A stretch of DNA of 62,890 nucleotides, the filler included. It is 9 parts of 9 records of this genome, joined end to end, with 100 filler letters (N's around TTAATTAATTAA, not from the genome) between each part and the next. Parts side by side here need not be neighbours in the genome. Positions count along the whole stretch, not along the records: positions 15,389 to 23,431 come from SRR15195285_512; 8 more parts are not named here. The stretch is one strand, 5' to 3'. The number at the start of each line of letters is the position of its first letter. Position 1 is the first letter of the stretch. The position numbers and the translations under genes were made by a program. Shown here piece after piece: positions 1 to 62,890 of this stretch. The notes below the pieces were generated by a model. It was not told the origin of the DNA, did no database searches, and saw nothing but the letters and a program-made list of their open reading frames with translations.

Positions 1-65
1 TTGCTGCAGCGCAAAGTGTGGCATTTTCACCCCACGTACCATTTTCTCAACGAAAGCGTCATAGC

Positions 66-3000
66 TCAAAGCTCGCCAAGCACATCAGACTTGACCAATT
101 CGCCAATAGTCGCGATATCGTCTTGGTGATTGACATGCGGCTCTGGGTCCGGCTCCGGCTCTGGCTCTGGCACGAGCGCTTCACCATTGAGAATGGCGAT
201 CAGCTCATCTTTCATTGCTTCGGTGGCAGTTTCGGTCGTCAGCGAATAGTCGCGTAATTTGTCATCCTTGGCAGTGTGCACCCGCTTCAAAAACTTCATG
301 ATCTCCGCTTTGGAGGCTCTGCCGTCACCATCGAGATCCATCTTTTGCATGAACATATCGATATCGTCGCCTTCCGGCTCATAATCATCACCAAACAGAT
401 CACCGATGTACTCGCGTAGTTCGTTCTTGTCTAACGATTTGCTGCCATCCTTGTCATACGTGTCTAGTATCGTCCCTACGACGGATTGCAGCTCCCTCCG
501 CAAACGTAGCACCTTCGACCGTTTCTCCTGTTTCTGTACCAAGCTCCTTCGGACATCCTCATCATCTTGGTCTATCTGCTTCTGAAGCTTTTGTGCCTCT
601 GAGAAGTTTCTCTCCTGCATCGCGACTAACATCTCTGCATCTGCTTCGGTGCGTTCAGCATAGTTCTTCTCGAGCTGCCTACGTTGCCGTTCACACTTGA
701 GATGCAGCATCTCGCTCTTTCTGCCGACATCCGCGTTTATGTGCTGCATCTCTTCCTCTTCCTTGCGCAACGTCCGGTGCATGTTCCGGACCAAGCGCCG
801 CTCAGTCTCCTCTTTTGTTGCCGGCTGGTGCGTCTGCCATGCCACTTGCAGTCGCTTCATTGCTGGATCCTTCATTTTGACGGTTCGCGCAAGTTCCCTG
901 ACCTTGTCGATAGTTTCAATCGCGTATATCTCCGCCATGGAAATAAAGCCTTGTTTACTCAGCTCATCGAAATACACTTCGAGTTGAAGATTTTCATCTC
1001 CCAGCGCTTGGCGGAATGTCGACCTTACAGACAGCGAACGAGACAGCCTTGCATCGTCGTGCGAATCGGCTGCGGCAGGAGAAGAGGGATTTGTAGCCCC
1101 GTTGCTGGCATGCCAAAGAAGTGAGGCCTTGTCGTCTTGAATCACTGATTTTTCCGTGATATACTCGTCATCTACCAAAAACTCGAGAGCAAGCTCGTAG
1201 CACTCTAGAGATAATTTCTCAGCATCTGTCTTGCAGTCAGCTAATGCCTTGAACAGCTGTTGCTGCTTCTTGTTGTAGCCAGTGAACGTCTTGGGCAACA
1301 GCTCTTGCTCGAGCGACAGCTTTTGCTCCTTGAATTCCTCGTGCACAGTGAAGAAATCCTTGGCGCAGTCACGGAATGTCGTGCGGCGAACCTCATCAGC
1401 AATAGGGACAGTTTGCTTGCTGGCCATCATTTTGGTCAGTCCTGGATTGAATTTCTTGTAGAATTTCTGCAACAGTTCGTGCGCATACCTCAGCTCTCCG
1501 AAATTTTCGCTTGCGGCCTCGACCCACGCTTTTTCTGCGTCATCTTTAGATGAAATGCTAGGGTCACCCTTCCGGAATTTTTTATACTGCGGATAGAAAC
1601 TTTTACACGTGTTGATCATAGCCCATGATACAAGAACTTGATGCTCTTTCGAGTTAACTTCTGTCTGATCTTTCACTTCGTCAAACACACACAGAATCGA
1701 CTGCTTGACATCTACCTCTGTGTGCACATCCATGCATGTTCTGTCGAACATCCCGCGATTGACAGAACACTCATGGATGCGGCACGCCATGCGAACTTCG
1801 CGTGCAGCAGTCGTCAACTCAGTTGGGAATGCGGCGCTGAGTGGTAAATGATCGTTGCTCAGTGTCGTCGTGATCTCTTTCTTATGCAGTCTCCACAATA
1901 TCAGTTTTGCACCATGCACCAAGACGTCTGACTGTGTGCACCAAGAGCTACTCGGCTTTGGCGCTGGCAACGTCCGGGCTTGAGTCACTGCCCATTTGAC
2001 CTTGATGCGCCATGAATCTCGGTCGTCCGTTTGTTCCACTTTTTCATCAAACTGATCGTACATGTATGACAGCTTACGCACGGCGTTCTCCCAGTTAGCA
2101 CTGTAATCTTTCCAGGTCTTTTTGTTAGGTTTTGCCCTGCCTGTTCTAGCGGTAGTCTGTGGTTCTGACTCGAATTCTGGTGCTTCTTCCGGCTCAGACT
2201 GTGTCTGGGGCTCCGCTTCTGGTGGATCTGTACTTCTAAGCATTTCCAAAATAGGTTTGCCTAGGTGTGAGAACATCTTTTTGGTGAAAATTCCCATGCC
2301 ACAGTCGACGTAGTCATCCGGCTTTCCCGTTGCCCAGTTCTTCCCTAGTACATACGTTCCGTTGAATAATCCAACATCTTCACCCTTTCTACCGTACACA
2401 TCAGACACAAAACCGTTCGGACTCGTGCAGCTGACACTGTCTGGGTGCATATGCCATGAGTCTGGGTAGTCCAACGCAGGTGATTTGTTGTCTGTCCAGC
2501 TCCAAATGCCGTGTCGATCCTTGCTTGCTGCTTTGTGAACTCTTTGCACCCGGTCCCACGTCTTCTGGCTGTCATCAGACAGCAAGTACTTCTGCCTGTC
2601 TACGGTCAACAATCCTCTGATCCGCAGTTCGGCGTCGGCGGCGTCGGCCGGCGGTGGTGGTGGGTCATGCAGCATTGCTAGTGCCATTGAGTCTTTTAGG
2701 TCACTGATGGCGGTCTGTTGAGCGGAGGAGGAAGACAGGTGTTGTGCAAGGCGCTTCAAGTCTCTGTCAACACTTTCCATGTCGCCACCGCTGCCGGTGT
2801 ACGTTTCGACCAGATCTTCAAGAGTTTTCTCTTCACTTGAACTCTGAGCAGCTGCGGATTCCTTGGTAGATCGGTTGACACAGTCTTCGATTTCAAAAGG
2901 GTACCGCAGATGTTTGAATTCACACATCGCGCACTGTGTGGCGGGTTTTAGCCATGGTTGATCATCTAGGGTCACAACGAACACCTTCAGGCTTTCCGTC

Positions 3001-6000
3001 GTTTTCATGAGGAGAGCATACTCGTGTTCCAAGAGCACTGCGCCATAATGTCCACAGCCGCTCCAGTTAGCAAAGCTATACGGCAGCTTAAGCAGGCGAC
3101 GTGCATTGAACAGCTCCAAGGTCGCGCTCACCGCTGTCTGGAACGTGCCATTTCAAAGATCTTGCTTGGCGCATGTGACGCAGCACCTGATGGTTTGGCA
3201 TGAAAAGTGATTCAGCCATCAGTATAGTGTAAACATCTCGCGAGAGTAGTGTGCACTGCTGCCAATGAAATTGTTTACAGACTCAAGTTTCTGACTGTAC
3301 GCACCTCGTGTGATAGCAACAGCACAGCAACTTTAGCAGTGCTCACTGCACGGATAAAGTGTTCTGATGGATCACCATCTTCCGGCAAGCACTCATTGTC
3401 CCAGAACACCTTGAGGCGATCCTTCTCCTTTGTAGTGTCTGTCACTGGACAGATTTTGTGATCATCGTCCAAGTAGTGTGTATTGAGCCACTTGAACAAC
3501 GACCTAGCAACAGGCTTGTGCTCTGGCAGCCACCGGTAGCTGATGAAGATATCATAGCTTGTCAGATCTCCTGACTCAGGTCCATTGTACCCAGGATAGT
3601 TGCACTCGATTGGAAGCATGGTGATCCACTCTGGCGAGTGTTGTCCAACGATATACGTAGACATCACCAGAGCATCTTTGTGTTGTTTCAACAAGTTTTG
3701 GAACGCCCCTGTCCACTCTTGTAGTTGCCAGCTCCAACATCCATTGTCAACCAACAGCGTTGCTACCTCGTTCATTTGTTGCTTACTGTCTCGCAAATCC
3801 TTCTTCTTCGCCAATCTTGTGCGGAGCTTTTTACCTTCAAGCTTCGGCAGATTCAGGAGGATGTTCTGGGATCCCCTCAACAATACAGTCTCGTCAGTGA
3901 AAATTTCCACTTGTTGATTTTCGCTGTTGTCCGCGACATACTGCTGGATCAGTGCGAACGCATCGCTCTCTGTGAGACTGCGTGGTTTTTGTGGCTTGCA
4001 AAGTGAGCAGTGAGACATGGTCCAGCGAAGCCATTTCTGGACATGGTCGACAATGAAATCTTCTCCGAAAACGAGTTCAGCGTCGGCAATGCGCTCTTTC
4101 AGCTGTTCTGCACTGGGCTGCTCCTGCTCGGACCAGCAGTGCGCAAGGATTCTTGGTAGAATCTGATCTCGACGAGACCATTTTCTCCCTGCGCAAATTG
4201 AACCCCAATGCTGTCCACCTTTCGTGAATGTACCATATAGACCGTGTCCACCGTGTTCCTCACCAGACACGAAAGCTAAATTATCTGGATATCTGCATAT
4301 CATCGCCACTGCAGCATTGGTCGCGGACTGATCTAGAGCAAACATCTGACCAGTTGCACTCCAGCCTACTGCCGCAGCTACCACCCAATCCGCCAAGTTG
4401 AGATCGTCATCTTCGTCGTACTCAGTCACGTACACAATTGCCCAAGGAAGTGCCGTACAGAGAAAGGCGCTAAAACACCGGGTATACAAGAACGTCCACT
4501 CGATGTGTTCACAGCACTGAAACAATAGCCGCGATATTCGGTACAACGATTGTTCGACAGCTGACCCGTCTTCGCGTTGGCAATGAAGAGTCGTGAGTGC
4601 TACTTCTGTGCTGCACGCAAGGTCGGCCAAATGGAACATGTCAAATGCAGTTCTCGGCACAGTTGATGGGCATTTTCTACAACAGCAGCGGCACACCAAA
4701 AGTCGCACCAATGAATACACCCCAGTCGGGATGGCAGACATGCCTGCAAGCCGCCAAAATGTGTACAGAGAATACCACTGAGGAGGTGGACGAACGTCTT
4801 CTGCCAAGGTGCATTTCCCCCTGCAGTTTTGGGCTGGAATCGCACAGTTCCACCAATGCACGACCTTGCGTACGCTAGCGTACATTAACAGCCTAGTGAG
4901 CAGGTTTACAAGCCACAAATACAAGCCTAGAAATAGCAGTGAAACCACAGGCTTCTGCACCCCCGACACAAACGACGTTGCGATGGTTGTAGCCACAGCG
5001 AAAGCTACGGAACCCACGGCACATGTAAAACTGACCAGGCACACGTAAAGCCGCCTCTTGCTAGTCAGTGCCCCACTGGAAGCAGCAATCGTTCGGTATC
5101 GATGACAACCTACCTCAGCGGACGTGACCCAATCATAAAGTGCATGTGTAGCAAGCCACTGCGCATGCTGCTGCAGCTGCAACTGCCACTGCCGATCACC
5201 GGATGTTTTGAAATGGTGTTCTGCATACCACATTTCATGGTCTCCTACATCCCGAATGGGAACTTTAGGCCAATCCGTGCTGTCGCACCAGAATACCCTC
5301 CCTCCACGGCATTTACGACAACGTGTTCCACAACACCAACACGCAGGAAAAACACTATGTCCCTTCTTCATGCCGGTGATGCAATCATCATCCAATTTAC
5401 GCTTCATCGAGACCAATACTGCGGCAGATATTACCCAAGTAGCCCATACCAAAGCAAGTAGCGTCAGCCGAATCCGCCCGTACGGCCGGCTGACGAGCCT
5501 GGTCTCAGCACTACCCGTTGGCGGCGGGGTCTCACTAATATCATATCTCGGTGATTCTTCCTTCCTCTCACCGTACAAACCAATGTTAGCAGACGCAACA
5601 ACCTCGCCGCCGCCACAATCACAGCACGTCTCCGTGGCGTACAGCTGTGCCTGGGTGAGCCTGTCAAGCGCAGGAAGATTCCGATCGCGATCATCCAATG
5701 CCTCGTACACATCCCACTTATCATCACTACAGCAGTTGCCACAGTCAGTGCAGTCCTTGCCCGGACACCCTTCCCAAAAACCCTGTTGTCCGGTGGCTTC
5801 TATAGTGTACGGGTACCTCTCATCGTCGTCGCAGACCCCATTGCCAGTCCACTTGCGAGGGTAGGATCCAAAGCCGAGCAAATCGCATGCATCTACACCA
5901 CACTGGTCCCTCATAACCAACGAGGGTTCAATATTCCCTAGCTTACACCTCTCTGATTCACAGCTAGACTGTCGCTCGTCGCTGTCTTTGCATTCGACCA

Positions 6001-7660
6001 TCGGACGATACGATTCTCCAGTCTCTCGGAAGTAATCTGAGATATTCGAGATGATCCCATCTCGCGCAGCAGCTGTACACGCCTCATCACTGCCGCAGCA
6101 CGTACAGCACTCGCCCCGGGCGCCGCAGCGCCTCATGAGGTCATGGCCATTGCAAGCATACTCGGCGGAACGCGGAGAAATGCTTCCGCAGTCAAAGTCA
6201 AAGCTGCCCGACTTGCATTCTCGATTGCAGTCGATTCCATCTGTACGGTCTGGGCACAGTGATGGCTCGTCACACACCCCATCGTCTGCGTATATGCAGG
6301 TGTTGCTGTTTGGGCAGCACACAGAGTCATTTACAATCGCTTCGGTGTACATGCGATGGTAAGTAGTGAGCGGCTCCGAATAGAGCCTTGCACCGCATGG
6401 GTTGATCGGTCGGTCTTCCAAGCCAACGGTAGACGCACAGGTGTCGTTTCCGCCACCGAGGCCAGCGGAAGGTTCCTCTTCATAGCCGAAACATCCATCG
6501 CAACTGGATGTAATACACCTGCCGCCTAGTCTCAGGGCTGTGTCCGGGCAGAAAATAGCCTGTGTAGCACAAGAGGACGGCTGAACCGACTGGCACGTGT
6601 CTTGTATCACTGTGCCCCCCAGAACCGGCATCATCTCATAACCTCCACATTGATCGCAAGACAGCAGACAGGTCCCTGCCCACGACGTGGCATTCGACGG
6701 GCAAAACACTGCCGGATGCACACAGCTCGCGGCTTCTGTCTTCAGGCATTCATCATTCTTTTCTCCAATTCCACGTGACGGCTCGATCACGTACCCGACG
6801 CAGATGTCGCAGTGACCGCCGCCTGGACAATTTGGACAGTCTGCAGCCGCCACACAGTCCCGGCTGGCTGGGCAGAAGATTTCACTTGCCGCGCACGACG
6901 CAGCTTCTCTAGGTTTGCACAAATCGTCTTTGCTGGCCTGGTCGATGCTAAGATCGTACCCAGGACACTGGCGGCTACAGTCGTACACGCAGCTGCCATC
7001 GATGTTGAGCAACGAACCCCATGGTGGCCATCGGACTTCGCGTCTGACAGGGCAAAAGGCCTGCTCGGCGTCGCAACTCTGCGGACTCTGTCTTGGGATC
7101 AGCTCCTTGCCAACTATCGAAACCACGATCCACGCCACAGCCGAAACAAATAGCACTAGACACACAGAGCAAACCCAATTCTGAAATGCAGATCTGCAGC
7201 GTAGACCCTGGTGCCCAACGCCTCCACCAGCTGTTGACTGCACATCAGCCTCGTGTATCGGCTGTGTCTGACCTCGCGCACCAGCTCTCGGGCTGGACGC
7301 GTCGACTGCATCCATGTGCCCAGACCCTGCTGGACCACGGCCTATGGGGAAGATCCGAGACGATTTTTGCGTAATCGACCGCTTGGGTAGCAAGGCGTCG
7401 GGTTGGATGGCGTAACGAGACTCTCCGCGAGTTGTCCGCTGCTTTGAGGGGCGCGGCTCTGGCAGTGGCACCGGTTCCGGTTCCGGCTGCACCTCATCGA
7501 AAGCTCTCATCAGCGCCAAGCTGCCAGATTGTCCGTGCTGCGCGCTCAGCGGGTCTGGCTGATGCTGGTGTGGCACCTGCCCAGGCGTCGAGTCCGGCTC
7601 CGGCGCCGGCTCCGACTCCTGTGCTTCGACATCGAGATCATCGAACACAACGCCGGCCAT
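66..7660 (-). CDS. Multipass membrane receptor-like protein (~2475 aa): Cys-rich ectodomain, several TM helices, TIR, SAM, coiled coil, EF-hand pair; exons 7660-3305 and 3137-66
   Basis: ORFs 3275-7660 and 66-3131 join in frame through a phase-0 intron 3304-3138 (CACGAG|GTGCGT...TTCCAG|ACAGCG). This gives a complete TIR: YDIFISYR..KVFWDNECL..VAVLLLSHE|TAVSA..GAVLLEHEYAL. SAM-like LEVYFDELSKQGF..MKRLQVAW at ~830-1015. EF loops DKDGSKSLDKNE and DLDGDGRASKAE at ~290-470. The ATG lies at the contig edge, so the 5' end may be incomplete. Confidence 0.82.
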
Positions 7661-7661
7661 C

Positions 7662-7761
7662 NNNNNNNNNNNNNNNNNNNNNNNNNNNNNNNNNNNNNNN
7701 NNNNNTTAATTAATTAANNNNNNNNNNNNNNNNNNNNNNNNNNNNNNNNNNNNNNNNNNNN
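7662..7761. other. Artificial contig linker
   Basis: 44 N + TTAATTAATTAA (stops in all six frames) + 44 N. Confidence 0.98.
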
Positions 7762-10700
7762 GATCGTACTCCTGTCAGTGCATGCCGGGGTGGTCTGGAG
7801 AAAACTGCGAAGTGGACGTGAACGAATGTGAGATCGACAATGGCGGCTGCCATCCAGAGAGGGAGTGCATCAACATCGACGGTAGCAGCACTTGTGCTGA
7901 CACCTGCACAGCAGGATTTGTGCCAGTTGGCAACACGGACTGCCGAGACGTAGACGAATGTACTACCCCGAGTTTTCGGGTCAGCTATCCTGATTTCGTT
8001 GACATCAATGGCAACACTTGCGAATCGTTCTCTGAAGTATTCCAAGAAGGCTCGGTATTGTGCTCCATGGGCGGTCAGCTACCTATGCAAGGCGATCCCA
8101 GTAGGACGGCCCTAACAGACTGCGCTGTTTGCGGTGGCGGCCACAGACCATGCAGTGGGCAAGGAGACAACGTACACGACAGCACATGCGTAAACAGTGT
8201 CGGGAGCTACACCTGTGGCAGCTGCGGTGCTGGGTTCACAGGCGACGGTGACCACGGATGCCACGATATGTAAGTGACGACCTACGGTTGGGTTGCACTC
8301 TTGGCAACGCCTATGTTGCCGTTGGTGCTGCCGTCGTGTGCTGACTAATTCGACGAATTGGCGCAGTGATGAGTGCGCAGAAACGGACCCATGCCCAGAA
8401 CACACCACATGTACGAACGTTCCCGGGGATTACTACTGCAGTGCATGCGCTTTTGGGTATGAAAGCGACGGACCAGTGACCGGGGTGTTGGATGGATATC
8501 ACTTTGACGGCGCGCAATGTGTGAATCCTGATGACTGTCGCTTGACACCGTACGCAACACTCCCTGACGTGAATTTTGTACTTCGTACCTTACGAAGGCA
8601 CCGTCTGGGTTACAGTTCAGAAGCACTGCTGTCCCTAGCCTCGCCGGCTAACACGCGCTGCGATTGCGAAATGCAGGTGCTTCCACCAGGGTGAATGCAC
8701 AGACCTCGTTGGTGGCGTCTCGTGTACTTGCGTCGAAGGCTTCGTTGGTCCACGATGCGAAGTGAACGCGGATGACTGCGTCATGGATAGTGACGGCACT
8801 GATCCGTGTACATCCCAAGATGCCAATGCGATCTGCTACGACGGTGTCAACTCGTTTCAGTGTGACTGCAGCAACGGCTATTCGGGGGATACCTGTACAG
8901 ATGTTGTTGACCCTTGTACAACCAACGAGAACGAATGTTCTGAGCACGCGCGATGCGAACATATTGGCGATAGGCAGATTGCGTGTATATGCCACATCGG
9001 ATACAGTGGAAACGGCTTCGGGGATAACTGCACGGATGTCGATGAGTGCTTAAGCGAGCCATGTCAGAACGGTGGCACGTGTGTCGATAGGCTGAACGCC
9101 TACCAGTGCAACTGTGCACCAGGTTGGAAATCGGAGATGTGCGAAGAAGACATCAACGAGTGCGAAAGCAGTCCATGTGCGAACGACGGCGACTGCCTGA
9201 ACCCCGTAGACACCCCGGATACGTGGCTGTGCGCCTGTCGTGCTGGTTTTATGGATGATACTAGCCCTGGTGTCGATATCGGCTGTAGCATCGACATCGA
9301 CGAGTGCTCTTCGTCCCCTTGCGAAGGGGCAAATGCGACGGTAGTTCATCAGTGCGTAGAAGGCGACGACAGCTACTCTTGTCTGTGTGCTCCAGGGTGG
9401 GCAGGCGAGAACTGCGAAGAAGACTTTGACGAGTGTGCATCAGGTCCGTGCTTCAACCGTGCTCAGTGCAATCAGGACATAGGCGTTGATGCTTTCAGCT
9501 GCACGTGCGCTGATGGTTGGCAAGGCGAGCTGTGTGAACGTGACATTGACGAGTGTCACACTCGCACCAGGTCGTTTCAAAACGGTGTGTATACCGAGGA
9601 CACACTGGACCACGGTGGCTGTGACGAGCTCGTGGTCTGCATCAATTTGCCAGGCACATGGCAATGTGGCAGCTGCCCGATTCGCAACGAGACCAAAGTT
9701 CGCACCGTACCAAGTGGATTCATCGACCACTACTCGCTTCGGACTGAGTTTAGCCTTCGGTCGGAAGCGTCCCCTTGGGATGCTGCGCAAGAATTCTGCG
9801 GAAGATTTGGCCGGCAGCTCGTGTCCATTGTGACCGCTGAGGACAAGGTTGAGCTTCTCGGTCTGATCGATGGCCTCAGCGGGCGTGCATGGACTGGATT
9901 GCGCCGTGTACCGGGCAGCGATGGCTCAGCATGTGGCCAGAATATCAGCGCATCGAGTGCTTGCTGGTACTGGACAGATCCAGCTGCGACAGCTAACGCA
10001 CTACCGAACGGCGTTGCTTTTCAAGAAGTTGGATTGGGCGACTGCGTCTCCATTACAAGCACAGGCATACTGTTGGCAGAAGACTGCGAAGCGTCCGTAC
10101 CGGCGTACGTGTGCGGGGCTCACCCTGGACCCGCACCACGTGGCGGCTTCAATACGTGTGTTGATATCGACGAGTGTGGCATAGACAACGGCGGCTGCGA
10201 CAATCTGGCCTTGTGCACAAACGACTGGGGCAGCTATAGCTGTGGTCTCTGCCCCAGCATGTACACCAACGAAATTCCGGCTCTCGCAACAGCCCTAGAC
10301 TACATACCGTACACTGGGGACGGAAATGTAGGTTGTGTCGACGTCAATGAATGTGCTGCCAGTCGAGGCGCGTGCGATGGCAACGTTCCGTGCACGAACA
10401 CCAACGGTTCATTCTACTGTGGAACTTGCCCTCTAAGCGACATTTATGACGACGAAAACGCACCCGCTGGGACTGTTGATCGTTTCACTCCGTTCGTCGG
10501 GAACGGGACCATCGAATGCGTTGACGTCGATGAATGTCGCTACGACAACGGCGGCTGTGACATGTTGACAACATGCACCAATTCATTTGGGTCGTTTCAG
10601 TGCGGTGAATGCCCGACAGAGTATCCTGGACCGATTCCTGCGCACCATTTTTCCTTGCCATACACGGGCGATGGAACGACAGGATGTGTCGACGTCGACG

Positions 10701-13700
10701 AGTGTAACCTTGGTGCACCTCACAGGCGAAATGGTGGATGCCATGAGCTGACCACATGCATTAACCTGGAAGGTTCATTTACATGCAGTCCGTGTCCTGA
10801 CGGGTACACTGGCAACGGCATTACAGGCTGTGTGGATATAAACGAGTGCCATCTTGACGACCAGTTTGGGTCTTTGATGAAGTTCTACGAGCGATCGTTC
10901 AGCACGCTTGCTGACGCGACGATGCGTCTCAACACTCTGACTGGTGACCACGTTGCTTCCGAAGTCTGCAGCAGTGCGCGACAAGCCGCTCTGACTGACT
11001 TGTTGCCAGACCAAGAATACGAAGGTGCCTGTGACGACATGTCGGTGTGCTTCAATCGCCCGGGCACGTTCGAATGTGGCCAGTGCCCTGACGGATATAC
11101 TGGAAATGCCTACGAGCATACTGTCTATCCTAGCGGCACTTTTGTAGTGGGCAGTGGGTGTGCAGACATTGACGAGTGCGCGAGCAGCCCATGCAAGAAT
11201 GGGGCCGCATGTACTGACTCGGGAATAGCTGCCCGTGCTGGCACGCGCATCACCCGACCCGGTGACGATACCATCGCAGCCGATAGGTACCGTTGCACTT
11301 GCACTTCTGGGTATGCAAACGGCGAGTGTGGTTATTCTTTCATCGACGAATACGCCGACAGGTGTGACATATTTGACAGTCGCGCCAACCCTGACTACGG
11401 TGGCAATTGTGACATTGATGTCAATGAGTGCGATAGCAGCCCGTGCGACAATCAGGGCACCTGCACCGACTCAAGCAATGGCCTCGACAGTGGGATCCCA
11501 ACGAATGCATATACCTGCACCTGCGAGCCCGGATTTTCCAATGGCAAGTGCGACTACGAGTTCATCGATGAGGTGCGAGGCCAGTGCAGTCATGCCCTCG
11601 GTGGCAGCTGTGGCGTTGATGTAGACGAGTGTATTAGCCAGCCGTGCCGGAACGCCGCCGTGTGTGATGATTCGGCCTCAGATGGCGAAGTTTCGCCCGA
11701 TGCCTTCCGTTGCTCTTGCCAAGAAGGATTTGCAAACGGAATGTGTGTTCAACATGGTAGGTCTTGGAATTCCCTAAGTGAGTACAACGACAGGTGCAAC
11801 GTCCCCGAGGGTGGTACTTGCGACCAAGATATCATTGAGTGTGAAAGCAACCCTTGTCAAAACGAGGCTTCGTGCACCGAGTCTAGCACAGATTCCCAGA
11901 TGATTCGAGTCAATCCCAGACCACTGCTGTCGATCGACGGTAACGACAAGCGCATCTTCCGCACTGAAGACGTCGGGTTGCACCTAGCAACCGCGGGAGA
12001 AGAAGCCACGTTTTCCGTGAAGGCAGCATCTGCAGACGGGTCGGAAGTATCGGTCGACACAAGCGCACTGCATGTCACCCTGTCGCACCGTGAACGCGCC
12101 GGTGTCGTCGTTTCAGGAGCTTTGGCCCCGGTGCCTGGCGAGCTGAAACAGCAGGCTTCTTACGTCGCCATAACATCAGGACAGTACGACCTCTTGATCG
12201 CCAGGCGTGGTGTCATCAAGTACTCAGGTTCCGTCAACGTTGTGGCTGGGGCCATTTCAGCTGATGAGACAACCGCAAGCGGATCAGGATGGATAAGTGC
12301 AAATTCGGGCGTACCGGCCGAGTTCATCATCACGGCACGGGACGCGTACGGCAACAAACGAACGGACAGCATACGGGCCTTCACATATAGGGATGCACGT
12401 TACACCATGGCATGCATTGAGGTAGGTAACTGCGGCACTGTAGACGACTTGATTGGCACGGAACTCTCAAGGCTGCAGATCCAAGACTTCGATTGGACGT
12501 TCCGCGTTGATATTGTCACTTGCGGGACATCATGCAGTGCAGACGAATGTGCTGGGGGTGAAACTGTATCGAGTACAGTGTCGTGGAACGCGGGCTCTTC
12601 GGGCTATCCAGTTGAATACACTGCCACCACAGCAAACCAGTATTATCACATCGCAGTCTACTTGGAGAAGTGGGACTCCAACCACGAGTCCAAGATCGAA
12701 GAGACCCCGATCGGCAGCCCCAGCACCTGCATTTTCGCATCTGTCTCGGGGACTTCGCAACCTTACACATTCACAGACACCGAGCAGGAGTTTACCGCAG
12801 GTGGGGCGGAAATATTCCTTATTCAGGGGAATGGACAACCGGCCGCCACCTCGTTTGGGGTCACGTTTATCAATACGGAGACTCAACAGACATTATTGAC
12901 TACCATCGTCCCCGACAACGCTGGGAACTTCGTGGTGCCTGTGAACCCTGAGCAGGCAGGCGTGTATACTGTTTACGCTGTCTCGTCAACCGGCGTGTCT
13001 GTAGACGGATCTGGAGCGACTGTCATTACAGTTGCACCAGGATCCTTCAGTGCTGCAACCTCTGAGATCACTGGAGCTGGTGCAAGTTCTGCAGCTGTCG
13101 GGGAACTCAGCACTTTCATCATCATCGGGCGTGATCCTTACGGCAACCAAGTGCGTTCGGGTGGGCCTGAACTCACCGTGAGTGCCGTGGGCGCAAATGT
13201 GACCGGCGCTGACCCAGGTAGCCTGCCGTCGGTGACTAACAACGGTGATGGGTCGTATACCGGCAGCTACGTGGTGCGTACGGCCATCAGCATTGAGCCG
13301 TACGACAACTTCTGGGTTCGCGATGATAACATTTTGACACACGTCCGTCCGGACGATCCGTTTCAGCTGCTGATTCAGGAGGTGGACACGCTCGAGCACA
13401 TCGGTGTGGACCCAGCTCGTAGCCCATTGACTGTCTATCCGGCCGCCGTGCCTGACTACCAGTACACGTGCAGCTGCGTGGATGGCTTTGCAAACGGTAT
13501 GTGCTACTACAATTTCATTGGAGAGTACGAATCGGAGTGTAGCGTGACAGCAAACGGCAACTGCAACATCGACGTAGACGAGTGCGCTAGCAACCCCTGT
13601 GAGGAACCGGGCACTCTTCAGTGCCTCGACTACGTGAGTAAGTGGGCTTGCCAGTGTCAGCCAGGTTGGAAGTCCACCAGTACTGATGATTCGCAGCCAG

Positions 13701-15288
13701 ACGAGGACACGGTGGCCGGAGGTATCTCTCGCGCTGAGCATGTCCTGAACGGCACTGGCTGGTACGAGCCTCAACACGGTACACAGATTCACGATGGGGT
13801 TGCGGTGTCTCTATGGAACAGTTCCACGCACTTCCATGGCCCTTGCGACATCTCGATTGATCCGTGCAGTGCGGCCGAGATGCACGACTGCGACGACGTG
13901 CACAAGTCTGCTTGCGAGCATGTCGGACCTGGGCTTCACACATGCCTGTGCAGAATCGGGTGGCAAGGAAATGGTACGCACTGCTACGATATTGACGAGT
14001 GTCAGAGTAGTCCGTGCGAAAATGGCGGAGTGTGCACCGAATCAAACTGCGACGACCCTAACGCGGCTGAGTCTGTGAAAGCTGCATGTAGACGACATGC
14101 TCAGGACTTCACACAGAACGACCCGATGATTCCAATGGATCGGTACAAGTGTGACTGCGCAGCTGGGTTCGCGAATGGTATGTGTGCATCCGGTTGGGAT
14201 CAGAAGTCAGATATCTACACGGCTGAGTACCAATCCGACTGTACTGTTGAGCTTGGTGGGCATTGCGACATTGATATCGACGAATGCGTCTCACTACCAT
14301 GCGACAACGCCGCCACGTGCACGGATTCGCGAGCGACTACCACCTGGAACAACATCACCGTATCATTTGATGCCTATAGTTGCGAATGCAGAGCAGGCTT
14401 CGCTGACGGAGCATGCTCGTACGACTTCATCGCCGAGTACGATGTGGCCTGTGCGGTCACTGAGAGCTCGGTTGGCGGAACACGCCCTCTGGATAGAACC
14501 GAATTCGAGGAAGTTGCTTTGGCAGGAAACTGCATTATAGACGTGAATGAATGTGACAGCAACCCCTGTGAAAATGGTGCGACGTGCACTGACTCTACAA
14601 TGCAAACGGAGTGTTTCGTCAACGAAGACGGTGCGTGGCTATGCCACAGCACTGAGCGTTCCGTCACCACAACTTTCTACTGTGGTGACACGATTTATGA
14701 CTCAGACGGAATAACCGTACTGGCGTGCAACAGCACACAGTCACTGCTCGGCCATCAATACCATTACGTTCCTGGTTGGACTACGGACGACGGTGAGTTG
14801 AACAGCAGACATATACAGTATCCGGACAACACCACACTGTTCGGTGAACGAAGTGACGAACTGTCTCCTGGACTATTCTACGGGGTCGGTGTTAGCCTTG
14901 AGCAGTGCAGTAACGCTGCAGATGCTGGCATAGATGCTGGCTGCGACGCATTTGAGTACGGGGACGGCATGTGTAGGCTTTATTCAAGTCTTGATGGCAG
15001 CACTGCACAGAAAGCAAGTGGCGAAACCATGTACTATCGTGATGATACCGTCCGTGGGTGCACAGATCCTAAAGCGTACAACTATAACCATTTTGCTGAG
15101 CAAAGTGATGGTACATGCGTCTATCCGAAGGTGCAAGTACATGAATATTCATGCGCATGTGCGCCAGGCTTTGCCAATGGGCAGTGCAGAGCGTATGATT
15201 TCATTTCGCTCTACAGGACGCAGTGTGAGGTGGAAACAAGTTCTAGTACTGAGCTGTCCGGCAATTGTGACGTCGATGTGAACGAGTG
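7762..15288 (+). CDS. Giant EGF-repeat (fibrillin/Notch-like) surface protein with C-type lectin and filamin/Ig-like domains; partial at both ends; introns 8270-8366 and 8550-8676
   Basis: Dozens of D[IV][DN]EC Ca-binding EGF motifs. Splicing AT|GTAAGT..GCAG|T restores CHDIDEC, and CC|GTACGC..GCAG|G restores TPCFHQGEC. CTLD-like WDAAQEFC..LVSI..AWTGL..YVC at ~9730-10120. Filamin-like FIITARDAYGN / FIIIGRDPYGN / NNGDGSYTGSY at ~11950-13450. Confidence 0.9.
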
Positions 15289-15388
15289 NNNNNNNNNNNN
15301 NNNNNNNNNNNNNNNNNNNNNNNNNNNNNNNNTTAATTAATTAANNNNNNNNNNNNNNNNNNNNNNNNNNNNNNNNNNNNNNNNNNNN
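15289..15388. other. Artificial contig linker
   Basis: N44-TTAATTAATTAA-N44. Confidence 0.98.
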
Positions 15389-15389
15389 T

Positions 15390-18300
15390 CGCTCAACAGC
15401 AGGGCTAGTTGTGTCGACATCAATGACCGTTGACGTGATCTTATCAACGTCACATCAGCCTGGGGTGCTGGACACAGTACTCCTTGGCGGAGACCTCGCG
15501 TTTACGATTCGTCGTTCTGGTCGGGCTGCGGGTGCAGGCATGCCAATGGTTATCAGCGGCCAGGCTGCGCCCAGCGCAGCACGTGGAGGCAGTCTGGTGT
15601 TGCGCCCAGGCAGCGGTTCTACCGGCGGAAATGTGGTGTTCGCCTCTCCTACAGACACACCGATCGTCACTCTTGTAGATAACACGGTTGCTGTGCATCG
15701 CTCGTTGCTTACACCGTCGATCGGTGCAGGTGCATCGACAATAGATGCGGGGGCAGTCGCCGCTATGGACATCGTGGCAACAGCCGACATTCAGTCGGCC
15801 AATTTTATCGCAGGCGATTCTCTGCTAACCTCCAACGTACACGCAGCTTCACAGACTCTGAGCGTCGGCGGCAGCCGTCCGCTGATACTGTCCATGCCTG
15901 CACGATCGGGCACAAGCACGGTAGTTGACGGAAACTGCGTCGACTGCACTACTTTGCACTTTCACGGCCAAGCCGCTTCGGGAGCTCTGCCGAACAACGA
16001 AGGGGGCAGCATCATTTTACGTCCCGGTCAGCATGGTGCCGATGGCAACAGCGATGGCAGTGTGACCTTCATGGACGGCCGAGGCAACGACGTTATCAAG
16101 GGTGTAACCGGTGAACTTGATTCTGGTGGCGTCCTCGCTTTGCAGAGCTGGCAGCTTGGGACAGCCTCATATGGGTCATTTAAACTGGCTCGCGACGCTC
16201 CCATTGCTCTCAGCTCGCAGCATGAAGCAGGCACAACTTACTTCAAAGGACAGAAGCCAGGCATTGGTGCGCCGGGTGGTGACTTGCGAATTCGCGGTGG
16301 TGCCACAGGAGCAGCAGCTGCGGCCGGCGGCGATATTTTCATTGATGCGGGCAGGTCCAAGGTTCAGGGTGGAGCTGCCGCCCTGTACGGAGCATTGCTC
16401 GTGGGCACTATTTCTGGCACTGTCAATATTGGCCAACCAACATTCACAACAACAATCTCAGGTACGGCACAGGTGCTTGAGAATCTTGTAGTGTCTTCTC
16501 TCGATTCTGAGTCGGAGAGTCTCGGCTTCTGTGATTCCAGCTCTTGCTACCTTATGAAGGGCGAGTATGCTGGCCACACAGTCGGCGCTGGGACATCTAT
16601 TACCTTCAGGGGACAACAAGGGGCTGTAGGCGACAACGCTGGCGGTGACTTGATCTTGAGGGCAGGTGAGGACCGAAATACGCATACCCCAGGCCTGGTA
16701 ACCATTAGTACCGCACGAACCGGCGATACTGCCTCCTCGGAAGTCCTTGAAGTGGGACCGCTTTACGCATGTCCAGAATACGGCTCGGATCCGTGCCGTC
16801 GGTTTACGACGTGGACAAACGATGCCGATGCAGTGTACGTGAAAAGTGCTCAGCACACTCTGTACACTGAGTCGCTGGACGCTGGCAGCGCAGGCATCTA
16901 CACCACTGTCGCTCAAGCCCACGGGTACGAGGCAACAACAGCTGTGCAGGCTGCGACAATGATCGTTGACGATGGCCCCGCAACTCTCGTAACCCCGACA
17001 CTACGCTCTGGCGGGGATGAAATCCAAGTTCGCGGCTCGTCTGACTCCACAGCAACGACGATCACTCGCGGCTCACGCGCGCAGCGTAGCGACTTCGCTG
17101 TCGCAGGGCAGGCCAGCAGCACTGGGCTTGGTGGTAACATGGTCTTGCAAGCTGGCGGCAGCACTACAACGCAGGGAAGAGTGGTGTTCGCGAGTGGTGA
17201 TTCCAGTGCATGCGAACGTGAGGCTGACGGCGAGTACTCGACCTGCTCCTTGGCTTACGTGGACAGCATTGGGGGCGTGTTCCACCAGCAAGTTTTGACT
17301 CCTGCTGGTATCGAAGTGAACGGCGAAGTTCAGGGCGGGAGAATCACTACGACCGTGGCCACGGCTTCGTCCCAGGTCTCTGCAGTCTCTGTGGTCGCTA
17401 CGGCTTTTCTTTCAGCGAACACGGTCACAGATGCATCAGTGCAATTCGGTGGTGATTCAACATTCACGCTGAACCGCCTAGACGTGACAAGCGGCAGCGG
17501 CAAATCCATGTCGCTGCGTGGGCAGAATGCAGCCACTGGCGTGGGGGGTGATGTGGTCGCTCTGCCGGGGCTGAGTGCAGGTGCGGGTGCAGCTGGCGTC
17601 GTCAGCTTAGCGACGACAACGACGGGGAACTCTGCCGTGACAGTGCGCCGATCTTCTGTACATTTCTCTCAGGCAATTCAAAGTACGAAGGCTGTCGATG
17701 TTGCAGATGGGACTGTTGGTACAACCGGTAGATTTGTGGTCTCCGGTGGAAGCATTGGTATTGCAGCAGACAGTACTTCGCAAAATATTCAGGCGGCATC
17801 CTATGTACAGCTGCAGGAGTTGCTTGGTGAAACGGCATCCGCACCTGTATCTGCCCCGACAGTCTCCCTCGGATCTGCTGGAATCGGCTTGACCATGCGC
17901 AGAGCGCAGCATGGTTCTTGGGATGGAACAGTAACAGCTCTGCGCGGCCAAACTGGCGGTACCTCTGCTAACGGTGGCAACGTCGTCCTACGCGCCGGTG
18001 GCGGCAGCATTACTAGCCTCGCAGGCAGAATCATGTTGAAGGATAGCGCGGGTGCTGTTGGAGTGGTGATGCGCGCCTCTACTCGAGAGGTCAATATTGA
18101 AAAGGCGCTGGTGACGCAGTCAATCGATAGTCAAGCCGGTACAATACTTGCAGATACTGTGCTTGCGAACACCTTGTCGAGCACTGCTGGCGATTCGACG
18201 GCCTCGATGGCTGCGCAGACTTTGGCCGTGTCAACAGCTGCAATAGTCGGCGCGCTGCGCAGCGCTTCTGATACGCTGGAAGTTGGCGCCGGTAATTCAT

Positions 18301-21300
18301 TTGTTCTCTCGCGCCCGGATGTGCCGCCGAACTGCCATAATATTGGCACGGGCAGTACCGCCGAAGGAGGCTACATGACACAGGGCGAGTGTGAGCGCAC
18401 CGGCTATCAATGGGATGACACCACTGGCTGCGCAGACGGGGACGGTCTCAGTCGCAGTGAGTACACGACTGCGGCAACGTGCCTAGGGACTGGCGATGAG
18501 GCAAACGACTGGAGACCAGACAGCACAGCTCGTCTTAAGATGATGGGACAAACAGGGCTTGCGGGTGGAGGAGGAGGCAATATTGTCGTCCGGCCTGGCG
18601 AGGGTGGTGCTGGCGCACCAGGTGGGGACGTTAGGGTTGCAGATGCAGATAGCAACACTGTGATCCTCGCAACGAACGATTACGTCAGGACCGCGGCTGT
18701 GATGAATACCGAGAGCATAAATGCCGGGACACACACTGTACAGGCGACTCAACTGACAGGCGGCACCGTGGCAGCAACAAACGGAGCAACGGCGCAAAAG
18801 GTTGTCGCTGATCAGGCTGCGACGCCGCAGCTAATTTCAGGCACGGCTCCACTCGGGCTCGGTGACACGGCTGCATTCGTTGCCAAGCGCTCCCCGCACT
18901 CCACTGGCGCTGGCACGATGTTCTCGATTCGTGGACAATCAGGCGCCGAGAGTGCGGATGCGGTGGGCGGGCCTGTGCAGCTGAAGGCGGGTGCGGGGGT
19001 CGGTCAGGGGACTGCGGGCGCATTGGAACTAGAGTCTGCATCAGGAATACCAGTGGTCCGTGTGGATGCAGGTGGTACACTCGCCGTCAGCCGGATGCTC
19101 CGCACGCGGGCATGGGAAGCAACGCAGATCGCCACGAGCGGGACTGCCAGTGCCGCGAAAATTTCTGCGCCAAGCTTCGACGTTAGCTCGTCGTTGAAGG
19201 CGCCGGCGTTGAAAGCGTCAGACGCTAGTTCACAGTCGCAAACGGTTCTTTTGGGGTCGGATAGCGGATTCGACGTCAAGCGGCCTGCTGCTCCAGGCTA
19301 CCGTTGTCAAACCAGCTTTGGGACTATTGCAACCGCTGCAACGAGCCAGAACGCGTGCGAGCGCACTGGGTTCGAGTGGGCGAACTCCGTCGGTTCTGGC
19401 ACATGCTCGATACCAATCCTGGCAGCCACGGTTACATCATCGACTGGGGCAGCGGTTCCGGTCGACTCCGGTGGTGGTACCGCGTGCTGTCAACCGTGGA
19501 AGGCAATTGATGGTATTGCTGAGAGCGAATCTGGGTTCATCGCGGCCGATGCAACGTACTGGCAGTCCACGTATGCCGTCACTTCTGTCGCAGATTTGAA
19601 TTTCGACATGCACTTGCGAACATCGTTGACAGTGCGGGGCGTTGTAGTTCACTGGCGAAGAGGCCCAACTCAAGTCACCGTGTGGAGCTCACCCGATGGC
19701 GTTACGTATGTAAGCCAAATCCAGTCGGGGGTACCTGATGACTGCCAAGCAAGTACGTGCACTTTTGGGGAGAAGATGACCACCATCATGTTCTCCGACC
19801 CGGTGTCGGCCAAATACATTAGAGTCAGCATGACGAGCATTGACGCTGTTGGCATATATGCCATCCACGTGGTGGGTACGGGCAGCACGCTTGCCGCGTG
19901 TGAGACCACTGGCAACTCATGGGTGCTCCCGGACGGGTCCGAGTTCTACATAGCGGGTCAGGGCGGCTTTGCCGGATCTGGTGGCGGTGATGTCGTGTTC
20001 GTGACTGGATCGGGAGCAGCAAATGGCGACGTCCTTGTCCAAGGTGCAAGTGGAAACGCCGCAGTTGTCACCGTGGTCGACTCAGGCGTGAACGTTCATC
20101 AGCCGCTACACCCCTGGGCCGGTGTGAACGCTGACAGGAGTTCCATTGCAACTACCAGTGCCGCAACTGCAGGCATGGTCTCCGCTAGCGTGCAGCTGAT
20201 AGCTGTTCAGGTTCCAGCTACGATCTCTGTCGCGACACCCTTGCTGCTACCTGCACAAAACACTGACAACACAGTACAGGTCGGTGGGCCCGGTGAATTG
20301 GCCGTTCGGCGCACAGCACACCAGAGCAGCCAGGGGACCGCGTTCGTGATAGCCGGACAAGCGACTGGTGCGGACAACTCCAACGGCGGTAATGTTATCC
20401 TCCGTGGTGGAAGCAGCTCTAGCACCGGTGGACACGTGCGACTGCAAGGTGTTGACTCAACCAGCGCAGAAATATTCTCCGTGGCTCCAGCTGCTGTGCA
20501 AGTCTCGCTCCCTCTTACCCTCAGTGATACCCTTGACGCTGGCGGGGAATCCATTGCTGTTGGTGCTGCGCTCACGGCTACTGGCTCTAGCACAGAGGTA
20601 GATGTCGCTTCCACCACTGCAACAGCCGATCGCCTCCAGGCTACTGCAGCCATCGTCACCCCTGTTCTCAACCCCACGGCTGCTACGGTTGTACTTGGTG
20701 GTGATGGTGTAGCAAAACTTGCTCGGCCTGTGCACACGACGGGCGCGGGCGTGGACCTGCGCATACAAGGGCAGTCCTCGAATGCTGGCGATGATATAGG
20801 AGTCGATGCCGGCCACGTCGTTCTGCGACCAGGGGCAAAAGCCGGAGGGTCCGAAGCGGATAGCGGTGTGATCTCGGTGCAGTCTGCTGGTGGGACGTCA
20901 ACCATGCTGGACGCAGTTAGCGGTGGCCTGCGCGTCCCGATAGGTTCGTCTCTGCGGACCGTGGATACGCTGAAGGTCACCGGCTCTCGAGTTGCGAAGC
21001 CACCTGCACCAACAGTGGTTTCTGACGACTCTACAGTTATTACGCTCACCACGGAGCTGGTGTTGCTCGACTGTGACGACCACGATAGCGCGCGAAACGA
21101 AGTCTTTTCACCAACATTTGCTGCGGGCGTAGATGGTCAGGTGGTTCGAATGGTTAACGTGGGCGAGGATGTGTGTGTTTTCAAGGGGCCTGAACCACTT
21201 CAGGTGGACCACCCCACGGACACTTCAAACAACAACTTCAGGCTACTCGCTGGAAACCAGGCTCAAAATCAAGCCTTCCTTCCCACTAGTGGCACACCAG

Positions 21301-22889
21301 TGTCGTTTATGTATTACCACACGCCATCAGGCATGACGTGCTCAGAGTTCAACCGGGCCGACAACCCACATACCCACCAGACCACGTGTGAGGGCGGTGG
21401 ATGGTATCAGGTGGTGGAGGCTCCAGCTACGTACTGTGACAACACGTGTGCCGCGGACGGGCTTCGCTGGTGCCAGCATGAGGCAACTCATGCAGCGCCG
21501 TCGGTATCTGGCGTCGCAGCTGCCTCGATCAATGATGATGCGCGCGTGGACATAGTCAGCGTCTCCTCTGCAGGAGCCATCTCTTGGTTCGAATCGGCAG
21601 CAGCAGGAGGACTGCAGTGGACTCAGCACGAAATCGCCGCCGATGCAGCTGGTGCTCGCCACGTGCTTGTGCTGGATATCGATGGCGATAATGACCAAGA
21701 CGTGGCGACCTTGGTTGATTCTTCAATAGCAGGCCGTGTGGACTTAGTATGGTATCAGAACGGTGGGAGTCCGTCCTTTTCATTCGCAGGGCCGTACACA
21801 ATCAAGTCGGACATCGGCGAGGGAGCCACCTACAGTCTAGCCATGGTTGCCGGAACCGTCGGTACTGTGATTGGAGATGACATTGTCGTCGTGTCATCGC
21901 AAGACACGGCCATCCTGATTTTCGAATGTGCAGCTGGTATGGACTGTACCGAGGCTTCGCACTGGGGTGATTCTGGCACCCCTGTGGAATTATCTTCGGC
22001 CAATCAGCATATCCCTGCGGGCGATCTACTGGATGATATCGTGCTTGCCGACCTGGACGCGGACACAGACCTCGATATAGTCACAGTTTCGCGAAGTGAC
22101 AGCTCTGTGCGATGGTACCAAAACCTCGGCAGCAACCTATGGTCAAAGCATGATGATGTAAACAGTGATCGGGCCAACTATTTCATTTCACAGGCGCCTC
22201 AGATTCTCAGTGGAACACGGCTGAAACTCGCAGCGTTTGACATGAATGGGGACATGGCTAGTGCAGAGTCAGACCCGGCCAATGTGGTTGGACTAGACGT
22301 GGTTGTGTCTTCTCCAGGCAACGGACGACTGTACGTGCTACAGAATCTTGGCCAAATTGGCTGGTCGCAAATTACGATGAATTCAGACTCTCCTGGAGTC
22401 ACCGCAGTGGTGGTGGCTGACGTCGACAACGACGGCAGGCAGGATGTAATCGCCACAGGGGAATCGAGCATGAAATACTACTTGACCGGCGGAGGCGGCA
22501 TTGACGGTGTAGATCACCCTGGCCATGACGGCCAGACATGGACAGCCATTACAGCTACAGAGTTCACCGGCATATGCGAATACGACGACGAGAGTGACTG
22601 TAGTACCAACGGTGGGTCATGGGATACTGCGACTGAGACGTGCGAAGACGTGCCCGCAACACTCGCATGCTACGCCAATTCAGGTGTAAACAAACCCAGC
22701 TTTAACAGTACAGGAGGCTCGTTCGTCCAGGGAGGAGGTGCACGTGGCTGGGCAGCACCGAGTATGATCGCCGCGGCGAATGTTGCAGGCACCGATGGCT
22801 TGGACATCGTGTTCGCGTCCGACAGCTCTGAAGTGGATAGTGGCACAGGTTACGTTGGAGTGTACGAGTCGATCAGTGGAACATGCTAA
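15390..22889 (+). CDS. Giant (>2490 aa, 5'-partial) beta-rich repeat protein, tail-fibre/adhesin-like, with F5/8-type C (discoidin) domain and C-terminal FG-GAP/VCBS beta-propeller
   Basis: Uninterrupted ORF open from the contig edge. 12 repeats of hxGQ..GGx[VIL]x[L]xxG. Discoidin motifs KAIDG..YWQS..SPDGVTY..AKYIRV at ~19430-19880. DxDxDxxxD[IV] blades (DIDGDNDQDV, DLDADTDLDI, DVDNDGRQDV) at ~21500-22870. Confidence 0.85.
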   Translation, partial: RSTAGLVVSTSMTVDVILSTSHQPGVLDTVLLGGDLAFTIRRSGRAAGAGMPMVISGQAAPSAARGGSLVLRPGSGSTGGNVVFASPTDTPIVTLVDNTVAVHRSLLTPSIGAGASTIDAGAVAAMDIVATADIQSANFIAGDSLLTSNVHAASQTLSVGGSRPLILSMPARSGTSTVVDGNCVDCTTLHFHGQAASGALPNNEGGSIILRPGQHGADGNSDGSVTFMDGRGNDVIKGVTGELDSGGVLALQSWQLGTASYGSFKLARDAPIALSSQHEAGTTYFKGQKPGIGAPGGDLRIRGGATGAAAAAGGDIFIDAGRSKVQGGAAALYGALLVGTISGTVNIGQPTFTTTISGTAQVLENLVVSSLDSESESLGFCDSSSCYLMKGEYAGHTVGAGTSITFRGQQGAVGDNAGGDLILRAGEDRNTHTPGLVTISTARTGDTASSEVLEVGPLYACPEYGSDPCRRFTTWTNDADAVYVKSAQHTLYTESLDAGSAGIYTTVAQAHGYEATTAVQAATMIVDDGPATLVTPTLRSGGDEIQVRGSSDSTATTITRGSRAQRSDFAVAGQASSTGLGGNMVLQAGGSTTTQGRVVFASGDSSACEREADGEYSTCSLAYVDSIGGVFHQQVLTPAGIEVNGEVQGGRITTTVATASSQVSAVSVVATAFLSANTVTDASVQFGGDSTFTLNRLDVTSGSGKSMSLRGQNAATGVGGDVVALPGLSAGAGAAGVVSLATTTTGNSAVTVRRSSVHFSQAIQSTKAVDVADGTVGTTGRFVVSGGSIGIAADSTSQNIQAASYVQLQELLGETASAPVSAPTVSLGSAGIGLTMRRAQHGSWDGTVTALRGQTGGTSANGGNVVLRAGGGSITSLAGRIMLKDSAGAVGVVMRASTREVNIEKALVTQSIDSQAGTILADTVLANTLSSTAGDSTASMAAQTLAVSTAAIVGALRSASDTLEVGAGNSFVLSRPDVPPNCHNIGTGSTAEGGYMTQGECERTGYQWDDTTGCADGDGLSRSEYTTAATCLGTGDEANDWRPDSTARLKMMGQTGLAGGGGGNIVVRPGEGGAGAPGGDVRVADADSNTVILATNDYVRTAAVMNTESINAGTHTVQATQLTGGTVAATNGATAQKVVADQAATPQLISGTAPLGLGDTAAFVAKRSPHSTGAGTMFSIRGQSGAESADAVGGPVQLKAGAGVGQGTAGALELESASGIPVVRVDAGGTLAVSRMLRTRAWEATQIATSGTASAAKISAPSFDVSSSLKAPALKASDASSQSQTVLLGSDSGFDVKRPAAPGYRCQTSFGTIATAATSQNACERTGFEWANSVGSGTCSIPILAATVTSSTGAAVPVDSGGGTACCQPWKAIDGIAESESGFIAADATYWQSTYAVTSVADLNFDMHLRTSLTVRGVVVHWRRGPTQVTVWSSPDGVTYVSQIQSGVPDDCQASTCTFGEKMTTIMFSDPVSAKYIRVSMTSIDAVGIYAIHVVGTGSTLAACETTGNSWVLPDGSEFYIAGQGGFAGSGGGDVVFVTGSGAANGDVLVQGASGNAAVVTVVDSGVNVHQPLHPWAGVNADRSSIATTSAATAGMVSASVQLIAVQVPATISVATPLLLPAQNTDNTVQVGGPGELAVRRTAHQSSQGTAFVIAGQATGADNSNGGNVILRGGSSSSTGGHVRLQGVDSTSAEIFSVAPAAVQVSLPLTLSDTLDAGGESIAVGAALTATGSSTEVDVASTTATADRLQATAAIVTPVLNPTAATVVLGGDGVAKLARPVHTTGAGVDLRIQGQSSNAGDDIGVDAGHVVLRPGAKAGGSEADSGVISVQSAGGTSTMLDAVSGGLRVPIGSSLRTVDTLKVTGSRVAKPPAPTVVSDDSTVITLTTELVLLDCDDHDSARNEVFSPTFAAGVDGQVVRMVNVGEDVCVFKGPEPLQVDHPTDTSNNNFRLLAGNQAQNQAFLPTSGTPVSFMYYHTPSGMTCSEFNRADNPHTHQTTCEGGGWYQVVEAPATYCDNTCAADGLRWCQHEATHAAPSVSGVAAASINDDARVDIVSVSSAGAISWFESAAAGGLQWTQHEIAADAAGARHVLVLDIDGDNDQDVATLVDSSIAGRVDLVWYQNGGSPSFSFAGPYTIKSDIGEGATYSLAMVAGTVGTVIGDDIVVVSSQDTAILIFECAAGMDCTEASHWGDSGTPVELSSANQHIPAGDLLDDIVLADLDADTDLDIVTVSRSDSSVRWYQNLGSNLWSKHDDVNSDRANYFISQAPQILSGTRLKLAAFDMNGDMASAESDPANVVGLDVVVSSPGNGRLYVLQNLGQIGWSQITMNSDSPGVTAVVVADVDNDGRQDVIATGESSMKYYLTGGGGIDGVDHPGHDGQTWTAITATEFTGICEYDDESDCSTNGGSWDTATETCEDVPATLACYANSGVNKPSFNSTGGSFVQGGGARGWAAPSMIAAANVAGTDGLDIVFASDSSEVDSGTGYVGVYESISGTC

Positions 22890-23144
22890 CGTTTTATGGC
22901 ATCTGATACCACGTCCAATGGAGCAAACCGATTTTTAGGACTGTCCATTTCGAAACAAACCATGATGTACTTACACGTCAGGCGTTACAGCTTAGTGTTC
23001 GCAGCGTACTCTCTGATTGACTTGACGCAGATCGGTAAGGCAATCCTGGACGACGGTAGGTGAAAGCGTAAACAATGCACAAAGATGATTGTCGAAACTA
23101 CACTGGGTCATTACTAGTACTACAAATCTTTCTTCTGGGAGCAT

Positions 23145-23431
23145 GGGCGGTGGTGGGACGGGGGGGCGGGGGGGCGGGTAACTCCCGCAGTTCTAGGGCA
23201 GGAGCTAGCTAGGCGTCAGTTTGTATAAAAAACGAGACCTACTGAAGCCATTCGTCCGCCTGAATGTGCATCGGTGATCAAGAACTGTCATTTCCCCAGA
23301 GTGAAACTGATCAGCGGTACTGATCCTTGGTGAGTGGTATGATGCGTCCCAAACTCTTACGCTGCGTTCTTCTCCTTTGGAACTACTATTATTGTGTGTG
23401 CGTGGGGAGGGGGGGGGGGGGGGGGGGGGGG
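23145..23431 (+). repeat. G-rich tracts and poly-G at contig end
   Basis: GGGCGGTGGTGGGACGGGGGGGCGGGGGGCGGG at ~23145-23178; near-pure G run 23404-23431. Confidence 0.7.
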
Positions 23432-23531
23432 NNNNNNNNNNNNNNNNNNNNNNNNNNNNNNNNNNNNNNNNNNNNTTAATTAATTAANNNNNNNNNNNNN
23501 NNNNNNNNNNNNNNNNNNNNNNNNNNNNNNN
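23432..23531. other. Artificial contig linker
   Basis: N44-TTAATTAATTAA-N44. Confidence 0.98.
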
Positions 23532-23843
23532 CATTTTCGGGACTGCTCCGAGCGCTGGGATGGACACGCCTGGCACGGTGCATGTCCACTTGACCGGCCC
23601 GGAAGCAGCGACCGACGGCGATCGGATTATGAAGCAAATTCATAGCCGCCGCGGCGCGGTCATGCGCGGCCAGACGCGTTAAGTGACATGTGTTAATGAT
23701 CATCAACGTTGGTTGTCAGCTGTATTCACACCGTACACACGCGCACGGAATTGGTGTGGCGACTGGGCGGACGCGCTACTAGATACGGTCGTCGTTCGAT
23801 AACACGAACGCAGCAATGCAGACAGCCAGTTCGCGAGGGCAGG

Positions 23844-26800
23844 CTAGGCCGGGTCAGCCTGCTCGCTGACTTTCATAGCCTGCCGCTTCATCGTCTCAGT
23901 CAACGTGCGCAGTCGCTTTCGCTCCCGCCGCTACCACAACAGTGGCAAGCAAAACAAACACGCGACCCGCACTGTCAGCATTGGGTACAGGTATAGACCA
24001 GCAACACAACACAACCTGCTATCACCTCGACGACAAATCGTACCGGTTTGAGCAGCCGAACAGCATCCGGACGTTCAATCATTTCGGACAACTTGTCGAT
24101 CGCGTTGATGTAGGGCTCTTGCCACTGTTTAAACAATGAGAGCTGGGCGCGCTTACTAACCACGACTTCTGACTCCGGTCCGTGCTCATCCTCCAAGAGA
24201 AAAATGGCTTTCTCCAGCAAGAATTCACGAACGTAGCTGTTTTGCAAGCGCCACGTCACACGTGAGAGTGATAGACTTGCACCTGTGGCGTTCGGCATGC
24301 AAACGATCGTTGGGACGCACGTGAACTTGACCACACGGCGCGACTCAAACATTGATTTCGCGGCGTCCATCAGCTCCTCACAGTCACCTTCGGCAAAATG
24401 CTTGGAGTGGCCGTCACCGAACCCGTCATATTTGCGCATTTGTTCGCACCTGCCGGTCGGTGATGCGACAGCACATGTGGTTAGATGGCACATGGCAGAA
24501 GGCAGGTTTCGGCCGAATCTGCTAGCAACGAGAGCGCATGTTGATGCACGAGTAATAGTCACAGTTGCGCCGGCTCACATTTTTTGCACATCCGCCCATT
24601 GCTTGTCTTTGAGCTTCTCAGCGTTGATCTGTGTCGCAAACTTGTCCGAGATGTCCTTCCACCTGAGCAGCGCGGCCGCATCCAAGCCCAGTCAGCTGGC
24701 ATATGCGAAGGCCGCTCGGACGTCCTCTACTGTTCATCGAGTCTCGTGGCACATACCGGTCAAGCTTCTTAGCTTCCTCGTTGACACCAGCCTCTATTTC
24801 CTTCTGATCGACATTCTTGCAATTGAAGAAATCATTGTGGTACCTGTGCAACAGAATTGCAGGGCGCACAATGTAAAGTGACTGTGAGCGGGATGCACTA
24901 GCTGACGCTACTGCCGAAAGCACATCACGGCAGAATGCCCAGCTCTACGCACTCCATGCGTGTGCGCTTTCCGTCCATAGTCTGCTCCTCTGTTCCGTAG
25001 TACGGGCCGCCGCACTGCCAGCACCTGTCAGCAGAGCACCTCATGTGTTGGCGATTGATATGGTCATATGGTCGATCAAGCGGAGAAATAGCTGTGAATC
25101 GCACCAGTGAAAACCGCACGGGCATGCCCACATGTGATTGCACCCTTTGTCTTTGTATATCATCCGCCCACACCCATGTGTCTTCGTGTACTCACCAGTT
25201 GTGTGGAACTTGAATGTTGGGTGCTGCTTTCTGAAATCGTCCACCATCTGTTGGGTCGGACAAGGCTTGCAGAAAGTGTTCAGGTACTGCTGGGTCTCGA
25301 CGTCGTCCGTGAAGCGCTTGTTCCATTCCTGGAGCTCTTCGCATGATGCTGGCGCATGCGATTCGTCCTGACAGCGGTAACAAAACTCGTAGCCACAAAT
25401 GCATCGCACCGTGACAGCCCGGTCGGCATGATCGACTGTCGCCTTTCGCGCGTCCATTGCATGTCCACAGTCCGGGGCAGGGCAAAATTTGATTGTGCTT
25501 GTTGCGGTCTGATCTTTGACATATGACTCAGCTAGAAATCGGTGGTATCGCTGCAGATGAAGCGTATCCACCAAGTCCTCAACGAAAGCTTCCGGCACTA
25601 ACACATTGCACTCCTCGGACATGCACTTTAGCCCGACGACTTCACCAGAGTCAATGCAGGTCTCGAAATAGCCCTTCCAGGCTTCGTTGCTGAATCTGCA
25701 GCCCCCCTCGATCGTTCCCTTGCACGCACAGAAGTCCAGGCCAGACCAGTCGGACGTGTCCTCCATGCTGACCGGACAGAAAACTGTCTCTCCAGTCGAC
25801 CGATTGATCACCTCGGACACATCATACTCCAGCTTATTCAGCTGCAAAAATTCGTCGGGCATCTCATTCGCACGACGGAACTGCCGGCGAGCCTCCTGGA
25901 TGTCCCATTGATAGTTCTTCATAACCGCTGCAGCCGCCGATTTTGGGATCCCAAACTCGTTCATCACATCCTGAAGACCCTTCTCGCGCATCTTCCAAAG
26001 CGTTTCCTCATGAACAGGTCTAAAACCGTACTCTTTCACAGTCCGTTTTCCAACCGGGTTCCGAACAAGCGCCGCGACGTGGTCCTCGTTGGGATCGTCT
26101 TCTTCCTCTACCTCTTCGGCATCCTCATCGCTCTCATAGAAATGGTGGTCCTCGTCCGAGTCGATCTCGTACTCAACCTCACTCTCATACGACACCTCGC
26201 TTGCATCGTCGTCATCACTGACGCCTTCCATGTCCGCACGCTCCTCCTCTGTAAGACCGGGAGTCGACTCCGTATCAGAATCGTCGTCGGACCCTCCCCA
26301 TTTTAGGCGCGATCCGATCGGGCGCACCGGCATATCGTCCTCGTCAGACGACTCAGATTCTATCTCTGCGGCTGCCGCGCCGGCTGCCTTGGCAGGGCCC
26401 TTGACTGGCTCTGTAAATGGCTTGACCTCGCGTCGGGGCCGCCGCCGGGTTCTCCGCATGCCCATGCCGCCCATGCCGCCCATGCCGAACATTCCCATCT
26501 CCATCTCCATCTCCATCCCCATCTCATCAGGGAACTCTGGATTCCATCCCATCATGTCGTCAGGTACAGGCACATCGGTCGCCATTGCCTGAGCGCCGCC
26601 TGCACGCTCTTCCTCAGCTCGCATACGCTTTTCTTCTTGCTCTGCCGCATAAGCGCCGGCCGCCTCCTGAGCGCGACCTTTCAAGGTCGACTCGCGGATC
26701 GCATCCAGAACGCTGTGCGGACCTTCCTCGCCTTCCATCTGTGCGGAAGCCCCGTTTTTTAGCAATCCCAGTATCATCCCCTCCAGTCCAGCCTCGCACA

Positions 26801-27704
26801 CGTAGTGCAGCGGAGGATGCCCCTCGTGGTCCACTGCATCCAGTTCAGCGTTGAACGTTAGCAACAGCTCGGCACACTTTTCGCGGTCTGTCTCGGATTT
26901 ATGGCGCAGCACCGTGTGCTCCGCTCGGTTCGCGTCGAACAGGTGGCACACATGATGCAATGCAGTGCGACCCGCATGGTCAGGTCTGCTCGGGTCAGCG
27001 TTGTGCTCCAGCAGAATCTTTGCCACGTCCGTTTGGCGGTGCATCGCTGCAATGTGCAGCGGCGTGAAACCCTCGGGATCAGCGCTGTCGAAGTTGAAGT
27101 CTTCGGTGGTCGGATCAGCTATGGTACGGCGCATGAAGGTCACATCGCCCTGCTCCGCTGCCGCCGTGAGGTTCTGCAAGGCTTCACTCCATGATCGGTA
27201 CGCCTCCTGTGCGACACGGGCCGCCTCCTCTGGCAAGCCCTGGGCGGGGGGCGTGCCAATCCCCTGCATCACGAGCGCGCGCACTACCGAGCGGGACTCT
27301 TCGGTGTCCTCCATCGACTGCATGGCATAGTGAAGCGGGGCGTTCCCTGCTCCGTCCGCGACGGTCGCGTCCGTCCCGGTGATGCCCAGGATTTCGCGCA
27401 CGTAGTCGAGCCGGTCGGCCGCGAGCGCCGGTTTGATCTGTGCGAGCAGCACCGCGTGGTGCAGGATGGTGCGCCGCTCCTCGCCGAGCTGCACGTTCGC
27501 GAACTTGCCGAAACGACGCAGGATCTGGAAGGCGCGGCCGTAGTTGCCCTCGTCGAGCGCGACCCCGAACAGCGCGAGTGCCCCGTCCTCGTCCATGCTG
27601 CTCAGCTCGGCGGCCGACAGCCCGCCGTCTAGCCCCGGCGCGGGCACGGGCAGCGGCACGCCGCCCCCTCCGGCCGGGCCGCGGCGGCGCCCTCGCGGGT
27701 GCAT
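23844..27704 (-). CDS. Ankyrin repeat + RBR (RING1-IBR-RING2) + Ariadne-domain E3 ubiquitin ligase, ANKIB1/ARIH-like; about 6 introns in the 3' part
   Basis: Ankyrin motifs GFTPLHIAA, GRTALHH, GHPPLHY; acidic tract; IBR FCPAPDC..CICGYEFCYRC..HAPASC; RING2 GCNHM with catalytic Cys. Introns 25104-25025, 24952-24844, 24756-24663 and 24578-24450 plus two more give Ariadne-like ESRRVVKFTY..LFKQWQ. Predicted stop TAG at 23846-23844. Confidence 0.88.
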
Positions 27705-28758
27705 TCGCGCTCCGCTCTAGGCTGCAGCCTCGCCTGTCCTTTTCCTTGCCTCACACACACCCTCTTCACGAAACCACGCACACCAGCCCCAGCGCCCTCC
27801 GTACGCCTCCCCCTGCCCTCCCCAGCGACCTCCCAGCACCCTCCGCCGCCGCTGCTCAGGCGGAGCTCCTGCCTTACCTCCGCAACCCTTGCCGCCCACC
27901 CCTCGCAGCGACAACAAATCCCAAAGCAGTCGCCTTTTGCAGCCCGAACCAAACCCAGGGGGCCCACTGACCCCTCAACCTGGGGAAAAGCCCTCCCACC
28001 CGCTCCCTCCTATCACACCTCCTGCCAACAACCTACCCCGACCCAACGCTCCAGGGGGGGCCCAATAACGGCCGTGTAACGCTTCTTGGTCTGAAAGTCG
28101 ACCGTGTCCCCTCGTTGTGCTTTGCCGCAGCGTCGATTGAAATCTCCGCGATGAGCACTACACTCTACTGAGTATGGAGAACGCACTGAGAAATGCAGCG
28201 CCGCCGCTCGGCCTACCGAGGCGCTGAGTGGTGCTCGCGAATTAGTACTGGAATTGCGGGGGGGAATCCCTGAAAAAGCGCTTTTGCGGAGATTGGATGG
28301 GGTGCATGTTAAAAACTCGTAATACTTCTGTTGAATGCTTCGGATGATATCAGCCACAGTGAGTGTTTTGAATTTCGTTGGGTACTTTGATTTACAACAT
28401 GGTAGATCTACCGCATAAACTATAGATAATTTGCGATGTCTGACTCCCACAATGTCTGACCCAGCTTGCAAGCATGTACACGTACACGACAAACGGATCA
28501 GCCGGATACCGCAACTGGAACCGGTTAGTACGAGTTTATACAGAGACGCAAAATTGCAATTTCGCAGCAGAATCCCTCAATCGACTCAAGACTGTACGTG
28601 TACTAGATTAGTACGGACACGTGCACGGGTTATCCACTTTTCCTGTTTCCATCCTCATGGAATCCACCCGGAATCCACCCGAAAAACAATCGGAATCCTC
28701 GGCGGGGGGAAATTGCTGCATTGATCGAGACCAGTCCAGGGAGTGACAATGGCTTGTA

Positions 28759-28800
28759 CTAGTACTGTACTACTAGTATGTAGATCTAGTACAGTACTAG
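28759..28800. repeat. 14-bp perfect inverted repeat with 14-nt spacer in a GTAC/CTAG-rich intergenic patch
   Basis: CTAGTACTGTACTA (28759-28772) and TAGTACAGTACTAG (28787-28800). Confidence 0.8.
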
Positions 28801-28930
28801 CTAGTAAACCGGTAGTAGGTCTCAGAACGAACGGCAGGTTTTTCAAGACCTGTTTCTCCCGTCTACATGTACTGAAATTCAGTTATGCGTCTAATGCCCA
28901 GATCCCCTATCAGTCAATCTCTAAACAGCA

Positions 28931-29030
28931 NNNNNNNNNNNNNNNNNNNNNNNNNNNNNNNNNNNNNNNNNNNNTTAATTAATTAANNNNNNNNNNNNNN
29001 NNNNNNNNNNNNNNNNNNNNNNNNNNNNNN
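28931..29030. other. Artificial contig linker
   Basis: N44-TTAATTAATTAA-N44. Confidence 0.98.
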
Positions 29031-29060
29031 TCAGCCGTTATCAGCCGTTATCAGCCGTTA
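29031..29060 (+). repeat. 10-bp tandem repeat (TCAGCCGTTA)x3 at contig start
   Basis: Three exact copies, truncated by the contig edge. Confidence 0.9.
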
Positions 29061-29176
29061 CGCTCATCGCGCTGCAGCGTCTACATCGCCGGCCTAACGC
29101 AGTGCAGACTGCAGTGGGATTCCTACACCCTCCGTCGACGTTGGTTAAGTTCCCTAAACGCAATGCTAGTTACTAC

Positions 29177-29704
29177 AGAATGGTACTATTTTCCAGACCA
29201 GACTGCATAAAATGTTAAATGAAAATACCTCGGCGCTTGGTTTGCGTGGATGAGGACCCAGAGTAGCGTGCATGGCCTAACGGACCGTGGCACCATCACT
29301 GGCTCAGAATGAGAATCGAGAGTCACGTCTGTCGTGTAGGAATTCCTACACTCAAGATCCGACTCACGGCCAAAAAGTGGCAGTGCCCAGGTTGTGGAAG
29401 GTTGTCATCTGGGTTCTTGTTCATAGTTCAAGCGCCGGTGATCACTCCGATCAGGGCTGTAAAACTGAACAAGGAGTTGCGTTCAGTTCCAACCGCCGGA
29501 TCCCCGGCACGGCAGCTATAATCCGGAGCAGTACCAGTAGATCTACTGCTAACTATTGATAATACATGTACGGTAGTAGGAATTCCTGGTACTCGACCTG
29601 TACCCAGCAACTGCTTGATAGAAATGGTACGATTTTCCAATACCAGACTTCAGAAAACTTGGAAAGAAAAATGCCTCGGCGCTTGATGTTCTTTTGCATG
29701 AGGA
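29177..29704 (+). repeat. Diverged ~80-bp direct repeats (29177-29256, 29620-29704) flanking an 18-bp perfect palindrome (29334-29351)
   Basis: Both copies read AGAA(A)TGGTAC.ATTTTCCA..ACCAGACT.CA.AAAA..GAAAA(A)T.CCTCGGCGCTTG..ATGAGGA; palindrome GTGTAGGAATTCCTACAC. Confidence 0.7.
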
Positions 29705-30212
29705 TCGAGTCGTCGATTTCCCACCGTCTGAGTGTCTCGCCCAGGCGGACCCACTGGCGATCCACTGCCTGGGCGATCCACTGCGCGTCAGGCGAAATTC
29801 GTCAACGCTACGCTCGTTCATCTCAGCTGCGCATCATATTAAGTGGATTTGCTCAAAAGCGCGACGGGAATTCCTGCAATGTGAGGGCATTTGGCGGTGG
29901 AATTGAATTCAGGTGAACGGTCTTCGCTGATTAACGGTTGGTTTCGCCGGTTTAAACGGCTGGACCGCAGCAACGGCTGTGCAGGCGGGTTGCGAGGGGT
30001 GATCTTTGTGGTCTGAAGGAGGCGTGCAGCTACGTGGCAAGGTGGCTGGCGAAGGCCGTGCGCATTGGCGCGGTGGGAAGGCGATCCGATCCGCGGACGA
30101 GCTGCGCAGGCGAGGAAGTGCGTCAGGTCTGGCTGCGGCGTGCATTTGGGAACTGGCGGGGCGTGCAGCGGCAGGGACGCGGTACACGGGTGGCCGGGCG
30201 AGGGAGAGATCG

Positions 30213-30911
30213 ATGCCGGGCAAGCAAGCGCGGAACAACGAGCCGCCGCTCAGCCGCGCGCAGTCGCGGATTGCTGCGAGGATCCTGCGCCAGGAATTCG
30301 ATCCGGCCACGCACACACACTTCGCGGCCGAGTCGAAGCCGAGACTGCTCGCAGCCGTGAATGACGCGTTCAGCGCGCACGAGCCTCCGCTCCCTCCGAA
30401 CTACAGCTACCGGAAGATGGAGGACTGGCGGGCAAACTGCGTCTATCGGCACAAGTGCCGGCAGCAGAAGAAAGCCCAGGAGAGCTGCGAGAGCGGGAAC
30501 AAACGCAAACGCGGACGAGCGTCGTCGGACGAGCTCGCCACCCCGCCCAAGCCTGACGGTGCTCAGGCCAGACACAAGAAACGCTCGCCCAAGACGCCGC
30601 CAAACTCGCGCATGGCGCAATTGCTCGAACATGGTACTGGGTTTGGAGCCACAACGGCACAGCTGGTGGAGCAGCAGCTCTCGATGGCGCCCTCAGAGAC
30701 CCGGACGTCCATCGCACAGCCTGGGGTGCTGGGCGACACGACGAACGACAGTTTGTATCCCGACACGGTGCTCACTATCGAGGAGCCTTGCAGCGGGCTC
30801 TACGGGTTAGATGCGCCGGTTATCGTAGATCCAGTCTGGGTGGATATGGCTGGATCGCAGACTGTCACGCAACGCCTGGAGAGCTCGCTCTACTGGCCAG
30901 CTTACGAATAG
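30213..30911 (+). CDS. Small basic nuclear protein (~232 aa), possible divergent homeodomain
   Basis: ATG at 30213 within a 301-codon ORF. Three predicted helices end in KMEDWRANCVYRHK (W..N..R.K, as in homeodomain helix 3). NLS-like KRKRGR and KKRSPK. Confidence 0.5.
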   Translation: MPGKQARNNEPPLSRAQSRIAARILRQEFDPATHTHFAAESKPRLLAAVNDAFSAHEPPLPPNYSYRKMEDWRANCVYRHKCRQQKKAQESCESGNKRKRGRASSDELATPPKPDGAQARHKKRSPKTPPNSRMAQLLEHGTGFGATTAQLVEQQLSMAPSETRTSIAQPGVLGDTTNDSLYPDTVLTIEEPCSGLYGLDAPVIVDPVWVDMAGSQTVTQRLESSLYWPAYE

Positions 30912-31274
30912 GATGTAGAGCTCGCATTGTAATAACACCCTAACATAGTTCATAACAAGATTACATAGCCACCTTGTCTCGCGGTGGCCGCGCCGCGCAT
31001 GCCCCGCAGCATCTGGCCGCAGCGTGCAATTGGAGTGCAGCTTGGCAATCAAACTGAGCATGCAGTGCAGGACACACGAAGCTACGGCTTCGCAGTGCAA
31101 GACAAACGGCGCGCACGAAGCATAAAGAAAACGGGTAGGTCAACGCGGCAGTGATCATTAGTGCTCTGAGACAAAAGACAAATACGCGCCAAGGCAATGC
31201 TGACAGGGCTCCGAGGCGAAATCAAAATCGCTCTTCAATTTTGGGACCATCAAAAGCAATTTACTACGCTGCAG

Positions 31275-32805
31275 CTATCGCTGCATCTGCTCGAACATGG
31301 CTCTCATCTCGTCGCGCAGCGCGCGCATCTCCACCAGCTCGCTTGATTCCACGACCCTGTGCCCTTCCTGCGTCGCGGCTACCTTATCGGAGTTCAGCGA
31401 TTCGACCTCAGCCCTGAGGCTCTTGATCTCTTCCGCCATGGCATCGTTCCTGCTGATGAGTTCCTTGACCGCGCCGACCATCTCGAGATAGATGTAATCG
31501 TACTGAACGTGGTTCATATCCTTGACCACCAGGTCATCATGGCCTGCCGCCTCGAACGTCCGGTCGAATTGTCGCACGGCATGCGGTAGAATCTCGGCCA
31601 CCTCCTGAGCAATGAACCCCTTGGCGGCTTTCTCGTTCGGGTTCTTGCTGGACGCGGCATATGTATCATGGAGCTTGTATTCGCGTAGCCGCAGCTTACG
31701 GAAAATATCCAGAGAGTCGGCAGGCGACGCATCCGTGATGTTGCGCTTGATCCGACGGTCAGAGACTTGCAGATCGAAGCCGTTTACAGTCATGGGCACA
31801 AACGTCTCCACCTTGCCGGAACTCAACTCGAAAACCTTGACATCGTCGACTCTGAACTCCATCTTGCCGTTGGAGCGCGGTGGTGAATCTTCGAGATCGA
31901 CCGTCTCCGTGATCAGGATCTGCGTTAGAGAGCCACCTGTTGCGGTGTCGCTCTGAATTTTGATGTCACCTGGACTGCAGGCAGCTGTGAGGGTGTTGAA
32001 ATCAGCGAGAGAAAGGTCGATTAGAGATCCAGGATTGTAACCCTCTCCCATCGCCACTGTCGGATCACACTGGCCATAATTGACTGTGCCGTCCGCATTC
32101 GTAACTGGGTTGCCAGCACTGATCGTGACGGCTCCACCCTTAGCGTTAGTCCCAGTGCCCGTGCCACCGGCAATCGTAAGGTCGTCCACCTCGCCCATAT
32201 TTCCACCGACCGATGCAAGGCTGCTGCCTATCTGCAGCACCAGTGGGCTAAAGGATTGGACGGCGTCGCCGGTAAGTCCGAGAGCTGTCTCCAGTGCCCC
32301 GCCGTCTGTCACCTTGAAACTCAGTGATTCATCAGCCGAAACCACGTCAGATGTGGGACTGAGCTCCAGGTTCACGCCAGCAGCGAAGGTTGCCTTGGAC
32401 GCTGTCACTGTCATGGCGACTGTAGCAGCACACGCCTCCTCGTTCGTGCCTGCCGTGGCGGTATCATCTGGAGTGTAGGTGCATCTGCCGGCAGCTTCAC
32501 ACGAGGTTTGGTCCGCGGCTGGGTCGGTACCACTTAGGTCGACGGCAGCACAGTTAACTTCGTGTTGCACGGGTGTCGTGGCATCACATGACTCCTCATC
32601 GACGGCGCCCGTGCCGGCATCGTCTGGTGTGTACGTGCACTCGCCCGCGGCCACACACGAGGCTTGATCAGCTGCAGCATCCGCTCCAGCGAGATTAACA
32701 GCGTTGCACACCGCAACGTTGGCTGTGGTTGTACCCGGGGCCAGGTACAAGTCACCTTCGCCCAACATCTTTGAACCACCGTTGAGCACCAGGTTCTTCT
32801 CGGTC
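31275..32805 (-). CDS. Fibre-like protein with C-terminal peptidase S74 / intramolecular chaperone (ICA) domain and coiled coil; 5'-partial
   Basis: SDRRIKRNI autocleavage motif (Ser 31763-31761, Lys 31748-31746), KGFIAQEVAEILPHAV, YDYIY..GAVKEL plus coiled coil. Upstream are beta-rich LTIAGG..GGAVTISAG and two ~44-aa Cys repeats. Confidence 0.88.
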
Positions 32806-32905
32806 NNNNNNNNNNNNNNNNNNNNNNNNNNNNNNNNNNNNNNNNNNNNTTAATTAATTAANNNNNNNNNNNNNNNNNNNNNNNNNNNNNNNNNNNNNNN
32901 NNNNN
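32806..32905. other. Artificial contig linker
   Basis: N44-TTAATTAATTAA-N44. Confidence 0.98.
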
Positions 32906-32943
32906 CTGTGGATTGAATCCTGAGCCAGCCTGTGAGACGGACG

Positions 32944-33114
32944 GGAGATGGCCATGGAGATGGCCATGGAGATGGAGATGGAGAGCTGAAACAGGCAGTG
33001 CTGCCCACCAGGACGTATCCTCGACTGCAGCGTGCCCCCCGCCCCCCGACCCCCCCCGCGCGCCATGGAGAGCTGAAACAGGCAGTGCTGCCAGGACGTG
33101 TCCCCGACTGCAGC
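32944..33114 (+). repeat. (GATGGM/CATGGA)n microsatellite plus a duplicated ~50-bp unit upstream of the EF/IQ gene
   Basis: GGAGATGGCCATGGAGATGGCCATGGAGATGGAGATGG, then two copies of ATGGAGAGCTGAAACAGGCAGTGCTGCC..AGGACGT..CGACTGCAGC (~32978 and ~33065). Confidence 0.75.
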
Positions 33115-33159
33115 TGGGGTTGCTCTTGCAGCGTGGCCCCGCCCCTTCCCGCCCGGCAA

Positions 33160-35661
33160 ATGCCCCTGCTGAACGCGCCGGAGCGGCGGGCGCGCTGGCA
33201 CGCCACGCACGGGACGATCGCGGATGCAGGGAGTGCGGCGGTGGAGCTGCTCGCGCGGATTGAGGCGACGAGAAAAATGCACTCGACGGTCATGGGCCAG
33301 TTCTCAGACCTGCGAGCGGACGCCCAGGCGCAGGCAGACGCCGAGTGGGAGCAGCGTTCGGCGGAGCGCAGGGCGGTCATGGCGGAGAACGAGAAGAAGC
33401 GTGAGGAGCTCTGGGCAGCCAAGGCGCAGGAAGACAGGGAGGCCAAGGTTGAGCGTGACAAGTACAGTCTCGAGGTGGCACTGCGGCACAAGCGCGCTAT
33501 GCTCACCATGCAGATCGAGATGATGCGCCGCGACGCCGAGCACCACAAGCACCTGGTCGGTGTGACGGGCAATATTGAAGAGGGGACAGGTGCCGACACT
33601 GGGATCGATGCCGAACGTGCTGAGCAGTGGCTGCAAATCTCCGAGCTGCCCTCGTATCGGCTGGTGCTGCTGGTTTTCGAGACGATAGACACGGACGGCA
33701 GCCGCAGCCTTGACAAGGATGAGATCTACAACTCGCCATTCGGCAAGAAGCTTGAGCCACACATGGAGAGCTTGGATCCAAATGGAGACGGCGATATCGA
33801 TCTGGAGGAGTGGATGGCATGGTTCGATGCACTGGCCGAGACGCTGCGCGGCGACTACGGCATGTTCCTCGTCGATCTCGTATGGCAGTCGGGGATTGAG
33901 ACTAGCCACCTGCTTACAGCCGATGAGGCAGCACGGCTGATCCAGGCGCGATTCCGAGGAAATTCGTGGCGGTTGCAGAAGCAGCAGCTTACTGAAATTG
34001 CTATCATGATTCAGACAGCGTGGCGCGGAAAGGCCGCGCGCAATCGGCGCGATATACTGCTCGATATCCGCGCAGGGTTGCGTATCCAGGCCTGGATCCG
34101 TGCGCGGAAGGCGCGTAGAGAACTGGAAAGGCTCGATCCCCAGATGGCGGTCAAGCTCAAGGACTGCCGCGGGAATGTGGACGCTCCGCCAAAAGCCAAG
34201 AAACTCTTCGAGAAAGCTGGACAGATGCTCCAGGGCGGTGGCGAAATGAGTGCGGAGGACTGGGACAAGATGGTGGATCTATATCTCGAGGCGGCAAAAG
34301 AAGGATTCCCACGAAAGGGCAGATGCTACAATGGTGCAGGGCTGGGGATGTGCAACAGCGGCCGGCTGCAGGAAGGGTACGAGCAGTTCACCAAGGCGAT
34401 TGGCGAAGACATCCACGACGCTCGGTCGTGGCACAACCGCGCCAGGTGTGCATTCGAACTCGGCAACATAAGGCAAGCACACCAGGATGCAATGCGGGCG
34501 AGACGTGAAACTTCACAGTTCCCAGACCACCAGGAACCTGGGTCTACTATTAGCGGCACTTTAAGGCCTCCGTCATCACGCATCACACAGCGAGAACTCC
34601 TAGGAAGTCGCGCTACCGCCGCATCTAGGCGGAGGTCGAGGGGACCGTTGAGGGCCCGAGATAGCGTCTCTTGGGCTTCGGATTCGATCGAGGACCAGAA
34701 CAGGGAGCCCGTGGAGTCACAGGAGACCCGAGACCTATGGGATGCATGTGGTGAGCCAGGAGTCAAAGCAGACCCAAATGCGTGGCTGAAAGCTCGCAAG
34801 CTGCCGAAGGAAACGAAGGCGCAAAGGAAAGCTCGGAAGGAAGGCAACGTGTTGGCGGAGAAGAACCTGCAGCTGGTGAGCAAGCTGCTACAGAATGGTG
34901 CGGACACAAACTTTACACAGCAGGGGCTGACATGCTTGGGAAGAGCAGCAGTAGTTGGTAATGTCGAGGCGGCAAAGATGTTGCTCATTTGGGGAGCAGA
35001 GCTCGAGCGCGCCGCGCACCAACGGCGATACAAAACCTGTGGCTACACGCCGCTGATGCTGGCTGCGCAGCACGGACATGTTGATGTGATGAAATGTCTA
35101 CTTGCTGCTGGCACCTACCTGGAAACTTCGAGCGCAACAACAGTCAAGGGTCGTGAGGAGACGGTGTGGACGGTGGCAGAGCTACACGGAACAGAGGAGG
35201 TCGTGGCTCTACTTTCAGAAGTCGCCGGGCCAGGCAACGGCTGGACCCATGCTCATACTGCTGCTTCCGGCGCTCCGCAGCCTCCGTCTACTGATCGTCC
35301 AGCTGTCACAACTCCGCGCGCTGCTGCTATGGTAGTCAAGGCAACAGAAGCTGGTACAAATGCTGAGAGATTAAACTCCGCGAAAGCCGCGCTGCGAGCC
35401 CGCGCGCTCGCTCGTAAATCTGGGCAACACACCCCAGTAGTAGATGGGGGTAGCTCCAGTATGAGCGACTCTGTGGCACTGGCGGTCGCGATGCGAAACG
35501 ACGCGATGCGAACAATCATGGAAGGCGGCCTATCCGTTGTGTCGTACAAACCGGCGACCCCAGGAGGCACGCCTGGCGAGGCACGCCTGGCGACCCCAGG
35601 AGGCACGCCTGGCGAGATCGTACATTTTCCTGCTATCCCGTCTGCACAGGCAGTCCAGTAA
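33160..35661 (+). CDS. Coiled-coil / EF-hand pair / 3xIQ / TPR / ankyrin-repeat protein (~833 aa)
   Basis: EF loops DTDGSRSLDKDE and DPNGDGDIDLEE. IQ motifs IQARFRG, IQTAWRG, IQAWIRA. TPR-like YNGAGL..FTKAI..WHNRARC. Ankyrin GYTPLMLAAQHGH. Likely start MPLLN at 33160. Confidence 0.85.
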   Translation: MPLLNAPERRARWHATHGTIADAGSAAVELLARIEATRKMHSTVMGQFSDLRADAQAQADAEWEQRSAERRAVMAENEKKREELWAAKAQEDREAKVERDKYSLEVALRHKRAMLTMQIEMMRRDAEHHKHLVGVTGNIEEGTGADTGIDAERAEQWLQISELPSYRLVLLVFETIDTDGSRSLDKDEIYNSPFGKKLEPHMESLDPNGDGDIDLEEWMAWFDALAETLRGDYGMFLVDLVWQSGIETSHLLTADEAARLIQARFRGNSWRLQKQQLTEIAIMIQTAWRGKAARNRRDILLDIRAGLRIQAWIRARKARRELERLDPQMAVKLKDCRGNVDAPPKAKKLFEKAGQMLQGGGEMSAEDWDKMVDLYLEAAKEGFPRKGRCYNGAGLGMCNSGRLQEGYEQFTKAIGEDIHDARSWHNRARCAFELGNIRQAHQDAMRARRETSQFPDHQEPGSTISGTLRPPSSRITQRELLGSRATAASRRRSRGPLRARDSVSWASDSIEDQNREPVESQETRDLWDACGEPGVKADPNAWLKARKLPKETKAQRKARKEGNVLAEKNLQLVSKLLQNGADTNFTQQGLTCLGRAAVVGNVEAAKMLLIWGAELERAAHQRRYKTCGYTPLMLAAQHGHVDVMKCLLAAGTYLETSSATTVKGREETVWTVAELHGTEEVVALLSEVAGPGNGWTHAHTAASGAPQPPSTDRPAVTTPRAAAMVVKATEAGTNAERLNSAKAALRARALARKSGQHTPVVDGGSSSMSDSVALAVAMRNDAMRTIMEGGLSVVSYKPATPGGTPGEARLATPGGTPGEIVHFPAIPSAQAVQ

Positions 35662-35932
35662 CTGCATTAACGTGGGGCAGTGAAGCTGGCTGGCACTGCG
35701 ACAGCTCCATAGACGTCAAGCTTCCACTTGACGGCCGCAAGCAGCATTGTGTCGGATTAGCGTTGTGAGCGCGTCGATTACGGCCGACTACAGAAGGTCG
35801 ACTCTACGTCAACGGGTGCAGAAACAGGTGGCCACGTGCTACTTGAGAACTACTTGACACAAGGTTGAGTTTATTATGAAGCATAACAGCGTGCTAGTAA
35901 TAGTAATTCGGTATTCATATCCTCCTCAACAA

Positions 35933-38791
35933 TCACTTCTTTTTCTTGGCGTTACCCAGTTTTTTCTTGGTGTTTGCCGCTGGCTTCATGGTGTTTGCCG
36001 CTGGCTTCTGTCGGTTGAGGTCCGGTGACAGAAAGTTGGCGATCGCTTCTATTTTTTCAATCATGGCTTTCTGTTGTTGCGCGATATCATCCACCTTCTG
36101 GTCCAGCAGGCTCACCTTGCGCTCGATCAGCACTTGTTCTTCAACCATACGATCCTGTCTAGACTCCACACGGTCAAAGTCGCTGTTGCCATCGCCATTT
36201 TTGGCGGCAGCACGCGTTGCCAGCAGTACACCAGCTGTTTTCACGTTCAACTTGCCGGCGCCGCGGCCTGTGCCCCGACCTCGAGCACCTGGGGCTTTCC
36301 CACGACCCTTTTTAGCCCCATTTTCAGTGTCAACAGCAGTCAATTCCTCGACTTGCTCCACTGCTGTGCTTTGCTTGTACCTACCCCACTCGTACGCATC
36401 GTTTCTGTCATACCAATACAGTTTACAGTACGTGTTCCGGGCCACCTCTTGCCAGTAACGAATGGGCTCGCCGAACTCCCCCACTTCCCAGGTATTATGG
36501 TGATAGCGACGCTTCAATGCCGAAATTACATCTTGACTCGAGAAGTAAAATACTTCGGTGTAGTCGGTGTCACGGCAGCCAGCGTACACAGCGACCTGGT
36601 GCATCTGTCTGCTGATCTCCAAAAATTCACGCTCCGCCGGCATGCCTGGCTCGTTCAGTACCCCGAGCATGCCGAAGACCATATCTTTGCCGAAGACCTT
36701 GTCTTGTGAGTGGGTGTCGATCCGCCGCAGTATCCTTCCGAACGACGATGGTACATCGACGAAGTCCTGACTGTGATACTGTTCCGGCCCGGGTTCCAGT
36801 GCGTGGTCACATATCTCAACCGATCCCGCGCTGACAATGAATAACCTGTCACCGTACTCACCCTTGCGGACAATTCTATCGCACGGAGAGGCACACTCTG
36901 TGCGAAGCCGAGAAGCAAAATTCTCAAGCATCTCATTCGGACAAGGACCGACCTTCGGACGGCCGTGCTTCTGCAAATACCACCACTGTTGGAACTCTTT
37001 CAGTTCGATCTGCACCTCCTTGGTAGTGGCGTCGCCCTGAGAGTCCATTTTTGCTGTGGCTGCGGCCAACTCTTCGTCATTCAGGTTGACGCGAAAGTGC
37101 TCAGCCATCAGCTGTCTCACTTCAGAAGCGCTTATAAACCCACTGTGGTCTGCGTCCACTGTCCTGAACATTGCCGCCACCTTGTCTTCGTCTTCCGTGT
37201 CCTCGCTGCACCGTCCGAACATCCTGACCTCTGACAGCACCGGTCGGAAGACAGCCACTTTGATCTCCTCCTGCAGAGCCTCAGAGAGCTCCCCGAAGTT
37301 CGGGGAGTCGTCAAGGTTGAACTCACGGGAAGACGACGAGGTTGCCTTGAACCGCAGAAACCCGACAACTTTATCGATGAGCTGTCCTTTGGCCTTACTC
37401 TCCATGGAGTTGCTAGAGGGCACGGACCGCTTCATGAACTGGACGATCTCGTCCTTTTTCTGGTTTGTCTCGGTGACCTGGCGGCGTGTCTCCTCGTACA
37501 CACTGGTGATTTCCTGAAGTAGCAGGACGAAGAAACACAGTCCAACGATCTCCGCGAGGAGCGTAAACTTGATCTCCGGGTCGTTTCCAGGCCCGCGATC
37601 ACCGTACCCGATCGTAGTCATCGTGGTCAAAGACCAGTACAGCGCGCTGAGGTACTGCGAGTCTGTTGGCATCAGTGCTTCGTTGTTCTCAGTGTTGAGC
37701 CTGTAGTTTGTTCGCCAACTCGTCGGCATACACGTGTGATTCATGTTCCATGTACCCTCGACCTGCTCGTGCTCGTCGTCGCACGAGAACAGGATGGGAA
37801 TCATGTAAAAGAAGCACGCGAGTACATGTGCTATCACGATCACGTACAGGAAGAACGCACCCGCATCGATGTACACTGAATGCACAGTCATGCGAGACGT
37901 TAGGTTCGACAGCAGCGGTGCTGCACGCGCCAGGCGCAGCACCTTCAACATTCGCGTAAGTGACGCGTAGTCGTTTACCGACCGCTGGTCGCCTGTGCAG
38001 CCGTCTGAGCCACAGAGGCTGAAACGAATGATGAGATCCCATTCAATCGTGGCGAGCAGATCCACTGGGAATCGAGAAGTCAGGTAGTGCCATGCTATTT
38101 TCCCCTTCCGCGTGTCGATCATGTACCCGGTATCATAGCCAGTCCAGAAGTTGAGGATTATGTCGAGGTAAAAGATCCCGTCGACGAGCCATTCTCGCCA
38201 CGTCATGCCGAGGTCGGACGGATCGTTCCGGAGTATCGTCTCTAGCTCGAAGGCCGTTTTATACGGCACAGCAAAGGAAGAGTAAATCACCAGCAAGAGC
38301 ATTCCCGCATCCCAACTCAGCTTGAAGCGCGCGGTCGGATTGAAGGCGTATAGCCAGCACCGCATGATCGGACCGTGTTTTCTCTGTTGCTCCATCGCCT
38401 CGAAAACGCTCGTGGTGGGTTTGAGTCCCGTCCTCTTGACTCTTGTCCCACCCATACTAGTCTCAGCCACCATAGTCACACGCACTGCAGCTCGAAGTTT
38501 GTGTTTGTAGTCGCGGTTCACAGATATCTTCTGCACTGCTGCCGCACCTCCGGCTTGCCGCGCTGCTTCTGGGGCGGTCGGCGCCTGCTGTGTGCCTGCG
38601 TCGGTGCCGTCGGATGGGGCCGGCAGGATTTTCTCCAATTGAGCCTCGAAGTCCTCGTCCTGTGATGCTCGCCCTGCGATGCTCGTGACGCTTCGTGCCG
38701 CTCTCTTCTGATCCACGGCGTCTTTCTGCGCGATCGACGTGGTCGACCGCCGCCGCCCACCAGCACGTACGTGGCCCTGCATCGTCGTCAT
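35933..38791 (-). CDS. CNBD-family (KCNH/HCN/Shaker-like) 6TM K+ channel with an EF-hand pair inserted before a degenerate CNBD
   Basis: S4 RMLKVLRLARA; pore YWSLTTMTTIGYGD; C-linker LSEALQEEI; EF loop DADHSGFISASE; CNBD IVRKGEYGDRLFIVSAGSVEI; C-terminal coiled coil. Probable ATG at 38791. Confidence 0.9.
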   Translation of the reverse strand: MTTMQGHVRAGGRRRSTTSIAQKDAVDQKRAARSVTSIAGRASQDEDFEAQLEKILPAPSDGTDAGTQQAPTAPEAARQAGGAAAVQKISVNRDYKHKLRAAVRVTMVAETSMGGTRVKRTGLKPTTSVFEAMEQQRKHGPIMRCWLYAFNPTARFKLSWDAGMLLLVIYSSFAVPYKTAFELETILRNDPSDLGMTWREWLVDGIFYLDIILNFWTGYDTGYMIDTRKGKIAWHYLTSRFPVDLLATIEWDLIIRFSLCGSDGCTGDQRSVNDYASLTRMLKVLRLARAAPLLSNLTSRMTVHSVYIDAGAFFLYVIVIAHVLACFFYMIPILFSCDDEHEQVEGTWNMNHTCMPTSWRTNYRLNTENNEALMPTDSQYLSALYWSLTTMTTIGYGDRGPGNDPEIKFTLLAEIVGLCFFVLLLQEITSVYEETRRQVTETNQKKDEIVQFMKRSVPSSNSMESKAKGQLIDKVVGFLRFKATSSSSREFNLDDSPNFGELSEALQEEIKVAVFRPVLSEVRMFGRCSEDTEDEDKVAAMFRTVDADHSGFISASEVRQLMAEHFRVNLNDEELAAATAKMDSQGDATTKEVQIELKEFQQWWYLQKHGRPKVGPCPNEMLENFASRLRTECASPCDRIVRKGEYGDRLFIVSAGSVEICDHALEPGPEQYHSQDFVDVPSSFGRILRRIDTHSQDKVFGKDMVFGMLGVLNEPGMPAEREFLEISRQMHQVAVYAGCRDTDYTEVFYFSSQDVISALKRRYHHNTWEVGEFGEPIRYWQEVARNTYCKLYWYDRNDAYEWGRYKQSTAVEQVEELTAVDTENGAKKGRGKAPGARGRGTGRGAGKLNVKTAGVLLATRAAAKNGDGNSDFDRVESRQDRMVEEQVLIERKVSLLDQKVDDIAQQQKAMIEKIEAIANFLSPDLNRQKPAANTMKPAANTKKKLGNAKKKK

Positions 38792-39247
38792 CCAGCAACC
38801 CACTCCAAAACAAACCCTAAACCCCTCACGAGCCAAGAAAACGTCCGCGGGCTCTCCACCGAGGCCCCTCAGCACTACCACTGCCCCTCAACCCCTTCCA
38901 CACGACCAGCTCGGTCCTCCTCACATCCTTCAGCACTCTCCTCCTGACAATGAGCAGCCCGTCCTTGCCCCGTTCCTCACAGGAAGGCACCGAGGCTGGC
39001 GACTGTTCGACCGAGTACGCACACCAACAGCACGACGCTCCCACCGATGGACAGACGTCGTGAAGAGTACAATTTGGTGGGTAGCCGAGGTCACCTGGCA
39101 AGTGCTCAGCAACCGCAAGCACCGCCTCAAGAGGCACAGTCGCTCCCGCCCCGCGCAGCCAGCGACAGCAACGTGGCGCAAACCTGCCTCTGCTACAGGG
39201 ACGATTCTCCAGCTACATCCTCCCACCACACGCTCGCCAAACTCACG

Positions 39248-39365
39248 GTACGTACGTACGTACGTACGCGCACACCCGTCCGTCCTCTCTACCGCGTGGC
39301 GCCCTCAGATGCCGAGGGGCACAGCAGCATGCAGCCCATCTCCATCGCCATCTCCATCTCCATCG
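39248..39365 (+). repeat. (GTAC)5 microsatellite and (CCATCK)n hexamer repeat upstream of the K+ channel gene
   Basis: GTACGTACGTACGTACGTAC at ~39248-39267; CCATCTCCATCGCCATCTCCATCTCCATCG at ~39336-39365. Confidence 0.75.
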
Positions 39366-39465
39366 NNNNNNNNNNNNNNNNNNNNNNNNNNNNNNNNNNN
39401 NNNNNNNNNTTAATTAATTAANNNNNNNNNNNNNNNNNNNNNNNNNNNNNNNNNNNNNNNNNNNN
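39366..39465. other. Artificial contig linker
   Basis: N44-TTAATTAATTAA-N44. Confidence 0.98.
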
Positions 39466-39988
39466 CCACTTCTTTCGAACACGAACTTGACCCCCCGGTG
39501 CGGGTCGGTGCCGAGCTCACGCGCGCATGCATGGCCATCATGCACGCTTCACGCAGCGCAGGCGGGACGGAGCTGGGTGGGGCACGCGTGGGGATGGAGG
39601 GCAGCGGCATACGCTGCACACCCCATAGCAGCACACGAGATTCCCCGGGGTGCAGAGGTCACACACACACGATACGATATAGGTTTAGCTAGCGTATACC
39701 CCAGCAGCGGGGTCGGTTGCTCCCGCCCGGGCTACGGCCAGCAGGGGTCCGCGACCGCGCGGCACGTGGCGGGGCCGCCCAGCCCGCCTCGTGGACGCAC
39801 AGATGGAACAAAGCTGGCACAGACACACGTGAGGCGGCACGGCCCCGAGGTTGGGTTGCGCCGCTTCGTGAGGCACCCAGAGGAAGCCTGTGTGCTGATG
39901 CTGCGACAAGCGCTGCCGAGCTAGGGCTGGGGAGGGTGCGTTGCGCGGGCTGTTTGCGCACGCAGCTCGTACTTCGTAGCTCGCTGCC

Positions 39989-42900
39989 ATGGCCGGCAAA
40001 GAGCGCACGGCAGATGAGGCCATCTTGCAGATTGGCGACGCATTTGCGTTGGAATGCCTGCCGCCGAGGTACAAGCAGGACGGCGGCGGACAGAAGGTGG
40101 GATTTGTAGGTGCACGCCCCTCGAGCCACAGCTGCTTCGTAGATTTCGTGCCGGTGGGGACCGAAGGGCGGATCGAGTGTGGCTCCGGCAGGCCGCCCAA
40201 CCCAGAGCTCAGCCGCTTCACTCTCTGCACACCCAACCAGTACATTGGCTCCAAGACGCTGCGTGCGTTCGAGCAGTATTCCAGCGGGAATTACGCGGAA
40301 GGCGAGCAGCTCAAGCTAGCCGCCGAAAAGGAGGACGCCAGCAATGACGCCGTGATGCGCTCTTCGCTAGGCAAAGCTGCTCTCTTCGGCGGCGTGTTCC
40401 AGCTGCAGGTGCGTGTAATTCTAGCAGCAGTTTTCTGACATCTCCATGTGCTGCGGGCTCACGCATGATCCACATGTCTCGGTGAATCGTAGCATCCTTC
40501 GGGATTCTTCTTAGACCTTAACAAGCAGATGGCGGTCGAGGAGCCCGCTGCGCTACGCTGTGGCCTGGCTTTGCCGCACGAGCGGACGAAGCACACATGG
40601 TTTCGTTTTTTGCCGGGCTTCCGAACGAGGAAGGAGGGCGAGCCCATACGAATGGGTGACACAGTAGTTGTCCAATCTATGAAGAAATCATCGAACTTGA
40701 ACATGCACATTGGCAAGGACGACGAAGGCGAAACCAATGACTTCAAACCCCGAGCCGAACTGAACTTGTGTACTCCTGTGGATGAGATGGATGTGGGCAA
40801 TACATGGCGCAGGCATTTTCGCATTGTGCCAGTGGCAAAATTTAGCACCTCCGAGAAGTCACAGGGCGACGCGATTGTGCGTGGCGGCGACTACGTCGAG
40901 GTGTTCCACCGGCAGTCGCAGGGTTACTTGGCAGTGGATCGCAGACATCACAACAGGCAGTGTCGTTTGTTTCGTCCAATACCGGACAGCAAGGAGGCTG
41001 ATCCGGTGTCAACGATGGCTTCGGAATTGGTGTGGAAGCTGATGACACCTGAAATGGCGTGGAGTGGAGCCAACGTGACGATTGGTGGGCGGGATGACGA
41101 CAAGACGTCGTCGCAAGCTCTGTGCTTGAATGCTGCAAGTCAGTGCGGCGACGACTTGTTCCTTGCGGAGGGCGAGGATGGGTATCTTGAACTCGTACTC
41201 AATGCTGACAACCTGGCTGCGCAGTGGTACCTGCAGCCCTTTGACTCGGTCGATGGAGGCCTCAGGTATGATCTGACCAAGTTCTACTTAGTCAATGCGG
41301 AAACGGGCAACGTTCTGCAACAGGGAAAGGAAGATGCGGAAAAGGATCCCGGGGCGGGTGACGGTCACGCATGGTTTCAGTTGAAGGCCATCTCGGCGAC
41401 AATCGAGCACGAGAGCGATGTGTTTGTCTTGCACCCGCTAAACTCGGCGGGCGAGTCCAGCCCCTGGCTAACAGCCTTTCAGACTGCTGAAGAAGGACTG
41501 GATAGCCTCTGGGAATTTCATAAGGAAATGGAGGACATTTTAGCGATGGACAAGTCAGCAGGCGGGCAGGCAAAAGGAACCACCACTCCTGCGTCGCCAA
41601 AATCCGGTAAGGGCGCAAGCAAAAGGCGCCGACAGAAGAAGGGCAACAAACACATGCTCCGGCAGCTGGAAGATGGGCTGAAAACACTTCCTCACCGAAA
41701 CCTGCATCTAGGGTTTGCACTCGACAGAGATCATCTTCCTCCTTCCTCCTTAAAAGTACGCAGACTACTCGCTGCCGCTTGCTGTCTCTTCCCTACATGC
41801 GTAGCAGAGCTACTTTGTCCAATGCTCTTGAGCTCTGTCCAGTGTGCTCTTGTTTGCGTGCTGCATGAGTAATTCGCCTTTTGGGCTCGGGCTTGACAGG
41901 ACACACGAACGAAGGAAGAGAGGATCGTGGACTTGCTGTCCGACTATGTCAGTCCACCAACACACCACTGGGACGACTGGGCTGGTCCAGTTCCAAACGA
42001 TCTGCGCATTTTTATCGGCAATGTGACGACTGGTGCGGGCGACAATCCTTTGTTGTGGGATGGTGTTGTGCGTGTGCAGCAGCAGCAGCTTCTGGCCGGT
42101 CTAGGGATGATCCACTTCCTCGTGCACATGCTGCAGTCTTTGTTCTGCTTGTTCCCACCAGAAAAAGTCACCGATCAAGAATATCCTCACCTTTTGCTCG
42201 TGGTGAAAGGAACATTCCATTTGCTGAAGTGCTTGGTGAAGGGATCACTCACTCGAAACAGTATCCAACTGTACTCACACCACATCTGGCTTACCGAGAT
42301 GGTGCAATACACTCAGTTTAAGGTTGTGCACTGCATCACGGAGATGTTCAAGGATACGCCTGCTCTATTGCATAGTGCCGAACTGGTGATATTTATTGAC
42401 ACGTTCTGGGCACGAGCTGTTGACACGAGGCATTCGCGCTTCTTGGACTTTCTACGAGGTATTTGCGTAGATGAGATGAACAGGCCGCTGGACTCAAACC
42501 AAGAAGAAGTCGTGAGTGCCATTGTCAACAACCTTCCGGACGATCTCTTCGAACAGAAGCCACGTGAAATGGCGATCGCAGTTCGCGCGGACGCGGCCGG
42601 CGGAAGTGGAGATGCGCAAGGATACAGATTCAGCTTAGCTCTGGTGGAGCTAGCGGCTGCAGTATGTGATGGTAGAATGCAAACTGGACTACGGCTATTC
42701 CTGCGTGATGCGCCGATGTTTGGCTTCACTTACAGCAATATCTTATCAAAGATTAACGATGAAGTTGCGACGATAGCCGGTTACGCACCTAGCAGCAGTC
42801 ACGATGTGCGTCGAGTATACCTCAAGGCTATGTGGGCTATGTACGTGGACAGACAATATTCTGCAATGGAGAAGCAAACGCGGCAGCCGACAAGGATTTG

Positions 42901-45900
42901 GGAAGGGATTGACAAATCGCAGTTGCTCTCACATGCTACACGTGCGAAAGTTGACAAAGAAATGGACAAATCTGTGACGCCGGGTTTTATGGATTTGAAG
43001 GGCGCGGTGTACTCGATTCTGGTGGCATGTGCAGGAGGCATCGACAGCTCCATGACCAGCAGGAACTTGATGCTACTCGAAGCGCTCAGCTTGATGCAGC
43101 ACCTTATCCGCGAGGGTTACTATGATCCACGACCACTTGACAGTATAGATGACGGAGTACTGCTCCTTGGCGACGAGTTGAAAGAGTTGCTGCAGTATCT
43201 GGTTCGGCTAATGGATGGGCGGGATGATACTGGATTTCTTGACGCGCGCCGTCGGCAGGAGCTGGACCCGTGGCAGCTTGATGAGCTCTCAAAACCAGGA
43301 TCAACGGCACGTTTTGAGGTCAATGAACAAAATCGTGTTGTCTTCCGGATCAAGACAAAGAGTTTGCAAATTTTGAATGATCTGCTGGACATTAAGTCTA
43401 GTAGTCGCGTGGACCACTGTATGAAAGCTCTAGTCAAAGCACATGAAGACAGCTCACGTGGACTGTTCAGCCGCGCATCAAACGCAAACAACTCGACTAG
43501 CGGGGTCGAAGAAATGGCCAACCCTCTCGCAGACGCCAGCACGTTTGAGGTAGAGGGTCCACCTACTTCCACTGGTGATGTTATCGAAGCCGCTCTAGCA
43601 GGCACACCGCTGCCTGACGACCAGGAATCGGATGAAGAACATGGCGACTTGGATACTGGCTTTGATAAAAAGACAAGGCGAATCGTGTCGGCGGCCTTGA
43701 AGGCAGATCGGGACAACGCGGCTGCGGTGAGCATGTTTCTGAAAGAGGACGATGAGAGCAGGTTTGGGGAGATCCTTTTGGATAACCTACGATATATTGA
43801 AGATGAAGATCTTGTACTCTCGTCATTTGCAGCTTTGCACCATCACAAAGGCGAAAGCGAACGGTTCCACGAGCTGCTGACACAGATCACGCTTGTAACC
43901 ACGCCCGATGATGCGGCGTTGTTCCTGATCCTGTATAACTTGATGAACGATTTCAGGCAGTCCATTGAACGATTACTGGAGGCTTCATCAGCTGAACAGT
44001 GTGTCGCTTGCTGCAAGGCCATGGCCGTACATTGCAACGCCTCTCCAACGGCTCGTGCTTTGCTGCGGAACATCAAAATTGACAAGTACATCTCCAAGCT
44101 GTTGCTGATTCATCCCGACGAAGTTCATTCAGATTTTCTGATCGAAATTGTCACACAGTGCTTGAAGTTGATCACTGCACTATGCCATAACACAGATCAA
44201 TTGTCACAGGTGCTTTTCGCAGACCGACTAGAGACGGTATTTCTACCGATGCTGCGTGGCGGCCCCACAGATGGAGATCCACCATTGACAGTTGAGCAGC
44301 GGGAGCAGATCATGGAACTAACAGCGCGAATGATCACCCATATATTCGTTGGCAATCGGGCGCTCTGCAGTGCATTCTCTACCTTGCTGACGCAAGCAGT
44401 TGTCGACCAAATGCGAGTGTTTGGGAAGAGCCTTGATTTGCTCCGAATCCTGACGTCCCTGATTGTGGTTGACGGAAAGGCTGTCGAGGTAAGTCAAACT
44501 AACGTCAGCAAGAGCTTCGCTGAGAAGTCTGTAAGCCTAGATGGGCGCTTGATGACCGACGAATGGAAGCCCGGTCCGTCAATGGATTTTCAGCGGGTGG
44601 TCGAACACGCGCTAACCAATCCATCTGTCGACGGTGGCGAGCCTTCCCGTCAAGAAATGGAAGTTGATTATACCTGCTTGTTGACAGAGACGGTCGGAAT
44701 GTGTGCTCGAGGACTCATGCCGCACACAGAACTGCGAGCTGCAAGCATACTGCCATTTGATGAATGTGTGGACAGGTTGCTGATGCTGTATCAGGAAGAA
44801 GCGCTAGCAAAGTTTCAACATGATGACAAGCTCATTTCGGTCAAGCGCTGCACCCTGCAGTTCCTCAATGACGTGTTCATTGACTCGGATTCAGAGTTTA
44901 CGCATGCTGTGGTTCAGCAGAGAATGAACGGCTTGTGGACCATGCCTCCAAGGGATTCCGAGAGTCGAGCTGGAGCACGGCAGAATGCTCTTGGTCACGT
45001 CCTGGTGTCTGATATCAAGCAGTTAGAGTGTTCCTCTTCGACAGCTTTCCGCGAGTATGTGATCCAGGAGGTCATGGATTTCTTCATTTTGTACTGCGTC
45101 TCTGCCCCACAGAGCGACACAATTGACATCATACACGAAGGAGATGACGAAGAGTTGGAGACTACGGGCGAGCGGCTAGAGATCCAGACCAAATTGGAAA
45201 CTCTTACCGAAGTCAGATCAGCCGGTGTAGAGTTGCTCGAAAGGATGCGCGGTGGAGCTCAAGGTTTAACGGACGAGGAGTTGATTGACTGCCAACACTT
45301 GATCAGCGTGGTCGGTGATTGGATTGATCGCTCGGAAAATTTACCAGCACAGTATTCTGAGTCTTTCCGCCGAGCTGGAGGCGGAAATCGTGACCGCAAA
45401 CCACCAACGAAGATTGAATCAGAGGTCGACAACATATGGAGATGTTTTGTCGAAGAGTTTGAGAAAGTGGCTAGTGGAGCGGTGGGCTTTCTTGCAGTTG
45501 CCAACGACCTCAATTTGGAGGTTCCGGATTCTGACGACAAGTATAGTTTGTCGCTTCTCGTTGCGACACGGACTCGGATCCAGAAATGCCAGAGCCGGAT
45601 TGACTACAAGATGACACACGAAGAGTCTCGCCTTCTCTGTTCAGTTCTGGACGTAGTACGAGCGATACCATATGTTGTACACGGACAAGAAGAGAAGCTC
45701 AAAGACGTCAAGGTGAACGAACTTTACGAAGCAATGGATATGAACATCTTTTTGATTCCATCTGTTCAAGTTAGTGAATCCCAAATTCAGATATGCACAG
45801 AAGGCTGGGGGCTTCTATGCTGGAATGTTTTGGCCACCGATCAACTCGCTTCACTTCACTTGGCAGCAGTGCGTCTCTTGCAAACAATGCTTGGTGGTGG

Positions 45901-48900
45901 AAACTTCGATGTGCAGACCGCCATCCTGAACGATCTAACGGACAAAAGCAAGTGCGGGCGTGAATTGTTAGGGTCGAGCTGCAGACGAATTTTCCGCAAG
46001 GCCGCTGATGAGTTGCGGTCGATTCGCAAGAAAAAGCACTCAAACCGCGACAACGACGTTCTTCTTGTGGCATTTCATGTACTTATTGTGCTCACGTGCA
46101 GCTGCGAGCATGCACACCGTGGGATGCAGGACTACATCCCAAATCAGTATGGCCATGAAGAGACACACCTGTTGGTGCCAGACATTTACGAATTCACGGT
46201 TGAAGTTGAGCGCGAAATCAAGTATGCGATGGAAAACAGTGCCCTGGGCTCGCTTCACCATGCAGTTGACAGTGGCAGCGTATACCTTCTTGATATGCTA
46301 GAATTGAGCTTCCGTTTGTTTTCGTTTCTCGCGTCCGGCCCGAATGAGCCCAACCAACGCGTGATTGCTTCATCTGGTATTCTGCTCGTGATGAACCGTA
46401 TCCATTCCTACTCGTTGCTGACCGACAAGAGCGAATTGGAAGACTTGGACATTGTAGACCCGAGCCCAGCGTTCACAGAGTCTCACTGGCAAGTACCGTC
46501 CCTGATGAAGTGTCGATTAAATTCGTACACCAAAGAATTGTTGCTTGCCTTACTTGAAGGATCGACTGACGACGGCGTTGTGGCTTCCATTTGTCAGTCG
46601 CTCGACTTTAATGTCTACGCAATGCATATGCGGACGATGAAATCAATCTGTGACGACATGACAAACTCAAAGTTGAGAGTTTCACCTGCAATCCGAACAT
46701 CTGGGTGGGTGCGCAGTCAGTGCTTCCAGTTCATCACGGTTCTCGAGAAGCTTGTCTCGTCAGACCTGCCACGTAAAGCAATGCTTCCTTTGATGCCAGT
46801 TTTGAGGCAAAAACCAATGATGGAGTGGTATAGAGCAAGGTTGGGACAGGCAGAGGTTGTGCGAAACGGTCAGCTCGAATCACTCTACTTCGAAATGCCG
46901 ACCGACCGTCTGGAACCTGCTGTATATGCTCATATGGTAGATCAAATGACCATTCTGATGGACGAGGCATTCAACTCTGCCAGTAGCCACGAAGAAAGAG
47001 TTTTGGCCTTTGTGGAGAACACCATACAGCACATCTGGACGATTGATCGCGACCAGCACATCATGTCGTTACTCGCTAAGAGATTGCTCATGATTCTGCG
47101 CGTCCTGACTAGAGAATGGTACCTTTTCATTTTGAGTTTGTTGATCAACGTCGTGTGTCTGCTATCGCTGGGCTCGGCCGATGACTCTGCGTTGCCTCCG
47201 TTATCGTTCAGTGACGGATCAGAGGAGGGATTTTCAATCCAGAGTACTTTGAGTTTCGAGAATGGCCTTGAGTTCAAGAATCCGAGTGGAATCGTATACG
47301 AGCGCTGGACGCCAGGCGAGTCGTGGATGGCAATGCTTGCGCCTTTGCACTTCCTGGTCAGCATCCTGTCGCTTGTTCATTTCTTGGTGGTCCAGAACCC
47401 CGTCCTTTCTAACGTGAGCTCGAGGGCAAACATGTTGAGGCGCATGCAGCGTTTGCGACTCTCGAAGCAGGCAGTAGGCGCTGGATTCGAGGATTTTGTT
47501 GTATGTACAATCCATGTGAAAGAGCTGCCTCCACCCCGCACCGCGTGGAACCCGGAGGGATTCACATCCTCCAAGCTCAAGAATGCTCTACTTATGTATG
47601 GAGAGATTGGTGGAATTACGATGTGGGGTAGCAAATCACAGCAGGCACTGGTGTCCTTCTTGCAAGAGGATGCTGTCGACCGTGTGACAGACACATTGGT
47701 TCATGTCGATGCCCGCGAGTGGACCACTGCTGGAGGTGTTGTGATGGGAGCAGTTCTGGGCATGAAGTCATCAGCCTCACAGGCAGTTGCTGGAGTTGCA
47801 CAGGCCGGACAAGATGTCACGCGAATGGTTGGCGCAGGGCCTTCACGGGTGAAGCAAGGCAGCGCCCGGTTGCCTGGTCTCGGGAACTCCCGACTTGTCG
47901 GTAACCTCAATGCACTAAGCAAAGAGATTTCCGAGAGCGCGGAGCACAAGATAACGCGTCGGAAGGATATGCTGCTGGAGGAGGTTGAGAAGAAGGGGAT
48001 CGCAGGTGGACTGGCGTCCTTCACACACGAAGGCGCGAAAAGTCTCCAAACAAGCTTGACCACTGAAAGGTACGTCGATAGCTGTTCTGCGCTGGTTCCG
48101 AGTCGGTTGCGTTAGCAGGTCCAGATTTCTGTGTGTCATTCGCCTATTGTGGGGACGTGATCAGCAGGACAGCACGTCATTAATCTTCGGCATCCCGAAC
48201 ATTGGACTGCAAGCTTGTTCTTAGCTCCTTCCTCGTTTCGGCAAACTGCCTGTACCTCTGATCCTCTCATCCTGCTACTTGAGTCATCCCTCGTTCCTTC
48301 TTTCCTTGTTTCCTTCCTACCACTGCCGCCGGCGCCGCTCCCACCAGTGCACGCACTGGACTGAACTGCATGCACTAAAATGTAGGTGGCAACGGCACAA
48401 CTCTGGATCACAAAATGTAACGTACAGGCATCTCAATATCGCCAAAATTTCATTGGAGCAGGCGACTCGATCTACAGGCGAATTCAGCGAGAAACTCAAA
48501 ATTGCCGCCCGTGAGTATGCGGAAGGCACGTCGGAAGGCGCTTCACTAACTCTCAAGCAGCGGATCAATGCTGTGGTAGCCCAGGCAACAAATCTGAACA
48601 TGGCTATTGCGAACGTCGTTGCGCTACTGACTTACGACGCGACCGACCGTGAGGCGTCAGGCTTCATCTCCACCTCGAGCGCTGATGCAATGATCTCACT
48701 CAAACTCGGCCCTCATCTTTTGAAGGTCCTGCTAGACGTGTTCTTCTCTATGTTGGGGGTGTATTCGCATCCCCTTTTCTTCTCCTTCCATTTGTTCCAC
48801 CTTTTCAACGCTCGAGCTGCCAGGATCGTCCTCAAATCAATCACGACGAATTTAAGTCGCCTCACGACGACATTGATCCTTGCGCTGCTCTTGAGTTACT

Positions 48901-49833
48901 TCTTCGCGATTGTTGGCTACCTCTTCTTCTCAGACAGGCACATAAATGACAATGTATCGAACCTTGGCGGGCCTTGCTCGAATCTTTTGACCTGCTTTGT
49001 GTCGTACTCTTTCGCTGGGTTTCTTCAGACTGGCCTTATGTACTGGCTCAAGCGACCAGCTTTCCCACAGGGAGAAGTTGAAACCGCTGGAGATATTCTT
49101 GGTGACGATGGGACCCTCATCATCTTTGAGGCTGCGTTTATGATGATCATGTCAGTAGCTGTGATTAGTATCATCACTGGTATCATTGTGGACACGTTTG
49201 GTGAACTGCGAGTAGCGCAAGACGTTGCGGCTCGCTACCGTCGGTCAACCTGTTTCATCACCGGTGCGTTATGTTGTGTCGACTGCTTGACTGCGCTAAC
49301 CCTATTGCGTGGATGCGTTGTTGTGACCTCTCACTGCTTTGCACCACGTTGTATGCATTTCAGGCATTCCATTTTCCCAAGTCCCAGAGCAGGAGAAGAC
49401 GAGCGTCTTGCAATATGTATGTCTCCTCATGTTCCTGCGCAGAAAAAAGCAACTTGGTGTCCGACCGCTTGATCCACTGGAACAAATGGTTGCGGACAAA
49501 GTTGATGTAGGAGACATCAGCTGGCTGCCACTCGGTCGCGACATGGCGATCGACCATGCGACATCTCATCTCGCCGGCGAGATTAGTGCCACCGCTGGGA
49601 TGCGGAGTGTGGCGCGGCCCCCGTCGAGCCAGCTGGAGAACGTGGAGGAGCAGCTTGAGATCCTAGCCGACGTGGTAGAACGGATCGAAGCTCGACAGAT
49701 CAGCCAAGTTGATGGCGGGCTTGATGATCATGGATTTGATGGAGCAAAGACGGCTGGAGCTGTCAGTAGCGAGTCAGCAGCCTCCGGTGTCCAAAGTGCC
49801 GATACTACCAACGCCACAGACAGGTTGAGCTGA
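39989..49833 (+). CDS. Inositol-trisphosphate/ryanodine receptor family Ca2+ release channel, divergent (~3000 aa); introns 40409-40492, 41756-41899, 48070-48385, 49264-49363
   Basis: Suppressor/MIR motifs (LQIGD, FQLQH, WFRFLPGFRTRKEGEPIRMGD, FHRQSQGYL). RIH and RIH-associated motifs (GGNFDVQ, CEHAHRGMQDY, GPNEPNQ, EVVRNGQLESLYF). S5 YFFAIVGYLFF, S6 IITGIIVDTFGELR, CFITG, WLP tail. All four introns are GT-AG and restore the frame. Confidence 0.92.
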
Positions 49834-49884
49834 TGCTTGTGCCGGAGCGACTGCAAGAGCACGTACGTACCCGAAGGAATTCGA

Positions 49885-50328
49885 TTATGAACACAATGAT
49901 GATTGCACCACACGTATGGTAGGATCCCAACGCATGTGTCCACTTCGAGTTGCGATGCACGGTGGGTAGTCTTCCTTCGTAGCCACTTGCGTGGCTTTAC
50001 ACTCGGCAACCCTCTCCCCACTCAAATCCAGCGCGTCCTGCGCACTGCGTCGTAGAGCTTTGGTTTGCGACAAGACGAGGCATGCGTCAATCATTCTAAT
50101 GGTAGCTATTACCTTCGGGGACGCACCCGCCTTTTTCAGTAACGCTTCCAAAGCCTCTGGCGTGGGCGAGATAAAGGCTTGCGCATAGTCCATCATGAGG
50201 GCCGCCAGCTTCGCCTCCGAGAGTACACTCTCACTACGCCTAGACGCCCAGCCGTCCTGTACTACACTGGGTGCCTGAAAAGAACGTTCATGCATGAAAA
50301 TCGGTAGGAGCTGCGAACCTTCAAGCAC
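49885..50328 (-). CDS. Possible small helical protein or terminal exon (weak AhpD/CMD-like resemblance)
   Basis: 147-codon ORF with protein-like composition (LAALMMDYAQAF..EALEALLKKAGASPKVI); start and exon structure unclear. Confidence 0.3.
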   Translation of the reverse strand: MLEGSQLLPIFMHERSFQAPSVVQDGWASRRSESVLSEAKLAALMMDYAQAFISPTPEALEALLKKAGASPKVIATIRMIDACLVLSQTKALRRSAQDALDLSGERVAECKATQVATKEDYPPCIATRSGHMRWDPTIRVVQSSLCS

Positions 50329-50445
50329 GCGAATTCGGACTAATCAACGTGGTGGGTCTCATTTCTACGCATGGTGGTTAGCTACGCCACGAAGGCAAGG
50401 TCGGTCCGTAGAGTTGCATTCAGCATGCATTCGGTCAATTCTACA

Positions 50446-51303
50446 TCACCCAGTGTCGACCTGCTGGACCAACGTAAACGTCTGATCTCCACTCCACTCA
50501 CTCGCTGGCCCTTGTACCCCACTAATCAGCATCACTGGCTCGCCACTAAGCTCATCGTGTACAAGCTCCGGGCGCTCGCGCCTAGCAAGATCCATAGTCC
50601 CACCGTTCACATCGATGGTTCCATTGAACGCATTCACGTCGCCTCCAAACCATGTGATGCCATCTACTGAGTACGCATGCCGCCCACCTGTGATGTCACC
50701 TGCAACGGCCGCAACGTTGACCCAAACTTGTGAGTTGAGCGATCACTTCTTAAGCTCGTGTTGGACCGACGAAAATGCACTGTTCTGAAGGTGGAGCATT
50801 TGCAACGCAACCTAGCGGTCATGTCACTAGAAGCCATACCTGGCCAGGGGTCCATGCCATGAAACAGTGCGTGGAATCCACGGCTCGTTTTGTAGAGATA
50901 GAAGTCTTCCTGCTGGAAAGGGATTGCGGGACCACGCACGATCGAATACCTGCGCAAGCATCCCGCGGCAAGCGCTCACATGAATTTCTTGGCTAGAAGA
51001 AGAAGAACTGTCACATCAAAATGATGCGCAGCTCAAAGGTGAACAAACGCACGGGCCACTCCAGTGCTCTGCACGTGCTAGCCCAACGACAGTGCAACCT
51101 GGGTAGCCATTGCCATCTGCCGCAGAGCGCACTACGACTCCAAGCGTGCGGCACTGTGTGTGGTTCCCGGCGCCACCTCGGAACATCACCAGTGTTGTGC
51201 CATTAGGTAATATCACAGCCGTAGGGTTACCGCCAATAAAATGCATCTCGTATCCGTTGTTTGCTGCCCATGGAACGCCGTGCACATTCTGTGCACCCGA
51301 CGC
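50446..51303 (-). CDS. GH43-like five-bladed beta-propeller glycosidase-like protein, 3' part with two introns
   Basis: Exons give NPTAVILPNGT..LARAEHWSGP|YS..QEDFYLYK..FHALFH..|HAYSVDGITW..RRERPELV..TFTLVQ. Donors GTGCGT and GTATGG. 5' end cut by the linker. Confidence 0.7.
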
Positions 51304-51403
51304 NNNNNNNNNNNNNNNNNNNNNNNNNNNNNNNNNNNNNNNNNNNNTTAATTAATTAANNNNNNNNNNNNNNNNNNNNNNNNNNNNNNNNNNNNNNNNN
51401 NNN
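51304..51403. other. Artificial contig linker
   Basis: N44-TTAATTAATTAA-N44. Confidence 0.98.
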
Positions 51404-54400
51404 GCCGCCGCCGCCGCCGCCGCCGTCGCCGCTCTGCCCGTCCGAGAGCGTGCATCGCCAAGCTCTGCGGTCAGCCCCGCAGGCCGCGCGGTCGATGCAG
51501 GTGAACACTCCACCGACCAAAGTGATGCAGGCGGTACGTCGGCTGATGAGCACGAGGATGCTTCATCCTCGGGAGGTGAGGCTGAGGTCGATGATGTCAG
51601 TCCGCAGGAGCCTGCGACACCGCAGCGCGACGCGCCCCCAGAATATGATGACATCCTCGACGAAGAGATGAACGGCGGCGGGGCACGAGACAGTGATGAG
51701 GCCGAGGACGCCGCCGTCGGATCCTCCGTGTCCTCTCCCCCGACGCCGCCTAATGAGCCGCAAAGTGGTTCAGGTGGTGTGACAGCAGACTCTCCCATGT
51801 CGGCTCTAAATGCGAAGCTCGTCGAGCTCTCTAAGAGAGATCCAAAGCTTGGAGCACTCGTGACAGAGTTGGACACCGGCGTTTCTTCGCGCGCGCCAGC
51901 GGGGGCGACAGGCCGCGGTATCAGGCATCCGCGGACGCCAAACGCGAAGTTTAAATCGGCGATTAACAAGGCCTCGGTTGTGCATCAAATGGAGATGCAC
52001 AGGCAGTCGATCCAGGATGAGAAGGAAGCTGCTCTCATGCGCCTTCAGCAGGCTGAAGCTGTCCTACGAGGAAGTGCGAGTACACAGTCCCAACCACCTA
52101 CAAACACAACACTGTCCGGCGACACTGAGTCCGGCCAGTCATTGGGGCCTGGTAGAAAGCAACTTCGGTCTGCTGCCGAGGATGCCCTCAGTGCGGTGAA
52201 GGACGCAGCGGAAAGTGTGCGGGAGGATTGCGAAGCAGCTCGTTTAGAAAGAGCCCGCCTCGACGAGCAGCAAGCTGAGTTGAAACAGCTGCACAAACAG
52301 GTTTCTCAGTCAGTCGAAAAGACCGCCTCGGGCTTATCTGAGCAGCAGGCGCAAGAATTGGCGCTGTCGATTCGTTCGGAGTATCTAGCAGAGCTTCAGA
52401 CAAGCCAGAGTGACGTTGAACGGCGCCTGCTGGAGCGAATTGCGGAGTTAGAAGATGAACGCCGACAGCACATGCAGCAATCGGCAGCCGAAGTCGCCGC
52501 GCGTAAAGAGGAAGTGATGCGAGCCGACCTGCAGCTGCAAGAGATGGCGCAGAAGCTAAGTGCTGTGGAAGCCCAGGTTCGACAACGAGATGTGGTCCCG
52601 CCGCCCCCCGCAACGACGGCGCCTGGCTTGCCCAGTGAGCGCTTGTCGTCACTGCAGAGCCATATCGATGCCCTCGGCGCTCAGCTTGAAGCTACGCAAC
52701 GAGCAGCTATTGAATCAGAGGAACGGCATGCCCTCATCTACAAAGTGCTAGGGGGGATACTGGCCATCGTTTGCTTCTATGTGCTACTCTTCTCCGAAGG
52801 GTCTACACCGTTGCCATCGCCTGCAGAAACTCTGATCGTGCCGCAAGAAGCCGTGCCCGCTGCACCCATAGCTGGTGAGCAGATGGCTTCGCAGCATGCA
52901 GAAAACTCTGCAGGCACAGAAGCGCACAGCACTCTTGCAGCACACATCGCTCTTGAAACACCTACAGGTGACAAGCCAGATGAATCTCAGACTCAGAGTG
53001 GTGTTCCAGATCCACCAGCTGGCAATGGTCAAGATGGTGCCGCATTGCACGGTGAGGCAGCCAATGTGGATGTCGGCGACATTCACGCAGGCCGGCAGGA
53101 TGAAGGTGTTCCCGTGGATGCGGCACAAATGCGTGCCATGTATGGTGATGAGCATATGCAACGCCTGGCTGAGGATGCTAGATGGAAGCAGGATCTATTA
53201 GCGAAACAGCACGCCAAGCTTGCGTTGCACAACTCGATGTCCAGCTCTCACCTCAGGCAACAATTGCAGCGACGTGGAATACCTGCACGTGGTGGCAGAG
53301 AAGCACTGCTTTCATCGCTTAAGGCGGCCATTGTTGGAGAGCACGAGCAGCTGATAGAAGGCCGTGAAAAGGAACGTAGGTCAGAAGAACATCGCATACG
53401 GGTTGAAAAGGCCCGCGTCAAGCAGTTGGAAGTCGCGGCGGCAAAAGCCAAGGCTGGAGATAGCGTGTCGCAAGATACTCGTACCCTCGTACATCCGGAG
53501 GCAAATTCCGCGGGCAAGGCCAAAGCTGATATTGCGGCGAAAGTCGCAGAACTAGAGGCTGCGAAGACGCTCGCGGCAGAGCAGGGCATGCCGATCAGCT
53601 CAGCTGTCCTGCCAATGGATGATCAACGTGGTGAGGACGCGGGTAGCAAGCACCCCGAGGCAACGGGCACAGGTGCTGAGCACGTAGAATTCCAAACGGC
53701 CCCAGAGGAACCTGCTAAGCGAGCAGAGGAGGCTGCTGTTGAAGCTGATCAGGTAGATATGACCGAGAAAGATGCTGTAGCCACGATGTCTGAGCAGGTA
53801 GCTTCGGCTGAAGCCGCCGAGAAAGAGTCTGCAACCGCAGACAGTAACAACGAAGCTGTGCTTGCAACCGATCAAGATGGAGAAAGTGAAGCTGCGCCAG
53901 AGCAGGCAGCGTCAGGAATAGCGACACCCGCGGTTACGACACCGACAACCACAGCCAAACAGGCACCTGCGGCAGAGGAAGCAGCAGCGGCTGATCTGGC
54001 AGCTCCTGTCGAAGAGGAGGCGGCTGCAGAAGCGACTGTACAGCCTACTTCGTCTGCTTTCGTCGAGAAACCCGACGAGAAGCCAAGAGATGATACTGCA
54101 GATCTCGATACAGGTGCAGTGGAGGAGTCGCAAACAGTGGTCGATGCTGGCACGGGGATGGATCTCCAGAGCTCTTCTGCATCGCCAAAGACGCAGACGA
54201 TAGATGACGATGACCTTGCAGCTGCCGCAGTTGCGGAGGCTATCGCTGCCCCACGCGTGGGTGCAAATGGGGAGGATCGTTCTGCACCTGCGCCGCGTGA
54301 ACAAAGCGGCGCAGGACGCCGCGATAACACAGCTGCAGGCAGTGATAAAGTGCATGGTGGTGATCAGCTCTCTGGCGGTATCGAGGCTGAAACTGCTGTG

Positions 54401-55270
54401 CAGCCGCGCACAGGAGAAGAAACAGACGCACAGGCGGCATCACAGAAAGCGGATCCAGGGCAACAGGAGCAGGTGCAAACATTCACACCTGAACGAGATG
54501 CACCAGCCAGCCCGGGCGAACCTGTGCCTGATGTGGCACCGACGTCCGTACCAACGCCGTTGCCATCACCGGAGGAAGAAGTTGTGGAGGCGCTAGCGCA
54601 ACCGCCATCGCCACCGCCGACGGAGACAGAAGTTGTGGAGCCGCCGACGCCGACGCCGACGCCGGAGGCGGAAGTGGTGGAACTGCCGCCGACCCCAGCA
54701 TCGCCGTCGATCACAAGTCCAGCTGGCGCGGTTGAAGCGCAACGAGCGCAGTACGCTGCTGGAGCTGAGGATCGTGAACGGAATGCTAAGGCCACATTCT
54801 CTCTGAATGTGGACTTCGGTGGTGGGAAAAAGGAGCGGCTACAATACAAGGGCGGAACGGATCCGCACGTCACGGCATCCGAGTTCGTGCGATTGCATAA
54901 CTTGGAAAGTGATCCGCAGGCTCATGACGATATTGTGCAAGTCATTCTAGATCGGATCACTGGAACCGGTGCAGATTATGACCCCACTGCATCGGCTCCG
55001 TCGCCACCCCGTGTAGACGCGGGTAGCGAGGCGGAATCGGATGTTTTGCGTCAATTGTTCAACGAGGCGGACAAGAACAGCGATGGCACGCTGCAACGCA
55101 AGGAGCTACCCCTGATGCTTGACGAACTAGGGATGTCTGTGAGCGCGCAAGAGTTTGACATAATTGCATCCACCCTCTTGCAGGCTGACGGTTCGCATTC
55201 GACGGGGTCTGCGAGCGGCGAGGGTGTACAGCTGAAAACACTGCATCAGTTCGTGATGGGGCAGCTGTAG
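51404..55270 (+). CDS. Single-pass membrane protein: coiled coil, TM helix, SAP-like motif, long acidic/Pro-rich linker, C-terminal EF-hand; 5'-partial
   Basis: Frame open from the contig edge. TM VLGGILAIVCFYVLLF at ~52745-52795. SAP-like MSSSHLRQQLQRRGIPARGGREALLSSL at ~53237-53320. EF loop DKNSDGTLQRKE at ~55070. Confidence 0.78.
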   Translation, partial: AAAAAAAVAALPVRERASPSSAVSPAGRAVDAGEHSTDQSDAGGTSADEHEDASSSGGEAEVDDVSPQEPATPQRDAPPEYDDILDEEMNGGGARDSDEAEDAAVGSSVSSPPTPPNEPQSGSGGVTADSPMSALNAKLVELSKRDPKLGALVTELDTGVSSRAPAGATGRGIRHPRTPNAKFKSAINKASVVHQMEMHRQSIQDEKEAALMRLQQAEAVLRGSASTQSQPPTNTTLSGDTESGQSLGPGRKQLRSAAEDALSAVKDAAESVREDCEAARLERARLDEQQAELKQLHKQVSQSVEKTASGLSEQQAQELALSIRSEYLAELQTSQSDVERRLLERIAELEDERRQHMQQSAAEVAARKEEVMRADLQLQEMAQKLSAVEAQVRQRDVVPPPPATTAPGLPSERLSSLQSHIDALGAQLEATQRAAIESEERHALIYKVLGGILAIVCFYVLLFSEGSTPLPSPAETLIVPQEAVPAAPIAGEQMASQHAENSAGTEAHSTLAAHIALETPTGDKPDESQTQSGVPDPPAGNGQDGAALHGEAANVDVGDIHAGRQDEGVPVDAAQMRAMYGDEHMQRLAEDARWKQDLLAKQHAKLALHNSMSSSHLRQQLQRRGIPARGGREALLSSLKAAIVGEHEQLIEGREKERRSEEHRIRVEKARVKQLEVAAAKAKAGDSVSQDTRTLVHPEANSAGKAKADIAAKVAELEAAKTLAAEQGMPISSAVLPMDDQRGEDAGSKHPEATGTGAEHVEFQTAPEEPAKRAEEAAVEADQVDMTEKDAVATMSEQVASAEAAEKESATADSNNEAVLATDQDGESEAAPEQAASGIATPAVTTPTTTAKQAPAAEEAAAADLAAPVEEEAAAEATVQPTSSAFVEKPDEKPRDDTADLDTGAVEESQTVVDAGTGMDLQSSSASPKTQTIDDDDLAAAAVAEAIAAPRVGANGEDRSAPAPREQSGAGRRDNTAAGSDKVHGGDQLSGGIEAETAVQPRTGEETDAQAASQKADPGQQEQVQTFTPERDAPASPGEPVPDVAPTSVPTPLPSPEEEVVEALAQPPSPPPTETEVVEPPTPTPTPEAEVVELPPTPASPSITSPAGAVEAQRAQYAAGAEDRERNAKATFSLNVDFGGGKKERLQYKGGTDPHVTASEFVRLHNLESDPQAHDDIVQVILDRITGTGADYDPTASAPSPPRVDAGSEAESDVLRQLFNEADKNSDGTLQRKELPLMLDELGMSVSAQEFDIIASTLLQADGSHSTGSASGEGVQLKTLHQFVMGQL

Positions 55271-55365
55271 AAATGAAATGCGCTGTCATAGCTGTCTCAC
55301 TGTCTCACCGATCCTACTAGATACATTGCGCAGTTTGGACAGGCCGATCGTCGCATTCTTTGGCC

Positions 55366-62890: not shown

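Follow-up and report, generated by a model that had tools for sequence, protein, structure and literature searches.

Phage tail fibres and tailspikes, among them the T7 gp17-type, collagen-like and endosialidase-type proteins, carry their binding domains at the distal C-terminal end. The T7 fibre N-terminus, the collagen triple helix and the S74 intramolecular chaperone are trimer-specific contexts. YadA-type trimeric autotransporter adhesins follow a similar principle, with a long trimeric stalk bearing binding heads. Among eukaryotic proteins, MYRF is described as having a phage tailspike-derived triple-β-helix and an ICA (S74) domain (PMC3742443, PMC8326128).

Here we analyze a fibre gene within a window of 62,890 nucleotides, the whole stretch of DNA that was examined. 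The repeat module of its protein product (P0001) is homologous in sequence to that of the phage fibres, and the protein is predicted, like them, to be a parallel intertwined homotrimer with binding domains at its distal C-terminal end; unlike them, it is present in no recognizable phage among GenBank phages and IMG/VR. Pfam and PHROG report no virion- or baseplate-attachment domain in P0001 or its longer relatives P0004 and P0155, and P0001, P0003 and P0155 have no C-terminal Peptidase_S74 chaperone, whereas a discoidin domain, a C-type-lectin-like domain, Cys modules and an FG-GAP propeller are added. Unlike the YadA type, the protein has its head at the C-terminus, and Pfam reports no YadA anchor, Hep_Hag or HIM. 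As with MYRF, this would be a eukaryotic use of a phage-fibre-derived trimerizing element, but the protein lacks both an S74 and a DNA-binding domain, and its own module, a different one, occurs at least 23 times. Literature searches, covering listings and the openings of abstracts, returned no description of such a eukaryotic fibre or of the repeat.

Results

The fibre gene is the 3′ part of a giant open reading frame

The window consists of nine separate contigs joined by 100-base spacers (N44-TTAATTAATTAA-N44). The contig carrying the fibre gene (SRR15195285_512) occupies positions 15389..23431 (8,043 bases) with a spacer on either side, and the ORFs adjoining the fibre ORF in the window lie on other contigs. 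An EGF/filamin ORF (8762-15288) was rejected as the N-terminus of the fibre gene, being located on a different contig; it is also ruled out by P0004 and P0155, in which the 2,200-2,364 residues immediately upstream are of a different sequence.

The fibre ORF (15390..22889, + strand) comprises 2,499 codons that encode the C-terminal part of the protein, with the stop at 22887-22889. ORF calling began at a GTG at 15411 (15411..22889, + strand, 2492 aa); the frame is open already at 15390, the second base of the contig, and runs without a break to the stop. The seven codons ahead of 15411 (RSTAGLV) are the same in P0004. Because the contig end truncates the ORF at its 5′ side, the 12 repeats and more than 2490 aa reported by the first-pass annotation are lower bounds. 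The break itself is accounted for by a loose end at 15427, found in three of four runs, which reads into a near-identical upstream unit.

The 2,492-aa protein contains 12.8% Gly, 12.8% Ala, 10.6% Ser, 9.9% Thr and 9.6% Val. There are no introns, as contigs from one DNA run and three metatranscriptome runs align colinearly without joints. Composition, open frame and colinear contigs thus agree with the intron-less Gly/Ala/Thr/Ser/Val-rich protein first read from the sequence. The 3′ flank (22890..23431, + strand) includes a G-rich tract at ∼23146-23180, and the assembly stops in a terminal poly-G run; RNA-library contigs terminate at 22974-23080, within this flank. Two antisense ORFs (16458-16922 and 20207-21052) match no Pfam family and were regarded as arising by chance in coding DNA of high GC content.

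The shaft contains at least 23 repeat units

The shaft repeat is Gly-rich, ∼130 residues long, and has the core h-x-G-Q ... G-G-x-h-x-L-x-x-G. All 12 xxGQ cores named in the first-pass annotation are present in the window ORF, at residues 47, 183, 277, 398, 563, 701, 843, 1043, 1172, 1513, 1646 and 1784. A profile (A1) built from 11 of the 12 units, with the short unit 3 omitted, recovered 11 full units from the window protein and unit 3 at E 0.007. The same profile matched none of 20 shuffled versions of the protein and none of the window's other six-frame ORFs.

All units are on the + strand. Unit 1 (15450..15809, residues 14-133, ISGQ core) matches at E 5.5e-34, a value obtained with the unit in the profile building set. 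It is followed by unit 2 (15834..16235, residues 142-275, FHGQ), which has a small C-x2-C insertion in its RP-to-GQ loop, and by the short unit 3 (16227..16358, residues 273-316, FKGQ), consisting of the core alone. Units 4 (16488..16880, residues 360-490, FRGQ), 5 (16983..17381, residues 525-657, VAGQ), 6 (17397..17795, residues 663-795, LRGQ), 7 (17835..18215, residues 809-935, LRGQ), 8 (18432..18809, residues 1008-1133, MMGQ) and 9 (18816..19202, residues 1136-1264, IRGQ) continue the series. Unit 10 is split by an insertion that parts its N-terminal strand block ('LLGSDSGFDVKRP', 19227..19289), read from the sequence, from the rest of the unit (19845..20195, residues 1479-1595, IAGQ); the strand-block motif is also present in P0003, and the profile fragment alone is not significant. 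The series ends with unit 11 (20232..20621, residues 1608-1737, IAGQ), the unit modeled below as three copies, and unit 12 (20652..21005, residues 1748-1865, IQGQ).

Relatives from two other assemblies show that the whole protein has 4,693-4,856 residues, about twice the length first given, and at least 23 repeats; the fibre ORF is its distal half. P0004 matches residues 1-1196 with 99% identity (offset +2364) and extends the protein upstream by 2,364 residues, in which A1 detected 11 more units (E 1e-5 to 2e-14), none of them in its building set. P0155 is 4,693 aa long and 84% identical at 100% cover. The upstream part, outside the window, contains a C-type-lectin-like insert that matched lithostathine (1qdd), a solved C-type lectin fold, at E 4.8e-7 and mannose receptor and DEC-205 domains more weakly; in P0004 and P0155, Pfam reported no Lectin_C match. 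We observed no signal peptide or anchor and no true N-terminus, and P0004, P0155 and P0010 share approximately the same internal-looking start.

Modules are inserted in the repeat loops and a propeller forms the C-terminus

Three Cys modules of the type CE(R/T)TGxxW are present, at residues 994, 1316 and 1497. Module 1 (18333..18482, + strand, C975-C1024, CERTGYQW) interrupts unit 8 between FVLSRP and LKMMGQ. A nested insertion of 212 residues (19290..19925, + strand) occupies the RP-to-GQ loop of unit 10; in it, Cys module 2 (CERTGFEW), a discoidin domain (19542-19838) and Cys module 3 (CETTGNSW) follow one another. The discoidin domain matches Pfam F5_F8_type_C at E 5.9e-6, with 26.9 bits just below the cut-off of 28.2; the corresponding score is likewise under the cut-off in P0155 (24.4 bits) and over it in the orthologue P0003 (32.7 bits). 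The Cys modules listed in the first-pass annotation are present, and the discoidin domain probably so, as loop insertions inside repeat units and not as separate beads.

Unit 12 is followed by a ∼100-residue 'tip' domain (21036..21335, + strand, residues 1876-1975, VLLDCDD...FMYY) that matches no Pfam family. Among the proteins gathered here, an iterative search found it only in P0155, P0003, P0006, P0005 and P0011, the last two of which end just past the tip domain without a propeller. A by-eye likeness to the terminal domain of phage-type fibres was discarded, as the iterative search matched the eukaryote-like group alone. A Cys-rich linker (21339..21473, + strand, C1977-C2021) leads to the FG-GAP β-propeller head (21528..22886, + strand), which makes up the C-terminal ∼450 residues and ends ...ESISGTC.

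The head matches Pfam PF13517 (FG-GAP_3) in three stretches at E 9.1e-20, with 71.5 bits against a cut-off of 26.9; P0155 scores 76.1 bits. Four D-x-D/N-x-D-type loops lie within blades (2089, 2214, 2277, 2337), with a fifth regex match at 2249 between them. The structural model is all-β with 30 strands but of low confidence (pTM 0.61, pLDDT 54.5), and its top Foldseek matches are seven-bladed propellers with TM-scores of 0.3-0.5. Counting by eye together with this model indicates that the head probably has seven blades, in line with the ∼7-blade terminal propeller first noted. The Foldseek matches include the FG-GAP propeller lectins of Psathyrella velutina (2bwm) and Agrocybe (4tqj), CRTAC1 (9etn) and integrin alpha4 (9p96), with TM-scores of only 0.39-0.51 on a low-confidence model. 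Unlike integrin alpha, the protein has no leg domains, transmembrane segment or β subunit context, and its propeller is located at the end of a fibre.

Three copies of a repeat unit are predicted to intertwine

When unit 11 was modeled as three copies, the chains were predicted to intertwine with an ipSAE of 0.81 in three of three runs, compared with 0.00 for the best of three controls. The models contain ∼1,000 contacts spread over nearly the full 168-residue chain, partner pLDDT values are 79-80, and at least 93% of contacts agree between runs. The lowest-error contacts fall within residues 42-74, which contain the invariant G46, Q47, G57, G64 and G71; the repeat alignment was not used in the modeling. 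The score is the model's own confidence, not a measurement, and is calibrated on pairs rather than trimers; the tool itself cautions that passing scores for eukaryotic proteins may be memorized by the model and that a high score is no evidence of binding. The repeats did not model as ordinary monomeric globular domains, the outcome that the first-pass annotation had held to speak against its reading: two units (11-12) modeled as a monomer by AF2 gave a poor result (pLDDT 59.6, pTM 0.41). By a clear margin over the controls, the shaft is predicted to be a homotrimer of three parallel chains, which agrees with the likeness to trimeric phage fibres drawn in the first-pass annotation.

The repeat belongs to a family shared with phage tail-fibre-type proteins

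Searched against 1.84 billion representatives, A1 matched 307 clusters at E<=1e-3; of these, 75 reached <=1e-10 and 7 reached <=1e-30. Among the best 150 of the 307 clusters, six carry Pfam domains that are hallmarks of phage fibres or trimers: Phage_T7_tail in P0014, Collagen in P0040, Peptidase_S74 in P0104 and P0138, Phage_base_V in P0116 and Phage_depo_C in P0127. DUF2793 is present in two of these 150 and no Pfam family in 131; the longest of them has 3,974 aa, as against 4,700-4,900 residues for the protein described here. Two of 31 top family members matched 'tail' PHROGs. Counting against a phage-type module, a recognizable phage domain is found in a minority of family matches only.

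The relationship was also recovered in the opposite direction, as a profile built conversely from 71 units of 18 phage-type proteins detected 11 P0001 units at E<1e-3 but none of 100 shuffles, nothing in the reversed sequence and nothing in the EGF protein. An ORF (L027:13237-17346) on a 202.6-kb IMG/VR contig is 50-56% identical to family members P0103 and P0060, and this viral contig carries thymidylate synthase, DNA polymerase exonuclease and dUTPase PHROGs. The S74-bearing family member P0104 matched the MYRF ICA chain 7dc3 at E 1.5e-5. By sequence, the shaft repeat is of the same family as the repeat in phage tail-fibre-type proteins, and the label 'phage-tail-fibre-like' in the first-pass annotation is now backed by sequence evidence, beyond a likeness in appearance. 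The module may be of phage or bacterial origin.

The repeat has no relative in Pfam, PHROG or the PDB by sequence, and PDB sequence searches with A1, A3 and P0014 gave nothing meaningful. Neither P0014 nor P0024 gave a tblastn match in GenBank phages, and IMG/VR scans with P0014, P0016 and P0104 yielded no relative. P0031 matched Bacillus and Campylobacter phage genes largely beside, not on, its repeat, and P0156 was dropped as a carrier because its profile scores were marginal. Secreted-looking proteins of ∼700 residues with shorter-period repeats form a family in marine eukaryote transcript-like contigs.

Occurrence of the gene and its likely owner

The GC content of the fibre contig (0.572) lies within that of the other eight contigs (0.524-0.578). 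Synonymous codon usage of the fibre ORF correlates with 12 other large ORFs at a mean r of 0.70, the top value of the 13, and the tetranucleotide r is 0.70-0.81; this match is partly circular if the contigs were binned by composition. Domains of eukaryote type (IP3/ryanodine receptor, Ank-IBR, Myb, PH) are present in these other large ORFs. The fibre ORF is the sole ORF on its contig, so that no eukaryotic gene is in physical linkage with it. A second fibre-like gene, whose Cys-rich repeat is of a similar kind, is located on another contig of the assembly. The fibre-like ORF at 31275-32804 (minus strand), on a contig other than that of P0001, contains an S74 domain (E 7.6e-12).

tblastn of P0001 against 50,697 GenBank phage records gave no match, an IMG/VR scan with P0001 found no relative, and 185,579 prokaryote species genomes contained no close relative, only generic FG-GAP matches (23-38% identical, 25 loci). 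Atlas look-alikes of a 421-residue part fall in clusters labeled Eukaryota, a weak result (score 0.92, few labeled members) that gives no taxonomic placement; the neighboring ion channel ORF likewise fell in eukaryote clusters without taxonomic placement. A metagenome scan with P0003 returned a 1,470-base contig (L001) only. The gene itself is present in 19 marine or seawater runs from 15 studies, seven of which runs are RNA libraries. Colinear contigs from three metatranscriptome runs span 23-26 of 30 bins, although contigs in RNA libraries do not prove transcription. The eukaryotic owner first proposed is thus favored, indirectly, by codon usage, composition and absence from the prokaryote and viral collections; we infer that the owner is a marine planktonic eukaryote.

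Discussion

The reading that we favor, and consider somewhat better than an even bet, is that the gene, from a marine protist, encodes an extracellular fibre that is homotrimeric, bears several lectin-type domains and has a phage-type shaft module. The ORF would represent the distal half of a giant (∼4,700-4,900 residues) protein located outside the cells of a widespread eukaryote of the marine plankton; three parallel chains of the protein would intertwine into one long fibre. In the shaft of at least 23 consecutive modules of ∼130 residues, the conserved strands (h-x-h-x-G-Q, G-G-x-h-x-L-R-x-G and G-x-V-x-h) would pack on their equivalents in the other two chains. Small disulfide modules and a discoidin domain, together with a C-type-lectin-like domain in the upstream part, would be insertions accepted by loops of the modules and would project sideways in threes; at the far end would sit the small tip domain and an FG-GAP propeller with calcium sites. 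An extracellular location and a binding or adhesive function seem likely, the probable job being to bind glycans or other surface ligands multivalently and at some remove from the cell, with particles, prey, bacteria, mates or substrate as possible targets of adhesion.

Three other explanations were weighed against this fibre. The contig could be non-eukaryotic, from a bacterium, jumbo phage or giant virus grouped with eukaryotic contigs, in which case the protein would be an ordinary giant adhesin or fibre of a prokaryote or virus. The nine unlinked contigs of the window, the single intron-less ORF on the fibre contig, the phage-type proteins and viral contig within the repeat family and the 25 prokaryote loci with FG-GAP propellers would all fit such a source. 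We regard it as quite unlikely: codon usage and tetranucleotides fall within the range of the eukaryote-type contigs, and close relatives are absent from the prokaryote genomes, IMG/VR and GenBank phages. The closest relatives (P0003, P0004, P0155, P0006, P0005 and P0011) share Cys-rich modules and the tip domain, which are absent from the phage-type matches, and the C-type-lectin-like insert, the Eukaryota label of the Atlas look-alikes, weak as it is, and the second gene with Cys-rich repeats argue in the same direction. FG-GAP, discoidin, C-type-lectin fold and fibre repeats also occur in bacterial and viral giant proteins, which counts against the favored reading.

A second alternative is that the protein is a single-chain fibrous adhesin, a β-solenoid or beads on a string, and that the trimer is an artefact of a model that lays β-rich chains together. 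Such a chain would suit domains that are usually monomeric (FG-GAP propeller, discoidin, C-type lectin) and a protein in which, as in its orthologues, no trimerization-specific domain (collagen, S74 chaperone, coiled coil) was found, and the calibration of the tool on pairs and its warning about high scores speak for this alternative as well. Against it stand the contrast of the trimer score with all three controls, contacts that span the whole chain and center on the invariant motif, the poor monomer model, and homologous units in proteins with a collagen triple helix, an S74 chaperone or a T7 fibre N-terminus; on balance we consider a single chain decidedly improbable. A trimer could instead have a structural role, as part of a cell covering, scale, flagellar hair or extracellular matrix in which the lectin-type domains serve self-assembly. 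The great size with at least 23 structural modules, the shorter relatives P0005 and P0011 that stop at the tip domain without a propeller, and the ∼700-residue secreted-looking repeat-protein family of marine eukaryote transcript-like contigs are compatible with this role, but three lectin-type domains per fibre suit the binding of external ligands at least equally, and we judge it unlikely.

The first-pass interpretation as a whole is partly supported. A broader proposal, which we put forward tentatively and at rather less than even likelihood, is that a marine protist took over a phage tail-fibre shaft module and multiplied it more than 20-fold, giving a ∼4,800-residue extracellular homotrimer on which lectin-type domains of three kinds would each be displayed in triplicate. 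At least one further phage-style fibre gene of that genome would include a self-cleaving S74 chaperone, and the fibres would belong to a eukaryotic family of phage-derived cell-surface fibres. If true, this would be a second eukaryotic case beside MYRF, and a very different one, of re-used phage fibre architecture, being extracellular and of extreme size. The 307 clusters, for which Pfam, PHROG and the PDB have no entry, would amount to a previously undescribed repeat family, linking receptor-binding proteins of uncultured phages with surface proteins of marine eukaryotes, and its module structure would annotate many unrecognized tail-fibre genes in phage biology. The gene is present in marine metagenomes and metatranscriptomes from 15 studies, and the fibre may therefore be relevant to the attachment of an abundant planktonic cell to particles, prey, bacteria or viruses.

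The fibre reading frame and its longer relatives

The window is not one molecule; its nine contigs (3.8-11.8 kb) are divided by eight identical 100-base spacers (7662-7761, 15289-15388, 23432-23531, 28931-29030, 32806-32905, 39366-39465, 51304-51403 and 58534-58633), each made up of N44, TTAATTAATTAA and N44. The joined contigs are unrelated, and gene adjacency across spacers carries no meaning; the six-frame-stop linker in the spacers also yields false ORF ends, such as that at 15340. An EGF/filamin-rich ORF at 8762-15288 was rejected as part of the fibre gene because it sits on another contig. The fibre ORF (15390-22889, + strand) lies on the third contig (15389-23431), is already open at the second base, contains a GTG at 15411 preceded by seven codons that agree with the longer relative P0004, and ends at TAA (22887-22889); a flank of 542 bases then leads to a poly-G run. 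This flank contains a G-rich tract (23146-23180) and the terminal poly-G run (23406-23431) where the assembly ends, which may be sequencing artefacts or real; 23392-23431 was left out as repeat when run contigs were placed on the window.

The encoded protein, P0001, has 2,492 residues, with G, A, S, T and V abundant among them. Close relatives were scarce in a word-indexed search through 5.8 billion proteins: P0003 (2,468 aa, 70% identical) and P0004 (3,622 aa, 99% identical) came from the range of similar length, and the search among longer proteins added one, P0155 (4,693 aa, 84% identical, whole query covered). P0004 differs from P0001 residues 1-1196 by one mismatch and has 2,364 extra residues upstream. 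Past the equivalent of residue 1196 it switches frame; because the window, P0003 and P0155 retain the frame and do not support the switch, the frame loss is probably an indel error or strain frameshift in the P0004 assembly. From residue ~3561 (window ~19000), P0004 ends in unrelated sequence. On the basis of the P0004 extension and the length of P0155, the whole protein is estimated at 4,693 to ~4,856 residues and 23 or more units. The long intron-free frame of the first-pass annotation stands as 2,492 unbroken codons, without joints in RNA-library contigs, but it is 5'-open and the protein is about twice as long.

The upstream part holds a second, short repeat type ending in PDESG. It is ~50 residues long (ending ...PT..R.h.FPDESG.h; P0004 residues 1-310 and 1030-1300), both precedes and interrupts the GQ units, and has no Pfam match. 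An upstream insert has a sequence match to lithostathine and its C-type lectin fold (E 4.8e-7); Pfam Lectin_C was not reported in the upstream part of P0004 or P0155. Contigs from three of four compared runs agree with the window to 15427 and then continue into a near-identical upstream-unit junction, and P0004 shows this near-identical unit in tandem, which explains the contig break. The three long relatives (P0004, P0155 and P0010) all begin at about the same internal-looking point, and none has a signal peptide or anchor at its start.

Repeat units and inserted domains

Twelve xxGQ cores are located at residues 47, 183, 277, 398, 563, 701, 843, 1043, 1172, 1513, 1646 and 1784, mostly 125-165 residues apart. 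Aligned units are only 19-30% identical pairwise and have just five residues in common throughout, a G, a Q and three further G; the repeats are old rather than recently duplicated. A profile of 11 units picks up the short third unit (E 0.007) and detects 11 more in sequence outside its training set (E 1e-5 to 2e-14), but gave no hit in 20 composition-preserving shuffles or in the window's other six-frame ORFs; by these sequence statistics the repeat is far above chance expectation, and all twelve repeats of the first-pass annotation are present. The consensus reads approximately T-P-x-h ... h-G-G-D-x-x-F-T-h-x-R-P-x-H-x-S-G-x-G-x-x-F-x-I-x-G-Q-x-G, then G-G-D-h-x-L-R-P-G-x-G ... G-x-V-x-h ... 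I-D-A-G and a Thr/Ser/Ala/Val-rich stretch.

Read from the sequence, the insertion hot spot is the loop joining 'R-P' to the 'x-x-G-Q' strand, which carries C-x2-C in unit 2, a 50-residue Cys module in unit 8, and 212 residues (Cys module, discoidin, Cys module) in unit 10; the discoidin is thus nested within a unit, not between units. The close relatives P0011 and P0003 have different Cys-rich inserts at the equivalent loop position. The Cys modules and FG-GAP head described earlier were recovered, with the discoidin as a borderline match: three CE(R/T)TGxxW modules, F5/8 type C at 26.9 bits (slightly below the 28.2 Pfam cut-off; 32.7 bits in the orthologue P0003), and FG-GAP_3 (Pfam, E 9.1e-20).

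Unit 12 is followed by a ~100-residue domain (1876-1975), a Cys-rich linker and the propeller. This domain was found in the closest relatives alone, of which P0005 and P0011 terminate directly after it. An AlphaFold2 model of the head (residues 2010-2492), built on four homologous rows, consists of beta structure throughout and has 30 strands (pLDDT 54.5, pTM 0.61), and Foldseek matched it in the PDB to seven-bladed propellers at TM 0.3-0.5; the FG-GAP-type matches were aldos-2-ulose dehydratase, CRTAC1, Psathyrella and Agrocybe lectins, and integrin alpha4. Four D-x-D/N-x-D loops lie within blades (2089, 2214, 2277 and 2337), the regex has one more match (2249) between blade loops, and seven blade-like segments were counted by eye. 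Taken together with the Pfam score, these results make the FG-GAP assignment safe and seven blades likely.

A predicted three-chain shaft

When unit 11 (168 residues) was modelled as three copies, ipSAE was 0.81 in all three runs, whereas the highest-scoring of three controls reached 0.00; the trimer model has pLDDT 79-80, ~1,000 inter-chain contacts involving nearly every residue, and at least 93% of contacts common between runs. This prediction, made without the repeat alignment built here, favors the trimeric fibre suggested by the first-pass annotation, with a score calibrated on two copies, not three: the ipSAE mark was reached by 21 of 30 same-chain pairs versus 0 of 23 single chains, and in eukaryotes by 17 of 29 versus 0 of 30, where passes may reflect memorisation by the model. 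Because the lowest-error inter-chain contacts (residues 42-47, 56-64 and 70-74) fall exactly on the strands carrying the invariant G-Q, G-G, G and G, the conserved motif looks like the core of the predicted three-chain interface.

A single-chain adhesin, built as a solenoid or as beads, is the least probable of the alternatives that we weighed. An AlphaFold2 monomer of units 11-12 (23-row alignment) was poor (pLDDT 59.6, pTM 0.41), which argues against an ordinary self-sufficient globular repeat, although the thin alignment could also explain it.

The repeat family and its viral setting

The repeat unit has no Pfam family, no PHROG (phage protein family) and no PDB relative by sequence. An exhaustive HMMER search of 1.84 billion cluster representatives with the unit profile drew 307 proteins at E<=1e-3, of which 75 reach <=1e-10 and 7 reach <=1e-30. 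Among the 150 listed members that were scanned with Pfam, 131 lack any Pfam family and six have phage-fibre or trimeric-fibre domains: Phage_T7_tail at the N-terminus of P0014 (also a 'tail protein' PHROG, 6e-12), collagen triple helix in P0040, Peptidase_S74 chaperone in P0104 and P0138, Phage_base_V in P0116, and Phage_depo_C in P0127. DUF2793 occurs in two of the 150 and FG-GAP, as in the query, in one (P0006). The N-terminal motif YPxxID ... N-x-x-R-D-A-I-x-A-I-E-x-E-L-G occurs in nine and MAIQYYMR.../VDWVVND in five, and eight, ~700 residues each, open with what resembles a signal peptide and have repeats of shorter period. The ~700-residue group (P0027, P0032, P0050, P0054, P0059, P0061, P0076, P0084 and P0120, with relatives P0157-P0170) starts ...SLQLGxLWVNxI... 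and has GQ-type repeats of ~55 residues and no Pfam family; relatives of these proteins are located on 2-3 kb contigs from marine collections.

As a check on Gly-rich bias, a reverse profile of 71 units from 18 phage-type members matched P0001 at E 7.5e-73 (11 units at E<1e-3), a test not wholly independent in that its units were chosen by the first profile; nothing matched in 100 shuffles, the reversed sequence or the EGF protein. Relatives of family member P0035 were found in three IMG/VR contigs. On the 202.6-kb viral contig L027, two fibre-like genes lie side by side (10001-17346, + strand), the first with the YPxxID N-terminus and the second with the MAIQYYMR N-terminus and about nine AQ-type units, 50-56% identical to P0103 and P0060. 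Neither has a PHROGs annotation; neighboring genes match PHROGs for thymidylate synthase, DNA polymerase exonuclease, dNMP phosphatase and dUTPase. The phage-fibre likeness noted at first pass is borne out by these relatives, and a viral setting is confirmed, at the sequence level, for part of the family.

Ownership and occurrence

This setting raises the alternative that a bacterial or viral contig was mis-grouped with eukaryotic ones, which we regard as improbable. The fibre contig has a GC of 0.572 (others 0.524-0.578), its ORF has the highest mean synonymous codon usage correlation (r 0.70) among 13 large ORFs, and its tetranucleotide r of 0.70-0.81 lies within the range among the others (0.60-0.87). 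The composition check proposed earlier thus places it within the range of eukaryote-type contigs, an agreement to be read with the possibility that the grouping itself rests on composition. Domains of eukaryote type occur in the other large ORFs, namely IP3/ryanodine receptor, EF-hand ion channels, Ank-IBR, Myb, PH and eukaryotic aspartyl protease. No close relative of P0001 was found in GenBank phages or IMG/VR, and 185,579 prokaryote species (one genome each) yielded only 25 loci of generic FG-GAP similarity (23-38% identity).

Nineteen marine or seawater runs, drawn from 15 studies and including seven RNA libraries, contain the fibre stretch. Contigs from three metatranscriptome runs span 23-26 of 30 bins, colinear and without joints, and no intron is detectable in RNA-library contigs; these establish presence in RNA libraries, by which transcription is not strictly proven. 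A small indel/substitution cluster between runs (22589-22598) and single DNA contigs that part from the window at 18561, 20378 and 22894 may be due to variation between strains or to paralogous copies in the sea.

Another contig carries a 5'-open ORF (31275-32804, - strand) encoding P0156 (509 aa), which combines Cys-rich repeats (C...AADQxSC..AG.CTYTPDD) like the P0003 inserts with a weak core of the GG type. It also bears a Peptidase_S74 intramolecular chaperone (E 7.6e-12), and its C-terminal tail is coiled-coil-like. The repeats, chaperone and tail identify it as a putative second phage-style fibre gene in the assembly. The ORF at 7762-15288 (+ strand; >2,190 aa) is cut off where its contig ends on the 3' side; it encodes a filamin repeat, a stretch resembling C-type lectins, and many EGF and Ca-binding EGF domains. 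Upstream of 8762, what looks like more EGF coding is split by a short run of non-coding sequence that may be an intron. An IP3/ryanodine-receptor-like gene (40529-49472, + strand) lies in three ORFs (40529-41872, 41927-48115 and 48279-49472), whose 54- and 163-base gaps are probably short introns, unlike the intron-free fibre ORF.

Interpretation

We read the protein, with somewhat better than even confidence, as an extracellular homotrimeric fibre made by a marine protist. Its shaft would consist of phage-type modules in three chains, lectin-type domains would be displayed in triplicate along it, and the fibre would serve multivalent binding away from the cell. A trimer might instead be a structural part of the cell covering, a role that we consider unlikely, if a little less so than mis-grouping. 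Neither trimeric phage-like fibres nor heads of the FG-GAP or discoidin type are new kinds, and eukaryotic adoption of phage tailspike parts is described for MYRF (PMC3742443 and PMC8326128); P0156 is not MYRF-like and has no DNA-binding domain in the Pfam report. Full-text literature searches, at the level of listings and hence weak evidence of absence, returned no published account of such a protein. What would be new is the repeat family itself, undescribed in Pfam, PHROGs and the PDB, the presence of at least 23 copies of the module in one ~4,800-residue eukaryotic protein, and the nesting of lectin-type insertions in its repeat units.
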